Of a DNA stretch of 64,000 bases, positions 1-64,000 are shown one piece after another. How positions within the stretch are numbered: the stretch's first letter is position 1; the number at the start of each line of letters is the position of its first letter. Under the pieces are notes generated by a model, which made no database searches, had not been told where the DNA came from, and was given only the letters and a program-made list of their open reading frames with translations. Source of the stretch: Vicinamibacteraceae bacterium (GTDB lineage: Bacteria > Acidobacteriota > Vicinamibacteria > Vicinamibacterales > JAFNAJ01); NCBI GenBank assembly GCA_039812685.1, contig JBDIBB010000002.1, positions 17,291 to 81,290 of the forward strand. Direction: 5' to 3'. A program made the position numbers and the translations under genes.

Positions 1-2008
1 GCAGGCCCTCGCACGTCTCACGTCCGGCCGTCCGGCCGTCGTCGCACCACGCCGTGTCCTCACGCCGCACCAGCCGGTGCATGGCCTTGCCCACCCAGTG
101 CGGCAGCGCGTCGTACTCGTGCCACAGGGCGTCGCCGAGATCGTCCTCCCAGAGGGCGCGCGTGAACCGCCGGTACCAGTGCATGAAGATGGCGGCTCCG
201 GCGCTGTCGCGCGTGACCTGGCCGTCCCACTGCCGCAGGCGCTCGAGCGCGGCGCGACCCGCCTCGTCCGGTGGGCTGGTCCGGTCAAGCATCCAGGGCA
301 GCAGCGCGGGCACCTGGGCCGACTGCACGTCGGCGTGCAGCCGCGCGAAGTCGTCGGCCGACAGCCGGTCGGCCGTGCGAAGGCGCTCCAGGATCCGCTG
401 CGCGCGGTACCCCGGTTCCCAGTTCGTCGAGATGAGAGGGAACGCGCCAGCGGGCAGCGCCTGGTTGTTGGCCGTCACCAGCAGCCCTTCGGGCGGATTG
501 AACGCGCGGGGCCAGTCGCGCTCGGGCACGAAGCCGGTCCACTCGTAGGTTGACACCCAGCCGGGCACGGGCAGCGTCCCGTCGCCCGCCGCCCGAATCG
601 GCAGCCGGCCCGGCGCCAGGTACCCGATGTTGCCGTCGACGTCGGCGTAGACCCAGTTCTGGATCGGCGCGCGGTAGGCCGACAGCGCGTGCGTGAAGTC
701 GTCCCACGTGCCGGCGGCCATGACGCCGAAGAACGCCTCGATCGTGGTGTCGTCGGGGTCGAGCGCCGTCCAGCGCAGCGCCAGCGCCTCGCTGGCGGGG
801 TGTTCGAAGGTGTCGCTGACGATTGGTCCGTGGCGCGTGATCCGCACGGCGATCGGCACATCGGCTGCCCCCTTGACGCGGATGATCTCGGTGACGATCT
901 GCAGCGGTTCCCATCGCCCGTCGTACCCGGCCTCGCCCTTCGCATTGAGCCGCTCGACGTAGAGGTCCTGCACATCCGCCATGAGGTTGGTGACGCCCCA
1001 GGCGATTCGCGCGTTGTGTCCGATGACGATGCCCGGCGCGCCGGGCAGCGTGGCGCCAATCGCGTTGATGCGGCCGCCCTCGAGGTGGGCCAGGTACCAG
1101 GTGGAGGGCAGCCGTGCGCCCAGGTGCGGGTCGTTGGCGAGCAGCGGCTTGCCGGTGGCCGAGCGCGCGCCCGACACCACCCAGTTGTTGCTGGCGCCCA
1201 GCGCGCTGGTCACGTACGGCGAATCGGGAACGGTCGAGGCGAGCCGCGCGAGGCGCGCGAGCCAGTCGGCCGGCGAGACGGCCGCCCCTCCGGCCGGCGC
1301 TTCCGTCACGGGCGCCGCAACCGGCGGCGCGGCCGCCGGCGTCAGGCCATGCGGCAGGATCAGCGGCCACTCGTCGCTGTAGGCGGGCAGCAGCGCCTGC
1401 GCCCCGTCGGCGCCGACGCGCGCGGCGATCTTCGCGCGCAGCATCTCGTCGCGGTAGTTCGTGCTCAAGGTCAGCGCCATCACCTTCGCCCACGCCAGGA
1501 CGTCGGCCGGCGTGTACGGCTCGGGCCGGACGCCGAAGATGGCGAACTCGATGGGCCACTGCTGGCTCGATCGCGAGGCGATCACCGCGTTGACGCCCGC
1601 CACGTAGGCCTCCAGCAGCCGGCGGGTCTCGGGCGAGAGCGTCGCGATGGCCCGCACGGCGGCGCGGTGCAGACCGAGCGTGCGGAACAGCCGGTCGGTG
1701 GGAAGCGCCGCCTCGCCGAGGATCTCCGCCAGGCGTCCGGCGCCGAGCCGCCGCTGGAACTCGAGTTGCCACAGCCGATCCTGCGCGTGGACGACGCCGA
1801 GGCCGAAGATCGCGTCGGCTTCGCTGGCCGCCCGGATGTGGGGAATGCCGTATTCGTCGCGCAGCACCTCGATTGGCGCCGTCGCGCCAGGCAGCTTCAA
1901 GGTGCCGCTGACGACCGGCAGCGCGTACCACAGCCGTCCCAACACCAGCGCGGCCGCCAGCAGCGCCACCAGCGCCGCCCACCGGCCCACGGCCCACAGT
2001 CGTCGCAT
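1..2008 (-). CDS. penicillin/AHL acylase family Ntn-hydrolase (C-terminal end runs off the window)
   Basis: Absent from the ORF track because it has no stop inside the window. My translation from ATG 2008..2006 gives MRRLWAVGRWAALVALLAAALVLG (signal/TM), then IPHIRAASEADAIFGLGVVHAQDRLWQLEFQRR, then in-frame GASNNWVVSG (nucleophile Ser codon 1192..1190). Track ORF 285..2096 is the wrong frame of the same gene. Confidence 0.8.
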   Translation of the reverse strand, partial: MRRLWAVGRWAALVALLAAALVLGRLWYALPVVSGTLKLPGATAPIEVLRDEYGIPHIRAASEADAIFGLGVVHAQDRLWQLEFQRRLGAGRLAEILGEAALPTDRLFRTLGLHRAAVRAIATLSPETRRLLEAYVAGVNAVIASRSSQQWPIEFAIFGVRPEPYTPADVLAWAKVMALTLSTNYRDEMLRAKIAARVGADGAQALLPAYSDEWPLILPHGLTPAAAPPVAAPVTEAPAGGAAVSPADWLARLARLASTVPDSPYVTSALGASNNWVVSGARSATGKPLLANDPHLGARLPSTWYLAHLEGGRINAIGATLPGAPGIVIGHNARIAWGVTNLMADVQDLYVERLNAKGEAGYDGRWEPLQIVTEIIRVKGAADVPIAVRITRHGPIVSDTFEHPASEALALRWTALDPDDTTIEAFFGVMAAGTWDDFTHALSAYRAPIQNWVYADVDGNIGYLAPGRLPIRAAGDGTLPVPGWVSTYEWTGFVPERDWPRAFNPPEGLLVTANNQALPAGAFPLISTNWEPGYRAQRILERLRTADRLSADDFARLHADVQSAQVPALLPWMLDRTSPPDEAGRAALERLRQWDGQVTRDSAGAAIFMHWYRRFTRALWEDDLGDALWHEYDALPHWVGKAMHRLVRREDTAWCDDGRTAGRETCEGL

Positions 2009-2025
2009 GCCTGCCTCCGGCCGGG

Positions 2026-2952
2026 ATGATACGATCTCCGGGGATGAGCAGCGTGATCCCCCCAGACCGCCTGCGTGAGCGGCCGCGCGAGCCCAAGCCC
2101 GAGTGGTTGAAGGTGCGCGCGCCGGGTTCGGAGAACTACGTCCGGCTGAAGCAGCTGATGCGCGGGCTGAAGCTGAACACGGTGTGCGAGGAAGCGCACT
2201 GTCCCAACATCGGCGAGTGCTGGCACTACGGCACCGCCACGTTCATGATCCTCGGCGACGTGTGCACGCGCGCGTGCGGCTATTGCGCCATCACGCACGG
2301 CAAGCCGCCCACCTACGACCTCACGGAGCCGGCGCGGGTGGCCGATGCGGTTGCCACGCTCGAACTGAAGTACGTCGTCATCACGTCGGTGGATCGCGAC
2401 GATCTGGCTGACGGCGGCGCCTTCATCTTCGCCGAGTCGGTCCGCCAGATCCGCGCCCGTCGGCCGGGCGTACGGATCGAGGTGCTGATTCCCGACTTCC
2501 AGGGCAACGCCGAGTCGCTGCGCGCGGTGCTCGATGCCGGCCCCGACGTGCTGAACCACAACACCGAGACGGTGCCGCGGCTCTACCGGCTGGCCCGATC
2601 GGGCGGTCGCTACGCGCGCACGCTCGAGTTGCTGGAGCGTGCCCGGGCGCACGCGCCGCACATCCCCACCAAGTCGGGGCTCATGGTGGGCCTGGGCGAG
2701 GAGTGGGACGAGCTGGTCGCGGTGCTGCGCGACCTGCGCGGCGTGGGCGTCGAGATCCTCACGATCGGCCAGTACCTCCGCCCGGCGGAGTCGAACCTGC
2801 CGATGATGCGCTACTACACGCCGGCGGAGTTCGCCGAGCTGAAGCGCATCGCCCTCGATCTCGGGTTCGGCCACGTCGAATCGGGCCCGCTCGTGCGCAG
2901 TTCCTATCACGCGCACAAGCAGGCCGACGCGCTCCAGGCCGCGCGGTCCTGA
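2026..2952 (+). CDS. lipA: lipoyl synthase
   Basis: KPEWLKVRAPGSENY, CEEAHCPNIGECW and radical SAM CTRACGYC motifs. The start could instead be 2044. Confidence 0.95.
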   Translation: MIRSPGMSSVIPPDRLRERPREPKPEWLKVRAPGSENYVRLKQLMRGLKLNTVCEEAHCPNIGECWHYGTATFMILGDVCTRACGYCAITHGKPPTYDLTEPARVADAVATLELKYVVITSVDRDDLADGGAFIFAESVRQIRARRPGVRIEVLIPDFQGNAESLRAVLDAGPDVLNHNTETVPRLYRLARSGGRYARTLELLERARAHAPHIPTKSGLMVGLGEEWDELVAVLRDLRGVGVEILTIGQYLRPAESNLPMMRYYTPAEFAELKRIALDLGFGHVESGPLVRSSYHAHKQADALQAARS

Positions 2953-2965
2953 CCGGACGCCTGGC

Positions 2966-3730
2966 ATGGTCACGGCCTCCCGGCAGCCGGCGCGTCGCTG
3001 CCTCGCGCCCGTGCGCGAGGCCATCATCGCCTGCGAGCGCTGTCCGCGCCTGCGGGCCTACTGCCAGCGCATCGCCCGCGAGAAGAAGCGCGCGCACCGC
3101 GACGACACCTACTGGGGCCGTCCGGTCCCCGGCTTCGGCGATCCGGGCGCACGCCTGCTCGTGCTGGGGCTCGCGCCGGCCGCCCACGGCGCCAACCGCA
3201 CCGGTCGCGTCTTCACCGGCGATGCGCCCGGCGGCTCCGGCGACTTCCTCATGGAGGCGATGCACGCGCACGGCTTCGCCAACCAGCCCTTCACGCGGTC
3301 GATCGACGACGGGCTCGAGCTGCACGACGCCTTCATCGCGGCCACCGTGCGATGCGCTCCGCCGCAGAACAAGCCGACGCCGGAGGAAATCGGCCACTGC
3401 ACGGTGCACCTCGATGCCGAACTCGCCTGCCTGACGCAACTGCGCGTCGTGCTGGCGCTCGGGCAGATCGCCACCGGCGCCTTCTTCTCGTGGCTCGCGC
3501 GTCCCGGCGCCCTGGTCCGGCCGCGTCCGGCCTTCGCGCACGGCGCCATCTGGGTGCCCTCGGTCTCCTGGCCACCTGCCGGCGCCTCCCGCCGGCGCCC
3601 GGGCCACGACGTGCCAGCGCTGGTCATGGCCTACCACCCGAGCCGCCAGAACACGAACACCGGGCGGCTGACGCAGGCCATGCTCCGGGATGCATTTGCC
3701 ACCGCGCGGCGTATGCTTGACGCGACGTGA
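2966..3730 (+). CDS. uracil-DNA glycosylase, family 5 (UdgB-like)
   Basis: CERCPRL Fe-S motif and GLAPAAHGANRTGRVFTGD (GLAPA-type motif A of family 5). Confidence 0.8.
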   Translation: MVTASRQPARRCLAPVREAIIACERCPRLRAYCQRIAREKKRAHRDDTYWGRPVPGFGDPGARLLVLGLAPAAHGANRTGRVFTGDAPGGSGDFLMEAMHAHGFANQPFTRSIDDGLELHDAFIAATVRCAPPQNKPTPEEIGHCTVHLDAELACLTQLRVVLALGQIATGAFFSWLARPGALVRPRPAFAHGAIWVPSVSWPPAGASRRRPGHDVPALVMAYHPSRQNTNTGRLTQAMLRDAFATARRMLDAT

Positions 3731-3844
3731 GGAGCCGGCGCGCGGCCCGGGCGCGCGGCCCGACCCCCAGGCCAGCCATTCCGGTCCGGCTTCCGCCTGC
3801 CGCCGGCTTCGCGGGGCACCGTGCTGTGCCCATCGAGGTGGTCC

Positions 3845-5533
3845 ATGCCCGCCGGCCCAGCGTTCGCTCTCGTCCTGCCCTCCTCTACCCATGAGGTCCT
3901 GAACCAGCCCCCGCCCTTCGAAGGGGTGAACCTGTTCGCCTGCGACCGCGCGCTGGTCGAGGGCCTCTCGCGTGAGGGCGCGGCCTGGGCCGTCGAGCGC
4001 GCGCGACTGCTCGGCGCCGCAGCGGCCGGCGAGCCGATGCGCTGGGGCGCGCAGGCCAACGCCAACCCGCCGGCGCTGCGCACGCACGACCGGTTCGGCC
4101 ACCGCATCGACGAGGTGGACTTCCATCCCGCCTGGCACGAGTTGATGCGCACGGCCGTCGCGCACGAGCTCCATGCGCTGCCGTGGCGTCACCGCCGGCC
4201 GGGCGCTCACGTGGCGCGCGCCGTGATGTACCACGTCTTCACCCAGGCGGAGTCGGGCCACGGCTGCCCCATCACGATGACGTTTGCCGCCGTGCCCGCG
4301 CTGCAGGCGACGGCATCGCTCGCCGCCGAGTGGGTGCCGCACCTGACCTCGACCGATTACGATCCCCGCCCGCTGCCGGCAGGCCGGAAGCTCGGCTCGC
4401 TGTGCGGGATGGCGATGACCGAGAAGCAGGGCGGCAGCGACGTGCGCGCCAACACCACGCGCGCCGAGGCCGCTGGCCCCGCGCGCGGCCCGGGCGCCGA
4501 GTACGTGCTCTCGGGACACAAGTGGTTCTGCTCGGCGCCGATGAGCGACGTCTTCCTCGCGCTGGCGCACACCGATCGCGGGCTCACCTGCTTCGTCCTG
4601 CCCCGGCTGCTGCCCGACGGCACGCGAAACCGCATCCTCGTGATGCGATTGAAGGACAAGCTCGGCAACCGTTCGAACGCATCGGGCGAAATCGAGCTCG
4701 ACGGCGCGCACGCGTGGATGCTCGGCGAGGACGGCCGCGGCGTCGCCACGATCATGGACATGGTGGCGCACACGCGGCTCGACTGCGTGATTGGCTCCTC
4801 GGCGCTGCTCCGGCACGCCGTGACGCAGGCGCTGCACCACACGGCGCACCGGCGGGCGTTCGGTCGCCGGCTCATCGACCAGCCGCTGATGCGCAACGTC
4901 CTCGCCGATCTCGCCCTCGAAGCCGAGGCGTCCACCGCCCTGATGCTCAGGCTGGCGCGCGCCTACGACGAGACGGCCGCCGGCGTGGCCGGCGCGCACG
5001 CCTTCGCGCGGGCCGCCACGGCCGCCGGCAAGTACTGGGTGTGCAAGCGCGCCGTGCACGCGGTGGGCGAGGCGATGGAGTGCCTGGGCGGCAGCGGCTA
5101 CGTGGAGGAGTCGATCCTGCCGCGGCTCTACCGCGAGGCGCCGGTGAACTCCATCTGGGAGGGCTCGGGCAACGTGATGTGCCTCGACGTGCTGCGGGCG
5201 ATCACACGCGAGCCGGCGTGCGTCGACGCGCTGCTGGCCGAGGCCGACGCGGCGCGCGGCGCCGACGCCAGGCTCGACGCGTTCGTCGCCTCGCTCGCCG
5301 GCGATCTGCGGCACACGCCGCCGGATGCCGCGGCTGGCGGCGCGCGGCGCCTGGTGTCGCGCCTCGTCCGCGCCCTGCAGGCCTCGCTGCTCGTGCGGGC
5401 GGCGCCGCCCGCCGTCGCCGACGGCTTCGTGGCCTCGCGCATCGCGGAGAACGGCTTCACCGAGTTCGGCACGCTGCCTGACGGGCTCGACCTCGGCGCG
5501 ATCGTCGATCGGGCGCGGCCGATCGAGGAGTAA
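3845..5533 (+). CDS. AidB-like acyl-CoA dehydrogenase family protein
   Basis: THEVLNQPPPFEG, DRFGHRIDEVDFHPAWHELM and the C-terminal ACAD fold (EAMECLGGSGYVEE). GAGGTGG Shine-Dalgarno 4 nt before ATG 3845; the track ORF starts at 3821. Confidence 0.85.
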   Translation: MPAGPAFALVLPSSTHEVLNQPPPFEGVNLFACDRALVEGLSREGAAWAVERARLLGAAAAGEPMRWGAQANANPPALRTHDRFGHRIDEVDFHPAWHELMRTAVAHELHALPWRHRRPGAHVARAVMYHVFTQAESGHGCPITMTFAAVPALQATASLAAEWVPHLTSTDYDPRPLPAGRKLGSLCGMAMTEKQGGSDVRANTTRAEAAGPARGPGAEYVLSGHKWFCSAPMSDVFLALAHTDRGLTCFVLPRLLPDGTRNRILVMRLKDKLGNRSNASGEIELDGAHAWMLGEDGRGVATIMDMVAHTRLDCVIGSSALLRHAVTQALHHTAHRRAFGRRLIDQPLMRNVLADLALEAEASTALMLRLARAYDETAAGVAGAHAFARAATAAGKYWVCKRAVHAVGEAMECLGGSGYVEESILPRLYREAPVNSIWEGSGNVMCLDVLRAITREPACVDALLAEADAARGADARLDAFVASLAGDLRHTPPDAAAGGARRLVSRLVRALQASLLVRAAPPAVADGFVASRIAENGFTEFGTLPDGLDLGAIVDRARPIEE

Positions 5534-5558
5534 CGGCGCGAAGGAACCGGCGGCCCGT

Positions 5559-6971
5559 CTACTTCTTCCTCGGCCTGAAGATGTGCGTCGCCGTGCCGTG
5601 GAAGGCGTCGGCCGCCTCCATCACCGTCTCCGACAGCGTCGGATGCGGGTGGATGGTGAGCCCCAGGTCCTCGGCCGTCGCCGCCATCTCGACGGCGAGC
5701 ACGCCCTCGGCGATCAGCTCACCCGCGCCGGGCCCGACGATGCCCATCCCGAGCAGGCGGCCGGTGGGCCGGTCGAAGATGAGCTTCGTGACGCCGTCGG
5801 TGCGATCGAGGGTGATGGCGCGGCCCGAGGCGGCCCACGGGAACCGCGTGACCTCGATGTCGCGTCCCTCGGCGCGCGCCTGCGCCTCGGTGGGGCCGCA
5901 CCAGGCGAGTTCCGGGTCGGTGAACACCACCGCGGGGATGGCGGCCGGCTCGAAGGCCGCCTTCCGCCCCGCGATCACCTCGACGGCCAGTCGGCCCTCC
6001 GCGCTCGCCTTGTGCGCCAGCATCGGCTCGCCGGCGACATCGCCGATGGCGAAGATCGTCGGCTCCGCGGTCCGCCGCTGCCCGTCCACCTCGAGGAAGC
6101 CCCGCGCGTTCACCTTCACGCGCGTCCGCTCGAGTCCGGGAATCTTCGAGTTCGGACGACGTCCCACGGACACCAGCACCTGGTCGAAGACGTCCTCGCG
6201 CCTGGCGATGCTGGCGCCCTCGAAGGTGACCCGCAGGCCGTCGCGCTCCTCCGTCACGCCAGACACCTTCGTGTTGAGCAGCACCGCCTCGCACATCGCG
6301 CCGACGCGGCGCGCGAGGATGGCGACCAGGTCGCGATCGGCTCCCGGCAGCAGGCCATCGGTCATCTCCACCACGGTGACCGCCGATCCGAGCGCGGCGA
6401 ACACCGTGCCGAGTTCCAGCCCGATGTAGCCGCCGCCGACCACCAGCAGCCGCTTCGGGACGCTGGCGAGTTCGAGCGCCGAGGTGGAGTCGAGCACGCG
6501 CGGGCTGTCGATCGACACGCCCGGCACCCTGGTGGGAGACGAGCCCGTGGCGAGGATGGCGTGCCCGAACTGCACGCGCTGCTCGCCCCCGGCGGCGCGC
6601 ACGACGAGGGTGCGCGGATCGAGGATCTCGCCGCGTCCGCGCAGGTAGGTGATCTTCCGCTGCCTCGACAACTGGCCCAACCCGCCGGTCAGCCGATCGA
6701 CGATGCCCTGCTTCCACCCGCGCAGCCTGTCGAGGTCGATGGCCGGCGGACCGAAGGTCATGCCCCATTCCGCCGCCTGCTTCGTCTCGTTGATCAGCCT
6801 GGCCGCGTGCAGCAGCGCCTTCGACGGGATGCACCCGCGATGGAGGCAGACGCCGCCGGGATTGGCCTCTTCGTCAATCAGCGTGACGCTGAGCCCGAGA
6901 TCGGCGGCCATGAACGCCGCGGCGTAACCGCCCGGTCCGCCGCCGAGAATCGCGAGTTGGGTCGTGTGCAT
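5559..6971 (-). CDS. lpdA: dihydrolipoyl dehydrogenase (E3)
   Basis: GGGPGGY FAD motif and redox disulfide GGVCLHRGCIPSK. Lies directly downstream of E2. Confidence 0.95.
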   Translation of the reverse strand: MHTTQLAILGGGPGGYAAAFMAADLGLSVTLIDEEANPGGVCLHRGCIPSKALLHAARLINETKQAAEWGMTFGPPAIDLDRLRGWKQGIVDRLTGGLGQLSRQRKITYLRGRGEILDPRTLVVRAAGGEQRVQFGHAILATGSSPTRVPGVSIDSPRVLDSTSALELASVPKRLLVVGGGYIGLELGTVFAALGSAVTVVEMTDGLLPGADRDLVAILARRVGAMCEAVLLNTKVSGVTEERDGLRVTFEGASIARREDVFDQVLVSVGRRPNSKIPGLERTRVKVNARGFLEVDGQRRTAEPTIFAIGDVAGEPMLAHKASAEGRLAVEVIAGRKAAFEPAAIPAVVFTDPELAWCGPTEAQARAEGRDIEVTRFPWAASGRAITLDRTDGVTKLIFDRPTGRLLGMGIVGPGAGELIAEGVLAVEMAATAEDLGLTIHPHPTLSETVMEAADAFHGTATHIFRPRKK

Positions 6972-7025
6972 GGCGAAACAGGTGCCCGACCGGCGCGGCC
7001 CCCAGGCCTGCCGGAGATCGTCAAT

Positions 7026-8813
7026 TCACCCCTGGAGCGAGAGCAGGAACGGCTGCTCCAGCGCCTCGGCCACCCAGCGCAGGAAGCGGATGCCGTCGGC
7101 GCCGTCAATCGCGCGGTGATCGTAGGAGAGCGAGAGCGGCAGCATCAGCCGCGGCACGAACGCCCCGTCCTTCCACACCGGTTCCGTGCGCGCGCGCGAC
7201 AGGCCCAGGATCGCCACCTCGGGGTGATTGACGATCGGCGTGAAGTGCGTGCCGCCGATGCCGCCGAGGTTGGTGATGGTGAAACAGCCACCCTGCATCT
7301 CCTCGATCGTCGTCTTGCCGGCGCGCGCCTTCTCGGACACCGCCGCCAGCTCGGCCGCGAGCTGCAGGATGTTCTTCCTGTCCACGTCGCGAATGACGGG
7401 CACGAGCAGCCCGCGGTCGGTGTCGACCGCGATGCCGACGTGCACGTACTGCTTGAGCACGATCTCGCCGGTGGACATGTCAACCGACGCGTTGAACTGC
7501 GGGAACGCCTTCAGCGCGGCACCCAGCACCTTGAGGGCGATGGCCGTGACGGTGAGCTTGCCGCCGGCGGCCTCGGCGCGCCGGCCGAACTGCTGGCGCA
7601 GGCCCTCGATGACCGTGATGTCGGCCAGGTCGAACTGCGTGACGTGCGGGATGTGCGTCCACGCCGTCGAGAGCCGTTCGGCGGTGGTGCGCCGCACGGC
7701 ACGCATCGGCGTGCGCTCGATGGCGCCCCACTTCGAGAAATCGGGCAGCACGACCGGCGCCGGGCCCGCCGTGGCCGTCGCCTTCGGGCCGCCGGCGAGC
7801 ATGAGGCGTTTGACGTGCGCCTTGACATCCTCCGCGGAGATGCGGCCGCCGGCGCCGGTGCCCTTCACCTCGTGGATGTCGACGCCGAGTTCGCGCGCGA
7901 CGCGCCGCACCGACGGCGCGGCGGGTGCGGGAGGATGCGCCGCGCGGTCGCTGCCCGCGACGCCGCCGCCCGCCACGCGCGGCGCGTCGCCTTCGGCCTC
8001 CTCGAGCGCGGTCTCGTGCATGCCGGGAAGGTCGGGGCCGGCCGGCGCGCGGCGGCCGTAGACCGCCTGTTGCAGGCCGCCATCGGCCGCGGCCTCCACG
8101 GCGGCCGCCACCGGTTCGTCGGATCCTCCCGGCGGCGGCACGGCGTGCACCTGCTGCACCTTCACCGGTGCCACGCCAGGGGCCGTCTCGGTGGTCTCGA
8201 CCACCAGCACCACGTCGCCAACCGTCACCCTGCGCCCGGTGGTGACGCGGACTTCCCTGATGACCCCACTCACCGACGAGGGCACCTCCACGGTGGCCTT
8301 GTCGGTCTCGAGTTCGATCACGGGCTGATCGCGCTCGATGCGCGATCCGGCCTTGACGAGCACCGACGTCACATCGCCGCCCTCGACGTTCTCGCCGAGC
8401 TCCGGCAGGACGAACTCCACGACCCTCGGCGCGGCGGACGCGGCCTCGACCGGTTCGTTCCGCGCGGCGTCGCCGGGTGAGGCCGTCGCGGGCCCGGCCG
8501 CAGCCGGCACGACGTCAGGCGCGTCGCCTTCACCGGCCCCCACGGTGGGTGGCCCGCCCGCCGGGGGCGCGGTGGCGGCCGCCTCCACGAGGAACACCAC
8601 CTGGCCTGGCTTCACCTTGTCGCCGGGCTTGACCTTCACCTCGGTCACGCGGCCGGCAATCGACGAAGGCACTTCGACGGTGGCCTTGTCGGTCTCGAGT
8701 TCCAGGACGGCCTGCTCGAGCTGTACGTCGTCTCCGGGTGCGACCATCACGCGCAGCACGTCGGCGGCGGTGACGTTCTCCCCGAGTTCGGGCAGAGTGA
8801 ATGCGGTAGACAC
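7026..8813 (-). CDS. aceF: dihydrolipoamide acetyltransferase (E2), two lipoyl domains
   Basis: Two LELETDKATVEVPS lipoyl-lysine motifs, an E3-binding domain (PSVRRVARELGVDI) and the catalytic SLSYDHRAIDGA motif. Confidence 0.95.
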   Translation of the reverse strand: MSTAFTLPELGENVTAADVLRVMVAPGDDVQLEQAVLELETDKATVEVPSSIAGRVTEVKVKPGDKVKPGQVVFLVEAAATAPPAGGPPTVGAGEGDAPDVVPAAAGPATASPGDAARNEPVEAASAAPRVVEFVLPELGENVEGGDVTSVLVKAGSRIERDQPVIELETDKATVEVPSSVSGVIREVRVTTGRRVTVGDVVLVVETTETAPGVAPVKVQQVHAVPPPGGSDEPVAAAVEAAADGGLQQAVYGRRAPAGPDLPGMHETALEEAEGDAPRVAGGGVAGSDRAAHPPAPAAPSVRRVARELGVDIHEVKGTGAGGRISAEDVKAHVKRLMLAGGPKATATAGPAPVVLPDFSKWGAIERTPMRAVRRTTAERLSTAWTHIPHVTQFDLADITVIEGLRQQFGRRAEAAGGKLTVTAIALKVLGAALKAFPQFNASVDMSTGEIVLKQYVHVGIAVDTDRGLLVPVIRDVDRKNILQLAAELAAVSEKARAGKTTIEEMQGGCFTITNLGGIGGTHFTPIVNHPEVAILGLSRARTEPVWKDGAFVPRLMLPLSLSYDHRAIDGADGIRFLRWVAEALEQPFLLSLQG

Positions 8814-8862
8814 GGTCGTCTCTCTGGATGGTCGGCATCGGGCCGGGCGCGCCCGGCCCCTA

Positions 8863-11541
8863 CTATGAGATGGCCGGATCGACCTTGGCCGGATCGATCG
8901 ACAGGTCCTTGATGGCCTGTTCGACCACCCTGGCCTCCACCTGCCCTTCGCGCATCAGCGCCGAGAGCGTGGCGAGGACCACGAAGCGGGCGTCGACCTC
9001 GAAGAAGTTGCGCAGCGCCGCGCGGCCTTCGCTGCGACCGAAGCCGTCGGTTCCGAGCGAGACGAGCGGCCGCGGCAGCCAGCCGTCCACGCTGCGCGGC
9101 AGCGCCTTCACGTAGTCGGAGACGGCCACCAGGGCGCCGGGCGCCTCGCCCAGGCACTGCGTCACCCAGGGCGTGCGTTGTGGCTCGCCCGGGTGGAGCA
9201 TGTTCCAGCGGTCGCAGGCGTTGCCGTCGCGATACAGCTGGGTGTAGCTGGTGACGCTCCACACGTCGGCCGCCACCTTGTATTTCTCCGCGAGCATCTG
9301 CTGCGCCTGCAGCACCTCGGGCAGCAGCGCGCCGCTGCCCAGCAGTTGCGCCTTGAGCCTGGCCTTGGGGTTCGGCGCCGGCGCGAGCTTGTACAACCCG
9401 CGCAGGATGCCCTCGCGGGCGCCCTGCGGCATCGCGGGATGCGCGTACTGCTCGTTCATCACGGTGAGGTAGAAGAAGATCGCCTCGTCCTCGCCGTACA
9501 TGCGTCGCATGCCATCCTGCAGGATCACCGCGATCTCGTGGGCGTACGCCGGATCGTAGGCGCGCAGGTTCGGGACGGGCAAGGCCAGCAGCTGGCTGTT
9601 GCCATCCTGGTGCTGCAGCCCCTCGCCCGCCAGCGTCGTGCGGCCGGCGGTTCCGCCCAGCAGGAAGCCGCGCGTCCGCATGTCGGCGGCGGCCCACACG
9701 AGGTCGCCCACGCGCTGCAGCCCGAACATCGAGTAGAAGATGAAGAACGGGATCATGTTCACGCCGTGCGTCGCATAGGCGTTGCCGGCGGCGATGAACG
9801 ACGCGAGGCTCCCGGCCTCCGTGATGCCTTCCTCGAGGATCTGCCCGTCGGTGGCTTCCTTGTAGTACAGCAGCGTGTCGATGTCCACCGGCTGGTAGAG
9901 CTGCCCCACGTGGGAGTAGATCCCCACCTGGCGGAACAGCGCCTCCATGCCGAAGGTGCGCGCCTCGTCGGGGACGATCGGCACCACGAGGCGCCCGAGA
10001 TCCGGGTGCCGCAGCAGCTTCGACAGCATCCGCACGAAGGCCATTGTCGTCGCCACCTTGCGACCGTCGGTGCCCTTGTGGAATTCCTCGAACAGGTCGT
10101 CGAGGTCGGGCTTCAGCGCCGGCGTGACGACGGTGCGCTTCGGGGTGAAGCCCCCGAGCGCGCGGCGCCGCTCGAGCAGGTACTGGATTTCGGGGCTGTC
10201 CTCGGGCGGACGGTAGAACGGCAGGTCGTCGACGTCCTCGTCGGAGATCGGGATGCCGAAACGCGTGCGAAAGGCGAGCAGTTCGGCGTCGTTGAGCTTC
10301 TTCTGCTGGTGCGTGATGTTCTTGCCCTCGCCGCTCTCGCCCAGGCCGTAGCCCTTGATCGTGCGGGCGAGCACGACGGTCGGGGCGCCCCGGTGCTGCG
10401 TGGCGGCGAGGTAGGCGTTGTAGACCTTCTCCGGGTCGTGGCCACCCAGTCGCATCCGCTTCAACTGGTCGTCGGAGAGGTGGCGCACCATGTCGAGCAG
10501 CCGCGGGTCGGCGCCCCAGAAGTGCTGGCGGATGTAGGCGCCCGACTCCACGGCGTACTTCTGGTACTGGCCGTCGACGATCTCTCCGGCACGCCGCGCC
10601 AGCAGCCCGTCGCGGTCCTTCGCGAACAGCGGGTCCCACTCGCGCCCCCAGAGCACCTTGATCACGTTCCAGCCGGCGCCGCGGAACGTGCTCTCGAGTT
10701 CCTGGACGATCTGGCCGTTGCCGCGCACCGGCCCGTCGAGCCGCTGCAGGTTGCAGTTGATGACGAAGATGAGGTTGTCGAGCTTCTCGCGCGCCGCCAG
10801 CGTGATGGCGCCCAGCGCCTCGGGCTCGTCGGTCTCGCCGTCACCGAGGAAGCACCACACCTTCCGGCCGTCGAGCTTCTTGATGCCGCGATCCTCGAGA
10901 TAGCGGCTGAAGCGCGCCTGGTAGATGGCCATGATCGGGCCCAGCCCCATCGAGACCGTCGGGAACTCCCAGAAGTCGGGCATCAGCCAGGGGTGCGGGT
11001 AGGACGACAGCCCGCCGCCCGGCGCGCACTCGCGGCGGAAGTTCTGCATCTGCTCGGCGCTGATGCGGCCCTCGAGAAACGCACGCCCGTAGAGCCCCGG
11101 CGACGCGTGCCCCTGGAAGTAGACCAGGTCGCCGTCGGCGCCCGACTCGCCACGCCCCCGGAAGAAATGGTTGAGCCCCACCTCGAACAGCGTCGCGGCC
11201 GACGCATAGGTGGAGATGTGCCCGCCGATGCCGCTCTCGGCCCGGTTGGCCCGCACCACCATGGCGAGCGCGTTCCAGCGCACCAGGCTCTTGATGCGGC
11301 GCTCGATCTCGCCGTTGCCCGGCATCGGCACCTGCTCGCTGGCCGGGATGGTGTTGACGTAGGGCGTGTTGGCCGTGAACGCCAGCTTCACGCCAGCCTT
11401 CCGGGCGTGGATCTCCAGTTGACGCAGCAGGCGGCCGGCGCGGCGGGGCCCGGACGACTCCAGCACGTAATCGAGTGAGTCGAGCCACTCGCGCGTCTCG
11501 GTCGGATTGGGGTCGGCGGTATCTTTGGCAGCAGGTTTCAT
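8863..11541 (-). CDS. aceE: pyruvate dehydrogenase E1 component, homodimeric type
   Basis: About 890-aa AceE-type sequence (TETREWLDSLDYV, GGHISTYASAA, GDGETDEPE). I place the start at MKPAAKD (ATG 11541); the track ORF extends to 11655 with a non-protein-like N-terminus. Confidence 0.93.
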   Translation of the reverse strand: MKPAAKDTADPNPTETREWLDSLDYVLESSGPRRAGRLLRQLEIHARKAGVKLAFTANTPYVNTIPASEQVPMPGNGEIERRIKSLVRWNALAMVVRANRAESGIGGHISTYASAATLFEVGLNHFFRGRGESGADGDLVYFQGHASPGLYGRAFLEGRISAEQMQNFRRECAPGGGLSSYPHPWLMPDFWEFPTVSMGLGPIMAIYQARFSRYLEDRGIKKLDGRKVWCFLGDGETDEPEALGAITLAAREKLDNLIFVINCNLQRLDGPVRGNGQIVQELESTFRGAGWNVIKVLWGREWDPLFAKDRDGLLARRAGEIVDGQYQKYAVESGAYIRQHFWGADPRLLDMVRHLSDDQLKRMRLGGHDPEKVYNAYLAATQHRGAPTVVLARTIKGYGLGESGEGKNITHQQKKLNDAELLAFRTRFGIPISDEDVDDLPFYRPPEDSPEIQYLLERRRALGGFTPKRTVVTPALKPDLDDLFEEFHKGTDGRKVATTMAFVRMLSKLLRHPDLGRLVVPIVPDEARTFGMEALFRQVGIYSHVGQLYQPVDIDTLLYYKEATDGQILEEGITEAGSLASFIAAGNAYATHGVNMIPFFIFYSMFGLQRVGDLVWAAADMRTRGFLLGGTAGRTTLAGEGLQHQDGNSQLLALPVPNLRAYDPAYAHEIAVILQDGMRRMYGEDEAIFFYLTVMNEQYAHPAMPQGAREGILRGLYKLAPAPNPKARLKAQLLGSGALLPEVLQAQQMLAEKYKVAADVWSVTSYTQLYRDGNACDRWNMLHPGEPQRTPWVTQCLGEAPGALVAVSDYVKALPRSVDGWLPRPLVSLGTDGFGRSEGRAALRNFFEVDARFVVLATLSALMREGQVEARVVEQAIKDLSIDPAKVDPAIS

Positions 11542-11733
11542 GGTCGCAATGGATGGCGGGCCGGCGTGCGGACAGGCGCGCGGGAACCCCGGCGAGCTGT
11601 CAGGGCTCGGGTTGCGGCCGACGTTCGGTGCGGGCCCGGGAGGCAAGCTTATCACCCCGCCGCCACCGGTTCCTGCCGCAGGGCGGCATCAGTCCCTCTT
11701 CTCGCCTGCCGTCACCGGCGGTCCAAGTTGGGG

Positions 11734-11739
11734 TAGATT
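11734..11739 (+). promoter_or_regulatory. -10 box TAGATT, 6 nt upstream of the lemA ATG (leaderless-type promoter)
   Basis: Sequence GGGGTAGATTCTTCGCATG. The spacing is identical to three other genes in this window. Confidence 0.4.
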
Positions 11740-11745
11740 CTTCGC

Positions 11746-12321
11746 ATGCACACCCTTGCGCCCCGCTCGTGGCCGCGTGCGGCCGTCCTGTTGCTGCTGG
11801 CGATCGCCGCCGCTCCGGGCTGTTCCTACAACCGCTTCACGGCGCTCGAGGAGAGCATCAAGGGCTCGTGGGGCGAGGTGCAGAACCAGTTGCAGCGACG
11901 CAACGATCTCGTCCCGAACCTGGTCGAGACCGTCAAGGGCGTGGCCGCGCAGGAACAGCAGGTGTTCGGCCAGATCGCCGAGTCGCGCGCGAAGCTGGCG
12001 GGCGCGCGCACGCCGGAAGAGACGATCGCCGCCGCCAACGAGCAGACATCCGCGCTGGCGCGGCTGCTGGCGATCGTCGAGAACTACCCGCAGCTGCGCT
12101 CGAGCGAGTCGTTCAACCGCCTGATGGACGAACTGGCCGGCACCGAGAACCGGCTGGCGGTGGCGCGCGGCCGCTACAACGAGCGCATCCAGGAATACAA
12201 CACGCTGCGGCGGCAGTTCCCGAGCAACATCACCGGCAAGATCTTCGGGTTCGAGGAGCACCCCTACTTCGAGGCGCCGAAGGAGGCCGCGGCGGTGCCG
12301 AAGGTGGAGTTCGGGAAGTAG
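11746..12321 (+). CDS. lemA: LemA family protein
   Basis: Lipobox-like LAIAAAPGCS, then NRFTALEESIKGSWGEVQNQLQRRNDLVPNLVETVKG, typical of LemA. Confidence 0.9.
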   Translation: MHTLAPRSWPRAAVLLLLAIAAAPGCSYNRFTALEESIKGSWGEVQNQLQRRNDLVPNLVETVKGVAAQEQQVFGQIAESRAKLAGARTPEETIAAANEQTSALARLLAIVENYPQLRSSESFNRLMDELAGTENRLAVARGRYNERIQEYNTLRRQFPSNITGKIFGFEEHPYFEAPKEAAAVPKVEFGK

Positions 12322-12362
12322 GAAGGCCCGCGGGCGCACCCGGCGCCCCGGCGAAGATCCGC

Positions 12363-13340
12363 ATGCCGCTGCGTCCCGACGAGCTGTCCCTCCTGCTCGA
12401 GGCTCTCGCCGCGCTGCCCGCGGACTGGCACTCGGCCGGTTTCATCCCGATGCCCGGCGTCGAGGCGCTCGCCCGTCACGCCTCGGCGCGGCGGCTGACG
12501 CGCTCGATCGAGACCGGCGCAGGGCGCACCACCGTGCTGCTCTCGCACCTCAGCGAGCGTCACACGGTGTTCGCGCTGGATGGAGGCGACAGCCTGAAGC
12601 GCACGCGCGAGCACCCGCTGCTGAACCCCCACACGGTGGAGTTCATCGAGGGCCCGTCGCAGCGCACGATCTTCGAGTTCGCCGGCAGCGACCCACTCCA
12701 GCTCGTGCTGCTCGACGGCCCGCACGGCTTTCCCTTCCCCAATCTCGAGTACTGGCGGTTCTACCCGAGCCTCGAACCAGGGGGCCTGCTGGTCGTCGAC
12801 GACATCCACATCCCGACGATCCGGCTGCTGTTCGATTTCCTCGCCGAAGATCCCATGTTCCACCTGCTCGAGGTGGTCGGCCGGACAGCCTTCTTCGAGC
12901 GGACCGGGGCTCCCACGTTCGATCCCTTCGGCGATGGCTGGCTGCTCCAGCCCTTCAACTCGGCGCGATTTCCGACGGAGGCCCCCCTGACGGCCGGCCC
13001 GGCGCCCCCCGACTTCACGTACCGCAACCGGCTGCCAGTCCTCGCTGCCGCCTGGTGCGCCGCGGGCACCAGGATCGCCATCTTCGGAATTGGTCCGCAC
13101 ACCGACCACCTGTTTGCGGTCGTGCCTGAACTCGAGCAGGTCGAGATCGTGGCCTTTCTCGACTCGACCGCCGGCGGGACCGGACTGCGCTACCGCGGCA
13201 GGCCGGTGGAACGCCCGGCGTGGGCTCCGGGCCACGTCGACCTGGTGCTCTGCTCGTCGTTCCGGCACGAGTGGGCGCAGATCGAGATCCTCGACCGGCT
13301 GCCCGTCAAGGCGGTCTTCTCCCACCAGCCGGGGATCTGA
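12363..13340 (+). CDS. class I SAM-dependent methyltransferase (Methyltransf_24-like) with C-terminal NeuD/PglD-N-like Rossmann module
   Basis: VLLDGPHGFPFPNLEYWRFYPSLEPGGLLVVDDIH, then a C-terminal RIAIFGIGPHTDHL...VAFLDS...GRPV module. This is the real part of track ORF 11475..13340. Confidence 0.75.
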   Translation: MPLRPDELSLLLEALAALPADWHSAGFIPMPGVEALARHASARRLTRSIETGAGRTTVLLSHLSERHTVFALDGGDSLKRTREHPLLNPHTVEFIEGPSQRTIFEFAGSDPLQLVLLDGPHGFPFPNLEYWRFYPSLEPGGLLVVDDIHIPTIRLLFDFLAEDPMFHLLEVVGRTAFFERTGAPTFDPFGDGWLLQPFNSARFPTEAPLTAGPAPPDFTYRNRLPVLAAAWCAAGTRIAIFGIGPHTDHLFAVVPELEQVEIVAFLDSTAGGTGLRYRGRPVERPAWAPGHVDLVLCSSFRHEWAQIEILDRLPVKAVFSHQPGI

Positions 13341-13368
13341 GCGGGGCCCGGCAAACCCGGACACGACA

Positions 13369-14871
13369 TCAGGGGAGGGGGCTGCGCCACTCCCCCTTCT
13401 GCCAGCTCTCCGGCAGCGCATCGTGTTCCGGCGACAGGAGCCGCGCGCGGGGGAACAGCTCGATGCGGTCGCGGGGATAGCCCAGCGCCGTGAGGACGGC
13501 CAGCATCTCCTCGGGCCAGCAGGAGGCCAGCACGACGGCGTCGATCCCGAGTTCGAACACCTGGCCTGGCGCCAGGACGGGCCGGCCGTGAAGGCACTCG
13601 CCGCGCTTCCCTCGGGCCGAATCGAGAAACGCCACGGTGTCCATGAACGGCTGCAGCTCCGAGAACGCCCTCCGGCCTCCTTCGCCGGCGCCGAAGATGG
13701 CAATCCGCCGGCGCGGCCCCGCCGGCGCCCGCGGCCAGTCGGACTCGTCGGCCGCCGCACCGCCGGCTGCTTCCAGCAGGCGCTCGAGCTGGCGGAACGA
13801 CGTGCCGTACGCAAAGGCCTGAGCCCGGCCTGCTGCCGTGGTTCCCAGGCGTCCGGCCAGCGACCGATCCTGGAGGAGCCGTTCGATGCCCGATGCGAGC
13901 GCGCCGGCATCGTCGACGGCGACCAGCCAAGCGTGCCGGCCGTGGTCGGCCAGCTCCCGGTGAGGGCCGATGTCCGACAGGACGCACGGGCGGCCGGCGG
14001 CCATCGCCTCGATGACGGCAAACGGCGTCCCCTCGTACCGCGACGGCAGCACGAACACGTCAGCTGCCGCCAGGCACCGTTCGACGTCGTCGCGGTGGCC
14101 GATGAAGTGAACCGGCCCCCCGTGCGGGTGCCCGTCTCCGGTACCGGCCCAGACGAAGACGACATCCCGCCGCCTGCTCGAGACGATGGCGGCCGCTTCG
14201 ACGAGGATCTCCGGGGCCTTCTGCGGGTGCACGCGCGCCACGGTGAGGACGAGGCAGCCATCGTCGGGCACACCCAATTCGCGCCGGACCGCGGCTCTGG
14301 CCGCCGCCAGCCAGTCCGGCCCGCGCGGCGTTGCGGGGCGGAGACTGGAGTTCGGGACGACATCGATGGCGTCAGGCAGCCAGCCGAGCGCGGCGCGAAG
14401 ATCGTCACGGCTCGCCCGTGACACCGCGACGAAGCGCTGGCCGCGACGTCGCGCCGTGGTGTAGAGCAGGCGCTCGAAGCCGTTGAAGTTGTGGGGCACG
14501 GTCAACTGGAACACGACGACCGACGGCACGCCCGCCAGCACCGTCGCCTCGACGAGCCCGCCGCCGCTGTCGATGAACGGAAGGACGACCGCGGCCCGAT
14601 CGACGGCGCGCGCGCGCAGCCACTTGAAGCCGGCGCTGCGATTCCTGAGGAACGTCTCGTAGGTGAAGGGCTGCCCCTCCGGGACGAAGCCGGCCGGGGC
14701 GACGCCGATGCCGTGGCGCTCGAGCGCATGCGCCAGCCATGCCGCACCCTCCGCCTCGGGCAGGCCGACGGTCACCTCGTGCCCGCCCGCCCGGGCCCAG
14801 TCCGAGAGCGCGAGGACATACTCCTCGGCGCCGCCGCGGGCGAACGCGGGCGTGAGGAGGCCGAGCTTCAC
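13369..14871 (-). CDS. GT4-family glycosyltransferase with C-terminal NeuD/PglD-N-like module
   Basis: GT-B C-terminal motif VFVLPSRYEGTPFAVIEAMAAGRPCV, then RIAIFGAGEGGRRAF...VAFLDSARGKRGECLHGRPV. ATGA overlap with the upstream gene at 14868..14871. Confidence 0.85.
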   Translation of the reverse strand: MKLGLLTPAFARGGAEEYVLALSDWARAGGHEVTVGLPEAEGAAWLAHALERHGIGVAPAGFVPEGQPFTYETFLRNRSAGFKWLRARAVDRAAVVLPFIDSGGGLVEATVLAGVPSVVVFQLTVPHNFNGFERLLYTTARRRGQRFVAVSRASRDDLRAALGWLPDAIDVVPNSSLRPATPRGPDWLAAARAAVRRELGVPDDGCLVLTVARVHPQKAPEILVEAAAIVSSRRRDVVFVWAGTGDGHPHGGPVHFIGHRDDVERCLAAADVFVLPSRYEGTPFAVIEAMAAGRPCVLSDIGPHRELADHGRHAWLVAVDDAGALASGIERLLQDRSLAGRLGTTAAGRAQAFAYGTSFRQLERLLEAAGGAAADESDWPRAPAGPRRRIAIFGAGEGGRRAFSELQPFMDTVAFLDSARGKRGECLHGRPVLAPGQVFELGIDAVVLASCWPEEMLAVLTALGYPRDRIELFPRARLLSPEHDALPESWQKGEWRSPLP

Positions 14872-17702
14872 GCGCTCCGCTCCGCCACGCCCAGGATCAC
14901 GGCGAGCGCGCGCGCAGGATCGTGGGCGCGCGCCACCGCTGGCGCCGCCGCCGCCGCGGCCTCGCCCAGGACGTCGATGCGATCCAGGGCCCGCGCCACC
15001 GCTGCCGCGATCTCGGCGGGCGCCAGGCTCGCGAACCGTTCACCGGCACCGCGCCCCGCGTCGATCTGCGCACTCATCCACGTGCCATCGGGCACGATCA
15101 CGGGCCGGCCGGCCACCGTGGCGTCGACGAACACCGCGGACAGGCGATGGCGGTACTGCCCGGGTTCGTAGGGCAACAGCACGAGATCGCTGCCGGTCAC
15201 CAGTGCGTCGTATTCCCTGGACGGCAGGAATCGCTCGATCAGTTCGACGCCGGGCTGGCGACCCAGCGCCTCGATCGCCCGCCTGACGGAGTCATCCGCG
15301 AACTCGTTCCGGGCCGCGTGGCAGACGAGCGTCATCTCGCCGGCCGACAGCCGGGGTGCGAGGCGTTCGGCAATCCGCGGCAGCAGCGCGAACCCCTTGT
15401 CCGACCGCGCCTCGCCGGCGTAGAGCACGCGCGGCACGCGCCGCGGATCCCACGGGTCGGGACGGGCCCCGGCCTCGGCCGGAAATCCCATGGGCCACAC
15501 CTGCCGGTTGAACGTCATCTCGAGCGCGGGCGCCAGCGACTCGCACTGCGCAAGCAAGCGCAGGCCGTCGCCGGCGCTCTGCTCGATGCGCGCCAGCGTC
15601 AGCTGGCAGGCGTGGATGACTTCGTCCTCCGACACGCGCAGCCAGCGAGCCTCCTGCCACGGCAGGAAGTGAAAGAGGAACCGAACCGCCGGCCGCTCGT
15701 CCGGCGACAGCCCGTCGAGCCATGCCGCGGCGCCGAGCAGTTCCACCAGGTTCGCGGTGTGGAACAGCACCACGTCGCGGGCTCCCAGTCCGTGGCTGCT
15801 GCCGAGCGTAGCCAGGTCGTCGGCCAGGAACGCCGCGAAGCGGGCCACGGCGCGCCACGGGTCGTCAGCAGCCTCGGGAAGGAGGTCCCAGTGGGCGAAC
15901 TCGAAGGCCGGCACGAACAGCGCCAGTTCCTCCGGCTCCAGGCCGTCGAGCAGCCTCCGGCGCGCGCCTGCCACGACGACCTCGAGGTCGCGTGCCGCGG
16001 CATCAAGGAGCCGGGCCAGGCGCAGGAATGGCCCTCGGCTCCGGCCGGCGCTCGGCTCGGCCACCAGCAGTCTGCGCGCGGGCCGGCGGCCCGGCTGGGC
16101 TCGTTGCGCGGGGGGCTTCACCCGGGAACCCCCGAGCCGCGCGCGCAGCAGCGGCGTGATGAGCTCGTGACGATAGAGCGCGAGCGCGTGCCCGCCGCCC
16201 TCGCGGTACGCGGCGAGGTCCTGCCACATCTCCGCTTCGAACACCTGCGAGGAGAGGACGATGAACTCGTCGGCCGCCGCGACGAACGCGGCGGCAGGGA
16301 CGACCGGCAGCCCTTCCTCGCTCGATGCCCCGGCGTTGGCGCCCTTGTCGACGATCCGCCGCACGGGCACGCCGTGACGCTCGAGCCTGCGCAGCAGCTC
16401 GCGCGTGTGCGAACCGTTGCCCCAGATCGTGACCGGCGGCCTCGCCGCGGCCTCCCAGGCCGCGATCAGCCGCTGCTCGACCGCTGACGGAATGGCCCCG
16501 GGCTCGATCCGGTTCGTCGCCGCGTTCCGGATGACGTCCCCCAGCGCGCCGTAGCAGGCCGCTTCCGAGAAGCGCAGGGCCACGTGACGCCGGGCGGCCT
16601 GCCCGAGCGCGTGACGGGCATCGGGCGAGCCGAGCAGGCGGATCACCTCGCCAGCGAAACCCTCGGGCGTGTCCGCGATCGCCAGTTCGAAGCCATGCCT
16701 CAGATCGGTGCCCTCCGCCCCCACTCTCGTCGTCACGACGGGGCGGGCCGCGGCGGCGGCCTCGACGATCTTGATCTTCAGTCCGCTCCCGTAGAGATAT
16801 GGCGCGACGACCACCGCGGCGGCAGCCATCTCGCGGACGGGATCGTCGACCATGCCGACGAGGTCGACGCCGGGCGGCAGGCCGGCAACGCGCTGCGCCA
16901 TCGCCTCGGCGATCAGACCCACCAGGCGCAGCCGCGCGTGCGGGACCCGGGCGACCACCTGCGGCCACACGCGATCGAGCAGCCACCCCACCGCGTCGCG
17001 GTTCGACGGATTGTCGCTGCCCGCGTAGACGACCGTGCCGGGCGCTCCCGCGCCGGCTTCGACCGGCGGCACGGCGTGAGGCACGCAGAGCACGGTCTGG
17101 GACGGGCGCACCTGCGCCGCCACGAGCCGCGCCTCCTCGGGCGTGATGGCGAGCAGTACGTCCCAGGCGCGCCACAGATAGTGCTCGGTTCGCGCTTCCA
17201 TCGAATAGGGCGACGGCCGTCCCGTGGCCTCGCTCGCCCGGCGGCCATGCACGGCGATCACGTCGTGCAGGTCGACGATGCGGAGGACGCGACGGGGAAG
17301 CGGATCGAAGATTGGCGCCGTCCACGCGTAGGAAGACACCACCGCCGCGTAGTCCATGCCGTCGACCAGCGCGCGCACCAGCATCGTGAGCGCCGTCCCG
17401 GGCCACATGTTGGTCGGCACCGGAACGTATCCCTCGTAGAAGGCCTCGAACTGTCGCACGACGGCCTGGTCCTCCACGCTGCGCCACCCGTCGACGCGAA
17501 GCGTGCGGCGAAAGCCGTGGAAGCTGGCCTCCTGCGAGGCGACGCCCGGGTTCCCCTGGTAGACCAGGTCGAGGTCGAACCCCTGGCCCGACAGGAACGA
17601 GGCCATCGCCAGCACGCGCCGGATGTTGCCGTGGGCGAGCCGGTCCATGCACCAGGGAAAGACCATGAGCACCGCCGGCGCCGATCCGCCCCGTGCGGTC
17701 AT
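14868..17702 (-). CDS. 944-aa double glycosyltransferase (two GT-B halves separated by a NeuD/PglD-N-like module)
   Basis: N-terminal half has YGSGLKIKIVEAAAAARPVVTTRVGAEG. The centre has VTIWGNGSHTRELL...GLPVV. The C-terminal half has VLLPYEPGQYRHRLSAVFVDATVAGRPVIV. I place the start at MTARGGS (ATG 17702), which forms an ATGA overlap with the stop of the upstream gene. Confidence 0.75.
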   Translation of the reverse strand: MTARGGSAPAVLMVFPWCMDRLAHGNIRRVLAMASFLSGQGFDLDLVYQGNPGVASQEASFHGFRRTLRVDGWRSVEDQAVVRQFEAFYEGYVPVPTNMWPGTALTMLVRALVDGMDYAAVVSSYAWTAPIFDPLPRRVLRIVDLHDVIAVHGRRASEATGRPSPYSMEARTEHYLWRAWDVLLAITPEEARLVAAQVRPSQTVLCVPHAVPPVEAGAGAPGTVVYAGSDNPSNRDAVGWLLDRVWPQVVARVPHARLRLVGLIAEAMAQRVAGLPPGVDLVGMVDDPVREMAAAAVVVAPYLYGSGLKIKIVEAAAAARPVVTTRVGAEGTDLRHGFELAIADTPEGFAGEVIRLLGSPDARHALGQAARRHVALRFSEAACYGALGDVIRNAATNRIEPGAIPSAVEQRLIAAWEAAARPPVTIWGNGSHTRELLRRLERHGVPVRRIVDKGANAGASSEEGLPVVPAAAFVAAADEFIVLSSQVFEAEMWQDLAAYREGGGHALALYRHELITPLLRARLGGSRVKPPAQRAQPGRRPARRLLVAEPSAGRSRGPFLRLARLLDAAARDLEVVVAGARRRLLDGLEPEELALFVPAFEFAHWDLLPEAADDPWRAVARFAAFLADDLATLGSSHGLGARDVVLFHTANLVELLGAAAWLDGLSPDERPAVRFLFHFLPWQEARWLRVSEDEVIHACQLTLARIEQSAGDGLRLLAQCESLAPALEMTFNRQVWPMGFPAEAGARPDPWDPRRVPRVLYAGEARSDKGFALLPRIAERLAPRLSAGEMTLVCHAARNEFADDSVRRAIEALGRQPGVELIERFLPSREYDALVTGSDLVLLPYEPGQYRHRLSAVFVDATVAGRPVIVPDGTWMSAQIDAGRGAGERFASLAPAEIAAAVARALDRIDVLGEAAAAAAPAVARAHDPARALAVILGVAERSA

Positions 17703-18799
17703 GGCGCCGCGTTCCCGCACGCTGGCTGCCCATGACGCCGCGTCGCAAGGCAGAAGATGTTGTCGCCGCGGTCGGCTGCCGACGCGCCAGCCAGGTCGAG
17801 CGTCGCGAGCACCGCCGTGACGTCCGCCGGCGCATGCCATGACCAGACCGTCTCGATCCGGTCGACTTCGAAGCCGGCGGCATCGAGCCGGCGGCGAAGC
17901 TCCGTGACGGTCATCTCCCTCACGTGCGGCGCGTAGACCATGGGCGGTTCATGCCTGAGGATGCGCTCGATGGCGAGCGTGCCGGCGGCGTTGGGCGTCG
18001 TGCAGAACAGGCGCCCCCCGGGGCGCAGCACGCGGCGGCACTCGGCCAGGCACGACGTGACGCCGCTCCAGGTCCGCATCGTCCGCCCCCAGTAGTCGCG
18101 GTTGTCCTCGTCACGATCCTTCAGGTGTTCGAGGACCTCCATGTTCAGGACGAGGTCGACCGAATCGTCCGGTAACCCGAATGGGTATCTCAGGTCGCCG
18201 TCGGTCGCCGAGGCCGCCACACCCCACGTCTGTTCGAGGAAGTCGAGCACGACCGATCGTCCGCCGACCTCCAGTACCGACATACCGGGTGCGATCACCG
18301 GCCGCAGCCACTTCAGGGAGTCGATATAGCGCCGGCGGTGCGCCTGGAGGTACTCCGTCTGATCCGCCGCCTGGAGGAATGTCAGAAATGGATCGTCGCC
18401 GGAGGGATTGCCGGCGGCTGTCGGCGCGAGCGTGGTGACGCCGAGGTGCGAGGGGATCACCTTCAGCGGGACGCCATCGAACACCGCCATCTGGGCCAGT
18501 TCGTGTGCGAACGACGAACAGAGGACCACGTCGCAATGGCCTGCCGCCCATGACGGCGGGCGCACCGGCAGGCCGCGGAAGGTTCGCTCGTCGTCAGCCG
18601 CATCCGACTCCAGGAACGCCACGAGCCCCGTGCGGGCCAGTTCGGGGACGGCCTCGAGCAGGTACTCGGTGTGGGCTCCGGTGCCGAAGATGGCGACGCG
18701 CGCGCCGCTGCGCGCCCAGGATCGCGCGAGGGGCACGAGCCGCGTGCGATACGCCTGGTCGGCCCCGGCTGTACGAAACTGGCTCGTCATGACCATCAC
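17699..18799 (-). CDS. class I SAM-dependent methyltransferase with N-terminal NeuD/PglD-N-like module
   Basis: N-terminal RVAIFGTGAHTEYLL...VAFLESD...GLPV. Methyltransferase core VLEVGGRS...VDLVLNMEVLEHL...LRPGGRLFCTTPN. Confidence 0.8.
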   Translation of the reverse strand: MMVMTSQFRTAGADQAYRTRLVPLARSWARSGARVAIFGTGAHTEYLLEAVPELARTGLVAFLESDAADDERTFRGLPVRPPSWAAGHCDVVLCSSFAHELAQMAVFDGVPLKVIPSHLGVTTLAPTAAGNPSGDDPFLTFLQAADQTEYLQAHRRRYIDSLKWLRPVIAPGMSVLEVGGRSVVLDFLEQTWGVAASATDGDLRYPFGLPDDSVDLVLNMEVLEHLKDRDEDNRDYWGRTMRTWSGVTSCLAECRRVLRPGGRLFCTTPNAAGTLAIERILRHEPPMVYAPHVREMTVTELRRRLDAAGFEVDRIETVWSWHAPADVTAVLATLDLAGASAADRGDNIFCLATRRHGQPACGNAAP

Positions 18800-19923
18800 G
18801 GGTGATGCGGCGCGTCGAGCACCGACCGGTAGACCGCCTCGATCCGTGCGACGGTTCGCGCCCAGGCATAGCGACGCGCCACGAGCGCTTTCGCGCGCCT
18901 GGCGATCACGGACCGCTTCCCGTCACTCAGCGCGCGGACGATTTGCCGGCCCGCGCTGACGGCGCTCCCGTCGAGCCCGAAGCCGTTGATGCCTGGCCGC
19001 AGGTAGTCCTCGATGCCCGGGACGATGCGGGCCGCCACGGGGACGCCCAGTGCCATGGCCTCGAGGACGGCGATCCCCTGCCCTTCATCGCGTGACAGCG
19101 ACACGAACAGGTCCCATCGCCTCACCCGCGCGAGCGCGTTCCGGACGTACCCGGTAAGGGTGACGGCGTCGGTCAGCCCGAGGCGTGACACTTCGCGGCC
19201 GACCGCCTGCCCGTATGCCGGATCGGCCGTGGGCCCGACCAGCTCCAGCGTGGCGGCGGGAAGTGCCCGGCGCACGTGGGCAAAGGCCCGGACCACGTCG
19301 AGTTGCGCCTTGCGCGGCTCGATGCGGCCGACGCATCCCACCCGCCGGCCGGACGCGAGAGGCGTGGCCACCGCGGCGACATCCAGAGGCGGAAGTCCCC
19401 ACTCGATCCGGATGAGCCTCCTTCGCGCCACGCCCGCCGCGAGCAGGTGCGACTCGTACGCCGTCGCGGTGCAGAGCACGCGGTCTGCGAGGCGATGCCC
19501 GGCGAAATCCATGTCGTTCATCCAGGGCGGGCGTCCCGGAGCCCAGCTGTGGACCTGGCTCACGATTGGAAGTCGCCGGCCGCCGCGCCCGCGGCACAGC
19601 GTGGCGGCGCACGTGGGCACGCCGGCATGGGCGTGCACGACGTCAGGCTGCCACGTGTCGATGAGGCGCTGGAGGATCGCGACCCCACGCCAGAACACTT
19701 CCGGCTGCCGATCGAACAGATCAATCCGCGCGTGGTCGATGCCCGCCTCGGCAAGCCGCCGCCGATACGGTTTCCAGTCGCGAAGCCCCCGCGACGACCC
19801 GCTCGTGACGACCATCACCTCATTGGTGGCGGCCTGCGAGACGCACAGGGCGGTGATCACCCGCCCGGCGCCGCTCCAGAGGAACGGCGCCATCTGCAGG
19901 ACGCGCAAGCGGCTCGACATCAT
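18796..19923 (-). CDS. GT4-family glycosyltransferase
   Basis: RVLQMAPFLWSGAGRV, VVHAHAGVP, GRIEPRKAQ and LFVSLSRDEGQGIAVLEAMALGVPV. I place the start at MMSSRL (19923); the track ORF start at 20100 adds an Arg-rich non-protein-like leader. Confidence 0.85.
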   Translation of the reverse strand: MMSSRLRVLQMAPFLWSGAGRVITALCVSQAATNEVMVVTSGSSRGLRDWKPYRRRLAEAGIDHARIDLFDRQPEVFWRGVAILQRLIDTWQPDVVHAHAGVPTCAATLCRGRGGRRLPIVSQVHSWAPGRPPWMNDMDFAGHRLADRVLCTATAYESHLLAAGVARRRLIRIEWGLPPLDVAAVATPLASGRRVGCVGRIEPRKAQLDVVRAFAHVRRALPAATLELVGPTADPAYGQAVGREVSRLGLTDAVTLTGYVRNALARVRRWDLFVSLSRDEGQGIAVLEAMALGVPVAARIVPGIEDYLRPGINGFGLDGSAVSAGRQIVRALSDGKRSVIARRAKALVARRYAWARTVARIEAVYRSVLDAPHHP

Positions 19924-20105
19924 GGGAAGGCAGTGTGGTCGCGAGCAGGCTCGACCCGCGTCACGTCGCCTCGCGTGCCAGAGCGGGGTGGGGTGACGAC
20001 CCCTCCGGCAGGTCCCGCCAGGACTCGGCGCGCGCCGGCAGTCGCGAGTCTTATCGGCCCTCGGAGGCCCGGTCTGCAGCCAGCCCCCCGGCCCGCACAC
20101 GATGC

Positions 20106-20124
20106 GCCGCCCGTTGCGGGCGGC
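20106..20124 (-). terminator. GC-rich hairpin 5 nt after the DUF115 gene stop (no U-tract)
   Basis: Minus-strand RNA GCCGCCCG-CAA-CGGGCGGC forms an 8-bp stem. It lies in the only long (205 nt) gap of the glycosylation operon. Confidence 0.3.
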
Positions 20125-20128
20125 CAGC

Positions 20129-21319
20129 TCACGGACCGCACAGCCCGTCGAGGTCGGCGACCACGATGGAATCAGCAGCCCGGCCCCGGCCGGTCAGCCA
20201 CGTGACGATCTCCGCATGGTGCACCGAGGCCACGAGCACTACGGCCTCGCGCCAGCGATCCTCGTCGAGTTGCGCGGGCGGCGCCACCATCACGCCGTGC
20301 AGTCTGCCGCCGGCCTTCTCTGGATCGGCATCCACGACGAGGTCGATTCGCGGTCCGAGGCCGTCGAGCAACGCCGCGACCCCGCGACCGCCGCTGCCTG
20401 CTCCCCACAGCGCGAGCCGGCGGCGTGTGCCTCCCGGCCCTCCGGTTGCTCGCGTCGCGATGCGCAGGCGCAGGGCCAGGTGCCGGGCCGCGCGCTGCCG
20501 TGCCGTGGCGCGCGCGCCGCCCGGCCAGTCGGCGCCCGGACGCGCGAGCGTCACCGCCTCATCGAGCGTCACACGCTCGAGCGCCTCGACGCGTCCGCCC
20601 CGCGTGGCGTTGAGCAGCGCGACGCCGCGGCGCGCCAGCTCACGGCCGAACCAGACGAAGGCCGGCCTCGCGTGTGTCTCGTAGTCGAACCCGGGATTGG
20701 TGTGGGTCACGTTCCCGGCGAAGTGGGTCAGGGGCCCGGTGTAGTCCATGTCGACGCCGAGCAGGACGATGGTGTCCGCACCGAGGAACACGGCCAGCTG
20801 AATGGCGGCGAAGATGACCGAATGGCCGGCGTGCTCGATCGCCTGGCCGAGGTCGAGACCTGACGTGAACCCGACGTGCGGTTCGACGTCCCAGCCACCG
20901 TCCTGCCGTGGCGACAACCATGGCTTCGACCAGAGCACGCAGGCGCCAGGATGACGGTCGACGAGGGCCAGCCAGTCCGTCGTCAGACGGTTCGGGGCCA
21001 CGACGGTCGGCCCCCGACCGGCTGACAGTTCGCCGAGCAGTTCCTCGGCCCGCGCGTTGTCGGTGACGATCTGCCATCGGCTCGCGACGCGGGTGCCGGT
21101 GAGGAACCGGTGCGCATGGTTCGTGCAGATGACGTGACACCCCTCCAGCCGCGACGGATCCTCGTCACGCAGGGAGGGGCCCGCCCCCAGGCAGAACACC
21201 ACCTGGCCCGCGAGCGAGCCCGCGTGCCGGCGTAACGCCGCGTGACCGCGTGCCGAACGCTCGCGGTAAGCCTCGATCAGGCGTAGCGCCGCCCGCAGGC
21301 GCTCTCCCCCGCCGCCCAT
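20129..21319 (-). CDS. Maf/DUF115 (MptE-like) family glycosyltransferase-like protein with C-terminal NeuD/PglD-N-like module
   Basis: FCLGAGPSL...VICTN...HSVIFAAIQLAVFLGADTIVLLGVDMDY is the DUF115 pattern. C-terminal RLALWGAGSGGRGVA...LVVDADPEKAGGRLHGVMV. Start MGGGGE at 21319 shares 1 nt with the upstream stop (TGATG). Confidence 0.7.
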   Translation of the reverse strand: MGGGGERLRAALRLIEAYRERSARGHAALRRHAGSLAGQVVFCLGAGPSLRDEDPSRLEGCHVICTNHAHRFLTGTRVASRWQIVTDNARAEELLGELSAGRGPTVVAPNRLTTDWLALVDRHPGACVLWSKPWLSPRQDGGWDVEPHVGFTSGLDLGQAIEHAGHSVIFAAIQLAVFLGADTIVLLGVDMDYTGPLTHFAGNVTHTNPGFDYETHARPAFVWFGRELARRGVALLNATRGGRVEALERVTLDEAVTLARPGADWPGGARATARQRAARHLALRLRIATRATGGPGGTRRRLALWGAGSGGRGVAALLDGLGPRIDLVVDADPEKAGGRLHGVMVAPPAQLDEDRWREAVVLVASVHHAEIVTWLTGRGRAADSIVVADLDGLCGP

Positions 21320-22005
21320 CACGGCCGCTCCTCGAACAGCCGCTCCGCAATGTGCAGATCCTCGAGCGTGTCGATGTCGAGCGCCTCGAGCCGCGGCACC
21401 AGATGGAAGAGCGGGTTCCGGCCCACGCGACATCCCTGCCGCAGCACGACCTCCCGTGTAACGGCATACAGCCCCGTCGTCTCCTTGACGTAGCGGACGT
21501 CCTGCGACCGAGGCAGGCCGTCGGGACGGCCGGGGTCGTAGTTCACCGGGGCGCCGCGGTACCAGAGGAACCCGGTCTCCTCGGTGGCCAGCAGCACCGA
21601 GTCGTGCTCCGGATCGCGCACCAGCCGCTCCACGGCCGCCACGACGGTCTGGCCGCGCAGCGACAGCGCCGTCACGAACACCTGCACGTAGTAGTCGTAC
21701 TCGCCGCGCGCGGCCGCGAACTGCTGCAGCAGGTGGTTGCCGTTGGCCTCGTTGCTCGCGTACCACTCCGGCCGGCGGTGAAACCGGAATCGAGCCTGCT
21801 GTGCGGGATCGAGCCTGGCGAAGACGGCATCGTCCTCACTGTCGACGAACAGATCCCAGTGGTCGGGGCAGTGCCGCACGAGTTCGTCGAGCAGCCAGTA
21901 GCACAGCGGCCTGCCGCGGAACGGGTGGAAGTTCTTGTTCGGGATGCGCTCGCTCGATCGGTGCTTGAGCGGAACCTGGACCACCACGCGGGGGTGCTTG
22001 TTCAT
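21319..22005 (-). CDS. acylneuraminate/CMP-ulosonic acid cytidylyltransferase family protein (CTP_transf_3-like)
   Basis: VVVQVPLKHRSSERIPNKNF resembles the IPAR-GSK-IP-KN motif. About 228 aa, with a NeuA/PseF-like layout. I place the start at MNKHPR (22005). Confidence 0.7.
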   Translation of the reverse strand: MNKHPRVVVQVPLKHRSSERIPNKNFHPFRGRPLCYWLLDELVRHCPDHWDLFVDSEDDAVFARLDPAQQARFRFHRRPEWYASNEANGNHLLQQFAAARGEYDYYVQVFVTALSLRGQTVVAAVERLVRDPEHDSVLLATEETGFLWYRGAPVNYDPGRPDGLPRSQDVRYVKETTGLYAVTREVVLRQGCRVGRNPLFHLVPRLEALDIDTLEDLHIAERLFEERP

Positions 22006-22060
22006 GCCTGGCCTGCCTCGACACGCGTTGCCGGCTTCCGTCGGGTCGCAGCGCACCGTC

Positions 22061-24496
22061 TCACGGCTGCCTCGACTGCCTGGCGGGCAGCGCTTCGACC
22101 AGCAACGGCGCTGTCAGTTCGGACCGCGACGCCACGAAGATCGCCCGGCGCACACAGGCCGCGTCCTCGTCCCAGTCCGTCGGAAACTGGTGATGGCTGG
22201 GCTGGGTGATGGGCACGTAGACGAACGGGAACCGGCCCCGGAGCCACTCGAACAGCCACTTGCGGCCGGGCCGGCACGTGCCGCCGGTGACTGAGTCGTT
22301 CGGGGTGCCCGCCGCGCGCGGGCCGGCGATCCAGCGGCGCTCGTCGGCGTTGGGAGCGACGATCGTCTCGATCAGCAGCAACTCGCCGGTGGCCCGGCTG
22401 AGCCACTCGAGGCCAGGCTCGGGATCCGACAGGTGGTAGAGGGTTCCGTAGCAGAACACGACCTGAGAGGTGGGCGCCAGCGGCGGCGGCGGATCCAGAT
22501 CCAGCGGCAGAACCGACACGGCGGCGTGATCCCGAAATCGTTGCCGGAGCATGGCGAGGTTCGTCTCGCGCGCGTCGGTCGTGACGACGTGGCAACCGCG
22601 ATCGAGGAAGAACCCCGTCAACTGCCCCCCGCCGGCGCCTGTCTCCAGGACGTGGGTGCCGGCCAGCGGCAGTTCGAGCGAGGCAAGATGCTCCAGCCGC
22701 CGGCTGACGTACTGCAGGTAGTGATTCGTGCGGAAGACGTCGCGGCCCGCCGCCTCCGGTTCGGGCGTCTCGACGAACGGCGTCGCCGGCTCGCTTCGTC
22801 CGCCGCTCGCACGCGCGCTGCTGAGCCGGCGCAGCGACCGGCGCCAGTCGCCAACCGTCGAACGCCACTCCAAAGCCGCCTCCCCGTCGAGCGCCGACGA
22901 GAACGCCGCCAACGCGTTGTCGTGATCGGAGGGATCTGACACCGACCCCCACTCACGCCATGGCGGGCCGAGTGCCGCGCCGGCCGCCTCCACGAGCCCG
23001 CGGGCGAGCGTCTGTCGCAGGACGTGCAGCCGGTCCCGATCCGGCGCGACGATCCGTTCGGGCACCACGGGCACGGGCCCGCGATGCGAGAGAAGCGGCC
23101 CATCGTGCCCGGACGGGACCTCGATCCACGGAGCCGCGAGCACCCCCGCCCCGGTCGCGTTCACGAACCGCACACCGCTGTGACGACGGCAGAACGCGGC
23201 CACCCAGTCGCGAAACGTCAGCAGCCGGGCGGACGTCCTGACATCACGGCCGTCGATGCCCCGTTCGACGACGAAGGGCGGAGGCATCCAGTCGCGCCAG
23301 GCGTCCTCGAGAGAGACGCCGCCGGCCACCGCCCTCGCCCAGTCCCTTTCGTACACGGTGCCGCGGCAATAGGGCTGCCCTCCGGTGTACGCGAAGTCGG
23401 CGCCAACCAGCACGATCGGATCGCAGCCCAGCTTCACGGCGAGGTCGAGCGTCGTCGTGAACACCGACCCCCAGGCGAGCAGCCGCGCACGCTCGATCCC
23501 CTGGTCCAGCAGCCACGGCCACGGGTGATGGCGGTCCACGCGGAACGTGAACACCCGGCCATCGAACGGCTCGAAGGCGCCCGGAGCCAGGCTTGGTTCG
23601 GCAACGAGGTGGGTTCGCGCGGGGACGGCATCCACGGCCAGGTGGCGCAGGTTGGGCTCGCCCGGATCGACGGCTGCCACGAAATCGGGCTCGATGCCGG
23701 CTGCCAGGCAGGGCCGCAGGGCCGTGTCGACGGCGATGAGCAGCGCGTGGTCCCGATGGGACCTGATCTCTTCGAGGTTGCGATTCAGCGACGGGCCGGC
23801 CGCCAGCAGGAACGCCGGCACGCCGCCGAAGCGCCCGAACAGTTCGCCCACGTCACGGGAGCCGACGAGATGGCGCAGGTTCGCCAGCGTATTCAGCAGA
23901 TACGGCCCTGCGAAGCGCCTTCGCGCGGCTTCGTTGGCGGCGGCATTGAACAGCAGCCGCCGGACGGTCTCCGCCGCGCGTTTCGCCTCGCCGGGCCGCT
24001 CGCGGGCGATGACCGGATGGACGACGATGGGCGGGACACCGTCGCTCCTGCCGATCCACGACACCAGGTCCAGCCAGCCGTCGAAGTCGGGCCCGGCGAG
24101 CATCCGCAGCTGCCCTGCCGCAATCGGCCTCTCCCACGAACGCCGGGAGAGCGTTGCCCGGAGCGAGGCCGCCGATGGCTCGACCAGGAGCGTGCGAGCG
24201 TCACCGCCGCGGCGTTCGAGGGCGTCGAGCGCGAAGCCCGCGCCCGCGCCGATGAGAATTACCAGCGGTACTGCGGCGTCAGCTGGGGGCAGGAGCCGCT
24301 CCGCCTCGGCGATGGTGTCGCGGCGGCCGTGCATGCGGACGAGTCCGCGGCGGGTGCGCAGCGAAACGCCAGTGACCTCGCCAGCTTCGTATTCCAGCTC
24401 GCCATCCGCGTCGGCGGTCGCCAGCCATGCCGCAGGGTCGCGGTGTCCCGCACCGACGAGGGCGGTGAGATTCGTGTGGAGGTGACGTTCCGGCAT
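22061..24496 (-). CDS. Maf/DUF115 domain protein fused to a C-terminal class I SAM methyltransferase
   Basis: FLLAAGPSLNRNLEEIRSHRDHALLIAVDTAL...DPIVLVGADFAY is the DUF115 pattern. The C-terminal part has VLETGAGGGQLTGFFLDRGCHVVTTD...VVFCYGTLYHL (methyltransferase motifs I-III). Confidence 0.75.
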   Translation of the reverse strand: MPERHLHTNLTALVGAGHRDPAAWLATADADGELEYEAGEVTGVSLRTRRGLVRMHGRRDTIAEAERLLPPADAAVPLVILIGAGAGFALDALERRGGDARTLLVEPSAASLRATLSRRSWERPIAAGQLRMLAGPDFDGWLDLVSWIGRSDGVPPIVVHPVIARERPGEAKRAAETVRRLLFNAAANEAARRRFAGPYLLNTLANLRHLVGSRDVGELFGRFGGVPAFLLAAGPSLNRNLEEIRSHRDHALLIAVDTALRPCLAAGIEPDFVAAVDPGEPNLRHLAVDAVPARTHLVAEPSLAPGAFEPFDGRVFTFRVDRHHPWPWLLDQGIERARLLAWGSVFTTTLDLAVKLGCDPIVLVGADFAYTGGQPYCRGTVYERDWARAVAGGVSLEDAWRDWMPPPFVVERGIDGRDVRTSARLLTFRDWVAAFCRRHSGVRFVNATGAGVLAAPWIEVPSGHDGPLLSHRGPVPVVPERIVAPDRDRLHVLRQTLARGLVEAAGAALGPPWREWGSVSDPSDHDNALAAFSSALDGEAALEWRSTVGDWRRSLRRLSSARASGGRSEPATPFVETPEPEAAGRDVFRTNHYLQYVSRRLEHLASLELPLAGTHVLETGAGGGQLTGFFLDRGCHVVTTDARETNLAMLRQRFRDHAAVSVLPLDLDPPPPLAPTSQVVFCYGTLYHLSDPEPGLEWLSRATGELLLIETIVAPNADERRWIAGPRAAGTPNDSVTGGTCRPGRKWLFEWLRGRFPFVYVPITQPSHHQFPTDWDEDAACVRRAIFVASRSELTAPLLVEALPARQSRQP

Positions 24497-24642
24497 GCAG
24501 CAGATGGGCGACGCCCGGTCGGTGTGCCTGCCGGCGCCGCCACCGAACCCGCCGTCCGCCTCCCGTGCTATCGGATGAACCCCGGTTGGGGCACAGCCTT
24601 GCGCGACGGGCGGGGCCGGTCGCCAGCCGGCCGCTGAAGGGG

Positions 24643-24648
24643 CATAAT
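24643..24648 (+). promoter_or_regulatory. -10 box CATAAT, 6 nt upstream of the ATG (leaderless-type promoter)
   Basis: GGGCATAATGCCCGCATG. The sequence is fixed by three overlapping track translations (KGHNARM, MPACP, GHAGIMP). Confidence 0.45.
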
Positions 24649-24654
24649 GCCCGC

Positions 24655-25764
24655 ATGTCCTGGGCCGCCCTTCGCGCCGAGTTCCCCGCTCTCGCCCGCC
24701 ACACCTACCTCAACGCCGCCGCCGGCAGCCCGACGCCGAGGCCGGTTCGCGCCGCCGTCGAGCTCTACCATCGGCAGCTCGAGGACGATGGCGACCTGCA
24801 CTGGGACAGCTGGCTCGAGCGCCGCGAGCAGGTGCGCGCGGCCGTCGCACGGCTGGTGAACGCGGCGCCGGACGAGATCGCCTTCGTCACGAACACATCG
24901 GCCGGCATCAACGCCGTCGCCGACCTCATCCAGCACGACGGTCCGGTCGTGACCGACACCCTCGAGTTCCCGACGGTCACGCTGCCCTTCATCCACCGCG
25001 GCTGCGACGTGCGGTTTGCCGAGCCGCGCGAAGACGGGGCGCTGGTGGCGGGCAACTTCTGTCCCGCGCGCTGCCAGGGCTGCGCCACCATCCTGATCAG
25101 CCACGTCCAGTTCAGCAACGGGTGCCGTCTGGATCTCGACGCGTTCGGCACGATCAAGGGCGACCGCCACCTGGTGGTCAGTGCCAGCCAGTCGGCCGGC
25201 GCCTTCCCGATCGACGTGCGCAGGACCCGGATCGACGCGCTCGCCACCGCGGGCCACAAGTGGCTGTGCGCGGGTTACGGTGCCGGGTTCCTGTTCCTGT
25301 CGCGCCCGCTGCTGGCGCGACGTCCGCTGTCGATGGGCTGGCTGAGCGTGCAGGATCCGTACAGCTTCGACAACCGGCGTTACGTGCTGCTGGACGAGGC
25401 GCGCCGCGTCGAGATGGGCTGCCCGCCGCTGGCGCCGATCTTCGCGCTGGGCGCCGCCGTCGAGTTCCTGCTCGACATCGGCCTCGACCGCATCGCCCAG
25501 CGGGTGCTCGCCCTCAACACCTACCTCACCGACGGCCTGGCACGCATCGGCGTGCGGGTGCTCTCGCCCGGCGGTCCGCACCGATCGGGCGAGACGCTGT
25601 GCGCCTTTGCCGACCCCGCCCACGTGACCGGCTACCTCGCCGCGCGCAACATCCAGGTGACCCGGAAGCCGGAGGGCATCCGTGTCTCCACGCATTTCTA
25701 CAACGACGAGCAGGATGTCGATCGCCTGATCGAGGCGCTTGCCGAGTACCGGCCGCCGGCGTGA
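24655..25764 (+). CDS. aminotransferase class V-fold PLP-dependent enzyme (cysteine desulfurase/epimerase-like)
   Basis: LRAEFPALARHTYLNAAAGSP at the N-terminus, PLP-lysine region ALATAGHKWLCAGYGAGFL and RVSTHFYN. I place the start at MSWAAL. Confidence 0.85.
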   Translation: MSWAALRAEFPALARHTYLNAAAGSPTPRPVRAAVELYHRQLEDDGDLHWDSWLERREQVRAAVARLVNAAPDEIAFVTNTSAGINAVADLIQHDGPVVTDTLEFPTVTLPFIHRGCDVRFAEPREDGALVAGNFCPARCQGCATILISHVQFSNGCRLDLDAFGTIKGDRHLVVSASQSAGAFPIDVRRTRIDALATAGHKWLCAGYGAGFLFLSRPLLARRPLSMGWLSVQDPYSFDNRRYVLLDEARRVEMGCPPLAPIFALGAAVEFLLDIGLDRIAQRVLALNTYLTDGLARIGVRVLSPGGPHRSGETLCAFADPAHVTGYLAARNIQVTRKPEGIRVSTHFYNDEQDVDRLIEALAEYRPPA

Positions 25765-25797
25765 CGCGAACGCGGGGCCGGGCGCGGCTCGACGGCC

Positions 25798-25803
25798 TAT
25801 AAT
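25798..25803 (+). promoter_or_regulatory. -10 box TATAAT, 6 nt upstream of the mntA GTG
   Basis: CCTATAATCGCGTCGTG. The sequence is fixed by overlapping track translations (PIIASW on plus, TTRL-stop on minus). Confidence 0.45.
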
Positions 25804-25809
25804 CGCGTC

Positions 25810-26217
25810 GTGGATCCGGACGAGATCGACGTGCTGCGCGATCTGCTGGCGCGCACTGCTGGGCCCGACGTCGTCGCGGCCTGGCTGTTCGGAAGCCACG
25901 GCCGCGGCCAGGCAGGGCCCTCCAGTGACATCGACCTCGCGCTGCTCCGCACCTCCGCGCCGACGACGCTCGACTGCCTCCCGGACGCCCTCGCGGGGGC
26001 CGTCGAGCAGCGAATGCGGGCCGAGGTAGACCTGGTGGTGCTCAACGCCGCATCGCCCGATCTGGTGCATCGAGTGCTCCGGGACGGGATCCTGTTGCTC
26101 GAGCGCGACCGCCCGGCGCGCATCGCCTTCGAGGTCCGGGCGCGCAACGCGTACTTCGACCTGCAGCCGGTGCTCGCGCGTTACCGCCGCGGCCCCGCCC
26201 GCGAGATGCACCGATGA
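25810..26217 (+). CDS. mntA: nucleotidyltransferase-domain antitoxin (MntA-type, type VII TA)
   Basis: WLFGSHGRGQAGPSSDIDLALL is the minimal NTase GS...DxD motif. ATGA overlap with the downstream DUF86 gene. Confidence 0.8.
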   Translation: MDPDEIDVLRDLLARTAGPDVVAAWLFGSHGRGQAGPSSDIDLALLRTSAPTTLDCLPDALAGAVEQRMRAEVDLVVLNAASPDLVHRVLRDGILLLERDRPARIAFEVRARNAYFDLQPVLARYRRGPAREMHR

Positions 26218-26624
26218 CCGACCCCGAACTGGTACTGAAGAAGATCGCGGTCGTCGAGACGTGCGTCATCGAGCTGCAGCGCCTGGCTCGGCCGGATCGG
26301 CTCGCGGACGACATCAAGGAGCGGCGCTTCGTCGAGCGGACACTGCAGGTGGCGCTGCAAGCGGTACTGGATGTCTGCTCGCACATTGTCTCGGACGAGC
26401 GGCTTGGCGAGCCCGCGACCAACCGGGACCTCGTGCGCACCCTCGCCGTGCACGGGTGGCTCAGCGCCAGGCTCGGCGACACGCTCCAGAAGATGGTGGG
26501 CTTCCGGAACATCCTCGTCCATGACTACGACGACGTGAACGTGGGCATCCTGCGCTCGATCGTGGAACGCCACCTCGTTGATCTCGAGGCGTTCGCCGCG
26601 CAGGTGCGCAGCCGGCTCTCCTGA
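26214..26624 (+). CDS. hepT: HepT-like (DUF86) RNase toxin
   Basis: About 136 aa, with the RNILVHDY (Rx4HxY) motif near the C-terminus. Confidence 0.8.
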   Translation: MTDPELVLKKIAVVETCVIELQRLARPDRLADDIKERRFVERTLQVALQAVLDVCSHIVSDERLGEPATNRDLVRTLAVHGWLSARLGDTLQKMVGFRNILVHDYDDVNVGILRSIVERHLVDLEAFAAQVRSRLS

Positions 26625-26644
26625 TCGCCACGGGCCGCGCGGCC

Positions 26645-29443
26645 TCAGGATCCCTGCGCGCCCTGCAGCGTCCGCGCCGTTCCGGCCAGCGACAGGTGCG
26701 CCCGCACCACCTCCTCGCCGGCATCGAAGGCACAGCGGAACCCCACCTTCTCCGACACGCGCTGCATGTCGCGGTTCTCGGGCAGGATGTCGGCGACGAT
26801 CGCATCGAGCCCTTCGTCGCGCCCGACCTCCACCACGCGGCGCAGCAGCTCGGTTCCAAGGCCCGAGCCCTGCCAGTCGTCACTGATCGTCACGGCGAAC
26901 TCGCCGACGTTCGTGCCGCGCTGCTTGGTGAGCCGGCCCACGCCCACGATGAACGGCTGTCCCGCGGGGTCACGCCCCTCGGCCACCAGCGCCATGTCGC
27001 GGTCGTAGTCGATGAAGCAGATCCGCGTGAGCCGCTCGTGGGCGATGCGCTGCCCGAGCTTCATGATGTGGAAATAGCGGAAGTAGACCGACCGTTCCGA
27101 GAGCGTCTCGTGGAACCGGGCGATGAGCGGTTCGTCCTCGGGGCGAATCGGGCGGATGAGGAGACGCTGGCCCCGCCTGGTGGTGAACTCGCCGATGTAC
27201 TGCGCGGGATACGGCCGGATCGCCGGCCGCGGCAGCTCGCCCTCGCGCACCTCGGGCCCGTGGACGACGATGCGCGCGTCGAGCGCCAGCAGCCCGTCGG
27301 ATGAGGCGACGAGCGGGTTGACGTCGATCTCGCGGATCCATGGCTGCTCGACCACGAGGTGGCTGAAGCGCACGAGCAGCTGATCGAGTGCGTCGAGATC
27401 GACCGAGGGCTCGCCGGCCCCGCCCTTCAGCGCGTCGAGCACGCGTGTGTGCTCCATCAGCCGGCGCGCCAGCGTGGTGTTGAGCGGCGGCAGGCCCAGC
27501 GCGCGATCGCGCGAGGCCTCCACGTACTTGCCGCCCTGTCCGAAGAGCAGCACAGGCCCGAACTGCGGGTCCGGCGACGCGCCGAGAATCAGCTCGTGGC
27601 CGTCGAGCTTCACCATCGGCTGAACGGTGACGCCCTGGAAGTGCCCCTCTCCCGCGTGCTCGGCCACGGCCCGCGCGATGCCGTCGAAGCCGGTCCGCAC
27701 GGCGGCTTCGTCGCCGAGACCAAGCCGCACGCCGCCGGCGCGGCGCTTGTGCGCGATCGTCGGCGAGTGCACCTTGAGCACGACCGGGAAGCCCAGACCG
27801 ATGGCGTGTGACACCGCCTCGTCTGCGGTGCGCGCCACCAGCGTCTCGACGACGGGGATCCCGTAGGCGGCCAGCACGGCCTTGGACTCGGCCTCGGTGA
27901 GTTGCGTGCGGCCCGAGGCGCGTGCGCCGAGCAGCACGGCTTCCGCCCGGCCCTTCGCGCGGGCGTGCGCGCCGTCCTGCCCGCCCGGCAGCACCGGTGT
28001 CTCGTAGAGCGCGCGCAGACTGCGGCTGTGCCGCCACATGTAGGCGAACATGCGGGCCGCGGTGTCGGGATACGGAAAGGTCGGCACGCCGTGACGGTTG
28101 AGGATCCCGACGCCATCGGCCACGCCGGGTCCGCCCATCCAGCTTGCGAGCACCGGCTTGCCGGGGACCGTCGCCAGCGCCCCGATCCGCCCGGCGGTCG
28201 CGGTCGGGTCGGTGGCGGCCTGCGGCGCGAGGATCACGAGCAGGCCATCGCTGCCGGGGTCCTTCGCGGCCGCCTCCAGCACGCGCGCGTAGCGCTCGGG
28301 GGTGGCCTCGCCGAGCACGTCGATCGGGTTGCCGCGGCTCCAGGTCGCGGGCAGCAGCGTGTCGAGCGCGGCCACCGTCGCCTCGCCGAGTTCGGCGAGT
28401 TGCCCGCCGCTGCCGACCAGGGCGTCCACGGCCAGCACGCCGGGGCCGCCCGCGTTGGTGACGACCGTGAGGCGGGGCCCGCGCGGTCGGGGCTGCTTCG
28501 AGAGCACCTCGGCCATGTAGAACAACTCGGCAACCGAGTCGACGCGCAGCACTCCCGATCGGCGCAGCGCGGCGTCCAGCACGTCGTCGCTGCCGGTGAG
28601 CGCGCCGGTGTGGCTGGCCGCGGCCCGGGCGGCCGCGGCGGTGCGTCCCGCCTTCATCACGATGATCGGCTTGGTGAGCGCCACCTCACGCGCGGCCGAC
28701 AGGAAGTAGCGCGCGTCGCCGATCGACTCCATGTAGATGACGATGCTGCGCGTGCGCGCGTCGTGGCCGAAGTAGTCGATCAGGTCGCCCCAGCCGACGT
28801 CGGCCATCGAGCCCACCGACACGAAGTGGCTGAAGCCCACGTTCTCGCTGAAGCTCCAGTCGAGCACCGCGGCGCACAGCGCGCCGCTCTGGCTGATGAA
28901 CGCGACGCTGCCGGGCCGCGCCATGCCCGCCGCGAAGCTGGCGTTGAGCCCGGTCACCGTCGACATCACGCCGAGGCAGTTCGGGCCGACCACGCGCATG
29001 CGATGGGCACGCGCGCGGGCGGTCAACTCCCGCTCGAGCGCCAGACCTCCTTCGCCCGCCTCGCGAAACCCCGCCGACACCACGATCGCGGCCGATACGC
29101 CGATGGCCCCGCATCCGGAGACCACGTCGGGCACGGCCTGCGCCGGCGTCACCACCACCGCGAGGTCGGGCACCTCCGGCAGGTCGGTGACCGACGCGTA
29201 CGCGCGGATGCCGAGCACGTGGCTCCGCTTCGGGTTCACCGGGAACACCGTGCCGCCGAACGGGCTGCCGATCAGGTTCCAGAGGATCGCGCGACCCACG
29301 CTGCCGGCCGCTTCGCTCGCGCCGATGACGGCCACACCCCTGGGGCGGAAGATGGCGTCCAGCGGCAGGCGCGGATGTCCGGTCGCGCGTGGCTTCAGCG
29401 GCTTGCCGGTGTCGCCCTGCGCAGGCGGAAGCACGGAGCTCAT
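26645..29443 (-). CDS. bifunctional ADP-forming acetyl-CoA synthetase-like / GNAT protein acetyltransferase (Pat/PatZ type)
   Basis: N-terminal CoA-binding [20 protein letters not shown], succinyl-CoA-synthetase-like and ATP-grasp regions, and a C-terminal GNAT ([19 protein letters not shown]). I place the start at MSSVLPP (29443); the track ORF extends to 30055 over the DinB gene. Confidence 0.9.
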
Positions 29444-29645
29444 GATGGCGTCGCCTCCGGGGGCTCGCGCGGCCGCACGGCGCCTGGCGGCGCCGCCGGG
29501 GCCGGCGATGCTCACAGCATACCGCCGCGCGCCGGCGCCCCGGCCTTCGCCACCGCGCGCCGCGCAGTATACTTGCGGCGCACCTGCTGACAGCTTCCGC
29601 CTGCGGAGACCCGCTGCCCCGCCGGGGCGGCCAGGAGGGCCGGAG

Positions 29646-30146
29646 ATGGCCATCAAGGACGCGCTGCTGCCGGAGTTCGATCGCGAGATGGCGGTCACAC
29701 GGACACTGCTGGCCCGCACGCCCCTGGAAGAGGCCGACTGGCGGCCGCATCCGCGGTCGATGTCGCTCGGGTCGCTGGCCGGCCACCTCGTCGACATCCC
29801 GGGCTGGGCGCCGGTGATCCTGCAGCAGGATCGCTTCGTCATGAACGAGGACGGTGACGGGGCCGCATCGAAGTACACGAGCACGGACGCGATGCTGGCG
29901 GATTTCGATCGCAACGTCGCGAGGGCGCGCGAGCTGATCGATGCCGCCGGCGACGCCCACCTCGTGCAGCCGTGGACGCTCGAGCAGGACGGCGAGACGC
30001 TGCTGACCATGCCGCGCCTCGCCGTGGTGCGCGCGTTCCTCTTCAGCCATGCCATCCACCACCGCGGCCAGCTCTCGGTCTACCTGCGGCTGCGCGAGGT
30101 GAGAATCCCGTCGATCTACGGGCCGAGCGCAGACGATCCCCTCTGA
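29646..30146 (+). CDS. DinB family protein
   Basis: 166 aa with the C-terminal [14 protein letters not shown] motif typical of the DinB/DinB_2 four-helix bundle. AGGAGGG Shine-Dalgarno upstream. Confidence 0.8.
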
Positions 30147-30173
30147 GGCCGGTGTCCCGCCACAGCCCCGCGA

Positions 30174-30776
30174 GTGTCCCGCGTGACCTTCGTCATCAAA
30201 CAGTACGCCCTGGAGCAGGGCGCTCTCGAAATCGCCTACATCGAGGAGTTCGTGCCCGAGTTCCCGCGCCGCAAGACCGCGCAGGAAATCGTCTCGCGGC
30301 TCTCGGGTCGGCAACACCTGATCCTCATGGCCGAGGCGGCGCTGCCCCACGATTCCGCGCAGGTGGTGCCGGTGGCTTACAAGGTGAGCCATCACCTGCG
30401 CGCCGACGAGGACGATCCGACGCTGGCCGATCTGGCCGCGAGGCTGGCAGGCCACGTGAACCTGCGCGGCCGCAGGGTGCTCTACAGCTGGATCGGCGGC
30501 ACACGGAGCGACTGGCGCGGCCGGGGGTTCTTCCGCGCGCTGAGCGAGGAACAGGAGACGTGGGCCCTGGCCGCGGGCTTCGACGAGATCGTCGTCAAGA
30601 CGAAGAACCGCTACTACGACATGCGCAGCACGCTCGACGCGCTGCGCTACGACGTCGTCAAGTTCGAGCCGTGTCCGGCCGATATGGCGGAAGCGAAGGT
30701 CTACCTGCGCAAGCGGCTCGGCACCGACGTCGTCGACGCGCACCGGAGCGCACGCACGGTGATTCAGGTGGGATGA
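30174..30776 (+). CDS. GNAT family N-acetyltransferase
   Basis: WIGGTRSDWRGRGFFRAL resembles the acetyl-CoA-binding Q/RxxGxG/A motif. 200 aa. The stop overlaps the next start (ATGA). Confidence 0.6.
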   Translation: MSRVTFVIKQYALEQGALEIAYIEEFVPEFPRRKTAQEIVSRLSGRQHLILMAEAALPHDSAQVVPVAYKVSHHLRADEDDPTLADLAARLAGHVNLRGRRVLYSWIGGTRSDWRGRGFFRALSEEQETWALAAGFDEIVVKTKNRYYDMRSTLDALRYDVVKFEPCPADMAEAKVYLRKRLGTDVVDAHRSARTVIQVG

Positions 30777-31159
30777 GCACGGCGCCGGGCGGCCGGAAGG
30801 ACCCTGACGTGGCGACGTTGGACTGGGGGCGCGAGCGGCGTCGCTTTGCGCGCGTGGATCTGCTGGCCGATCTGCAGGGCCACGTCGTCACCCTCGATGA
30901 CGCGGTCGTGGTGCGCCAGATCTCGGACGGCGGCGCGACCATCGAGACCACCGCGCCGCTCTCGCCGCACGTCGACCACGACTTCCGGCTCGGCGTCGAC
31001 GGCCGTTCGGCCATCGTGCACGCCCGCGTGCGCCACAGCCGTGTGCGGATCGCCGGCGACACGGTCGCCTACGTCGCGGGCATCGAGTTCCTCGATCCGG
31101 ACGAAGAAGCGCGGGCAATCATCGGCGCAATCCTCCAGCGGGCGGCCGCCGGCCGGTGA
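30773..31159 (+). CDS. PilZ domain protein
   Basis: RERRRFAR (RxxxR) followed by RQISDGGATIET (xxSxxG), 128 aa. This is the real part of track ORF 29972..31159. Confidence 0.7.
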   Translation: MSTAPGGRKDPDVATLDWGRERRRFARVDLLADLQGHVVTLDDAVVVRQISDGGATIETTAPLSPHVDHDFRLGVDGRSAIVHARVRHSRVRIAGDTVAYVAGIEFLDPDEEARAIIGAILQRAAAGR

Positions 31160-31210
31160 CGCGCGGGTGATACCATTTCAGGCGGTCCGGCCGGGCCGGG
31201 CCGCTCCACC

Positions 31211-32452
<1,242 letters not shown>

Positions 32453-32454
32453 CC

Positions 32455-32808
32455 ATGGGCGCCGAACGCCGCGGTTCGCCGCGCATCGAGATCGTCAGGC
32501 ACGTCGCCGGACGCGCCGTCCCGGTCAACGGCTACGTCCGCGTCACCGAGATGAGCCTGGGCGGCATGCTGATTGAGACCGACGCGGAACTCTCGCCGCG
32601 CGGCCTCCACGAGTTCCGCCTGAAGCTCGTCGACGGGAAGGAAACCCTCGTGCGCGGGCAGATCGTGCACGGCCGGTTCGACACCCGGTACGGCGGCGTG
32701 AAGTACACCCTCGGCGTGCAGTTCGCGTTCGTCCCGGTCGAGTCGGCCGAGGTCATCCGACGCTTCATCCTCGAAGCGAAGGCGGCGCCGCTCTCGCCGG
32801 CGACCTGA
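32455..32808 (+). CDS. PilZ domain protein
   Basis: ERRGSPR (RxxxR) followed by TEMSLGGMLIET (xxSxxG), 117 aa. It starts 2 nt after the ispG stop. Confidence 0.7.
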   Translation: MGAERRGSPRIEIVRHVAGRAVPVNGYVRVTEMSLGGMLIETDAELSPRGLHEFRLKLVDGKETLVRGQIVHGRFDTRYGGVKYTLGVQFAFVPVESAEVIRRFILEAKAAPLSPAT

Positions 32809-32823
32809 CCGCGCCGGCGTCAC

Positions 32824-35214
32824 TCAGGGGTGCATCGCCGCGGCCACCGGCGCGGGAGCCACCGCCGCGGGCATCGTGTTGGCATCGGCGGGAGGACCGG
32901 TGAGCGGCGTGGCCAGCGCATCGGTGCCGGCGGCCCACCACTGCCCGAGCGCGTCCCAGTAGGTGGCGCATTCCACGACGAGTTGCGGCGGCGTGTCGCC
33001 GAGCCCTTCCACGAGCGCGCCGAACCGCCGCTCGCGCGCTATCTGAAAGTCCATGCCGACGGCGACGCTCAGACGGCTGTGTCCGGGCACCCGGAAGATC
33101 TTCGGCGCGGTGGTGCCATCCTCGAACAGCAGCGTGACGCGCACGTCGGCGTCGGTGGCCGACGTGTTGGCCAGCAGCACGTAGGTCGCGGTCTGCCGCG
33201 GGCCGCCTTCCTCACCCTGGGCGACGGCCCAGCGCGAGGCGGTCGCGGTGGCGCCCGGCGCGTTGTGCGCCTCGGTCCAGCCACCGACGCCCGGCCACCA
33301 CATCGATCGCTCCACGATGACCGGCACGCCGTTGGTCACCCTGATCGTCGTCGAGACGGCGGTGTCGGCGAGCTGCGGATCCTCGTAGTTGACCCAGATG
33401 TTGCGCCGGCTGTTCGGACCGACCTCGTACGCCTTCTCGATCGTCCGGCCGTCGGGGAGGAGGTAGGTGGCCGTGATCCCGGCGGCCTGGTCTCCGGGGT
33501 TCGCAATCAGCACGAACAGGTCGAAGAAGCGGCCGGTCGCGCCCTCGGCGAGGAACCACTCCAGGCTGGGCTCCAGCACGCCGGCGCTGTTGTGGCCCGC
33601 GCCAAACGGCTGATCCGGCACGTAGAGATACATCGATCGCTCGGCGATGATCGGCACACCGTTGGTGGACGTGATCACCGCCGAGACGTCGGTGAGCGCC
33701 AGCGCCTCGTCCTCGAGATCCACCCAGATGGTGTAACGGCTCCTGGCAGGGACCTTGTACGACTTGACGATCGGCGCGCCCTCTGGCAGCAGGTAGCGAA
33801 TCTCGATGGTGGCCGCCGCGTCCTCCGGGTTCTGGAGGAGGTAGAAGAGATCGAAGCCGCTGTGGGTGGCGCCCTCCGCGAAGTACCAGCGCGTGGCCGC
33901 GTGCTCGATCGCGGTCTCGGCATGACCGCCGTAGCCCGTCTCGTCCCACCACATCCGGCGGTCGACGACCACAAGGGCGTCGGCTTCGACGGTGGTCGAG
34001 AACGTCAGGTCCGCGAGGGCGGGCAGGTCGCGCGCGTTCACGGTTGCGCGTGCCCAGGAGGCCAGCGTGAGCGGCAGCGTCGCCCGCGTCGCGTCGCTGG
34101 TGAAGAACGTCAGGACCACCGTCACCGGATTGGGCGAAGGATTGACGAGCGAGAATTCGGTCGTGAAGAACGGGGAGTTCACGCCTTCGGCGAAGTAGCG
34201 GCGGAACGTTCCGCGCGGATGCGTGCCCTGCCGGAACTCGTCGACGTTGCTGATGAGGTCGCCGTCGGGATCCCCGAGCGCGCCGTCCTCTCCGGCGGCG
34301 CTGTTGGGATCCAGACCATAGCGGTGCTCCCACCAGTCGGGCAACCCGTCGCCGTCGGTATCGGCGCCCGCGTCGTCGTCCACGTAGGTGAACGCCTGGG
34401 CGCTGCCCGTCTCACCCGACGGGTTGCGCACGGCCACCGCGACGGGCCCGCGCGCGTGCGGCGGCGTCACCGCCGTGATCGTGCGCGCGTCGACGACGAC
34501 CACGTCGGCGGCCGCCGCGCCCCCGAAGGTCACCGTCGCGCCAGCCCTGAACTCGTCGCCGGCGATCGTCACGCGCAGGCCGCCCTCCGTGAGTCCCGAC
34601 TTCGGCGACACCTCACGCACGCGCACTGGCGGCGGCGTGAAGGTGAAACCGCCGGCCAGCGGCGGGCTGGAGAGCCCGTTGGCGGCCGCCACCACCTCGA
34701 CCACCCCTGCCGCGTGCGGGGGCGTGACGGCGGTGGCCGTCGTCGCGTTGAGCACCGTCACACCAACCGCCGGGACACCGCCCAGCGTGAGCGTGAGGCC
34801 CGCGACGAAGCCGGTTCCCTTGACGCTGATGGCCGTCCCGCCGCTGCTCGGACCCGACGATGGTGTGATGCTGGTCACCGTCGGAGCGACGGGCGCTGCG
34901 GCGGGAACCAGCGCCGTCACCTCCTCCGAGTAGGCGCTCGTCAGTCCGCTGGTGTTGTAGGCCTGGACGGCGAAGTAGTAGCGTGTGCCGGAGGCCAGCT
35001 CGTCCACGGGCGCAGCCACCACGTTGCCGACGTCACGCGACTGCGTGTAGAGACCCGGCTGCGTGCCCCAGGACACGATGTAGCCCGCGAGATCGCTTTC
35101 CACGTTGGGATCCCAGGCCACGGTGACACTGCCCGCCTGTGCGGTTCCGGTGAGGAAGAACAGGAGGAGGACAAGACGGCCGAGGCGGGCTCCCGGGCGG
35201 AGCGAGCGGACCAT
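32824..35214 (-). CDS. secreted multidomain protein: signal peptide, FN3, 2x IPT/TIG, TSP3-like Ca-binding linker, 4x unassigned beta-rich repeat
   Basis: Signal peptide MVRSLRPGARLGRLVLLLFFLTGTAQA. FN3-like VTVAWDPN...YYFAVQAYN. Two IPT-like units (ITPSSGPSSGGTAISVKGTGF and VSPKSGLTEGGLRVTIAGDEF). DTDGDGLPDWWE linker, then four repeats beginning xYFAEG/WFLAEG. Confidence 0.8.
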   Translation of the reverse strand: MVRSLRPGARLGRLVLLLFFLTGTAQAGSVTVAWDPNVESDLAGYIVSWGTQPGLYTQSRDVGNVVAAPVDELASGTRYYFAVQAYNTSGLTSAYSEEVTALVPAAAPVAPTVTSITPSSGPSSGGTAISVKGTGFVAGLTLTLGGVPAVGVTVLNATTATAVTPPHAAGVVEVVAAANGLSSPPLAGGFTFTPPPVRVREVSPKSGLTEGGLRVTIAGDEFRAGATVTFGGAAAADVVVVDARTITAVTPPHARGPVAVAVRNPSGETGSAQAFTYVDDDAGADTDGDGLPDWWEHRYGLDPNSAAGEDGALGDPDGDLISNVDEFRQGTHPRGTFRRYFAEGVNSPFFTTEFSLVNPSPNPVTVVLTFFTSDATRATLPLTLASWARATVNARDLPALADLTFSTTVEADALVVVDRRMWWDETGYGGHAETAIEHAATRWYFAEGATHSGFDLFYLLQNPEDAAATIEIRYLLPEGAPIVKSYKVPARSRYTIWVDLEDEALALTDVSAVITSTNGVPIIAERSMYLYVPDQPFGAGHNSAGVLEPSLEWFLAEGATGRFFDLFVLIANPGDQAAGITATYLLPDGRTIEKAYEVGPNSRRNIWVNYEDPQLADTAVSTTIRVTNGVPVIVERSMWWPGVGGWTEAHNAPGATATASRWAVAQGEEGGPRQTATYVLLANTSATDADVRVTLLFEDGTTAPKIFRVPGHSRLSVAVGMDFQIARERRFGALVEGLGDTPPQLVVECATYWDALGQWWAAGTDALATPLTGPPADANTMPAAVAPAPVAAAMHP
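32920..34203 (-). repeat. four tandem protein-level repeats (about 105-110 aa each) inside the secreted protein
   Basis: Repeat starts: RRYFAEGVNSPFFTTEFSLVNP, RWYFAEGATHSGFDLFYLLQNP, WFLAEGATGRFFDLFVLIANP and the degenerate RWAVAQGEEGGPRQTATYVLLANT. Each of the first three ends in xRxMWW or RSMY. Confidence 0.6.
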
Positions 35215-35473
35215 GCCCGACGCCTTGCGCAACCCGCATGCCCCAGGGCGCGTGCCGGAGATCCGCCGATTCCGGCCAGAAACGTGCAATCATCGGCCGG
35301 GGCCCGTGGCGAAGCCTTACGGTTCCGTAAGCGGGATCCCGTTCCTGCGGCTGTCGGGCCGCGGCGACGGGCCCGCCCGGACCGCCGCCGGACCCGGGCG
35401 CCGGCACCCTCGGCCATGAACCCCTGGATGGACGACACCGTCTATGCACGGCGTGAAAGGGAGAGGTCACCGC

Positions 35474-36271
35474 ATGCGATTCGCCCGCCAACACCTGCTC
35501 GGTCTGGCCGCCGCCGTCCTCGTCACCTGGCCGCTGACGGCCTGCGAACTCACCACCGCCTCTTTTCGTGCCGAGGCGCGCGACCAGTGGGACAGGACCT
35601 TCACGCTGGCCGCCAACGGCCAGTTCGAACTGGAGAACACGAACGGGGGCATCGAGGTCGAGCGCACCGACGGCAGCCAGGTGCAGGTGCAGGCGGAGCG
35701 CATCGCCAGGGCCTCGAGCGAGGAGGCCGCACGTGAACTGCTGAAGAAGGTGGACATCGTCGTGGATGCCGGCGAGAACCGCGTCCGGCTCCGCACGAAG
35801 ACGCCCCCTGGCTGGAACCTGGGCGGCGTCGAGGTGAAGTACCTCGTGAAAGTTCCCGCGGGCATCGCGGTGAAGGTCGAGAACACGAACGGGCGTGTCC
35901 GGCTGAACGGCCTCGATGGCCCGGTGGAGGCCACCACGACCAACGGCGGCGTGTCGGGTCAGGGTCTGAGCGGTCGCGTGCGGGCATCGACCACCAACGG
36001 CGGCGTCGATCTCACCGTGACCGCCGTGCACCCCGACGGTGTCGAGTTGTCAACCACCAACGGCGGCGTGTCCCTGACGCTGCCGGCCACGGCCAGGGCC
36101 GACATCTCCGCGAGTTGCACCAACGGCGGCATTTCGACGTCGGGCCTGTCGGTGGAGACCACCGAGTCGTCGCGGCGCCGCCTCGAGGGCCGGCTCAACG
36201 GGGGCGGGCCCAGGGTGCGCCTGGAAACGGTCAACGGCGGCGTTCGCCTGTCGGGCGGCGCGGCCAACTGA
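35474..36271 (+). CDS. DUF4097-family lipoprotein (beta-strand repeat, putative adhesin-like)
   Basis: Lipobox WPLTAC. Repeated TNGG(V/I)x motifs (ENTNGGIEVE, TTTNGGVSG, STTNGGVDL, CTNGGIST, ETVNGGVRL). AGGGAGAGG Shine-Dalgarno before ATG 35474. Confidence 0.75.
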   Translation: MRFARQHLLGLAAAVLVTWPLTACELTTASFRAEARDQWDRTFTLAANGQFELENTNGGIEVERTDGSQVQVQAERIARASSEEAARELLKKVDIVVDAGENRVRLRTKTPPGWNLGGVEVKYLVKVPAGIAVKVENTNGRVRLNGLDGPVEATTTNGGVSGQGLSGRVRASTTNGGVDLTVTAVHPDGVELSTTNGGVSLTLPATARADISASCTNGGISTSGLSVETTESSRRRLEGRLNGGGPRVRLETVNGGVRLSGGAAN

Positions 36272-36301
36272 GCCGGGAGGGACCGCCACCGGCTCTTCGC
36301 G

Positions 36302-37480
36302 CTACTGCCCCGGCTGACGCTCCGGGACCTGCCGTGGCTGCTGGCCGCGCCCTCGAAGGCGCGGCCGCCAGCCCTCATCGAATGCCGTCCCCACCACGAG
36401 GCTCGCCACGCCATCGTAGCTGCGCAGTCCCTCCGCCACGGTGTTGGCTTCGAGAAACCGGCGATAACCCGACCAGGCCACGTGACGGACCATCGGGCGC
36501 ACCTGCTCGAGCCGGCGAGCGATCGCCCGGTAATCCTCACGTGGTCCTTCATCCAGCCCTGCCATCACCGCCTTCGCCGCCGGCAGCGGCAGCATGGCGG
36601 TCAGGTGAGGCAGCAGGTCGAGCCACGCGCTGTAGCGCACCTGGGGCGTGCCCCGCATGCCGGCGAGCCACCCGATGAACCCGGCTTCCGCCTCGTGCGC
36701 CAGCCCGGCCAGGTGTCCCCACTCGTGCAGCAGCATCGCGGGCCGCTCGAAGGGCAGCGCCGAGGGCACGATGATCACGTCGAGCGACCATGGGTTGGTG
36801 AAGCCTGCGATGCCGGCCGCCTCGAACCATGGCCCGAGCCACGTGCGCTTGGGGAGACCGGCGACGAACCCGTCGGGCAGCGCGATTTCCCGAAGCGCCT
36901 CGGCCAGCGCCGGCGCCATCCCGGCGCGAAGGGCTTCACCCTCGGCCCATGGGCGGTCGTGGGTCCCGGCGTACAGGGTGTTGAGTTCGCTGACGGCTGT
37001 CGCGGCCGCACGGCGCACCGCCGCCTCGTCCACGCGCGCGGGATCGTGATCGAGCCGGGTGGCCAGCGGCGCCCGGCGGTAGTTGAGTCCCCACGATGCG
37101 AGGAACCACGTCGTGCCGGCGCCAGCCAGCGCCGCCAGGATGAGCGTCGAACGCAGCGCAATCCGCAGCCTCGCGCCCGTGGCGGCGCGGCGCCACGGCG
37201 CCGCGGCCAGCCAGCCCAGCGTGGCCAGCACCAGGGCCAGCAGCGGATCGGCCATCGCCCAGGGCAGGCGGTTGGTCAGCCCCGTCAGCCGGGGCTGCCA
37301 CCAGGCGTAGAGGCCGAGCGAGTAATGGCGCTCGACGAACGTCCCATCCCAGGGACCGATCCACGCCGCCGCCGCCAGGCCGCCGGCGATCAGGGCGCCG
37401 AGGGCCGGACAGACGAGGCGGTCTCGTCGCCGGTGATCAGCCGGATGCTGCGCTGGTACGTGAAATACGCGAACGTCCAC
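36302..37480 (-). CDS. DUF3810-like membrane protein with HExxH motif
   Basis: N-terminal TM segments and MLLHEWGHLAGLAHEAEAGF. The start is uncertain: GTG 37480 would overlap the NDH-2 3-prime end by 91 nt. Confidence 0.6.
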   Translation of the reverse strand: MDVRVFHVPAQHPADHRRRDRLVCPALGALIAGGLAAAAWIGPWDGTFVERHYSLGLYAWWQPRLTGLTNRLPWAMADPLLALVLATLGWLAAAPWRRAATGARLRIALRSTLILAALAGAGTTWFLASWGLNYRRAPLATRLDHDPARVDEAAVRRAAATAVSELNTLYAGTHDRPWAEGEALRAGMAPALAEALREIALPDGFVAGLPKRTWLGPWFEAAGIAGFTNPWSLDVIIVPSALPFERPAMLLHEWGHLAGLAHEAEAGFIGWLAGMRGTPQVRYSAWLDLLPHLTAMLPLPAAKAVMAGLDEGPREDYRAIARRLEQVRPMVRHVAWSGYRRFLEANTVAEGLRSYDGVASLVVGTAFDEGWRPRLRGRGQQPRQVPERQPGQ

Positions 37481-38706
37481 TGGACGAACACCACGATGCG
37501 ATTACGGAACCCCGTCAGTTGCCAGATGTGGACGAACAGCCAGAACAGCCACGCGGGGGATCCGCGAAGCCGCACGCGGCCGAGGTCGGCCACGGCACGG
37601 GCGCGCCCGATCGTGGCGAGGTTGCCGAGGTTGCGGTAGACGAACGGCGCGCGGGGGGCCCCGCGCAGCGTCGCCAGGACGTTGCGCGCGGCCCAGGCGG
37701 CCTGCTGCATGGCCACCTGCGCGACGCCGGGCAGCAGCCGTCCATCGCCGGCGTCGAACGCCGCCAGATCTCCGACCACGTAGACGTCGTCACGGCCGGG
37801 AATCGTCAGGTCGGGCCTGACCTTCACGCGCCCGGCCCGGTCGACCGGAACGCCCAGCCCGCGACCGAGCGGCGAGGCGGCGACGCCGGCGGCCCAGATG
37901 ATGGTGGCCGCGTCGATCGTCTCCTCGCCGATGCGCACCCGGCCGGGCTCCACCTCGGTCACCTGGGCACCGAGGCGAACCTCCACGCCCAGCTCGCGCA
38001 GCGCCTCCTCGGCGTAGCGGCGCAAGGGTTCGGGAAACGCCGCCAGCAGCGTGGGTGCGCCCTCCAGCAGCACCACCCGGGCCGATTCGGGAAAGATCTC
38101 CCGGAATTCCCTGCGCAGCGCGTGACGGGCGATCTCGGCGAGCGCGCCGGCCATCTCCACGCCGGTGGGCCCGCCGCCGATCACCACGAACGTGAGCAGG
38201 CGGCGCTGCTCCCGCCCATCGGCGGTCCGTTCGGCCCGCTCGAAGGCCAGCAGCACCTCCCGCCGAATCGTCAGCGCATCGTCGAGCGTCTTGAGCGCGG
38301 GCGCCGCGGCGCTCCACTGGTCGTGACCGAAGTAGGAATGCGTCGCCCCGGCGGCGATGATGACGGCGTCGTACGGCAGGTCGCCGATGTCGAGCCGTAC
38401 CACCTTGCGTTGGACGTCGACGGCCTGCGCCTCGGCGAGCAGCACCTGGACGTTCGGCTGACCGCGCAGGACGTAGCGGATGGGCGATGCGATATCGCCC
38501 GGCGAGAGACCCGCCGTCGCCACCTGGTAGAGGAGCGGCTGGAAGAGGTGATGGTTGCGGCGGTCCACCAGCACGACGTCCACGCGGGCGCGACGCAGCG
38601 CCCGTGCGGCGCTGAGCCCCCCGAAACCGCCGCCGACGATGACGACGCGCGGCCGGCCTGTGGCCCGCAGAGGCAATGGAAACGGCGCTTCCTTCGACAC
38701 CAGCAC
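37390..38706 (-). CDS. ndh: type II NADH dehydrogenase (NDH-2)
   Basis: RVVIVGGGFGGLSAA, HHLFQPLLYQVATAGL, a second dinucleotide fold VVIGGGPTGVEMAG, and a C-terminal GFRNR membrane-anchor region. I guess the start at GTG 38706, because the track start 38850 overlaps the upstream permease. Confidence 0.85.
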   Translation of the reverse strand: MLVSKEAPFPLPLRATGRPRVVIVGGGFGGLSAARALRRARVDVVLVDRRNHHLFQPLLYQVATAGLSPGDIASPIRYVLRGQPNVQVLLAEAQAVDVQRKVVRLDIGDLPYDAVIIAAGATHSYFGHDQWSAAAPALKTLDDALTIRREVLLAFERAERTADGREQRRLLTFVVIGGGPTGVEMAGALAEIARHALRREFREIFPESARVVLLEGAPTLLAAFPEPLRRYAEEALRELGVEVRLGAQVTEVEPGRVRIGEETIDAATIIWAAGVAASPLGRGLGVPVDRAGRVKVRPDLTIPGRDDVYVVGDLAAFDAGDGRLLPGVAQVAMQQAAWAARNVLATLRGAPRAPFVYRNLGNLATIGRARAVADLGRVRLRGSPAWLFWLFVHIWQLTGFRNRIVVFVQWTFAYFTYQRSIRLITGDETASSVRPSAP

Positions 38707-38767
38707 CTCGACCGCCGCGCACGCCGCGGCGCGGCGCGGTCCGCCGGTTGGCCGCCGCGCCTGTCTT

Positions 38768-40057
38768 CTATTCGTACCGTAATGCCTCCACCGGGTCCAG
38801 CCGGGCGGCCCTGACCGCCGGCCAGTAGCCGGCGAGTACGCCCGTGCCAACCGCCCCCAGCAGTCCGCCGGCCACCACCCAGAGCGGCGGCATCGCCGAG
38901 AACGCCGGGGCCAGCACGGTGACGACGACGCCGATGCCCGCGGCCAGCCCCAGGCCGGCCACGCCGCCGATGGCCGAGAGCAGCACGGCCTCCAGCAGGA
39001 ACTGCCGCAGCACCTCGCGCCGGCGCGCGCCCACCGCCAGGCGCACGCCGATCTCGCGGGTGCGCTCGGTCACGCTGATCAGCATCACGTTGGCGATGCC
39101 GATGCCCCCGATGAACAGGCTGATGGCGGCCAGGCCGAGCGTGACGCCGCCGATGGCGGCGCTCACGCGATCGAATTGCGCGATGATCTGGTCGGCCGAG
39201 GAGAGGCGGAAGTCGTCCTCCTCGCCGGGCGCGAGCCCGCGCAACTGGCGCAGGATGGCTTCGGTCTCCGAGCGCGCCTGCTCGCGGCGTCCTGGCTTCG
39301 CCCGGACGTAGAGCACGGTGTTCTCGGCCTGCGGGAACTGCCGCGCCGTGGTGCCCAGCGGAATCGACATCACCGCGTCCTGCCGGTTCTCGCCGAAGAA
39401 CCCGCCCTTGCGCGGGGCGAGTTCGCCCACCACGTAGTAGGTCGCGCCGGCCAGCACGAAGGTCCGCCCCACGGTGCGGCCGCGAGCGCCGGTACCGAAC
39501 AGCGCGGTGGCGAGGTTGCTGCCGATGACCGCGACGCGCGCGCCGACGCGGTCCTCCACGTCGGTGAAGGGCCGTCCCGCCGCGAACTCGGCCCCGACCA
39601 CCTCGAAGAAGTTCGGCGAGGCGCCCTCCACGAGCAGCGTATCCACCTCAGTGCCGCCGGCGCGCGCGGTGAGGGCGCGGCCCGACACGACGGTTGGCAC
39701 GATCACCTGCACCGCCACCTCGCGCACGGCCTCACCCAGGCGCGCGATCGGTCCCGCGAAGGCCGGCTCGAGCGGCAGCCTGCGGGCTTCGCGCTCGGAC
39801 GCCGGCTGGTAAGGATCCCCGCTCAGGTGGAAGGCGAACACGTTGTCGGTGCCGAGATCGCGGAACATCTCGGCAATGGAGTTGCGGACGCCCGCCAGCA
39901 CCGAGGCCACCAGCACGACGGTGACGATGCCGATGACGATGCCGAAGATGGCGAGCGCGGATCGGGCCGGCTGCGTGCGCAGCGAGTCGACGGCCAGCGC
40001 CGCCGACTCGCCGAGGGCAGTGCGCCAGCGGCGGAAGGCTGAGGCGTCCGACTGCAC
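38768..40057 (-). CDS. MacB-type ABC transporter permease (MacB_PCD + FtsX), no ATPase domain
   Basis: N-terminal TM helix ALAIFGIVIGIVTVVLV, a periplasmic core domain, and the C-terminal FtsX signature SVTERTREIGVRLAVGARR. GTG start at 40057, 10 nt after the upstream stop. Confidence 0.85.
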   Translation of the reverse strand: MQSDASAFRRWRTALGESAALAVDSLRTQPARSALAIFGIVIGIVTVVLVASVLAGVRNSIAEMFRDLGTDNVFAFHLSGDPYQPASEREARRLPLEPAFAGPIARLGEAVREVAVQVIVPTVVSGRALTARAGGTEVDTLLVEGASPNFFEVVGAEFAAGRPFTDVEDRVGARVAVIGSNLATALFGTGARGRTVGRTFVLAGATYYVVGELAPRKGGFFGENRQDAVMSIPLGTTARQFPQAENTVLYVRAKPGRREQARSETEAILRQLRGLAPGEEDDFRLSSADQIIAQFDRVSAAIGGVTLGLAAISLFIGGIGIANVMLISVTERTREIGVRLAVGARRREVLRQFLLEAVLLSAIGGVAGLGLAAGIGVVVTVLAPAFSAMPPLWVVAGGLLGAVGTGVLAGYWPAVRAARLDPVEALRYE

Positions 40058-40067
40058 GATGTGTCCC

Positions 40068-41345
40068 CTACTCCGCCCGGATGGCGGTGACGATATCGAC
40101 GCGCGTCGCACGCCGCGCGGGATACCACCCGGCGGCCAGTCCGCTCGCTCCCGAAGCCAGCAGCGACCAGACGGCGGTGGCGTCGTCGATCGCCAGGGGA
40201 AGGCCCGAGGCGCCGGCCGCGGCGCGCACCACGATCCACGCCGCGGCAAGGCCCAGCACCCCGCCCGCGATGGCCACCAGCAGCGACTCGGCCAGCACTT
40301 CGCGGGAGATGTGTCCGCGCCGGGCGCCCAGTGCCCGCCGTACACCGATCTCGCGGGTCCGCTGGCTCACCGACACCAGCGTGGTGTTGGTGATGACCAC
40401 GATGGCCGCCAGCAGAGCCATCGCCGAAATCGGCAGCGCCGCGGCGCCGATGCGCTGGGTGACGCGGAACACGAAGGTACGCGCGGCCTCGGGCGAGAGG
40501 ATGTCGAAGTTGTTCTCCCTGCCGGGACCGAGCTGACGTCTGGCGCGCATGGTGATCACGGCATGATCCTCGGCCGCCGGCGTCGTCGAGCCGCCGGCGG
40601 CCCGGGCGAAGACCTGCAGCGTGGCCGGCGCGCCGAACACGCGCTCGAAGGCCCGCAGCGGAACCCACACGTATCGATCGAGCGAGGCGCCGCCCGAGGT
40701 GCCCAGCCGTCCCTGCACGCCGACGATGACGAAGCCGCGACCTCCCAGCCGGATGCGTGCGCCCAGCGGGTCGCGGCCGGGAAACAGCGCGTCGGCCACC
40801 TCGGCGCCAATTACTGCCACCAGCGCCGCCGCGGTCTCCTCGTACGGCTGGAAGAAGCGGCCGCCCTCGATGCCCAGATCCCGGATCAGCGCCATCTCCA
40901 CCGAGGTGCCGACGATCGCCGCGTTGTCGTAGGTGCGGCCGCCGGCGCTCACCGGCGCGACCTGCTGCGTGCTGGGGGCGTAGATCACGCGGCCCGCGGC
41001 CTGGCGCGCCAGGAACCGTGCGTCATCGCGCGTGAGGGCGGGATGGCGCTCCAGTTTCCGCTCGAGTTCCTTCCGGCTCACCGAACCGGAGGACGCGATC
41101 TGGGCGATCACGAACGTGTCGCTGCCGAAGGTCCGTGCCGCGCTGATTTCGGCGAACTGCCGTACGCCGTCGAGCGCCGCGGTCACGATCGCCATGGTGG
41201 CGACGGCGACCACGATGGCGAGCATGCCGAGCCCCGTGCGCAGCGGGTGGGCGCGCAGCGCGCCGATGGCCTGCGCCACTTGCGCGTCCGCCACTCCCTG
41301 CAGCAAGAAACGCGTCGTCGTCATGAGGCGGCCAGCCGGGAACAC
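40068..41345 (-). CDS. MacB-type ABC transporter permease (MacB_PCD + FtsX), no ATPase domain
   Basis: TGLGMLAIVVAVATMAIV TM helix and SVSQRTREIGVRRALGARR FtsX signature. The start may instead be MTTTRF (41324). Confidence 0.85.
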   Translation of the reverse strand: MFPAGRLMTTTRFLLQGVADAQVAQAIGALRAHPLRTGLGMLAIVVAVATMAIVTAALDGVRQFAEISAARTFGSDTFVIAQIASSGSVSRKELERKLERHPALTRDDARFLARQAAGRVIYAPSTQQVAPVSAGGRTYDNAAIVGTSVEMALIRDLGIEGGRFFQPYEETAAALVAVIGAEVADALFPGRDPLGARIRLGGRGFVIVGVQGRLGTSGGASLDRYVWVPLRAFERVFGAPATLQVFARAAGGSTTPAAEDHAVITMRARRQLGPGRENNFDILSPEAARTFVFRVTQRIGAAALPISAMALLAAIVVITNTTLVSVSQRTREIGVRRALGARRGHISREVLAESLLVAIAGGVLGLAAAWIVVRAAAGASGLPLAIDDATAVWSLLASGASGLAAGWYPARRATRVDIVTAIRAE

Positions 41346-41478
41346 GCCCTTCGCCCCGACATTCTAACGTGAGAGAATCGGCCTGCCGCCCGCGGCGCGC
41401 GCCGTGCGATCCCGCGGCGCGCCTGCCCCCTCACGCCGACCGGATGCAGACGGGCGTGACGATCCCCATGACGGAGTG

Positions 41479-42771
41479 ATGTCGATGCGTCGAATCGGAT
41501 GGATCCTGCTGCTGGTGGCCATGGTCGCGACGGTGCTCGCGCTGGCGGTGCGGCGCAGCCATCGTGCCGGTCTGGACGTGACGGCCGAACCCGCGCGCCG
41601 GGTGCCGGTGCTGCGATCGACGGTCACCGCCTCCGGCGAGATCGTCGCCACGCGCTACGCCGACATCGGTTCGAACGTCATGGGGAAGATCGTGGCCCTG
41701 CCGGTGAAGGAGGGCGACCGCGTGCGCGCCGGCCAGTTGCTCGCCCGCATCGATCCCGTGCAGGCGCGCGCCGACGTGTCGGCCGCGCAGGCCGCCGTCG
41801 AGGCACTTGCCGCCGAGGCGATCGCCGCCGACCGCGCGGTGGAGGCCGCGCGCGCCGATCTGGCCGGCGCCGAGGCCCGCAACCGCGAGGCGCTGCTGAC
41901 CATCGCCCGGACCCGCGAACTGCAGGCGCAGGCCCTCGCCCCGAAGGCCGAACTCGACGCCGCCGAGGCGGCCGCCGACAGCGCCACCGCCCAGTTGCGC
42001 GCGGCGCAGGCCGCCCTCGACCGGGCACAGAGCGTGTGGAACGCCGCCCAGCGGCGCATCGCGCAGAGCCGCGCCCAGGCCGACCGCGCCCGTGACGTCC
42101 TCGGCAAGACCGAGATCACCGCCCCGATCGACGGCATCGTGTCGCGCCTGCAGGTGCGCGAAGGCGAGATGGTGGTGGTCGGCATCCAGAACCAGCCCGG
42201 CACCACGCTGATGACGGTGTCGGATCTGAGCGCCATCGACGCGGAAGTGAAGGTGGCCGAAGCCGACGTCCTCCGGCTGACGCTGGGCCAGCCCGCCACC
42301 ATCGTCCTCGAAGCAATCCCGGATCGGCGCCTGGCCGGACGCGTCGTCGAAATCGGCGCCAGCGCGCTGCCGGTGATCGGCACGCAGGCTGCCGCCCGCG
42401 AGTTCCGCGTCGTCGTGCGGCTCGATGACGCCGACGCCGCGCTGCGGCCGGGCCTCACCTGCGACGCGGAGATCCTCACCGACCAGCGGCAGAACGCCTT
42501 GACCGTCCCGCTGCAATCGGTGGTGCTGCGGCCGGGGGCGGCGCCGGCCGCCGCGGCCGCGGACACCAGCGATCGTCCGGGCGTGTTCCTCGTGAAGGAT
42601 GGCGTAGCCGTCTTCCATCCGGTGACGCCGGGCATCATCGGTGGCCTCTCCATCGAAGTGAGCGGCCTCGAGGAGGGCGCGGTGGTGGTCAGCGGACCCT
42701 TCCAGGCCCTGCGCGACCTCGCGGACGGCGATCGGATCCGGGTTCGCCCCGAGACCCGACCCCAATCCTGA
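41479..42771 (+). CDS. HlyD-family periplasmic adaptor (membrane fusion protein)
   Basis: N-terminal TM helix, lipoyl-like VKEGDRVRAGQLLARID, a long Ala-rich coiled coil, ITAPIDGIVS, and beta-barrel/MPD regions. Confidence 0.85.
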   Translation: MSMRRIGWILLLVAMVATVLALAVRRSHRAGLDVTAEPARRVPVLRSTVTASGEIVATRYADIGSNVMGKIVALPVKEGDRVRAGQLLARIDPVQARADVSAAQAAVEALAAEAIAADRAVEAARADLAGAEARNREALLTIARTRELQAQALAPKAELDAAEAAADSATAQLRAAQAALDRAQSVWNAAQRRIAQSRAQADRARDVLGKTEITAPIDGIVSRLQVREGEMVVVGIQNQPGTTLMTVSDLSAIDAEVKVAEADVLRLTLGQPATIVLEAIPDRRLAGRVVEIGASALPVIGTQAAAREFRVVVRLDDADAALRPGLTCDAEILTDQRQNALTVPLQSVVLRPGAAPAAAAADTSDRPGVFLVKDGVAVFHPVTPGIIGGLSIEVSGLEEGAVVVSGPFQALRDLADGDRIRVRPETRPQS

Positions 42772-42894
42772 GCCGGCGGGCGGCGCGAGAGCCGCGCCCA
42801 TGACCCGGCCTTTGAAGTCCCTGGGGTTCCGGACCCAACGTCGTGAGGCACAGGGCGCGCCCGATGGAACGCCCTGCGCCGGCACGGTCGCCTG

Positions 42895-43060
42895 CTAGCA
42901 GTCCGTGGTGGAAGTGCCGCGTCGCACCGAGACGGGCGCGGCGCCCGGCTGGCCAGGCGCGACGACCGAGAATACGGCCAGTATTTGAGGGAGGAGCAAC
43001 GCCGCCAGCCGGGATGCCCCGCCCGTCGAATGCAGCACCACTTTCGCCACGGACTGCTAG
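42895..43060 (+). promoter_or_regulatory. structured leader: 22-bp long-range helix enclosing about 122 nt upstream of the molybdoenzyme gene
   Basis: 42895..42916 CTAGCAGTCCGTGGTGGAAGTG pairs with 43039..43060 CACTTTCGCCACGGACTGCTAG (20 Watson-Crick pairs plus 2 G-U pairs, the latter only in plus-sense RNA). The sequence is fixed by overlapping track translations. Confidence 0.45.
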
Positions 43061-43069
43061 ACTCCCCCC

Positions 43070-45157
43070 ATGAGTACCTCCAAGCGCCTGCACTGGGGGC
43101 ACAGCACGATCGACACCTCGTGTCCCCTGGACTGCCCCGACAACTGCTCGCTGAGCGTGACGGTCGAAGACGGGCGCCTCCGCTCCATTGGCGGATCGTC
43201 GGCCACGCCGACCACCGGCGGCTTCATCTGCGCCAAGGTGCGGGGATTCGCCGCGCACGTCTACGACGAGCGCCGGGTGAGGTACCCTCTCGTCCGCAAG
43301 GGCCCGAAGGGCCGGGGAGACTTCGCGCGCATCGGCTGGGACGACGCGCTGGAGCGCATCGCGCAGGAGATCGAGCGCGCGCGGGCGCAGTGGGGCGGCG
43401 AGTCGATCCTGCCCTTCTCCTACGGCGGTTCCAACGGCCTGCTCAGCCAGGATTGTGCCGACGCCGTGCTGTTTCGCGGCCTCGGCGCCTCGCGCCTGGC
43501 CCGCACCGTGTGTGCCGCGGCCACCGGGGCGGCGGCGCAGGCCATGTACGGGAAGATGCCGGGCGTCGGCTACGAGGACTACGTCGACGCGCGGCTGATC
43601 GTCATCTGGGGCGCCAACACCACGACGACCGGCATGCACCTCGTGCCGTTCATCACGACGGCCCGCGCCAGGGGCGCCGCGCTGGTGGTGATCGATCCGC
43701 GCCAGACGAAGCTGGCCCGCCTGGCCGACCTGCACCTGCCGATCCGGCCGGGGACCGACCTGCCGGTGGCGCTGTCGGTCATCCGGCACCTGTTCGAGCA
43801 GGGCCATGCCGACCTGCGGTTCCTCGCCGGACACACGACAGGCGCTGGCGACCTGCGGGCCGCCGCGCTCCCGTGGAGCCTCGAGCGGGCGGCGGAGGTC
43901 GCGGGCATCGAGACGGCCGCGCTGCGCCGGTTCGCCGATCTCTATGCGGAGCGGACCCCCTCGGTCATCCGCTGCGGCTCGGGACTGGAGCGCAACCGCA
44001 ACGGCGGCAACGCCGTGCTGGCCGTGCTGGCGCTTCCGGCCGTCGCGGGCCGGTTCGGGGTGCGCGGCGGCGGCTACACGCTGGGGAACTCCGCCGCGTA
44101 TGGCCTCCAGGACAAGGCGTGGATCGACGTGGCCGAGCCGCCGACGCGCCTGCTCAACATGAACCGGCTGGGCCGCATCCTGTGCGAGCCGCAGAATCCT
44201 CCGGTGAAGGTGCTGTTCGTTTACAACTGCAACCCCGTCGCCACCATGCCCGATCAGCGCCGGGTGATCGAGGGCCTCTCTCGCGACGATCTCTTCACGG
44301 TGGTCTTCGACCAGGTGCGCACCGACTCGGCGGCGTTCGCCGACATCGTGCTGCCGGCCACCACCTTTCTCGAGCACTACGACATCTCGACGGGCTACGG
44401 CGCCTACGGCGTCCAGATGGTGAAGCCGGCCATCGAGCCGGTGGGCGAGTCACGGCCCAACGTAGAGGTGTTCGCCCGGCTGGCGGCCCGCCTGGGCGTC
44501 ACCGCGACCAGCGAGGACGACGAGGCCGAGACGATCGCCCTGCTGCGGGTGGCGGCCGCGCTGCCGGCCGGGTTGGGCGAAGCGGTGCTCCAGGGGCGCC
44601 CCGGCTATCCCGCCTTCGGCACGCGGCCGGTGCAGTTCCACGACGTGTTTCCCGGCACGCCCGATCGCAAGATACGGCTGTTTCCCGTGGAAGCGGCGAC
44701 CGACGCGCCGGCCGGCCTCTACGGCTACCAGCCCGATCCCGGGAGCCCCGAGTTCCCGCTGGCGCTCATCTCGCCCGCCAGCGACCACACGATCAGCTCG
44801 ACGATGGGGCAGTTACCGGCCGAGGCCGCGTCGCTCTGGCTCCATCCCGACGACGCGGCGGCACGTGGGATCGGTGCCGACGACACCGTGCGCGTCCACA
44901 ACGCGCTCGGCGAGGTGCACTGCCGCGTGCACCTGACCGAGCGCGTGCCGCCCGGCACCGTGAGCCTGCCGAAGGGGCTCTGGCGGCAGAGCACGCTGAA
45001 CGGGGCGACCGCCAATGCGCTCGCCCCCGACACGGCGACCGACCTCGGCGCCGGCGCCTGCTTCAACGACGCGCGCGTCGAGGCGAGCCGGATCGTCGGC
45101 GCGCAGTTCGAGGGGCAGGCGGTGTCGCTGTTCGTCGCGGGCCTGCGGCGTCACTGA
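43070..45157 (+). CDS. molybdopterin oxidoreductase (DMSO reductase superfamily) with N-terminal 4Fe-4S motif
   Basis: CPLDCPDNCSL...GGFICAKV cysteine motif, RIGWDDALERIAQEI, the MGD-binding regions and a C-terminal beta-barrel (VRVHNALGEVHCRV). Confidence 0.9.
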   Translation: MSTSKRLHWGHSTIDTSCPLDCPDNCSLSVTVEDGRLRSIGGSSATPTTGGFICAKVRGFAAHVYDERRVRYPLVRKGPKGRGDFARIGWDDALERIAQEIERARAQWGGESILPFSYGGSNGLLSQDCADAVLFRGLGASRLARTVCAAATGAAAQAMYGKMPGVGYEDYVDARLIVIWGANTTTTGMHLVPFITTARARGAALVVIDPRQTKLARLADLHLPIRPGTDLPVALSVIRHLFEQGHADLRFLAGHTTGAGDLRAAALPWSLERAAEVAGIETAALRRFADLYAERTPSVIRCGSGLERNRNGGNAVLAVLALPAVAGRFGVRGGGYTLGNSAAYGLQDKAWIDVAEPPTRLLNMNRLGRILCEPQNPPVKVLFVYNCNPVATMPDQRRVIEGLSRDDLFTVVFDQVRTDSAAFADIVLPATTFLEHYDISTGYGAYGVQMVKPAIEPVGESRPNVEVFARLAARLGVTATSEDDEAETIALLRVAAALPAGLGEAVLQGRPGYPAFGTRPVQFHDVFPGTPDRKIRLFPVEAATDAPAGLYGYQPDPGSPEFPLALISPASDHTISSTMGQLPAEAASLWLHPDDAAARGIGADDTVRVHNALGEVHCRVHLTERVPPGTVSLPKGLWRQSTLNGATANALAPDTATDLGAGACFNDARVEASRIVGAQFEGQAVSLFVAGLRRH

Positions 45158-45163
45158 CGTCGC

Positions 45164-48100
45164 TCACCTGAGCATCACCAGCCGTCCCACGCCCTTTTCG
45201 CGCATCGCGGATTCGAAGGCCGGCACGTCCTTGTCGTACACCGCCCTGAGTTCGGCCTTCACCTGGTCGAGTTCTCCGGTCAGCTTCCGGTAGACCTCGA
45301 TCTGCGGCTGCGTCGGCGGGTAGTCCGAGTTGCCCGCGACGTCGCCTCCGCCGCTGCTCACCTCCGCCTGCAGCCAGACGAACAGCAGGTAGAGCTTCAT
45401 CGCGCCGCGGAACGATTTCGCGTCGCCTTCCGCGATCGTCGGCTGCAGCAGCTTGTCCTCGGCGGCGCGCAGCCGCGCGTCCAGGCCGTCGATCGCCTCG
45501 AGGGTCGCCTTCGTGTCGGCGGCACCGGCCTTCTGCCGCGCGCCGACGGCCTTCCTCATGTCCTCGAGTTGCTTCCGCGACCACTCGATCTGGTTGATCA
45601 GGTCCGCCGCCTCGTTGATGCGCTCGTAGATGTCGAGCGAGAGCTTCGTGGAGGCCACCACGTCGGCCTCGCTCGCCGGGGTGTTCGGATCCTTGAGCAC
45701 CGTGACCGTCGCGGAGAACTCGCGGCCGCCGGCCGACAGTTTCACCGCATAGGCTCCCGGCGCGACGAGCGGGCCGCGCTTGGGCGTATCGATGCCGTAG
45801 TAGAGCACCGGCCGCGTCTCCTTCCCGACGAAGCGCTTCTCGGTCCAGATCTCCGGATTGCCTGGCGGGGTCGTCCGCAGCTCGACCTCTCGCGTCGGCT
45901 CGTGGCGCAGGTCCCACCACACGCGGTTGAGTCCCTGGCGCTTCGAGCCGCGGATGGTCCGGATCGGCCGGCCGCCGGCGTCCGAGATGGTCAGCGTCAC
46001 GTCGCCTTTCGGCACCTCCCCGAGCCAGTAGTCGATCGACGCGCCGTAGTTCGGGTTGCGTCCCATGGCCGCGCCGGACGGCGCGAGGTCGCGCCGCTCG
46101 ACGTTCCGGAATCGGTAGGCTGGCCGCGGCTCGAGCAGCGTCACGGGCGCCTGCCGCTGCGCGTCGGTCAGCCGCTGCAGTGGTGTGACGTCGTCCATGA
46201 TCCAGATCCCGCGCCCGTAGGTGCCGACGACGAGATCGTTGAAGTGGGGCTGGATCTCGAGCCAGTAGACCGGTGCGTGTGGCAGGTTCTGCTGGAACGG
46301 CCGCCACGTGGCGCCGTCGTCGAACGACAGGAAGAGACCGTTCTCCGTCCCGGCGTAGAGCAGCCCCTGGCGCTTCGGATCCTCGCGGAGCACGTGCGTG
46401 TAACTGAGCGGCCCCTTCTCGATGCCGCCGGTGATCGGCGTCCACGTCCGGCCGTAGTCGGCCGTCTTGAAAAGCCACGGATCGAAGTTGCCCACCTGGT
46501 GCCCGTCGATGGCGACGTAGCAGACTCCCGGCGCGTGCCGCGACGGCTCCACGCTGTTGACGTTCATCTTCGGCGGCAGCCCCTTGATGTTCGGCGTGGT
46601 GTTGGTCCACGTCGCCCCGCCGTCGCGCGTCACCTGCACCTGGCCGTCGTTGGTGCCGGCCCAGATCACGCCCTTCTCGATCGGCGACTCCGCGATGGAG
46701 AAGACCGTGCCCGCGTACTCGACGCTGAGGTTGTCGACGGTGAGCCCGCCAGAGTCACCCTTCATCGACGGGTCGTTCAGCGTGAGATCGGGGCTGATGG
46801 CCTGCCACGTCTGGCCGCCATCGGTGGTCCTGTGGACGTACTGGCTGCCGACGTAGACGGTGTTGTGATCGTGGGGCGAGATCGCGATCGGGAAGGTCCA
46901 GTTCATCCGCAGCTTGATCTCGCCGGCCGGCGCGCCCATCGTCCGCTCGGGCCAGGGGCTCACCGTGCGTGACATCCGCGTCTTCAGATCGTGGCGCTCG
47001 ACCACGCCGGCATAGCAGCCGCCCCAGATGATGTCGGGATCGACCGGATCCGGGATGTTCCAGCCGGTCTCGCACCCCGCGGTGGTCGTCCAGAGGCTGG
47101 GGTGGATGCCGCCGGAGAGGCTGTTGCTGGGCGCCCGCAGGGATGCGTAGTCCTGCATCTGGCCGTAGACGTAGTACGGCACGCGCGTATCGGTCGCGAC
47201 GTGGTAGATCTGCCCGATCGGCAGGCGCATCATGTTCCACTCCTCGCCGCGAGTGGTGGAAATCATCACGCCGAGGTCGTTGGCGATCATGATCCGCTTC
47301 GGGTTCTTCGGGTCGGCCCACATGTCGTGGTTGTCGCCGCCCCAGCGCACCTGGTCGGTCGTCTCGCCGCCGTCGTAGGTGACGCCCATGCCGTTGGACG
47401 GGAAGTAGACCTGGTCGGCGTCGTCGGGCATGACGAGCATGCGCGTGTAGTAGTGCGGGCGCTCGTTCAGCAGGCGGCTCGTGTTGACCCTCCGCCACCG
47501 CTCGCCGCCATCGTCGCTGCGCCAGAGCGAGCCGCGCTCCCCCGTCTCGATGAGGGCGTAGACGCGGTTCGGGTTGCTGGGCGCGACCGACACGGCGATC
47601 TTGCCGAGCGGCGAGGCCGGCAGCCCGTTGCCCTCGAGGCGCTTCCAGGTGAGGCCGCCGTCGCGCGACACGAACACGCCGCTGCCAGGTCCGCCACTGA
47701 CGCGGCCCCACGTCTTGATGTCGATCTGCCACGTGCCCGCGAACACGTTGTCCGGGTTCACGGGATCCATCGCGATGTCCGACGCCCCGGTCTCCTCGTT
47801 GACGAACAGGACGCGTGTCCACGTCTTCCCGCCATCGGCCGTGCGGAACACGCCACGCTCCTGCTGCGGGCCATAGGCGTGGCCGATCGCCGCCGCGAGC
47901 ACGACGTCGGGGTTGGTGGGATGGATCAGGATGCGCGCAATGCGCCCCGTCTTCTCGAGGCCCATGCGCGTCCAGGTCTTCCCCGCATCCGTGGACTTGT
48001 AGATGCCGTCGCCCACCGACACGTTGGAGCGGATGAACGGTTCGCCCGTCCCCACCCAGACGACGTTCGGATCGGAGGGCGCGAGTGCGATGGCCCCAAT

Positions 48101-48400
48101 CGACTGGGCGGTCTGCTCGTCGAAGATCGGGCGCCAGCGGGTGCCGCCGTCGGTCGACTTCCACACGCCGCCCGAGGCAGCGCCGACGTAGTAGACGTTG
48201 CTGTCGCCTGGCACGCCGGCGACCGCGCTCGCGCGATTCCCCGGCGGACCCACGTAACGGAACGTCAGCGGGCCAAACGAATCGCGGCTCCCGGCCGTGC
48301 GATCCGGCCCGGATTCCTGTGCCGCAGGGCGCGGCGAACCCAGGAACACAAACACCGCGACGAGCCCGACGATAGCGAGTCCTGCATGTCTGATGCGCAC
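45164..48400 (-). CDS. sortilin/VPS10-like BNR-repeat beta-propeller protein, secreted
   Basis: Repeated SxDxGxTW motifs (KSTDGGTRW, KSTDAGKTW, RTADGGKTW, SRDGGLTW, RSDDGGERW, TTDGGQTW, TRDGGATW, TADYGRTW, SFDDGATW). GTG start at 48400 is preceded by AGGAGGGGAGCAC; the signal/TM segment is GLAIVGLVAVFVFLG. Confidence 0.85.
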   Translation of the reverse strand: MRIRHAGLAIVGLVAVFVFLGSPRPAAQESGPDRTAGSRDSFGPLTFRYVGPPGNRASAVAGVPGDSNVYYVGAASGGVWKSTDGGTRWRPIFDEQTAQSIGAIALAPSDPNVVWVGTGEPFIRSNVSVGDGIYKSTDAGKTWTRMGLEKTGRIARILIHPTNPDVVLAAAIGHAYGPQQERGVFRTADGGKTWTRVLFVNEETGASDIAMDPVNPDNVFAGTWQIDIKTWGRVSGGPGSGVFVSRDGGLTWKRLEGNGLPASPLGKIAVSVAPSNPNRVYALIETGERGSLWRSDDGGERWRRVNTSRLLNERPHYYTRMLVMPDDADQVYFPSNGMGVTYDGGETTDQVRWGGDNHDMWADPKNPKRIMIANDLGVMISTTRGEEWNMMRLPIGQIYHVATDTRVPYYVYGQMQDYASLRAPSNSLSGGIHPSLWTTTAGCETGWNIPDPVDPDIIWGGCYAGVVERHDLKTRMSRTVSPWPERTMGAPAGEIKLRMNWTFPIAISPHDHNTVYVGSQYVHRTTDGGQTWQAISPDLTLNDPSMKGDSGGLTVDNLSVEYAGTVFSIAESPIEKGVIWAGTNDGQVQVTRDGGATWTNTTPNIKGLPPKMNVNSVEPSRHAPGVCYVAIDGHQVGNFDPWLFKTADYGRTWTPITGGIEKGPLSYTHVLREDPKRQGLLYAGTENGLFLSFDDGATWRPFQQNLPHAPVYWLEIQPHFNDLVVGTYGRGIWIMDDVTPLQRLTDAQRQAPVTLLEPRPAYRFRNVERRDLAPSGAAMGRNPNYGASIDYWLGEVPKGDVTLTISDAGGRPIRTIRGSKRQGLNRVWWDLRHEPTREVELRTTPPGNPEIWTEKRFVGKETRPVLYYGIDTPKRGPLVAPGAYAVKLSAGGREFSATVTVLKDPNTPASEADVVASTKLSLDIYERINEAADLINQIEWSRKQLEDMRKAVGARQKAGAADTKATLEAIDGLDARLRAAEDKLLQPTIAEGDAKSFRGAMKLYLLFVWLQAEVSSGGGDVAGNSDYPPTQPQIEVYRKLTGELDQVKAELRAVYDKDVPAFESAMREKGVGRLVMLR

Positions 48401-48598
48401 GTGCTCCCCTCCTGCGCGAAGGATGATACGCCCTTCACCGGCGTCTCCGGTGCGATCGGCCATCGCACCGCCGGTACGGCCTCAGGCGGGACACGTCCGA
48501 AACGAACCGCGCCGGTCCACCACGGTGGAACCGGCGCGGTTGGCGGGAGCAGGCAGGAAGACACTCCGCCGGCGCGAGGCGCCGGGAGCGGATGTCGC

Positions 48599-48850
48599 TC
48601 AGGCCTGGGGCTCGGCGGTGGTCTCGGGCAGGCGGCCACGGCCGCCGCGGCTGATCATGCCGCCCTTGCGGCCGGCATTGCGTGCCTCATCCGACGTCCA
48701 CTCGTGGGCCGTGCCCTTGACGTGAGCTGCACGACCGCCCTTGCTGGCGATCTCGCGCTGCTTCTCGGGAGACATCGACGCGAACCCACGACGAAGCTTG
48801 GGGCGGGGAGCGGCCGGCGCATCCGGGTTCTGGATCTCGTTCACTGTCAT
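48599..48850 (-). CDS. KGG-repeat general stress protein (YciG-like)
   Basis: KQREIASKGGRAAH and RNAGRKGGMISRGG KGG motifs in a small basic protein. I place the start at MTVNEIQ. Confidence 0.7.
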   Translation of the reverse strand: MTVNEIQNPDAPAAPRPKLRRGFASMSPEKQREIASKGGRAAHVKGTAHEWTSDEARNAGRKGGMISRGGRGRLPETTAEPQA

Positions 48851-49244
48851 TCTCCTGTCTTCCGTCTCGACGCGAGTCAGGTTGGGAACGGGGTCGGCGG
48901 CGTCTGCCAACGACTGTCTGCCATGGCAGAGATCAATCCGGATGCCATCGTGGTGCGGCGGCCCAGCTCAGTAATTTCGGCCGTTTTCAGGCGAGATCCC
49001 GACACAACCGGCCGTCTTGCCTTCGAACCCAGCCATGGCTAATCGTCGTGATTCAATACACAACTGCCCAGATTCACTACAGTCGAGTTGTATGCTCGCG
49101 CATCATCGAGCGAACCGATGGCGCCCGCAGGGCGAACCGGGGTCCGAGCTCGCGGACCGGTGGCACCTGCTCGACCAGGCGCCATCGGGGTTGATAGGAT
49201 GATGCGGCCTGGCGCACGCGAGCGGCGCCGCAGGAGTCGCACTG

Positions 49245-49553
49245 ATGAGCAACGAAGGATCGGCGGGCACCCCATCGGGCCCCCGCATGGTGAATTGCGT
49301 CAAGCTCGGGCGGACGCTGCCCGGCCTCGACGAGCCGCCGTGGCCGGGTGAAATCGGCCAGCGCATCTACGAGAACGTGTCGGCCGAGGCGTGGGCGCTC
49401 TGGGAAGAGCGTATGAAGATGATCCTGAACGAGTACCGCCTGATGCCGTTCCAGAAGGAGGCCCGGGAACTCGTGCAGAAGCACATGGAGGATTTCTTCT
49501 TCGGCGAGAACGCCGCGCTGCCGCCCGGCTACGTGCCCCCCAGGTCGAAGTAG
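49245..49553 (+). CDS. yggX: Fe(2+)-trafficking / oxidative-damage protection protein YggX
   Basis: MVNCVKLGRTLPGLDEPPWPGEIGQRIYENVSAEAWALWEERMKMILNEYRL aligns with YggX. AGGAG lies before ATG 49245; an alternative start is 49287. Confidence 0.85.
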   Translation: MSNEGSAGTPSGPRMVNCVKLGRTLPGLDEPPWPGEIGQRIYENVSAEAWALWEERMKMILNEYRLMPFQKEARELVQKHMEDFFFGENAALPPGYVPPRSK

Positions 49554-49697
49554 GTCCGCGGTACGCGGCGGGCGGCCGGCGGCGGCCGCCTGCCGTGGCG
49601 CTGCCCCGGCGGCCGGCTGCCAGTCGCCGGCGGCGATCTCCGCGCTCTGCCCGCGCCTGGCTCCAGGGATGGACAGGCCTGGGATGGCGCCGGTGGA

Positions 49698-50993
49698 TCA
49701 GGCCATTGGCAGTGCCGAATCGAGCGTGAACCTGAGCAGGCCGTGGGCGTCGTTCACCGCCCGCACTGCCTCCTCCGGCGTCGCGCCGCGCGCGAAGATG
49801 AAGCCCGGGTAGCTGTGCCCCTCGGGCAGGGGCTCGAGCAGTTGCCCGGGCTTGGCCGTGATGATCACGTCGGTGATCCCCGGCACGGCGAGGGCCTGCT
49901 CCACCCCTGCCGTTTCGCGATAGAACCCCCGGCCGGGTACCGGCAGCATCATGACGGCCGAGGCTCCCGCCTCGCGCCGGAAGCCGTCGAGCGGTTGCCC
50001 GCAGGCATGGCGCAGCAGCAGGTGCTCGAGCGACTCGGTCTCGTCATCCGGCGACCGGAAGCGGAGGCTCCGGGCGCAGAGGCCGCCGATGGGCCTGGCC
50101 GCCACCTCGAGCACGAAGATCCCGCGCTCGTTCACCCGGCACTCGGCGTGGATGGCGCCATGGTGCAGGCCGATGGCCAGTGCGGCGTGCGCGACGGTTT
50201 CCGCCATGCCGCGCTGGGTCGCCTCGTTGAGTCCCGCCGGGGTGACGTAGACGGTCTCCTCGAAGAACGGGCCGTCGAGCGGCACCGGCTTGGCGAAGAT
50301 CGCCAGCACGCGCAGCGCGCCCCGCTCCATCACGCCCTCGAGCGCGTACTCGAGCCCCGGCACGAACCCCTCCACCAGCACCTCGTCGTGAGCGGGATCG
50401 CGCTGCACGCGCACGTCCGGGCTCTGCAGGATGCGGCGCAGCCGGGCCAGCGCCTGCGCGAACTCGTCCGGGGTGTCGGCGCGCATCACGCCGCGGCTGG
50501 CCGAGAGCGCCAGCGGCTTCACCACGCACGGAAACCGCACGCGCGCGGCGAACTCGTGCATCGGCGCATCGATCGGCATCGACACGAACCACGGCACGGG
50601 CAGGCCCGCGGCGATCAACCGTCCCCGCGTGAGCAGCTTGCTGGCAGCCACCTCGGTTCCCTGGGGCGGATGGAAGGGCAGCCCCAGAGTGGCCGCCACG
50701 TGGGCCGCCAGCCGCGCCGGGCGATCGCCGACCGCCACCACGCCATCGGCCGGCCGTCCCGCCGTGGCGTCCCGTACCCGCCTGAGCGAGAGATCGGGAT
50801 CGTGGAACTTCACGGCGATCGCCCCGTCGCGCCAGATGTCGCCAAGGCGATGGCAATGATCGGTGGCGTAGACGAGGTCGACGCCCAGCGAGGCGGCGGC
50901 CTCCTCGAACGCCCGCGCCTGGTACCCCGTGGTGGCCGTGAAGAAGAGAATGCGCTTGGAGGCGGTCGGCCCCGGGTGTTCGGCGTCAGTCAT
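49698..50993 (-). CDS. ATP-grasp domain protein (unknown ligase)
   Basis: Pre-ATP-grasp region ILFFTATTGYQARAFEEAA and ATP-grasp core FPCVVKPLALSASRGV...VLVEGFVPGLEYALEG...LEVAARPIGG. I place the start at MTDAEHPG; the track TTG start at 51122 overlaps the upstream gene. Confidence 0.8.
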   Translation of the reverse strand: MTDAEHPGPTASKRILFFTATTGYQARAFEEAAASLGVDLVYATDHCHRLGDIWRDGAIAVKFHDPDLSLRRVRDATAGRPADGVVAVGDRPARLAAHVAATLGLPFHPPQGTEVAASKLLTRGRLIAAGLPVPWFVSMPIDAPMHEFAARVRFPCVVKPLALSASRGVMRADTPDEFAQALARLRRILQSPDVRVQRDPAHDEVLVEGFVPGLEYALEGVMERGALRVLAIFAKPVPLDGPFFEETVYVTPAGLNEATQRGMAETVAHAALAIGLHHGAIHAECRVNERGIFVLEVAARPIGGLCARSLRFRSPDDETESLEHLLLRHACGQPLDGFRREAGASAVMMLPVPGRGFYRETAGVEQALAVPGITDVIITAKPGQLLEPLPEGHSYPGFIFARGATPEEAVRAVNDAHGLLRFTLDSALPMA

Positions 50994-51082
50994 CGATCTG
51001 GGCGAATGCGGGCGCGGGCCGCCAGGCGCATGCCGGGCGCCGCGCGCGTCCCGCGGCTGCGCGGCACGTCCACCACGAACGG

Positions 51083-52447
51083 CTAGACGAGAGCCACCTG
51101 CTCTCGCGTGGGCTCCGCTCAACAGTACCAGGGTTCATCGAGCCAGGGAATGGCCGCACGATCCGGCACGTCGGGCGGCCGCGGCAGCCGGCCGCCCGCG
51201 TGGAGTTCGAAGAGGTTCACCACGCCCTCGAAGATCTCCCGGCGCGGCGCGCCCGCGCGCGAGGCGACGAACCGCTCGACGTCGGCCTGCAACCCGTCCA
51301 TCACCGGCTCCGGATGCGGCCACGGGTGCACCAGTCGCTGCGCGTCGAACGGCCCGACCATCGCCCGCATCTCCGGCAGATCCAGCAGCCGTGAGCCAGC
51401 CGGAATCAGCAGCCGCAACGCGAGCTGGATCGACGGCACGCGTTCGATCAGGCCCAGGCCCGCTATCGCCTGCAGGAACCGGCCGTAGCCCTCCAAAGTG
51501 ACCCACGGCGTGAAGGCGACGAAGGTGGGCGCCAGGGGCACGCCCGCCTGCTCGCACAGCGCGATGGCCCGCTCGGCCTCGGCCCCGGTGTGTCCCTTGG
51601 CCAGCCGCGCCAGCACCCGATCGTCGAAGGATTCGATGGCGCTGGTCACGAACAGGCACCCGGTGTCGCGCAGGCGCGGCAGCAGCGCGGCGTGCTTCAG
51701 CAGGTGCTCCACCTTGATGGTGACGTCGTAGGTGAGGCCGCCGAAGCGCTGCGCCAGGCGCTCGACAATCGTCAGCGCGTGCCGCGGGCCGTTGAGGAAG
51801 TCCGGGTCGCCGAAGGTCACGTGAAGGGCGCCGGCCTCCACCTGTCGCGCCACGTCCTCCAGCACCACGTCAGCGGAGACGATGCGCAGGTGTCCGCCGT
51901 AGACGGGCACCACGGGGCAATGGCGACACAGGTGCAGGCAGCCGCGCGAGGCCTCGGTGTAGCCCGCCACGCGACGCGCGCCGTTGGGAAGCCTCAGCCG
52001 TGCGTAGCGCTCGAGCGGCGGCAGGTCGCTGCGGTCGGGGACGACGAAGTCGAGCCGCGGCAGGCGCCCGGCCGGGCCATCGGCGCGCTCGCCCGCGGCG
52101 ACCCCGCAGAGGTCGGCTTCGAACTCGGCGCCGAGCACCTCGTCGACGCCGGCCTCCCGGAGCAGGCCCTCGTTCACCGGCGCATAGAGCCCGTAGGCGC
52201 AGAGCGCGGCGCCGGGCGCCGCCTCGCGCACGCGGGCGATGAGCGGCAGGGCCAGGCGCGTGGCGGTGTGCATCGGCAGGTGGAAACCCACCAGGGCCAC
52301 ATCGTCGAGATCGCGTGTCGACAGGGGGGTGCGCGACGTGTCGATGCAGCGGACGTCATGCCCCTCGCGGCGCAGCCATGCCGCCGGCGATGCCAGGCCG
52401 AACGGCTGGCGGCCAAGTTCATAGGTGCCAATCAGGAGGATCCGCAC
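51083..52447 (-). CDS. B12-binding-domain radical SAM protein, probable CUAEP-tail selenoprotein (UGA at 51119..51121 read as Sec)
   Basis: N-terminal B12-like domain (RILLIGTYELGRQPFGLASPAAWL) and radical SAM CLHLCRHC (Cx3Cx2C). The ORF-track stop is TGA, followed in frame by GCG GAG CCC ... TAG, giving WYC-U-AEPTREQVALV. A hairpin lies downstream. The core 51119..52447 has confidence about 0.85; the Sec extension about 0.55. Confidence 0.6.
51087..51107 (-). promoter_or_regulatory. SECIS-like stem-loop downstream of the in-frame UGA
   Basis: RNA CGAGAGC-AGGUG-GCUCUCG forms 7 bp plus a possible G-U pair. The stem starts 11-12 nt after the UGA, and the apical loop carries GGU about 23 nt from the UGA. 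Confidence 0.45.
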
Positions 52448-52571
52448 CCTCCGATTGTCGCCCCTGGCACGCCTGCCTGTGAAGGGGCCGTGCCCGCGCG
52501 TGCCGGGGCGCGGCGGCGTATGATCGCCACGCGCGCCCCTGTCCAGGGCCGGCACCGCGGCCGTCGCCGCG

Positions 52572-53987
52572 GTGTGCGCGCCATTCATGCTGCAACTGGT
52601 CGCCCCGCGCATCGTCCCGCCGCTGGATCCCGGGTTCCGTCCACCGGCGCTCGCCCACCGCCAGTGGCTCGCCGACCTCGAGGCGTCGGGCCACGGCGTG
52701 CCGCTCGTCCTCGCCCTGGAACGCGCCGACGGCGCGCGGTCGCGCGTCGAGACGCGCGTCGTGCCCGAGCGACATCCGCGCTTCGAAGAGGGCGTCCACT
52801 ACGCCGAGCGCCTGTTCAAGTTCCTGCTGTGGCAGTGGGGCGGGTGGCGGGCGTGGGTCGGCGGGCCGGCCGCGATCGGCCGCGCCCTGGCCGCCGCCTA
52901 CTCGCCTGGCGGCGCGCGCGCCTTCGATCACCGCTTCATGAGCGAGGACGTCTTCGGCCGGCCGTTCACGGTGATCGCGTGCGAGGCCGATGCGGTGCCG
53001 GCGGCCGTGGAGGCGCCGCGCCCGATCGGCCGTCACCTCGACGGCTGCCGGGTGGGGTTCGACCTGGGCGCCTCCGATCGCAAGGCATCGGCGGTGATCG
53101 ACGGCGAGGCTGTCTACTCCGAGGAGGTCGTGTGGGCCCCGTCGGCGCAGGCCGACCCGGCCTACCACCATCGCGAGATCATGGCCGCGCTGCGCACGGC
53201 GGCGTCGAAGATGCCGCGGCTGGATGCCGTGGGCGGCAGCGCCGCCGGCGTCTACATCAACGACGAGGTGCGCATGGCCTCGCTCTTCCGCGGCGTGCCC
53301 CGGGATCGCTTCGGCGAGGTGCGCTCGCTGTTCCACCGCATTCGTGCGGAGCTCGGCGTGCCGCTGGTCGTCGTGAACGACGGCGACGTCACGGCGCTCG
53401 CCGGATCGATGTCGCTGGGCGAGAACAGCGTGCTCGGCGTGGCGCTCGGGTCGAGCGAGGCGGCTGGCTACGTCGACGCGGACGGCAACATCACGGGCTG
53501 GCTCAACGAGCTCGCGTTCGCGCCGGTCGACTACCAGCCCGGCGCGCCCGCCGACGAGTGGTCGGGCGACCGCGGCGTGGGCGCGCGCTACTTCTCGCAG
53601 CAGTGCGTCTTCCGGCTCGCCCCGCTGGCGGGCATCGATGTCCCGCCCGACCTGGCACCGGCCGGCCGGCTGAAGTTCGTGCAGGCCCGCCTCGAAGCCG
53701 GCGATTCGGGCGCCGCGGCCATCTGGCAGACGATGGGCGTGTATCTCGGCTACACGGTCGCGCTCTACGCCGGGCGCTACGACGTCCGGCACCTGCTGAT
53801 CCTCGGCCGCTGCACCTCGGGCCGCGGCGGCGACATCCTGATCGGCGAGGCACAGCGCGTGCTCGCCCTCGAGTTCCCCGAGCTGGCCGGGCGGATCGCC
53901 CTGCACCTGCCGGACGAGAAGAACCGCCGCGTGGGCCAGTCGGTGGCCGCCGCCAGCCTGCCCGCGCGCGCCGGAGAACCGCGATGA
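52572..53987 (+). CDS. ROK-family (sugar kinase-like) protein with about 150-aa N-terminal extension
   Basis: ROK/ASKHA motifs VGFDLGASDRK, VVVNDGDVTALAG and GVALGSSEAAGYV. The N-terminal region ERLFKFLLWQWGGWRAWVGG is unassigned. The start could be ATG 52587. Confidence 0.7.
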   Translation: MCAPFMLQLVAPRIVPPLDPGFRPPALAHRQWLADLEASGHGVPLVLALERADGARSRVETRVVPERHPRFEEGVHYAERLFKFLLWQWGGWRAWVGGPAAIGRALAAAYSPGGARAFDHRFMSEDVFGRPFTVIACEADAVPAAVEAPRPIGRHLDGCRVGFDLGASDRKASAVIDGEAVYSEEVVWAPSAQADPAYHHREIMAALRTAASKMPRLDAVGGSAAGVYINDEVRMASLFRGVPRDRFGEVRSLFHRIRAELGVPLVVVNDGDVTALAGSMSLGENSVLGVALGSSEAAGYVDADGNITGWLNELAFAPVDYQPGAPADEWSGDRGVGARYFSQQCVFRLAPLAGIDVPPDLAPAGRLKFVQARLEAGDSGAAAIWQTMGVYLGYTVALYAGRYDVRHLLILGRCTSGRGGDILIGEAQRVLALEFPELAGRIALHLPDEKNRRVGQSVAAASLPARAGEPR

Positions 53988-54838
53988 CCTTCAGCCTGCC
54001 CACCGCCGAACTCTACGTCCCCGATGGACTGCCGCCCGCCGAGGCCCTGGCGCGCACCACCCACCTGGCCATCGGCGCGCACCAGGACGATCTCGAGATC
54101 ATGGCCGCCGACGGCATCCTGCAATGCTTCCAGCGGCCCGACCGGTGGTTCACCGGCGTGGTGGTCACCGACGGGGCCGGCTCGCCGCGCGAGGGCCTCT
54201 ACGGGCAGTACACCGACGAGATGATGCGGGCAATCCGGCGTGTCGAACAGAAGAAGGCGGCCTTCGTCGGCGATTTCGCCGCCGCCATCCTGCTCGACCA
54301 CCCGAGCGCCGCCGTCAAGGATCCGCGCGAACCCCGGCCGGTCGACGACCTCGTGCGGGTGCTCGAGGCGACGCGCCCCGAGGTGGTCTACACCCACAAC
54401 CTGTGCGACAAGCACGACACGCACATCGCCGTCGCGTGGCGCGCCATCGCGGCGATCCGCCGCGTCGCGGCCGCGTCGCGGCCGCGAAGACTGTACGGCT
54501 GCGAGGTGTGGCGCAACCTCGACTGGCTGCGCGACGAAGAGAAGATCACCTTCGATCTGTCGGCGCACCAGAACCTGCAGATGGCCCTGGTCGGCGTCTT
54601 CGACTCGCAGATCTCGGGCGGCAAGCGCTACGACCTGGCCACCTGGGGACGCCGCAAGGGCAACGCGACCTACGCCGCCAGCCACGGCACCGACCAGGCC
54701 GAGTTCGCCAGCTACGCCATGGACCTCACGCCGCTGGTCGAGGATCCCTCGCTCGATCCGGTGGCGTTCGCGCTCTCGGCGATCGAACGCCTGCGCGACG
54801 ATGTCGCGGCGCGCCTGACGAGGTTCCGGCCCGCGTAG
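53984..54838 (+). CDS. PIG-L/LmbE family deacetylase
   Basis: LAIGAHQDDLEIMAADG (AHPDDE-type zinc motif) and a later HDTH. ATGA overlap with the ROK stop. This is the real part of track ORF 51590..54838. Confidence 0.8.
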   Translation: MTFSLPTAELYVPDGLPPAEALARTTHLAIGAHQDDLEIMAADGILQCFQRPDRWFTGVVVTDGAGSPREGLYGQYTDEMMRAIRRVEQKKAAFVGDFAAAILLDHPSAAVKDPREPRPVDDLVRVLEATRPEVVYTHNLCDKHDTHIAVAWRAIAAIRRVAAASRPRRLYGCEVWRNLDWLRDEEKITFDLSAHQNLQMALVGVFDSQISGGKRYDLATWGRRKGNATYAASHGTDQAEFASYAMDLTPLVEDPSLDPVAFALSAIERLRDDVAARLTRFRPA

Positions 54839-54947
54839 ACACAACTCCCGTGCCGCCGGCCTCGCCTCCCCGCCCCGACAAGGCACCTGTCATGGGCCCG
54901 CGGTCGGCCGTGTCCAGGTCCTGCCCGCGGTGATAGACTCGCGCGCC

Positions 54948-56264
54948 ATGAGCCAGGACGCGACCTCCCGGACCTGCAGCCAGGTGCCCCTGTCGCAGCG
55001 GTGGAAGGAGATCCGTGACGGCTTCTCGCGGCCGTTCTGGGTCGCCAACCTCACGGAACTGTTCGAGCGCCTCGCCTACTACGGCCCGCAGGCGGTGCTC
55101 GCCATCTACCTGCACGAATACCTGGGCCTGAGCACCGACCAGGCCACCTGGCTCATCGGCTACTACGGCTTCGTCGTCTGGTTCATGCCGGTGATCGGCG
55201 GCGCGGCCGCCGATCGCTTCGGGTTCCGCCCGACGCTGGCCGGGGCGTTCGTCCTGCTGGCGCTCGGCAACTTCCTGCTGGGGTCGCTGTCGGCGCCCTG
55301 GATGGCCGGCGTGCGCGAGGCGCTGCCGCTGTTCGCGCTGATGCACCTGGTGATGCTGATCCCCGCGATGGGCCCGGCCGTGGTCAAGCCGGTGGTCGTC
55401 GGCACCACGGCGCGCGCGGCGAAGGAGAACGTCCGCTCGATCGGCTACTCGATCTACTACACGGTGGTGAACATCGGCGCCGCGATCGGTCCGCTGGCGG
55501 CCTCCTTCGTCCGGACGTCGGTCGGCGTCGAGAAGGTGTTCCTCGTGAGCGCGGTCACGATGCTCGCCATGGCGGTCGTGACACTGCTCTTCTACGAGGA
55601 GCCCGCCGTGGATGCCTCGGCGCCGCGCGTGGCGAGCGCGGGCGAGGCGCTGCGCAACCTGGTCCGGGTGCTGGGCGACGTGAAGTTCGTCAGCTTCCTC
55701 GTCATCTTCTCGGGCTTCTGGGTGGTGTTCTGGCAGCAGTACATCTCGCTGCCGATCTACGTGCGCACCTACGTCGATCCCGACGCCAACATCGACCGCC
55801 TGCTGTCGGTGGAGGCGACGACGGTCATTCTCCTCACCTTCATCGTGAACTACGTGACGCGGAAGGTGCCGGCGTTTGCCGCCATCATCGCGGGCGTGCT
55901 CATCTCCAGCCTGAGCTGGCTCGCGCTCACGCTCGGCTCGGACGTGCCCTACATCGTCGTCGCGCTGATCGTCCTGGCCATCGGCGAGGTGGTGCAGGCG
56001 CCGCGCTACTACGAGTACATCTCGCGGCTCGCGCCACCCGGGCAGCAGGGCCTGTTCATGGGCTACGCGTTCCTGCCGATCGGCATCGGCTACCTGCTGG
56101 CCGGGCCGAGCGCCGGGCGGCTGCTGCACTACTTCGGCGAGGTGCGGCAGAAGCCGCACGAGATGTGGTTCGTCATCGCCGGCGCCGGGCTGCTGACCTC
56201 GGCGCTGCTCGTCGTCTACGACCGGTTCGTGCGCCCGAAGGACGCCGGTCCGGCCGCCGCGTGA
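54948..56264 (+). CDS. POT/PTR2-family MFS transporter (peptide/H+ symporter type)
   Basis: ELFERLAYYG (ExxERFxYYG signature), FGFRPTL and about 12 predicted TM segments. Confidence 0.85.
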   Translation: MSQDATSRTCSQVPLSQRWKEIRDGFSRPFWVANLTELFERLAYYGPQAVLAIYLHEYLGLSTDQATWLIGYYGFVVWFMPVIGGAAADRFGFRPTLAGAFVLLALGNFLLGSLSAPWMAGVREALPLFALMHLVMLIPAMGPAVVKPVVVGTTARAAKENVRSIGYSIYYTVVNIGAAIGPLAASFVRTSVGVEKVFLVSAVTMLAMAVVTLLFYEEPAVDASAPRVASAGEALRNLVRVLGDVKFVSFLVIFSGFWVVFWQQYISLPIYVRTYVDPDANIDRLLSVEATTVILLTFIVNYVTRKVPAFAAIIAGVLISSLSWLALTLGSDVPYIVVALIVLAIGEVVQAPRYYEYISRLAPPGQQGLFMGYAFLPIGIGYLLAGPSAGRLLHYFGEVRQKPHEMWFVIAGAGLLTSALLVVYDRFVRPKDAGPAAA

Positions 56265-56285
56265 CCGGCGGCGCGAGGCGCCCGG

Positions 56286-56654
56286 CTACCGCTGGTGCTT
56301 GTGGAACAGGTCGACGATCTCGTCGTACATCACCTCGGCCTCGGCCGGGCCACGCCGGATGGCGGCCGTCGCGCAGTACTTGAGGTGGTTGCGGAGCAGT
56401 TCGCGGGCCACCGCGCGCAGCGCCTCCTGCACTGAGGAGATCTGCACCAGGATGTCGGCGCAGTAACGCTCCTCGTCCACCATCCGCTGCAGGCCGCGCA
56501 CCTGTCCCTCGATGCGGCGCAGGCGGGTGACGGCGCGCCGCTTCACGGCGCCGTCGACGGCGACCGCATGGCGTCCGCTCTCGCCCGCCTCGCATGCGCA
56601 CTCGGCCTGGCGGATGGATGGCTCCGGCAATTCGGATTGTCGGCGTCGTGACAT
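56286..56654 (-). CDS. csoR: CsoR/RcnR-family metal-sensing repressor
   Basis: RLRRIEGQVRGLQRMVDEERYCADILVQISSVQEAL...HLKYC gives the C-H-C copper ligand pattern. It also has a 35-aa N-terminal extension containing ECACE. Confidence 0.9.
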   Translation of the reverse strand: MSRRRQSELPEPSIRQAECACEAGESGRHAVAVDGAVKRRAVTRLRRIEGQVRGLQRMVDEERYCADILVQISSVQEALRAVARELLRNHLKYCATAAIRRGPAEAEVMYDEIVDLFHKHQR

Positions 56655-56760
56655 GTCGATCCTTCCAATGAGGTGCGGGCGCCGGCGGCGGCGTCAGCGA
56701 CGGGCCGCGCGCGGGCGCGATCCCGGCCTCGCCGCGTCGCGGGCTGGCGCATCGCGTCCC

Positions 56761-59184
<2,424 letters not shown>

Positions 59185-59277
59185 GACTGGAGGTGCCCGG
59201 CAGCCGGCCGTCCGATGGACGACCGGCCGATGTCGGCGACCGACGATGAGCCTGTGCCGGCGCGCGCCGGCCTGCGG

Positions 59278-59493
59278 CTACTTCTCGACCGAGGCGGTAT
59301 AGCCCGCCTCGTCCAGGGCACGAATCGCGGCCTCGATCGCGCTCTCGAGGCCGGCGGGCACGGTGGTGACCTTCGCCCGGCCGACGTCCACGGTGACCAC
59401 CGAGAGGTTCGGGACGCCTTCGAGCGCCTTCTTCACGCGCGCGACGCAGTGGCCGCAGCTCATGCCATCGATCGTCAGGGTCTTCTCGTCCAC
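59278..59493 (-). CDS. copZ: copper chaperone (HMA domain)
   Basis: 71 aa with GMSCGHC. GTG start preceded by GGAAGGAG. Confidence 0.9.
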   Translation of the reverse strand: MDEKTLTIDGMSCGHCVARVKKALEGVPNLSVVTVDVGRAKVTTVPAGLESAIEAAIRALDEAGYTASVEK

Positions 59494-59535
59494 GGGGGGC
59501 TCCTTCCCAGTGCGGCCGTCCGGCCGGACTCACGG

Positions 59536-59566
59536 ATTATCACATACCCCCTCCCCCTATAGTCAA
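59536..59566 (-). promoter_or_regulatory. copZ-copA-csoR promoter (TTGACT, 19-nt spacer, TGTGATAAT) with a G-tract candidate operator in the spacer
   Basis: Minus strand reads TTGACTATAGGGGGAGGGGGTATGTGATAAT. The sequence is fixed by two overlapping track translations (NRLTIGGGGM-stop and LSHTPSPYSQA). Confidence 0.5.
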
Positions 59567-59666
59567 GCGATTCCCGCCGGTGGCCGTCCACCGGCCCGAC
59601 CGCCGGCGGGCGGTGATATCGTTGACCCCGCCGCGCGCGATCGCGGCCTCACGAGGAGGGTTCGCA

Positions 59667-61403
59667 GTGGCTGCAGAGGTACCCATCAACGCCCAGCGGC
59701 TCATGTTGCCTGCCGGCCTGCAGCGCGAGTTCGAGAGCGCCGCGCGGCAGTGGACCGGCGAAGGCCGCGTCGGCCGGCTCTGGGATCGCGACGCCTCGCT
59801 GTGGACCAACACCGACGAATCGCGCTGGCTGGGATGGCTCGACGGGCCGCGCATGGCCCGCGAAGCGGTCGACACCCTGCGGCCCTACGCCGAGGACATC
59901 GCACGCGAGGGGTTCACGCACGCGCTGCTGCTCGGGATGGGCGGGTCGAGCCTCGCCCCCGAGGTGCTGCGCCTCACCTTCGGCCACACGCCGGGCGCGC
60001 CCGACTTCCACGTGCTCGACTCCACCGATCCCGCGCAGGTGGCCACCGTGGACTCGCACGTCGACCTGGCGCGCACGCTGGTCATCGTCGCCAGCAAGTC
60101 GGGCAGCACGCTCGAGCCGAACGTCTTCAAGCAGTATTTCCTCGAACGGATGCGCCAGGTGGTCGGACCGGATCGCGCCGGCCGGCACTTCGTCGCCATC
60201 ACCGACCCCGGGTCGAAGATGCAGCAGGTGGCCGAACAGGACGGCTTCCGGCACGTGTTCTTCGGCACGCCTTCCATCGGCGGACGCTTCTCGGCGCTGT
60301 CGCCCTTCGGGCTGGTGCCGGCGGCCACGATGCGCCTCGACCTCGCGCGGATCGCGGCGGGCGCCGAGACCATCGCTGACGCCTGCCGTCAGGGTGACGC
60401 CCTCGCCAACCCGGGCGTCGCACTCGGGCTGGCCATCGGCCTGGCCGCGCGGGATGGTCGCGACAAGCTGACGATCGTGACCTCGCCCGAAATCTACGAT
60501 CTGGGCGCCTGGCTCGAACAGTTGATCGCCGAATCGACGGGCAAGCGCGGCGTCGCCGTCATCCCCGTCGATCTGGAGCCGCTCGCCGCGGTCGACGCCT
60601 ACGCGCGCGATCGCGTCTTCGTGTCGCTGCGCGTGGCCGGGCCGTGGGATGCCGCGCCCGAGGAATCGCTGCAGGCGCTGGCCGCCGCCGGGCACCCGGT
60701 GTTCCACATCGAGATGGCCGACGCCTACGGCGTGGCCCAGGAGTTCTTCCGCTGGGAGATCGCCACGGCCGTCGCCGGCGCCGTGCTCGGCATCAATCCG
60801 TTCGACCAGCCGGACGTCGAAGCGAGCAAGGCGGCCACCCGCGCCCTGACGACGGCGTTCGAGCAGACGGGGCGCCTGCCCGGCGATGCCCCGATCCTCC
60901 GCCAGGACGGGCTCGCCTTCCACGCCGACACCGCCAACGCGCGGGCGCTGCTGCCGGCCGCCGTGACCGGCGCCGATGCGACGGCGCTGCTGCGCACGCA
61001 CCTGCGTCGCCTCGAGCCCGGCGACTACTTCGCGCTGCTGGCCTACGTGGAGATGAACGCCGCGCACCAGCGGGTGCTGCAGGACATCCGTCACGTGGTG
61101 GCGCGCGGCACCGGGGTGGCCACCTGCCTCGGCTTCGGACCGCGCTTCCTCCACTCCACGGGACAGGCGTACAAGGGCGGGCCCAACACGGGCGTGTTCC
61201 TCCAGGTGACGTGCGAGGACGCCCGCGATCTGCCTGTTCCCGGCCAACGCTACACGTTCGGCGTGGTGAAGGCCGCGCAGGCGGCCGGTGACCTGCAGGT
61301 GCTCTTCGAGCGGGGCCGGCGGGCGTTGCGCGTACACGTGGGGTCGGACGTGGAGGCGGGCCTGCGGCGGCTGCTGGCGCTGGTGACGACCGCGCTCGCG
61401 TGA
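59667..61403 (+). CDS. pgi: glucose-6-phosphate isomerase (type usually seen fused to transaldolase)
   Basis: LLLGMGGSSLAPEV, VASKSGSTLEPN and TPSIGGRFSALSPFGL SIS-domain motifs. GTG 59667 is preceded by GAGGAGGG. Confidence 0.85.
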   Translation: MAAEVPINAQRLMLPAGLQREFESAARQWTGEGRVGRLWDRDASLWTNTDESRWLGWLDGPRMAREAVDTLRPYAEDIAREGFTHALLLGMGGSSLAPEVLRLTFGHTPGAPDFHVLDSTDPAQVATVDSHVDLARTLVIVASKSGSTLEPNVFKQYFLERMRQVVGPDRAGRHFVAITDPGSKMQQVAEQDGFRHVFFGTPSIGGRFSALSPFGLVPAATMRLDLARIAAGAETIADACRQGDALANPGVALGLAIGLAARDGRDKLTIVTSPEIYDLGAWLEQLIAESTGKRGVAVIPVDLEPLAAVDAYARDRVFVSLRVAGPWDAAPEESLQALAAAGHPVFHIEMADAYGVAQEFFRWEIATAVAGAVLGINPFDQPDVEASKAATRALTTAFEQTGRLPGDAPILRQDGLAFHADTANARALLPAAVTGADATALLRTHLRRLEPGDYFALLAYVEMNAAHQRVLQDIRHVVARGTGVATCLGFGPRFLHSTGQAYKGGPNTGVFLQVTCEDARDLPVPGQRYTFGVVKAAQAAGDLQVLFERGRRALRVHVGSDVEAGLRRLLALVTTALA

Positions 61404-61483
61404 GCCGCGCGCGCCGCGCACGGCTGGCGGCGGCAGCGGAGGCGGAACCGGGGCGACGCGCTCTCCCGGGGCGGGGGTCCGCT

Positions 61484-62491
61484 TCATTCCTCCAGCAGCC
61501 TGGTCGAGAGCGCCGACCAGATCGCGTAGGCCAGGCGCCGCCGGTCGTGCCGGGCGATCCCGCGCGTCCAGAACTCGCCCAGCACCAGCCCGCAGCCCTC
61601 GGGGAGATCGCCGACCTCGAGCGGTTCCTTGTGCTCGGCGGCATAGCGGACCAGCACCTCGGTGTCTGGCCGGCCGGTGTTGACCACGACCGCGTCGATG
61701 CGGCGGCCGATCACGGCGCCAAGCCGCCGGGCGGCCTCGCCCGCCGTGAACCCCCGCATGCCATAGCCCTCGGTGAGCAGGTTGGCCACCAGGACGATCG
61801 GCCCCTTCACCTCGGCGAGGGCCTCGCGGACCCCGCGGACCAGGAAGATGGGCATCAGGCTCGTGTAGTAGCTGCCCGGACCGATCACCACCGCGTCGAA
61901 CTGCCGGATCGCCTCGGCCGTCTTGGGGAGGATCATGGCGGGCGGCTCGAGCCAGACGCGGTCGATGTCGCGGCCGTGCGACTGTCCCGCGTCCACCTCG
62001 ACCTCGCCGCGCGAGGTGGTGCCGTCGCCGTAGGCGGCACAGAGCACCGCGCGCTCGGTGCTGATCGGCCAGACGCGCCCGGCGCACGCGAGCACGCTGC
62101 GCAGCGCGTCGACGCCAGCCAGGAAGTCGCCGGCGTACTGCTCCATCATCGACAGCAGGAGGTTGCCGCCGGTGTGCCCGCCGAGCCGCGCGTGTTCGAG
62201 CATGGGCAGGCGGGTGAGCAGCACCCGGCGGGCCTCGGCCTCGTTGCGGGCCAGGGCGAGCGCGCACTTCAGCACGTCGCCCGGCGGCAGCACCCCCAGT
62301 TCGTCGCGCAACTGCCCGGAACTGCCGCCATCGTCGAACATGGTGACGACAGCGTTCACGTGCAGCCAGGGGTTGTGCTTGAGCCCGCCGATGAGGCTGG
62401 GTATGCCGGTGCCGCCGCCGAAGCAGCCCACCGTAAGGCGCCGCAGGTGCATCCAGTGGGTCATTGTCCACGGCCGCGCGCCCGACGGCAA
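61484..62491 (-). CDS. yvcK: YvcK/CofD-family gluconeogenesis factor (UPF0052)
   Basis: VGCFGGGTGIPSLIGGLK, VVTMFDDGGSSGQLR and VIGPGSYYTSLMP. The start may instead be M10 (62464). Confidence 0.85.
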   Translation of the reverse strand: MPSGARPWTMTHWMHLRRLTVGCFGGGTGIPSLIGGLKHNPWLHVNAVVTMFDDGGSSGQLRDELGVLPPGDVLKCALALARNEAEARRVLLTRLPMLEHARLGGHTGGNLLLSMMEQYAGDFLAGVDALRSVLACAGRVWPISTERAVLCAAYGDGTTSRGEVEVDAGQSHGRDIDRVWLEPPAMILPKTAEAIRQFDAVVIGPGSYYTSLMPIFLVRGVREALAEVKGPIVLVANLLTEGYGMRGFTAGEAARRLGAVIGRRIDAVVVNTGRPDTEVLVRYAAEHKEPLEVGDLPEGCGLVLGEFWTRGIARHDRRRLAYAIWSALSTRLLEE

Positions 62492-62528
62492 CCCGAAACC
62501 ATCGGCCTGGCTGTCGCCGTGGCCACGC

Positions 62529-62534
62529 TACAAT
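62529..62534 (+). promoter_or_regulatory. -10 box TACAAT, 6 nt upstream of the ATG (leaderless-type promoter)
   Basis: CGCTACAATCGCCGCATGATG. The sequence is fixed by overlapping track translations (PRYNRRMM on plus, AAIVAW on minus). Confidence 0.45.
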
Positions 62535-62540
62535 CGCCGC

Positions 62541-63287
62541 ATGATGCGACCGCGGCCGGATCTGCCGCCAGCGCTCGTCAGGCCGCTCGCGCGCCTGTGC
62601 GACGATCTCCGGCAGATCTTCGCTGAAAGGCTGCTGGCGCTGGTGGCTCATGGCCCGCGCGTGCGTCATCCGGACGCGGCCGGCGCCGGTGCGCTGCCGG
62701 TCAGCACGCTCGCGCTGGTCGACGGGCTGTCGTACCAGGATCTTCATGCCTGCGCGCAGCGCGCACAGGGCTGGCGCGCTGACGGGGTGGCCGTGCCGCT
62801 GCTGCTCGGTGCGGCGGAGTTCGCGCGGTCGCTCGATACGTTTCCCGTGGAGTACGGCGACATCATCGCCCACCACGTCCTCGTGTTCGGCCGCGATCCG
62901 TTCGAGGGCTTGCGGGTACCGGAGGAGGATCTGCGACGGGCCTGCGAGGCGTGGGCCAAGGGCATCCTGATTCAGCTGCGCGAGGGCTTCATCGAAGCGG
63001 GCGGCGACGCGCGGCGCGTGGCCGCGCTGATTGCCGCCTCGGCACCGCCCTTCGCGGCACTGCTCGCCCACGTCGCGCGCCTGCGCGGCATCGCCACACC
63101 GGGCGTCGACGGCCTGCTGGAGGCGGCGGCCGGCATTCCCGGCCTCTCGGCCCATGTCGTCGCCCGGGTGGCCGCACTCGAGGCGCGCCCTGCGCTTGAC
63201 GCCGACACGGCCGCGTCCCTGTTACCGGCCTACCTCGATGCCGTGGACGCCATCGCCCGCGATCTCGATGCCCGGACTTCGCGCTGA
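62541..63287 (+). CDS. hypothetical protein (248 aa)
   Basis: Protein-like composition (FPVEYGDIIAHHVLVFGRDPFEGL, ACEAWAKGILIQLREGF). I recognise no family with confidence. This is the real part of track ORF 62058..63287. Confidence 0.5.
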   Translation: MMRPRPDLPPALVRPLARLCDDLRQIFAERLLALVAHGPRVRHPDAAGAGALPVSTLALVDGLSYQDLHACAQRAQGWRADGVAVPLLLGAAEFARSLDTFPVEYGDIIAHHVLVFGRDPFEGLRVPEEDLRRACEAWAKGILIQLREGFIEAGGDARRVAALIAASAPPFAALLAHVARLRGIATPGVDGLLEAAAGIPGLSAHVVARVAALEARPALDADTAASLLPAYLDAVDAIARDLDARTSR

Positions 63288-63318
63288 CGCCGGTGCGAAC
63301 CGGCGCGCCGCGGCGCGG

Positions 63319-64000
63319 ATGCGGCTCGCCCTCACGCTGGCCGTCCTGCTGGCCGCGGCTACCGCGACGGCGCGCGCCGCGGAACTGCCCTCCCTCACGC
63401 AGCCCGTCAGCGACCTGGCCAACGTGATCGACGCCGACAGCGCGGTGCGGCTCGACCGCCTGAGCCGGCAGCTGCAGGCGGCCACGGGCGACGTCATCGT
63501 CGTGCTGACCGTCCGCAGCGTCGCGCCCGACTTCGCCGACATCCGCGACTACGCGGTGAAGGCCTTCGAGAACCACGGGAGGGGCATCGGCGAGAAGGGG
63601 CGCGACAACGGCGTGCTCATCGTGCTTGCCGTCGACGACCGCCGCGTGCACATCGAGGTGGGCTACGGCCTGGAAGGCACCATCACGGACGGCTTCGCCG
63701 GCGAAACGGCACGGCTCTACATGCGCCCCCTGTTCCAGCAGGGCCGGTACGGCGCCGGGCTGCTCGCCGGCGCCACGCGGCTCGTGGCGCGCATCGCCGA
63801 CGCGCGCCACGTCACGCTGGACGACGTGCCGCGCGAGGCCCGCGCGCGCCGCGACGACGGCGGGATCGCGCTGCCGCCCTGGCTGGTCCTGCTCCTGGTG
63901 ATCGGACTGATTCTGATGATGCGTGCCAGCCGGCGCGGTGGGGGCGGCGGAGGGTGGCCCCGCGGCGGGGCGACGTGGGGCGGATCGAGCTGGAGCGGCT
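63319..64000 (+). CDS. TPM-domain (YgcG/TLP18.3-like) protein, C-terminal end runs off the window
   Basis: Absent from the track because it has no stop. My translation gives MRLALTLAVLLAAATATARA (signal), then LTQPVSDLANVID...TGDVIVVLTV...NGVLIVLAVDDRRVHIEVGYGLEG, then a TM helix and a Gly-rich tail. Confidence 0.75.
   Translation, partial: MRLALTLAVLLAAATATARAAELPSLTQPVSDLANVIDADSAVRLDRLSRQLQAATGDVIVVLTVRSVAPDFADIRDYAVKAFENHGRGIGEKGRDNGVLIVLAVDDRRVHIEVGYGLEGTITDGFAGETARLYMRPLFQQGRYGAGLLAGATRLVARIADARHVTLDDVPREARARRDDGGIALPPWLVLLLVIGLILMMRASRRGGGGGGWPRGGATWGGSSWSG

Follow-up and report, generated by a model that had tools for sequence, protein, structure and literature searches.

Five of the eight enzymes encoded by a sugar-chain-building gene cluster carry one and the same module. 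The cluster is located in the 64,000-nucleotide stretch of DNA that we analyzed (the window), which contains five copies of this sequence of about 90 aa. By analogy with the cytoplasmic domain of WbaP, we tend to view the module as a nucleotide-binding accessory that would have a part in pathway feedback or coordination, and probably in dimerization, rather than in catalysis. If this is true, the modules would be nucleotide sites common to the separate enzymes of one glycan pathway.

Genes of the cluster

The genes of the cluster are the following:

12363..13340, + strand: gene A, 325 aa, Methyltransf_24 (Pfam PF13578, E 6e-7), then the module
13369..14871, - strand: gene B, 500 aa, GT4 glycosyltransferase (Pfam Glyco_transf_4 and Glycos_transf_1), then the module
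14868..17702, - strand: gene C, 944 aa, GT1-type domain, the module and a divergent second GT-like half (Pfam Glyco_trans_1_4, two stretches)
17699..18796, - strand: gene D, 365 aa, the module, then a class-I SAM methyltransferase (Pfam Methyltransf_23 and Methyltransf_11)
18796..19923, - strand: gene X, 375 aa, GT4 glycosyltransferase (Pfam), without the module
20129..21322, - strand: gene E, 397 aa, weakly MptE-like N-terminal part, then the module
21319..22005, - strand: distant PseF-like cytidylyltransferase, 228 aa, without the module
22061..24496, - strand: MptE-like (Maf-type) plus methyltransferase protein, 811 aa, without the module

As the original prediction had it, the module sits on five enzymes at differing positions, C-terminal in A, B and E, central in C and N-terminal in D, and a hexapeptide acyltransferase part is absent from all five proteins. 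Its host assignments hold for the methyltransferases (A and D), the GT4 (B) and the double glycosyltransferase (C), in which the C-terminal half aligns with the GT region of the N-terminal half. The DUF115/Maf label given to E is weak: the Pfam MptE-like match scores 27.3 bits, below the cut-off of 34.6, and covers the last 34 profile positions only, and a search for sequence relatives of the N-terminal part in the PDB returned none.

A protein identical to the 325-aa product of gene A is on record, and a gene of the same size is called on identical contigs. The products of genes B, D and E match P0018 (module at residues 379-483), P0019 (module at residues 23-127) and P0020, respectively, and that of gene C has 96% identity with P0021 (module at residues 412-519) in the module region. 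Gene X gave no module match in the HMM searches of the window; its orthologues are syntenic in Acidobacteriota loci. Orthologues of the 811-aa protein, which matches Pfam MptE-like (E 4e-32) and Methyltransf_25/12/11, are also found in the syntenic loci. The 228-aa protein matches NCBIfam PseF with an E-value of 2.6e-13 and 50 bits, against a cut-off of 205.7, and Pfam CTP_transf_3 with an E-value of 4e-4.

Homology of the five copies

The refined cores of the five copies, with their E-values against an external family HMM, are the following:

13059..13325, + strand: copy A, C-terminus of the Methyltransf_24 protein, E 6.3e-24
13459..13716, - strand: copy B, C-terminus of the GT4 glycosyltransferase, E 1.1e-26
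16179..16448, - strand: copy C, in the 944-aa protein, between its two GT-like halves, E 3.8e-23
18446..18712, - strand: copy D, N-terminus of the Methyltransf_23/11 protein, E 1.6e-28
20159..20428, - strand: copy E, C-terminus of the weakly MptE-like (Maf-like) protein, E 3.1e-22

The external HMM was built from 209 module instances of other organisms, the window's own and near-identical sequences having been removed. It matches exactly five sites in the window (E 1.6e-28 to 3.1e-22); the next match (0.018) falls on an NDH-2-like gene, at its FAD/NAD GxGxxG, and no sixth copy was found by HMM searches of the window. For each copy, an HMM of the other four was also run on the six-frame translation of the window (614 pieces). 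The omitted copy was in every case the best non-training match (A, 2e-17; B, 6e-8; C, 4.8e-6; D, 6e-18; E, 3e-8), with the background at 0.01 or worse. All five of the paralogous segments first proposed translate as quoted, both HMM approaches confirm them, and the cores listed above lie within about 30 nt of the original placements.

Pairwise BLASTP relates A to D (50% identity over 95 aa, E 2e-29), the two forming a subtype in which a conserved YRxRLxPLxxxW helix precedes the module, and B to E (38% identity, E 4e-5); the match between A and B is borderline (E 0.017). Copy A keeps the GxG loop IFGIGPHT and FLDS. Copy C, without a pairwise BLASTP match to any of the other four, is of a WGNGSHTR subtype; its nearest relatives (50-57% identity) lie at the equivalent place in C-type proteins elsewhere. 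This lack of pairwise matches, in a window of 72% GC, is what could be said for a similarity that reflects composition (high-GC, Ala/Gly/Arg-rich proteins) or a generic GxG motif, and purely compositional similarity was also the adverse case named along with the original prediction. The gap between the five HMM sites and the next match, the leave-one-out recovery of all five copies, the relatives in other proteins and the confident AF2 fold rule this reading out; we regard it as practically negligible and rejected it.

A widespread family fused to glycan enzymes

An exhaustive profile search returned 2,887 representatives at E<=1e-3, 137 of them at E<=1e-10. The family is large, widespread in uncultured bacteria and mostly unannotated by the curated models used in this analysis. 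The module is a real autonomous domain, since stand-alone proteins exist, both single-module (98-134 aa) and di-module (201-249 aa). Of the top 140 proteins, 65 carry a single copy, 71 carry two and four carry three; 46 copies are N-terminal, 91 internal and 82 C-terminal. Attachment is promiscuous: enzymes that build or tailor glycans carry the module at one end or the other or inside, as a single or a tandem copy.

Fusion partners comprise GT1/GT4, GT2, GT99, KpsC/S-like, WbsX, LicD, FkbM and radical-SAM enzymes (counts for n=93: GT1/GT4 25, GT2 9, methyltransferases about 10, LicD 3, FkbM 3, WbsX 2, radical SAM 2), and almost all of these partners use or modify nucleotide-activated substrates. 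Module enzymes of the GT99 and KpsC/S-like types are found in syntenic islands. The expectation that the module accompanies these enzyme families in other genomes is thus strongly supported.

The modules might pair, as homo- or heterodimers, and hold separately encoded pathway enzymes in a complex, nucleotide binding being vestigial or secondary. They are nearly always multiple: besides the five of this island, tandem pairs occur in half of the relatives, the syntenic Acidobacteriota loci have 3-5 modules, and L022 has three within 2.3 kb. Elsewhere, the enzymes of this set are joined in giant chains with modules between catalytic domains, such as P0034 (1502 aa; modules with MptE-like, GT4 and Methyltransf_24 parts) and P0025 (2006 aa; three modules with two GT2, one GT4 and one methyltransferase). 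Furthermore, two related domains, the WbaP DUF and that of Rex, form dimer interfaces, and glycan assembly complexes are known in which modules are variably split between single- and multi-module proteins (PMC11231755). Nevertheless, conservation peaks in the canonical ligand crevice and not on a surface patch. An AF2 model of a di-module (13-sequence alignment) gave two well-folded domains but no confident mutual packing (pTM 0.54), so that dimerization of the module is unsupported here, and Foldseek with the di-module returned single-domain matches only. Taken together, we judge a docking function improbable. Tandem and stand-alone copies fit a scaffold role and a sensor role equally.

Fold, relatives and ligand crevice

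The module is confidently predicted to adopt a small Rossmann-type alpha/beta fold (b1, Gly-loop, aA, b2, b3, a, b4, a, b5); the AF2 model of copy B (pLDDT 91.9, pTM 0.84) has the order b-a-b-b-a-b-a-b, and its top Foldseek matches are 3NKL, 2G6T, Rex and VioB. The nearest solved relative is 3NKL (profile E 1.7e-14, among the best 60 of 98 PDB matches at E<=10; Foldseek 2e-6), a CoA_binding_3 domain of a WbpM/PglF-type protein that scores 26.7 bits against a cut-off of 25. The family profile also matches Rex (2e-5), VioB (1e-4), PerB (1.3e-4), residues 44-116 of FkbM 2PY6 (1e-3), the PglB/PglD-like 4M98 and 4M9C (0.02-0.05) and the TylC3-type 4RV9 (0.08). When 100 family instances were compared with Pfam at E<=0.01, 18 matched Methyltransf_14, 12 PglD_N and one CoA_binding_3 (PF13727).

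The module lineage includes CoA_binding_3, PglD_N, Methyltransf_14, C2185-like_N and the Rex nucleotide-binding domain. This placement rests on profile and fold similarity, since all five window copies stay below every curated threshold of Pfam and NCBIfam; likewise, the link to the WbaP DUF runs via 3NKL and the Pfam family, as WbaP and PglF chains are absent among the best 60 of 98 profile matches (E<=10). The initial PglD/NeuD-like reading stands at the superfamily level, with the Rossmann fold and the VioB and PerB matches, but PglD_N is not the closest relative, 3NKL being nearer, and despite the matching family instances the best window copy scores 12.0 bits against PglD_N, below the cut-off of 23.4.

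Conservation in the family reaches 99% at G16, 94% at G18, 90% at D40, 83% at G52 and 80% at S73, and conserved positions correspond to the UDP-contacting Ser13, Asp35 and Asp36 of PglD. Because the GxG loop and the acidic b2 end are retained in 193 of 213 instances (91%) and in all five window copies, we infer that nucleotide binding is the likeliest function of the module. This signature fits NAD(H), as in Rex, equally with UMP, UDP and CMP.

GxGxxG with an acidic b2 end being the classical NAD signature, the module could bind a pyridine dinucleotide and couple glycan synthesis to the redox state, as a Rex-like NAD(P)(H) sensor. The profile match to Rex, Foldseek TM-scores of 0.60-0.64 and the passing of the Pfam GFO_IDH_MocA threshold by some copies of the family (P0028, 38.7 bits vs 24) are in line with this. 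However, the nearest relatives are sugar-pathway domains (3NKL/CoA_binding_3, PglD_N, Methyltransf_14) and not Rex, the fusion partners are all glycan enzymes, and a module of this size has neither the C-terminal swap helix of Rex nor the second half of a dinucleotide-binding fold. NAD sensing is thus very unlikely.

Proposed role of the module

According to the accessory-site reading that we favor, each copy would bind a nucleotide with a free ribose diol, for which a nucleotide-activated sugar or its by-product, held by the NMP/NDP part, is a candidate. Contact would be made by the GxG loop that follows b1 and by the acidic residue with which b2 ends. Each enzyme would gain a nucleotide site separate from its catalytic site, which may serve pathway feedback or coordination, and probably dimerization, as in the WbaP DUF. 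When isolated, the latter is stabilized by UMP, UDP and UTP; it forms most of the WbaP dimer interface, full-length WbaP is inhibited by UMP (IC50 4.1 uM), and DUF-mediated feedback has been proposed for PGTs and PglF-like dehydratases (PMC10942596). With five of the eight enzymes in the island carrying the module, a response of the pathway to a single shared ligand is conceivable. A second nucleotide site is not obviously needed, because a nucleotide cofactor is already bound by the GT-B and class-I methyltransferase domains themselves. The roles first suggested, binding of a nucleotide sugar or carrier, or assembly, are plausible, and motif conservation favors nucleotide binding.

Alternatively, the module may contribute to the active site by holding its enzyme's NDP- or CMP-sugar substrate by the nucleotide handle, on the model of the N-terminal domain of PglD, VioB and PerB or the C-terminal Methyltransf_14 domain of TcaB9 and TylC3. 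The C-terminal domain of TcaB9 binds a dTDP-sugar. Nucleotide-linked sugars could be the substrates of methyltransferases A and D, the Methyltransf_14 and PglD_N matches among family instances agree with such a role, and the PglD-type N-terminal domain is a UDP platform (PMC8040287). On the other hand, about half of the top 140 proteins have tandem copies, stand-alone proteins have no catalytic domain, and in GT-B enzymes the donor already lies between two Rossmann domains of the enzyme itself. A fixed active-site contribution is moreover hard to reconcile with a module that varies in position, N-terminal, C-terminal or internal, on the same enzyme classes. We consider recruitment in cis unlikely, although it deserves some weight.

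Comparison with known systems

The Rex/CoA_binding (PF02629) domain, an NAD(H) sensor of the small Rossmann type that dimerizes as well, resembles the module in profile and fold (E 2e-5, TM-score about 0.6). Rex differs in its additional winged-helix DNA-binding domain and C-terminal swap helix, in its ligand, NADH, and in having no link to glycan enzymes.

C2185-like_N (PF22674) is the N-terminal domain of C. acetobutylicum CAC2185 (PDB 2G6T), which is Foldseek match no. 3 (TM-score 0.73, rmsd 1.9 A). In precomputed Pfam lists PF22674 appears on most di-module relatives and on several methyltransferase, GT2 and radical-SAM fusions, but these matches are mostly "faint"; it is absent from the Pfam scans of this analysis and not recorded for the five proteins of the window.

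Family instances match Methyltransf_14 (PF08484) more often than any other Pfam model (best E 1.3e-10), and some relatives pass its threshold (P0058, 34.8 bits). This domain, C-terminal in NDP-sugar C-methyltransferases of the TylC3/TcaB9 type, is likewise an accessory adjoining a methyltransferase, as in genes A and D. However, the match is confined to positions ~50-150 of a model with 160 positions, the window copies fall short of the threshold (11.9 bits), and the partners here are Methyltransf_24 and Methyltransf_23/11, not of TylC3 type, the module being also found on GTs and the Maf-like protein.

PglD_N (PF17836), the N-terminal domain of the NeuD/PglD/VioB/PerB sugar N-acetyltransferases (TIGR03570), shares with the module the fold class and motif pattern, with the GxG loop and an acidic pair at the b2 end that contact UDP in PglD, and di-module relatives match TIGR03570 over its first ~63 positions only. 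It is more distant than 3NKL (the best window copy, D, has an E-value of 0.33), and the module lacks the left-handed beta-helix (hexapeptide) domain that follows PglD_N.

CoA_binding_3 is the cytoplasmic "DUF" of the large phosphoglycosyl transferases WbaP and CpsE and of WbpM/PglF/CapD-type NDP-sugar dehydratases. No window copy matches PF13727, even at E<=10, the beta-hairpin swap element is not evident in the module, and neither the preceding four-helix membrane bundle nor a PGT or SDR partner is present. Even so, 3NKL is the best match in both sequence and fold, over 91 profile positions, with a small Rossmann core, the GxG loop, a "VaFlDdd" b2 strand and the "G.pV" motif. In both cases an accessory, non-catalytic domain is attached to glycan-pathway enzymes, which in the case of the module are soluble GT, methyltransferase and Maf-like enzymes that carry it at variable positions and often in tandem.

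The module-bearing island and its genes

The DNA of the window has a G+C content of 72%, and the island is bounded by a pyruvate dehydrogenase/LemA block on one side and by an aminotransferase gene and an MNT/HepT pair on the other. Its eight genes, which were delimited by frame-specific GC3 and by the gene calls on identical public contigs, are:

12363-13340, plus strand: gene A, 325 aa, Methyltransf_24
13369-14871, minus strand: gene B, 500 aa, GT4
14868-17702, minus strand: gene C, 944 aa, two GT1-type halves
17699-18796, minus strand: gene D, 365 aa, Methyltransf_23/11
18796-19923, minus strand: gene X, 375 aa, GT4
20129-21322, minus strand: gene E, 397 aa, weakly MptE-like
21319-22005, minus strand: unnamed gene, 228 aa, distant PseF-like cytidylyltransferase
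22061-24496, minus strand: unnamed gene, 811 aa, MptE-like plus methyltransferase

The minus-strand run is tightly packed and overlapping, apart from a 205-nt gap between genes E and X (window 19924-20128) that may contain an internal promoter. Many metagenome assemblies and one NCBI MAG contain the identical island, and a cluster look-up returned no public name for any of the five module-bearing proteins of the window. The kinship of the 228-aa protein with PseF/CTP_transf_3 is distant (50 bits with the NCBIfam model versus a cut-off of 205.7). The 811-aa protein passes the threshold of the Pfam MptE-like family (PF01973) with 111.7 bits, whereas gene E reaches 27.3 bits, below the gathering threshold of 34.6, and matches only profile positions 136-169. 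As a PDB sequence search with the N-terminal part of E gave no meaningful relative either, the label DUF115/Maf that had been put on this protein needs to be softened. The same search with C's C-terminal half returned nothing meaningful.

At the right edge of the island, a Polbeta/MNT-type nucleotidyltransferase gene (25765-26214, plus strand) is followed by a HepT-like gene, called on the identical contigs; the pair (25765-26620) is an MNT/HepT toxin-antitoxin system. Window 26648-30079 (minus strand) encodes a 1144-aa protein in which CoA_binding, Succ_CoA_lig and ATP-grasp_5 domains, as in ADP-forming acyl-CoA synthetases, are fused to a GNAT acetyltransferase at the C-terminus; Pat-like protein acetyltransferases have this architecture.

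Five copies of one domain

The original prediction was that five NeuD/PglD-N-like segments are fused to five enzymes of the island. Translation of the DNA returned all five peptides as quoted, and the refined cores deviate by no more than about 30 nt from the predicted limits. Between copies, BLASTP aligned A with D (50% identity, E 2e-29) and B with E (38%, E 4e-5), A with B at a borderline value (0.017), and copy C with none of the other four. Profiles tied copy C to the others where pairwise BLASTP alone failed: each leave-one-out HMM recovered the omitted copy (A 2e-17, B 6e-8, C 5e-6, D 6e-18, E 3e-8) over background matches of 0.01 or worse, and an external HMM, built from 209 module instances of other organisms with the window's own sequences left out, matched precisely five sites in the window (E 1.6e-28 to 3.1e-22). 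Its next match there (0.018) is a genuine FAD/NAD Rossmann loop of an NDH-2-like gene, and the HMM searches revealed no sixth copy in the window. The five-segment observation is hence confirmed, and the probability that the similarity is due to chance is negligible.

Every copy is closer to relatives elsewhere than to its paralogues in the island, which indicates that the five copies are old subtypes and not recent local duplications. A recent duplication of the module within the island was ruled out on these grounds, the best paralogous pair (A-D) sharing 50% identity versus 55-62% with relatives elsewhere. A helix motif, YRxRLxPLxxxW, is invariant ahead of copies A and D (window 13020-13058, plus strand, and 18713-18751, minus strand). 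It precedes the module in all A/D relatives, whether the module is C-terminal, as in A, or N-terminal, as in D; subtypes B, C and E are devoid of it.

Size, architecture and fold of the family

When 1.84 billion representatives were searched exhaustively with the profile, 2,887 proteins with the module were retrieved at E<=1e-3, 137 of them at E<=1e-10; the family has no fewer than 2,887 clusters at the 50% identity level. A word-indexed homologue search run earlier had given 17 matches, mostly fragments. Among the best 140 of the 2,887 relatives, 65 have a single module, 71 have two, mostly in tandem with 20-45 residues between them, and 4 have three; the module is N-terminal in 46 instances, internal in 91 and C-terminal in 82. 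Proteins consisting of the module only also exist, with either one (98-134 aa) or two modules (201-249 aa).

When copy B was modelled with AlphaFold2 and a 100-sequence alignment (pLDDT 91.9, pTM 0.84), the predicted order of elements was b1, loop, aA, b2, b3, a, b4, a, b5, that is, a small Rossmann-type fold. The module is a real domain family. For a natural stand-alone di-module protein (13 sequences), both domains were modelled confidently but their mutual arrangement was not (pTM 0.54), and Foldseek with this model gave single-domain matches only. This model argues weakly against an obligate intramolecular pair; it bears on intramolecular, not on intermolecular, pairing. In several tandem relatives from the profile search (among P0057, P0087, P0091, P0139 and P0153) the glycine loop of the first copy is degenerate (GTD, GAD) and that of the second intact, a pattern expected if one site of the pair became non-binding.

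Relatives of known structure

The top solved match of the family profile is 3NKL, the CoA_binding_3-type domain of a WbpM/PglF-type protein, which is aligned over nearly its whole length (E 1.7e-14). Lower in the ranking are Rex (2e-5), VioB (1e-4), PerB (1.3e-4), residues 44-116 of the FkbM methyltransferase 2PY6 (1e-3), in which the related domain is N-terminal to the methyltransferase, PglB/PglD-like acetyltransferases (0.02-0.05) and a TylC3-type C-methyltransferase (0.08). Foldseek retrieved 3NKL (2e-6), the C. acetobutylicum protein CAC2185 (2G6T, TM-score 0.73), Rex and VioB (7TXP, TM-score 0.69). The 3NKL fragment itself scores 26.7 bits on Pfam CoA_binding_3, just over the cut-off of 25, CoA_binding and PglD_N being weaker. 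In WbaP and in PglF-like dehydratases, that family (PF13727) makes up the so-called 'DUF' (PMC10942596). The PglD/NeuD-like reading of the original prediction therefore holds at the superfamily level, by fold and by the VioB and PerB matches, but the closest relative is the WbaP/PglF-type DUF and not PglD_N.

Partner enzymes and syntenic loci

It had been asked whether the module travels with these enzyme families in other genomes, and it does so strongly, as seen in partner domains, fusions and syntenic loci. In 93 relatives the partners are GT1/GT4 (25), GT2 (9), LicD (3), FkbM (3), WbsX (2) and radical SAM/SPASM (2) domains, along with several classes of methyltransferase (about 8-10 each). 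Enzymes that are separate in the window are elsewhere fused into single chains: a metagenomic protein of 1502 aa (P0034) combines modules with MptE-like, GT4 and Methyltransf_24 domains, another of 2006 aa (P0025) has three modules, two GT2, one GT4 and one methyltransferase, and a third (P0033) reads Methyltransf_24, module, GT4, module.

Scanning a genome collection with protein C gave no match. An alignment of the A/D subtype gave 15 loci, of which 11 belong to Acidobacteriota MAGs with a GC content near 70%. A, X, the big Maf protein and the N-terminal half of C have orthologues in these loci, at bit scores of about 250-450, and each 20-kb locus contains 2-5 modules. Gene C also occurs in the syntenic loci in split form, as a 'GT plus module' gene, and further module hosts there are two Methyltransf_24 proteins, an 853-aa protein without Pfam match, a protein with a GT99 N-domain and one of KpsC/S-like (Capsule_synth) type whose module is N-terminal. 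Two syntenic islands from Acidobacteriota MAG loci (L008:5636-13639 and L009:4819-10360) carry 3-5 modules each, on enzymes absent from the window; their GT99 and KpsC/S-like partners suggest CMP-Kdo-type chemistry.

A locus unrelated to the island (L022:10001-13451) has a gene for a 237-aa stand-alone di-module protein directly downstream of motA/motB, followed by two GT2 genes and, between them, a gene whose 503-aa product has its module (Pfam C2185-like_N) at the N-terminus. It may be a flagellar or surface glycosylation cluster.

From the PseF-like cytidylyltransferase and the Maf/MptE-like proteins of the island, together with the GT99 and KpsC/S-like partners in syntenic loci, we infer that the product of the island would be a glycan with a CMP-activated ulosonic acid, decorated by methylation. 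Among the genes scanned (window 1-39069), none was seen to encode a nonulosonic-acid or Kdo synthase.

The putative ligand site and function of the module

Conservation in the family is highest at G16 (99%), G18 (94%), D40 (90%), G52 (83%), P54/V55 (63%/80%) and S73 (80%), and both the GxG loop and the acidic end of b2 are kept in 193 of 213 instances, in addition to the five window copies. The conserved positions are found in the canonical ligand crevice of a Rossmann fold, at the C-terminal edge of the sheet, and their counterparts in PglD are Ser13, Asp35 and Asp36, three residues in contact with the UDP-sugar; the N-terminal domain of the PglD type has been described as a UDP binding platform (PMC8040287). 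The homology, the fold and this conservation pattern are established. The nearest functional precedent is the WbaP DUF, which in isolation is stabilised by UMP, UDP and UTP and which forms most of the WbaP dimer interface; within CoA_binding_3, uridine-nucleotide binding and a role as dimer interface are known of WbaP only. WbaP is inhibited by UMP (IC50 4.1 uM), and DUF-mediated negative feedback was proposed by the same authors for PGTs and PglF-like dehydratases (PMC10942596).

We are slightly inclined, on the strength of this analogy, to regard the module as a nucleotide-binding accessory domain that would serve coordination or feedback, probably with dimerisation, and that would bind a nucleotide having a free ribose diol. 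Its behaviour may be likened to that of small-ligand regulatory domains which occur in pairs. Recruitment of the substrate in cis, where the module would be a fixed part of the active site, appears unlikely, since tandem, stand-alone and position-variable copies fit a regulatory or dimerising accessory better. That the module is purely a docking domain we consider quite improbable. A broader possibility, in which pairing of modules assembles the five enzymes into a glycan assembly line and a common nucleotide by-product is sensed and throttles the whole line, is speculative and we regard it as doubtful.

Comparison with curated families and known systems

No Pfam or NCBIfam threshold was reached by any of the five window copies, and no curated model covers the module when modules and hosts are scanned. 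In a sample of 100 module instances, Pfam matches at E<=0.01 were to Methyltransf_14 (18), PglD_N (12), CoA_binding (3) and CoA_binding_3 (1), and about 70% had none.

With PglD_N (PF17836) the module shares a small Rossmann-like a/b fold, a glycine-rich loop after b1 and an acidic end of b2 (GxG and D/E in each of the five window copies). However, copy D, which comes closest among the five, reaches 12.0 bits (E 0.33) where the gathering threshold is 23.4, copies A, B, C and E gave no match at E<=10, and the hexapeptide acyltransferase part is, as anticipated, absent, the Hexapep family being found in none of the five host proteins. Homology to a CoA_binding_3 (PF13727) member of known structure, 3NKL, is detectable, but the window copies, with no match at E<=10, stay below the threshold of 25 bits. 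In its own proteins CoA_binding_3 follows an N-terminal membrane helix bundle and precedes a PGT or SDR-dehydratase catalytic domain, whereas the hosts of the module (GT4, GT1, methyltransferases, MptE-like) contain no Bac_transf or Polysacc_synt_2 domain. Methyltransf_14 (PF08484) sits C-terminal to a TylC3-type C-methyltransferase, and the host methyltransferases of the window are of other classes; copy E attains 11.9 bits (E 0.19) versus a threshold of 23.5, which some relatives of the module do pass. As to Rex and CoA_binding (PF02629), the window copies show no match and their hosts lack a DNA-binding domain, the partner in Rex being a winged helix; Rex-like sensing of NAD(H) is considered very unlikely, the profile match to Rex notwithstanding.

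C2185-like_N (PF22674), built on 2G6T, is not on record for the window's proteins. Precomputed Pfam lists attach it to most di-module relatives, mostly as 'faint'. None of the local Pfam-A scans listed it, even with limits of E<=1-10; either all these matches are faint or the model was absent from the scanned copy.

The module is homologous to the CoA_binding_3 and PglD_N domains and, by analogy, probably works like them; we regard it as a family of its own within that lineage, largely unannotated and with a new range of partners. We found no published description of its fusion pattern, including in the literature on PF13727, PF17836, PF08484 and PF22674. Current annotation mostly misses this large family, whose members reside on many glycan-building enzymes with a function that is only predicted. 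A dedicated profile would correct mis-annotations such as the JGI name 'FlaA1/EpsC-like NDP-sugar epimerase' on some module-only proteins, which probably stems from the module alone. With five copies, three or four subtypes and eight genes, the island is a compact test bed. Should the module, like the WbaP DUF, sense nucleotides or serve as a handle for dimerisation, the feedback idea put forward for PGT/PglF-type enzymes would extend to glycosyltransferases, methyltransferases and Maf-type enzymes. Were it in addition a pathway-wide handle, it would represent an organising principle for soluble glycan-tailoring enzymes across thousands of proteins of uncultured bacteria, comparable to the docking domains of PKS/NRPS systems or to the coiled-coil ruler proteins of O-antigen synthesis.

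Follow-up and report, generated by a model that had tools for sequence, protein, structure and literature searches.

The minus strand of the window, the 64-kb stretch of DNA analysed here, encodes a radical SAM protein whose reading frame is interrupted by a TGA triplet at 51121-51119. We propose, with considerable confidence, that this triplet is a selenocysteine (Sec) codon and not the end of the gene, giving a product 12 residues longer than the annotated one. Profile comparison identifies the protein as a typical member of NF040546, the curated family of CUAEP/CCAEP-tail radical SAM (seleno)proteins, termed 'uncharacterized' by Haft (2022, bioRxiv 10.1101/2022.07.06.499078). NF040546 is a known selenoprotein family, and its classification is unchanged by the present evidence. 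What is added is support for Sec read-through across the family, in that the hairpin covaries in UGA-type members alone and the tail is conserved with variation at synonymous sites; no comparative evidence of this kind for NF040546 was found in the literature searched. Leads to the function of this large, uncharacterised family come from its kinship with ArsL, an ACP-radical enzyme, and from a conserved L-amino-acid ligase partner.

Gene structure and the in-frame TGA

The complete coding sequence occupies 51083..52447 on the minus strand and comprises 454 residues, with Sec as residue 443. It starts at a GTG codon (52447-52445), as homologues and an identical JGI protein (P0001) begin VRILLIG; an ATG upstream of this, at 52612, would add 55 residues and has no homologue support. 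At its other end the minus strand reads TGG TAC TGT TGA GCG GAG CCC ACG CGA GAG CAG GTG GCT CTC GTC TAG, exactly as reconstructed in the preliminary description. A Cys codon (TGT, 51124-51122) immediately precedes the in-frame UGA (51119..51121), which is followed by 11 read-through codons for the conserved family tail AEPTREQVALV (51086..51118) and a second stop, UAG (51083..51085), proposed to be the true one. The C-U-A-E-P motif lies in frame (TGT TGA GCG GAG CCC, 51124-51110) and aligns with the CCAEP of Cys-type members.

A sequencing error cannot account for the TGA, since identical DNA is present on an independent JGI metagenome contig (L081). The genetic code is likewise standard and not reassigned, because TGA closes 25 of the 34 ORFs in the window, where it is the commonest stop, and also ends the tail itself in 24 TGA-type loci. 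A crude scan of the window for other ORFs split by an in-frame TGA returned only adjacent genes and antisense frames.

Membership of the NF040546 family

The preliminary description had proposed that the protein probably belongs to the CUAEP/CCAEP family, and the NF040546 HMM bears this out with and without the tail: the truncated 442-aa product scores 563.3 bits and the extended one 585.4 bits (U written as C), both above the cutoff of 500. The tail accounts for the 22-bit difference, extending the match from positions 1-457 to positions 1-467 of the 468-position profile. A full-length match above the cutoff, a CX3CX2C core, the C-[U/C]-A-E-P motif and an 8-residue extension are all held in common with the family, and there is no substantive difference from it. 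The CX3CX2C motif is CLHLCRHC in the translation, its Cys residues are invariant in the protein alignment, and Pfam Radical_SAM (PF04055) matches the protein with 45.4 bits. Public data contain over 8000 homologues. Besides the one identical JGI protein, the closest database relatives come from Vicinamibacterales (Acidobacteriota) and share at most 82% identity.

The tail is conserved as coding sequence

In 80 homologous loci, spanning Acidobacteriota, Chloroflexota, Verrucomicrobiota, Calditrichia, Solirubrobacter and Burkholderiales, the codon aligned with the TGA is TGA in 66 and Cys (TGC or TGT) in the other 14, with AEP kept downstream, the outcome that the preliminary description had proposed looking for among orthologues. 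Carriers of TGA-type genes include the near-complete Vicinamibacterales chromosomes OZ219745.1, OZ242279.1, OZ220728.1 and CAXXVU020000002.1, and the cultured Solirubrobacter taibaiensis KCTC 29222 (L051) also has the gene. The residues A, E and P that follow the TGA never vary among the 69 distinct TGA-type sequences, in which third-base changes are exclusively synonymous (GCG/GCC/GCA, GAG/GAA and CCC/CCG/CCA/CCT). Relatives at 70-82% identity retain AEPTREQVAL[VI], and their similarity stops immediately past the second stop.

Eight further codons separate AEP from the UAG, which had earlier been regarded as a deviation from the family. This proves to be mistaken, as the extension is part of the family tail: among the top matches, 46 of the 50 full-length Cys-type homologues carry the same 8 residues after AEP (for example, CCAEPNPEQLTLV), and the NF040546 profile itself runs about 11 positions past the Cys. 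ORF callers systematically shorten the gene: among the 120 best database proteins, 70 have ...WYC as their last residues and 50 run on as CCAEP.... The Sec and tail that are lost in this way give the family its name and probably carry its function.

A hairpin downstream of the UGA

A SECIS-like hairpin occupies 51087..51107 on the minus strand, with its 5' arm at 51107-51100, an AGGUG loop at 51099-51095 and its 3' arm at 51094-51087 (GCGAGAGC-AGGUG-GCUCUCGU). The earlier reading of the region, a hairpin some 11 nt past the UGA with a 5-nt AGGUG loop, is correct in both respects, and the stem has 8 pairs, including one G.U. The UGA lies 11 nt from the stem and 19 nt from the loop. Like bacterial SECIS elements of the E. 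coli fdhF type, the hairpin is a coding-region stem-loop positioned just past the UGA; here, it is short and simple and lies entirely within the tail of 11 codons, with 1 nt left between it and the stop, and is a putative SelB site. According to the bSECIS rule (Zhang and Gladyshev, via PMC13188914), the loop should have 3-9 nt, the stem at least 4 bp and the structure an energy of -7.5 kcal/mol or lower, with a G at loop position 1 or 2 and a spacing of 16-37 nt. The present hairpin lies within all these limits, its 5-nt loop carrying G as the second base and then G or U.

Taken by itself, the hairpin is only modestly above chance in DNA of 72% G+C and is weak evidence. It folds alone with -13.1 kcal/mol (z = -2.94, with 2 of 200 shuffles equally good), or -12.5 kcal/mol when evaluated under the bSECIS rule script, and single-sequence folding of its 71-nt context is not significant (z = -0.62). 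The window contains 1173 TGA triplets, of which 19.4% are followed by a hairpin conforming to the bSECIS rule and 3.8% by one at least as stable. Rfam returned no SECIS or tRNA-Sec family, either for the region at E up to 10 or for the whole window at the gathering threshold; it has no model for the NF040546-type hairpin, which makes this blank uninformative.

The comparative evidence, by contrast with the single hairpin, is far above chance. The pairs of the helix covary, with CG, GC and AU at positions 23-39, GC, AU and CG at 24-38, and AU and GC at 26-36; family members do not share the two outermost pairs of the 8-bp stem seen in the window. Pairing is found in 73.8% of helix cells, compared with at most 49.4% when the partners are slid, and none of 500 shuffles reaches the observed score. 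The hairpin is specific to TGA-type genes: in Cys-type genes the helix is at background, with 36.5% of cells paired, equal to shuffles. The two types differ both in their in-register pairs (p = 6e-7) and in folding energy (-11.0 kcal/mol for TGA-type and -5.5 kcal/mol for Cys-type genes, p = 3e-6). Each of the 67 TGA-type sequences has G at loop position 2 and a hairpin that conforms to the bSECIS requirements for spacing and loop G.

The preliminary description had also called for a covariance-model search of 51060-51125. We built such a model from 66 other family members, leaving the window out, and searched both strands of the 64-kb window with it. The sole strong match is at 51080-51121(-), with 55.5 bits (E ~1e-18) and each of the 7 modelled pairs in standard form; the runner-up in the window scores 10.8 bits. 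Some minimum-energy folds instead pair GAGCC, in the AEP codons, with GGCUC of the 3' arm. This pairing is formed in 79% of cases and was rejected as a structural element: it covaries no more than shuffled alignments do (372 of 500) and so mirrors nothing but the conservation of the sequence.

Proposed selenocysteine insertion and alternative readings

Following established bacterial Sec decoding, SelB.GTP.Sec-tRNA(Sec) would bind the hairpin at 51107-51087 as the ribosome meets the UGA. Sec would be inserted, the 11 further codons would be translated up to the UAG, and the product would be a 454-residue enzyme ending in ...EPWYC-U-AEPTREQVALV. This is the reading of the UGA that had been put forward from the single sequence, and it now draws support from the family HMM, the alignment of TGA with Cys codons, the conservation of the tail and the covariation of the hairpin. 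Neither selA, selB, selD nor a tRNA-Sec gene is present within the 64-kb window or the flanks of 85 related loci, as searched with ARAGORN on the window and 60 loci and by comparing the large ORFs of the window with NCBIfam; when E. coli SelA, SelB and SelD served as tblastn queries on the window and the 85 loci, the only match was a generic GTPase one. We assume that the source organism has the Sec-decoding trait.

The gene might alternatively be a relic from a lineage that has lost Sec decoding (selABCD), so that the UGA terminates translation and a 442-residue, tail-less enzyme is made, which might be inactive or uncoupled, like ArsL without its tail. Such a loss would agree with the Sec machinery not being found within the 64-kb window, but we regard it as improbable. 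Both tail and hairpin are intact, and relatives at 70-82% protein identity differ here by synonymous or pair-preserving changes only, whereas the DNA just past the second stop has fully diverged; an untranslated tail would decay at an equal rate. Moreover, the lineages in the family that gave up Sec have a Cys codon in its place.

It is very improbable that the TGA is a genuine stop, with the protein ending at ...WYC and the conserved 36 nt serving as an RNA element such as a terminator, an mRNA stabiliser or a signal coupling expression to the ligase. Gene callers do end the ORF at the TGA, as in the annotation of 70 of the 120 best database proteins, and no stop is used more often in the window; however, the three codons past it vary at synonymous sites only in the 69 sequences, Cys-type homologues translate the same tail, and that tail raises the family HMM score by 22 bits. 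No U-run lies 3' of the hairpin, and the hairpin is lost exactly where a Cys codon replaces the TGA. We give just as little credence to selenium-free read-through, in which the hairpin would aid decoding of the UGA by a near-cognate tRNA (inserting Trp or Cys, for example) or a variant code would apply. DNA alone cannot tell which residue is inserted, and nothing specific speaks for this alternative. Against it, the use of UGA to end 25 of the 34 window ORFs and the tail in 24 related loci indicates a standard code, all non-TGA homologues have Cys at this position, forming the classical Sec/Cys pair, and the bSECIS spacing and loop-G rule holds throughout the 67 TGA-type sequences. Insertion of Sec at the UGA is our preferred reading.

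Domain architecture and the question of B12

The protein is predicted to have an N-terminal B12-binding-like Rossmann domain, followed by the CX3CX2C radical SAM core. A PDB sequence search gave no meaningful match. When the AF2 model of a Cys-type homologue (P0020) was used as a Foldseek query, the best fold match was to AprD4 (6FD2), with a TM of 0.70, followed by values of 0.58-0.66 to TsrM, OxsB and MgmA. The predicted two-domain fold is that of these four enzymes, which have the class B architecture with a B12-binding domain, though identity to them is only 13-19%. Within this otherwise confident model, the C-terminal tail, or arm, has low pLDDT.

The preliminary description had called the enzyme 'B12-binding'. 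The label would apply only to the domain architecture, and Pfam's B12-binding family, PF02310, gave no match to the protein at an E-value limit of 0.01. Many homologues do have PF02310 among their listed domains, marked as faint where its strength is given. For ArsL, the closest characterised relative, use of cobalamin is not described.

ArsL as a sister family

Judged from sequence, the CUAEP-tail enzymes are a sister family of ArsL, an enzyme of arsinothricin biosynthesis. The ArsL model NF040542 matches residues 3-388 of the protein with 236.9-237.1 bits, below its cutoff of 450. The Rossmann-like domain and the radical SAM core are homologous in the two, both have CX3CX2C, and both end in a C-terminal tail with vicinal thiol or selenol residues. 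The tails differ in that the one described here is C-U-A-E-P (WYC-U-AEPTREQVALV), offering two ligands of which one is Se, while that of ArsL is R-C-C-L-K-C, offering three. In ArsL, the CCxxC tail holds As(III), to which a SAM-derived 3-amino-3-carboxypropyl radical is added (10.1101/2024.02.01.577332, 10.64898/2026.04.29.721666). The partners differ too, being a methyltransferase for ArsL and an L-amino-acid ligase here, and NCBIfam matches to the window's ORFs include no arsM or other ars genes.

The downstream ligase and a proposed function

The gene directly downstream (49698..50993, minus strand), which begins 89 nt past the radical SAM stop, encodes a 431-aa ATP-grasp L-amino-acid ligase with the Pfam domains ATP-grasp_4, LAL_C2 and ATPgrasp_N. 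It shares ATP-grasp_4 and LAL_C2 with the L-amino-acid ligases BL00235, BacD and RizA, and its best solved relative is BL00235 (3VOT, E = 7.8e-32), which makes Met-Gly and Met-Met; no NCBIfam equivalog was reached. A ligase is found directly downstream in 55 of the 68 other loci with enough sequence, of Sec and Cys type alike, and also in the close relatives L082, L083 and L085. A divergent operon with ROK-like, PIG-L and MFS genes was considered as part of the system and rejected, being common to close relatives only and not family-wide.

Together, the ligase partner and the kinship with ArsL suggest, by analogy, that the Cys-Sec tail holds the substrate. We tentatively propose that the vicinal Cys-Sec pair, on a mobile tail, may hold a soft substrate atom in the active site or carry it there, with the product feeding the ligase. 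A methionine-like amino acid formed in this way would be the substrate of the downstream L-amino-acid ligase.

A more speculative extension, which we consider rather unlikely, is that the CUAEP enzyme and the ligase would constitute a two-gene pathway widespread in soil bacteria. The former would transfer the ACP group of SAM to the soft atom held by the tail (perhaps a metalloid, chalcogen or metal), and the latter would convert the resulting new methionine-like amino acid into a dipeptide, for example an antimetabolite in the style of arsinothricin or bialaphos. If this were true, the family would be a second and much commoner group of radical SAM enzymes that use an ACP radical, and Sec would be used in catalysis as a substrate-holding ligand.

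The in-frame TGA and family membership

The radical SAM gene lies on the minus strand, and its sequence around the in-frame TGA (51121-51119, read directly), ...CCC TGG TAC TGT TGA GCG GAG CCC ACG CGA GAG CAG GTG GCT CTC GTC TAG, is exactly the one reconstructed in the preliminary description; the second stop, TAG, is likewise read directly at 51085-51083. Homologues begin at VRILLIG, as does a JGI protein of 442 aa that is identical; the start is therefore assigned to the GTG at 52447, and the ATG at 52612 is ruled out. The full reading frame of the predicted selenoprotein spans 51083-52447 on the minus strand and encodes 454 residues, the 443rd being Sec.

Scored with its tail, and with Cys substituted for Sec, the protein reaches 585.4 bits against NF040546, the NCBIfam model for the CUAEP/CCAEP-tail radical SAM (seleno)protein (cutoff 500), matching profile positions 1-467 of 468. 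The product ending at the TGA scores 563.3 bits and matches only up to position 457, so the tail contributes 22 bits and completes the end of the model. Judged by sequence, the protein belongs, as proposed earlier, to this curated, named selenoprotein family, every sequence-level defining feature of which it carries. The eight codons following AEP had been regarded as a deviation from the motif. They are instead the normal family tail, since of the best 120 hits 50 are full-length, and 46 of these carry the same eight-residue extension. Cys-type homologues, which carry a Cys codon at the position aligned to the TGA, end in ...EPWYCCAEPNPEQLTLV or ...CCAEPTEGQVALL. The other 70 of the best 120 hits end exactly at ...WYC and are thus truncated by gene calling.

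Evidence for UGA read-through

A scan limited to a single genome for each species recovered 80 related loci (49-61% identity), mostly from Acidobacteriota but also from Chloroflexota, Verrucomicrobiota, Calditrichia, Burkholderiales, and the cultured actinobacterium Solirubrobacter taibaiensis. The aligned codon is TGA in 66 loci and a Cys codon in 14, so some orthologues do have Cys at the UGA position. AEP is also conserved downstream: in all 69 distinct TGA-type sequences the three codons after the TGA encode A(or S)-E-P, with free use of third bases for Ala (GCG 39, GCC 17, GCA 9), Glu (GAG 48, GAA 21), and Pro (CCC 39, CCG 12, CCA 9, CCT 9). Such a pattern, together with a Gln at +7 conserved in 67 of the 69, is what selection on a translated peptide leaves behind. 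Four relatives with 70-82% protein identity (L082-L085) retain AEPTREQVAL[VI]; their tail differences are synonymous or pair-preserving, and DNA similarity is absent directly past the second stop. Sequencing error at the TGA is excluded by an independent JGI contig (L081) that is identical to the window over this region. TGA is the usual stop in the window (25 of 34 ORFs) and is also the codon that closes the tail in 24 related loci, so the code has not been reassigned.

The SECIS-like hairpin

Downstream of the TGA, the stem CGAGAGC/GCUCUCG surrounds the loop AGGUG, and an extra G.U pair brings the hairpin span to 51107-51087 on the minus strand. Folded alone, it has an energy of -13.1 kcal/mol (z = -2.94). 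By itself this hairpin is weak evidence. A perfect hairpin passing the bSECIS rule follows 19.4% of the window's 1173 TGA triplets, and one as stable follows 3.8%; the 71-nt fold around the hairpin is unremarkable, and an Rfam search returned no family matching it. The case for Sec rests on comparative data, namely the family, read-through, and covariation.

In a gap-free alignment of 67 TGA-type sequences, the helix (columns 21-28 / 34-41) is paired in 73.8% of cells, against at most 49.4% when the partner is slid by 1-3 columns. It scores 0.333 for covariation, compared with 0.173 in shuffled alignments; none of 500 shuffles reaches the observed value, and three pairs show compensatory changes (CG 25/GC 15/AU 12; GC 23/AU 17/CG 7; AU 41/GC 9). 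The conserved core comprises six inner pairs; the window stem's two outer pairs are mostly missing in other family members. Loop position 2 is G in all 67 sequences and the next base is G or U in 64. This loop G and the family's spacing of 19-20 nt fit the bSECIS consensus of a 3-9 nt loop, a 4-16 bp stem, G in the first two loop positions, 16-37 nt spacing, and an energy of -7.5 kcal/mol or lower (PMC13188914). In 13 aligned Cys-type genes the helix is 36.5% paired, which is background, the same as in the shuffles and slid controls. The two types of gene are also told apart by their in-register pairs (p = 6e-7) and by their local folding energy, which is -11.0 kcal/mol for TGA-type and -5.5 kcal/mol for Cys-type genes (p = 3e-6). 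A covariance model trained on the 66 other TGA-type members, with the window left out, gave a single strong hit across both strands of the 64 kb, at 51080-51121 on the minus strand (55.5 bits, E about 1e-18; runner-up 10.8 bits), bearing out the hairpin described earlier. While the selenoprotein status of the CUAEP-tail family is already catalogued, hairpin covariation specific to UGA-type genes adds supporting evidence.

A sub-family of eight loci (L027, L031, L057, L058, L063, L065, L068, L079) has the hairpin GGGACC-AGUU-GGUCCC, with a 4-nt loop and a register shifted by one; here the frame stays open well past the customary 11 codons (AEPTRDQLVPIAKAKEAV...), so that the C-terminal extension is longer. 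The Cys-type (TGT) locus L055 still has an in-register hairpin, GAGGAGC-AGAUC-GCUCCC (11348-11398), and may represent a recent Sec-to-Cys switch. Some members allow an alternative fold, in which GAGCC of the conserved AEP codons pairs with GGCUC in the hairpin 3' arm (window 51110-51115 with 51085-51095, minus strand); it lacks covariation and probably reflects coding conservation only.

Probable Sec decoding in the source organism

Codon alignment, tail conservation, and hairpin covariation all support the initial reading of the UGA as Sec. The main residual doubt is that the gene might be a relic of selenoprotein descent in a host without Sec decoding, since we infer Sec decoding from how intact and conserved the tail and the hairpin are. 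Neither the 64-kb window nor the flanks of related loci contain selA, selB, selD, or tRNA-Sec, as a relic would allow, yet we consider this explanation very improbable. A pyridine-nucleotide-disulfide oxidoreductase (37390-39069, minus strand) weakly resembles a domain family found N-terminal to SelD and was rejected as a sign of Sec machinery (94 bits, cutoff 310). If the UGA is decoded as Sec, a truncated, tail-less product may be made alongside the full-length enzyme, as a passage in PMC4513850 puts the efficiency of bacterial UGA-Sec recoding at 30-40%.

Ligase partner and proposed function

The next gene on the minus strand, 89 nt past the radical SAM stop codon, encodes an ATP-grasp L-amino-acid ligase (49698-50993; Pfam ATP-grasp_4, LAL_C2, ATPgrasp_N). 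Of the 68 other loci whose downstream sequence extends to 2.5 kb or more, 55 have this arrangement, and they include both the Sec and the Cys type. The ligase's closest solved relative is BL00235 (3VOT, E = 7.8e-32), a producer of Met-Gly and Met-Met.

After NF040546, the family that the radical SAM protein matches best is ArsL, the arsinothricin-biosynthesis enzyme of a sister family (237 bits, residues 3-388). ArsL has a canonical CX3CX2C motif, yet converts SAM to MTA and a 3-amino-3-carboxypropyl radical, which is added to As(III) bound by a C-terminal CCxxC tail; when this tail is deleted or mutated, ArsL still cleaves SAM but no longer binds arsenic or forms product (10.1101/2024.02.01.577332, 10.64898/2026.04.29.721666). 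The window protein is not ArsL, because it scores below the ArsL cutoff, has a different tail, and lacks ars context, but by analogy it may work similarly. The AlphaFold model of a Cys-type homologue (P0020) has a pLDDT of 90.7 overall and block means of 44-79 across the last ~35 residues, which fits a mobile arm. Its top fold matches, AprD4, TsrM, OxsB, and MgmA, share the B12-binding-domain architecture. The earlier label 'B12-binding' may hold at the level of architecture only; Pfam B12-binding does not match the radical SAM protein of the window itself. The ligase partner and ArsL sisterhood provide a functional lead for a large uncharacterised family. We tentatively suggest, as a possibility somewhat short of even, that the tail Cys-Sec pair holds or delivers a substrate atom and that the ligase then acts on a methionine-like product. 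Alternatively, the tail could serve as a redox-active selenenylsulfide arm, such as that of thioredoxin reductase.

Surrounding genes

A YggX/Fe(2+)-trafficking gene (49287-49553, plus strand) converges on the radical SAM-ligase pair, an arrangement shared by 46 other loci. A gene for a molybdopterin oxidoreductase that looks cytoplasmic (43061-45157, plus strand) is syntenic in 16 loci; between it and the YggX gene, the window has an inserted large BNR/sortilin-repeat gene (45164-48481, minus strand). A divergent three-gene operon (52572-56264, plus strand) is shared with the close relatives L082 and L083 but is not family-wide. It encodes a 471-aa protein without matches in Pfam or NCBIfam, in which ASKHA/ROK-like motifs (GFDLGASD, VVNDGDV) were seen by eye, a PIG-L deacetylase (53984-54838, joined to the first gene by an ATGA overlap), and an MFS transporter (54819-56264). 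The 1082-aa ORF at 51590-54838 (plus strand) is a chimeric open frame of the sort that high-G+C DNA typically contains; only the PIG-L gene, which makes up its final 284 codons, is genuinely coding. Genes for a copper repressor of the CsoR/RicR type and for the P-type ATPase CopA (56286-59277, minus strand) are located about 4-5 kb away from the radical SAM gene, the shortest distance being 3.8 kb, and are not conserved alongside it in other loci. The HMA domain of CopA has a weak similarity to the model for UxxU metal-binding selenoproteins (64 bits, under the cutoff of 95). Finally, 24469-26217 (plus strand) encodes a SufS-like class V aminotransferase followed directly by a homologue of the MntA-type (type VII toxin-antitoxin) nucleotidyltransferase antitoxin.
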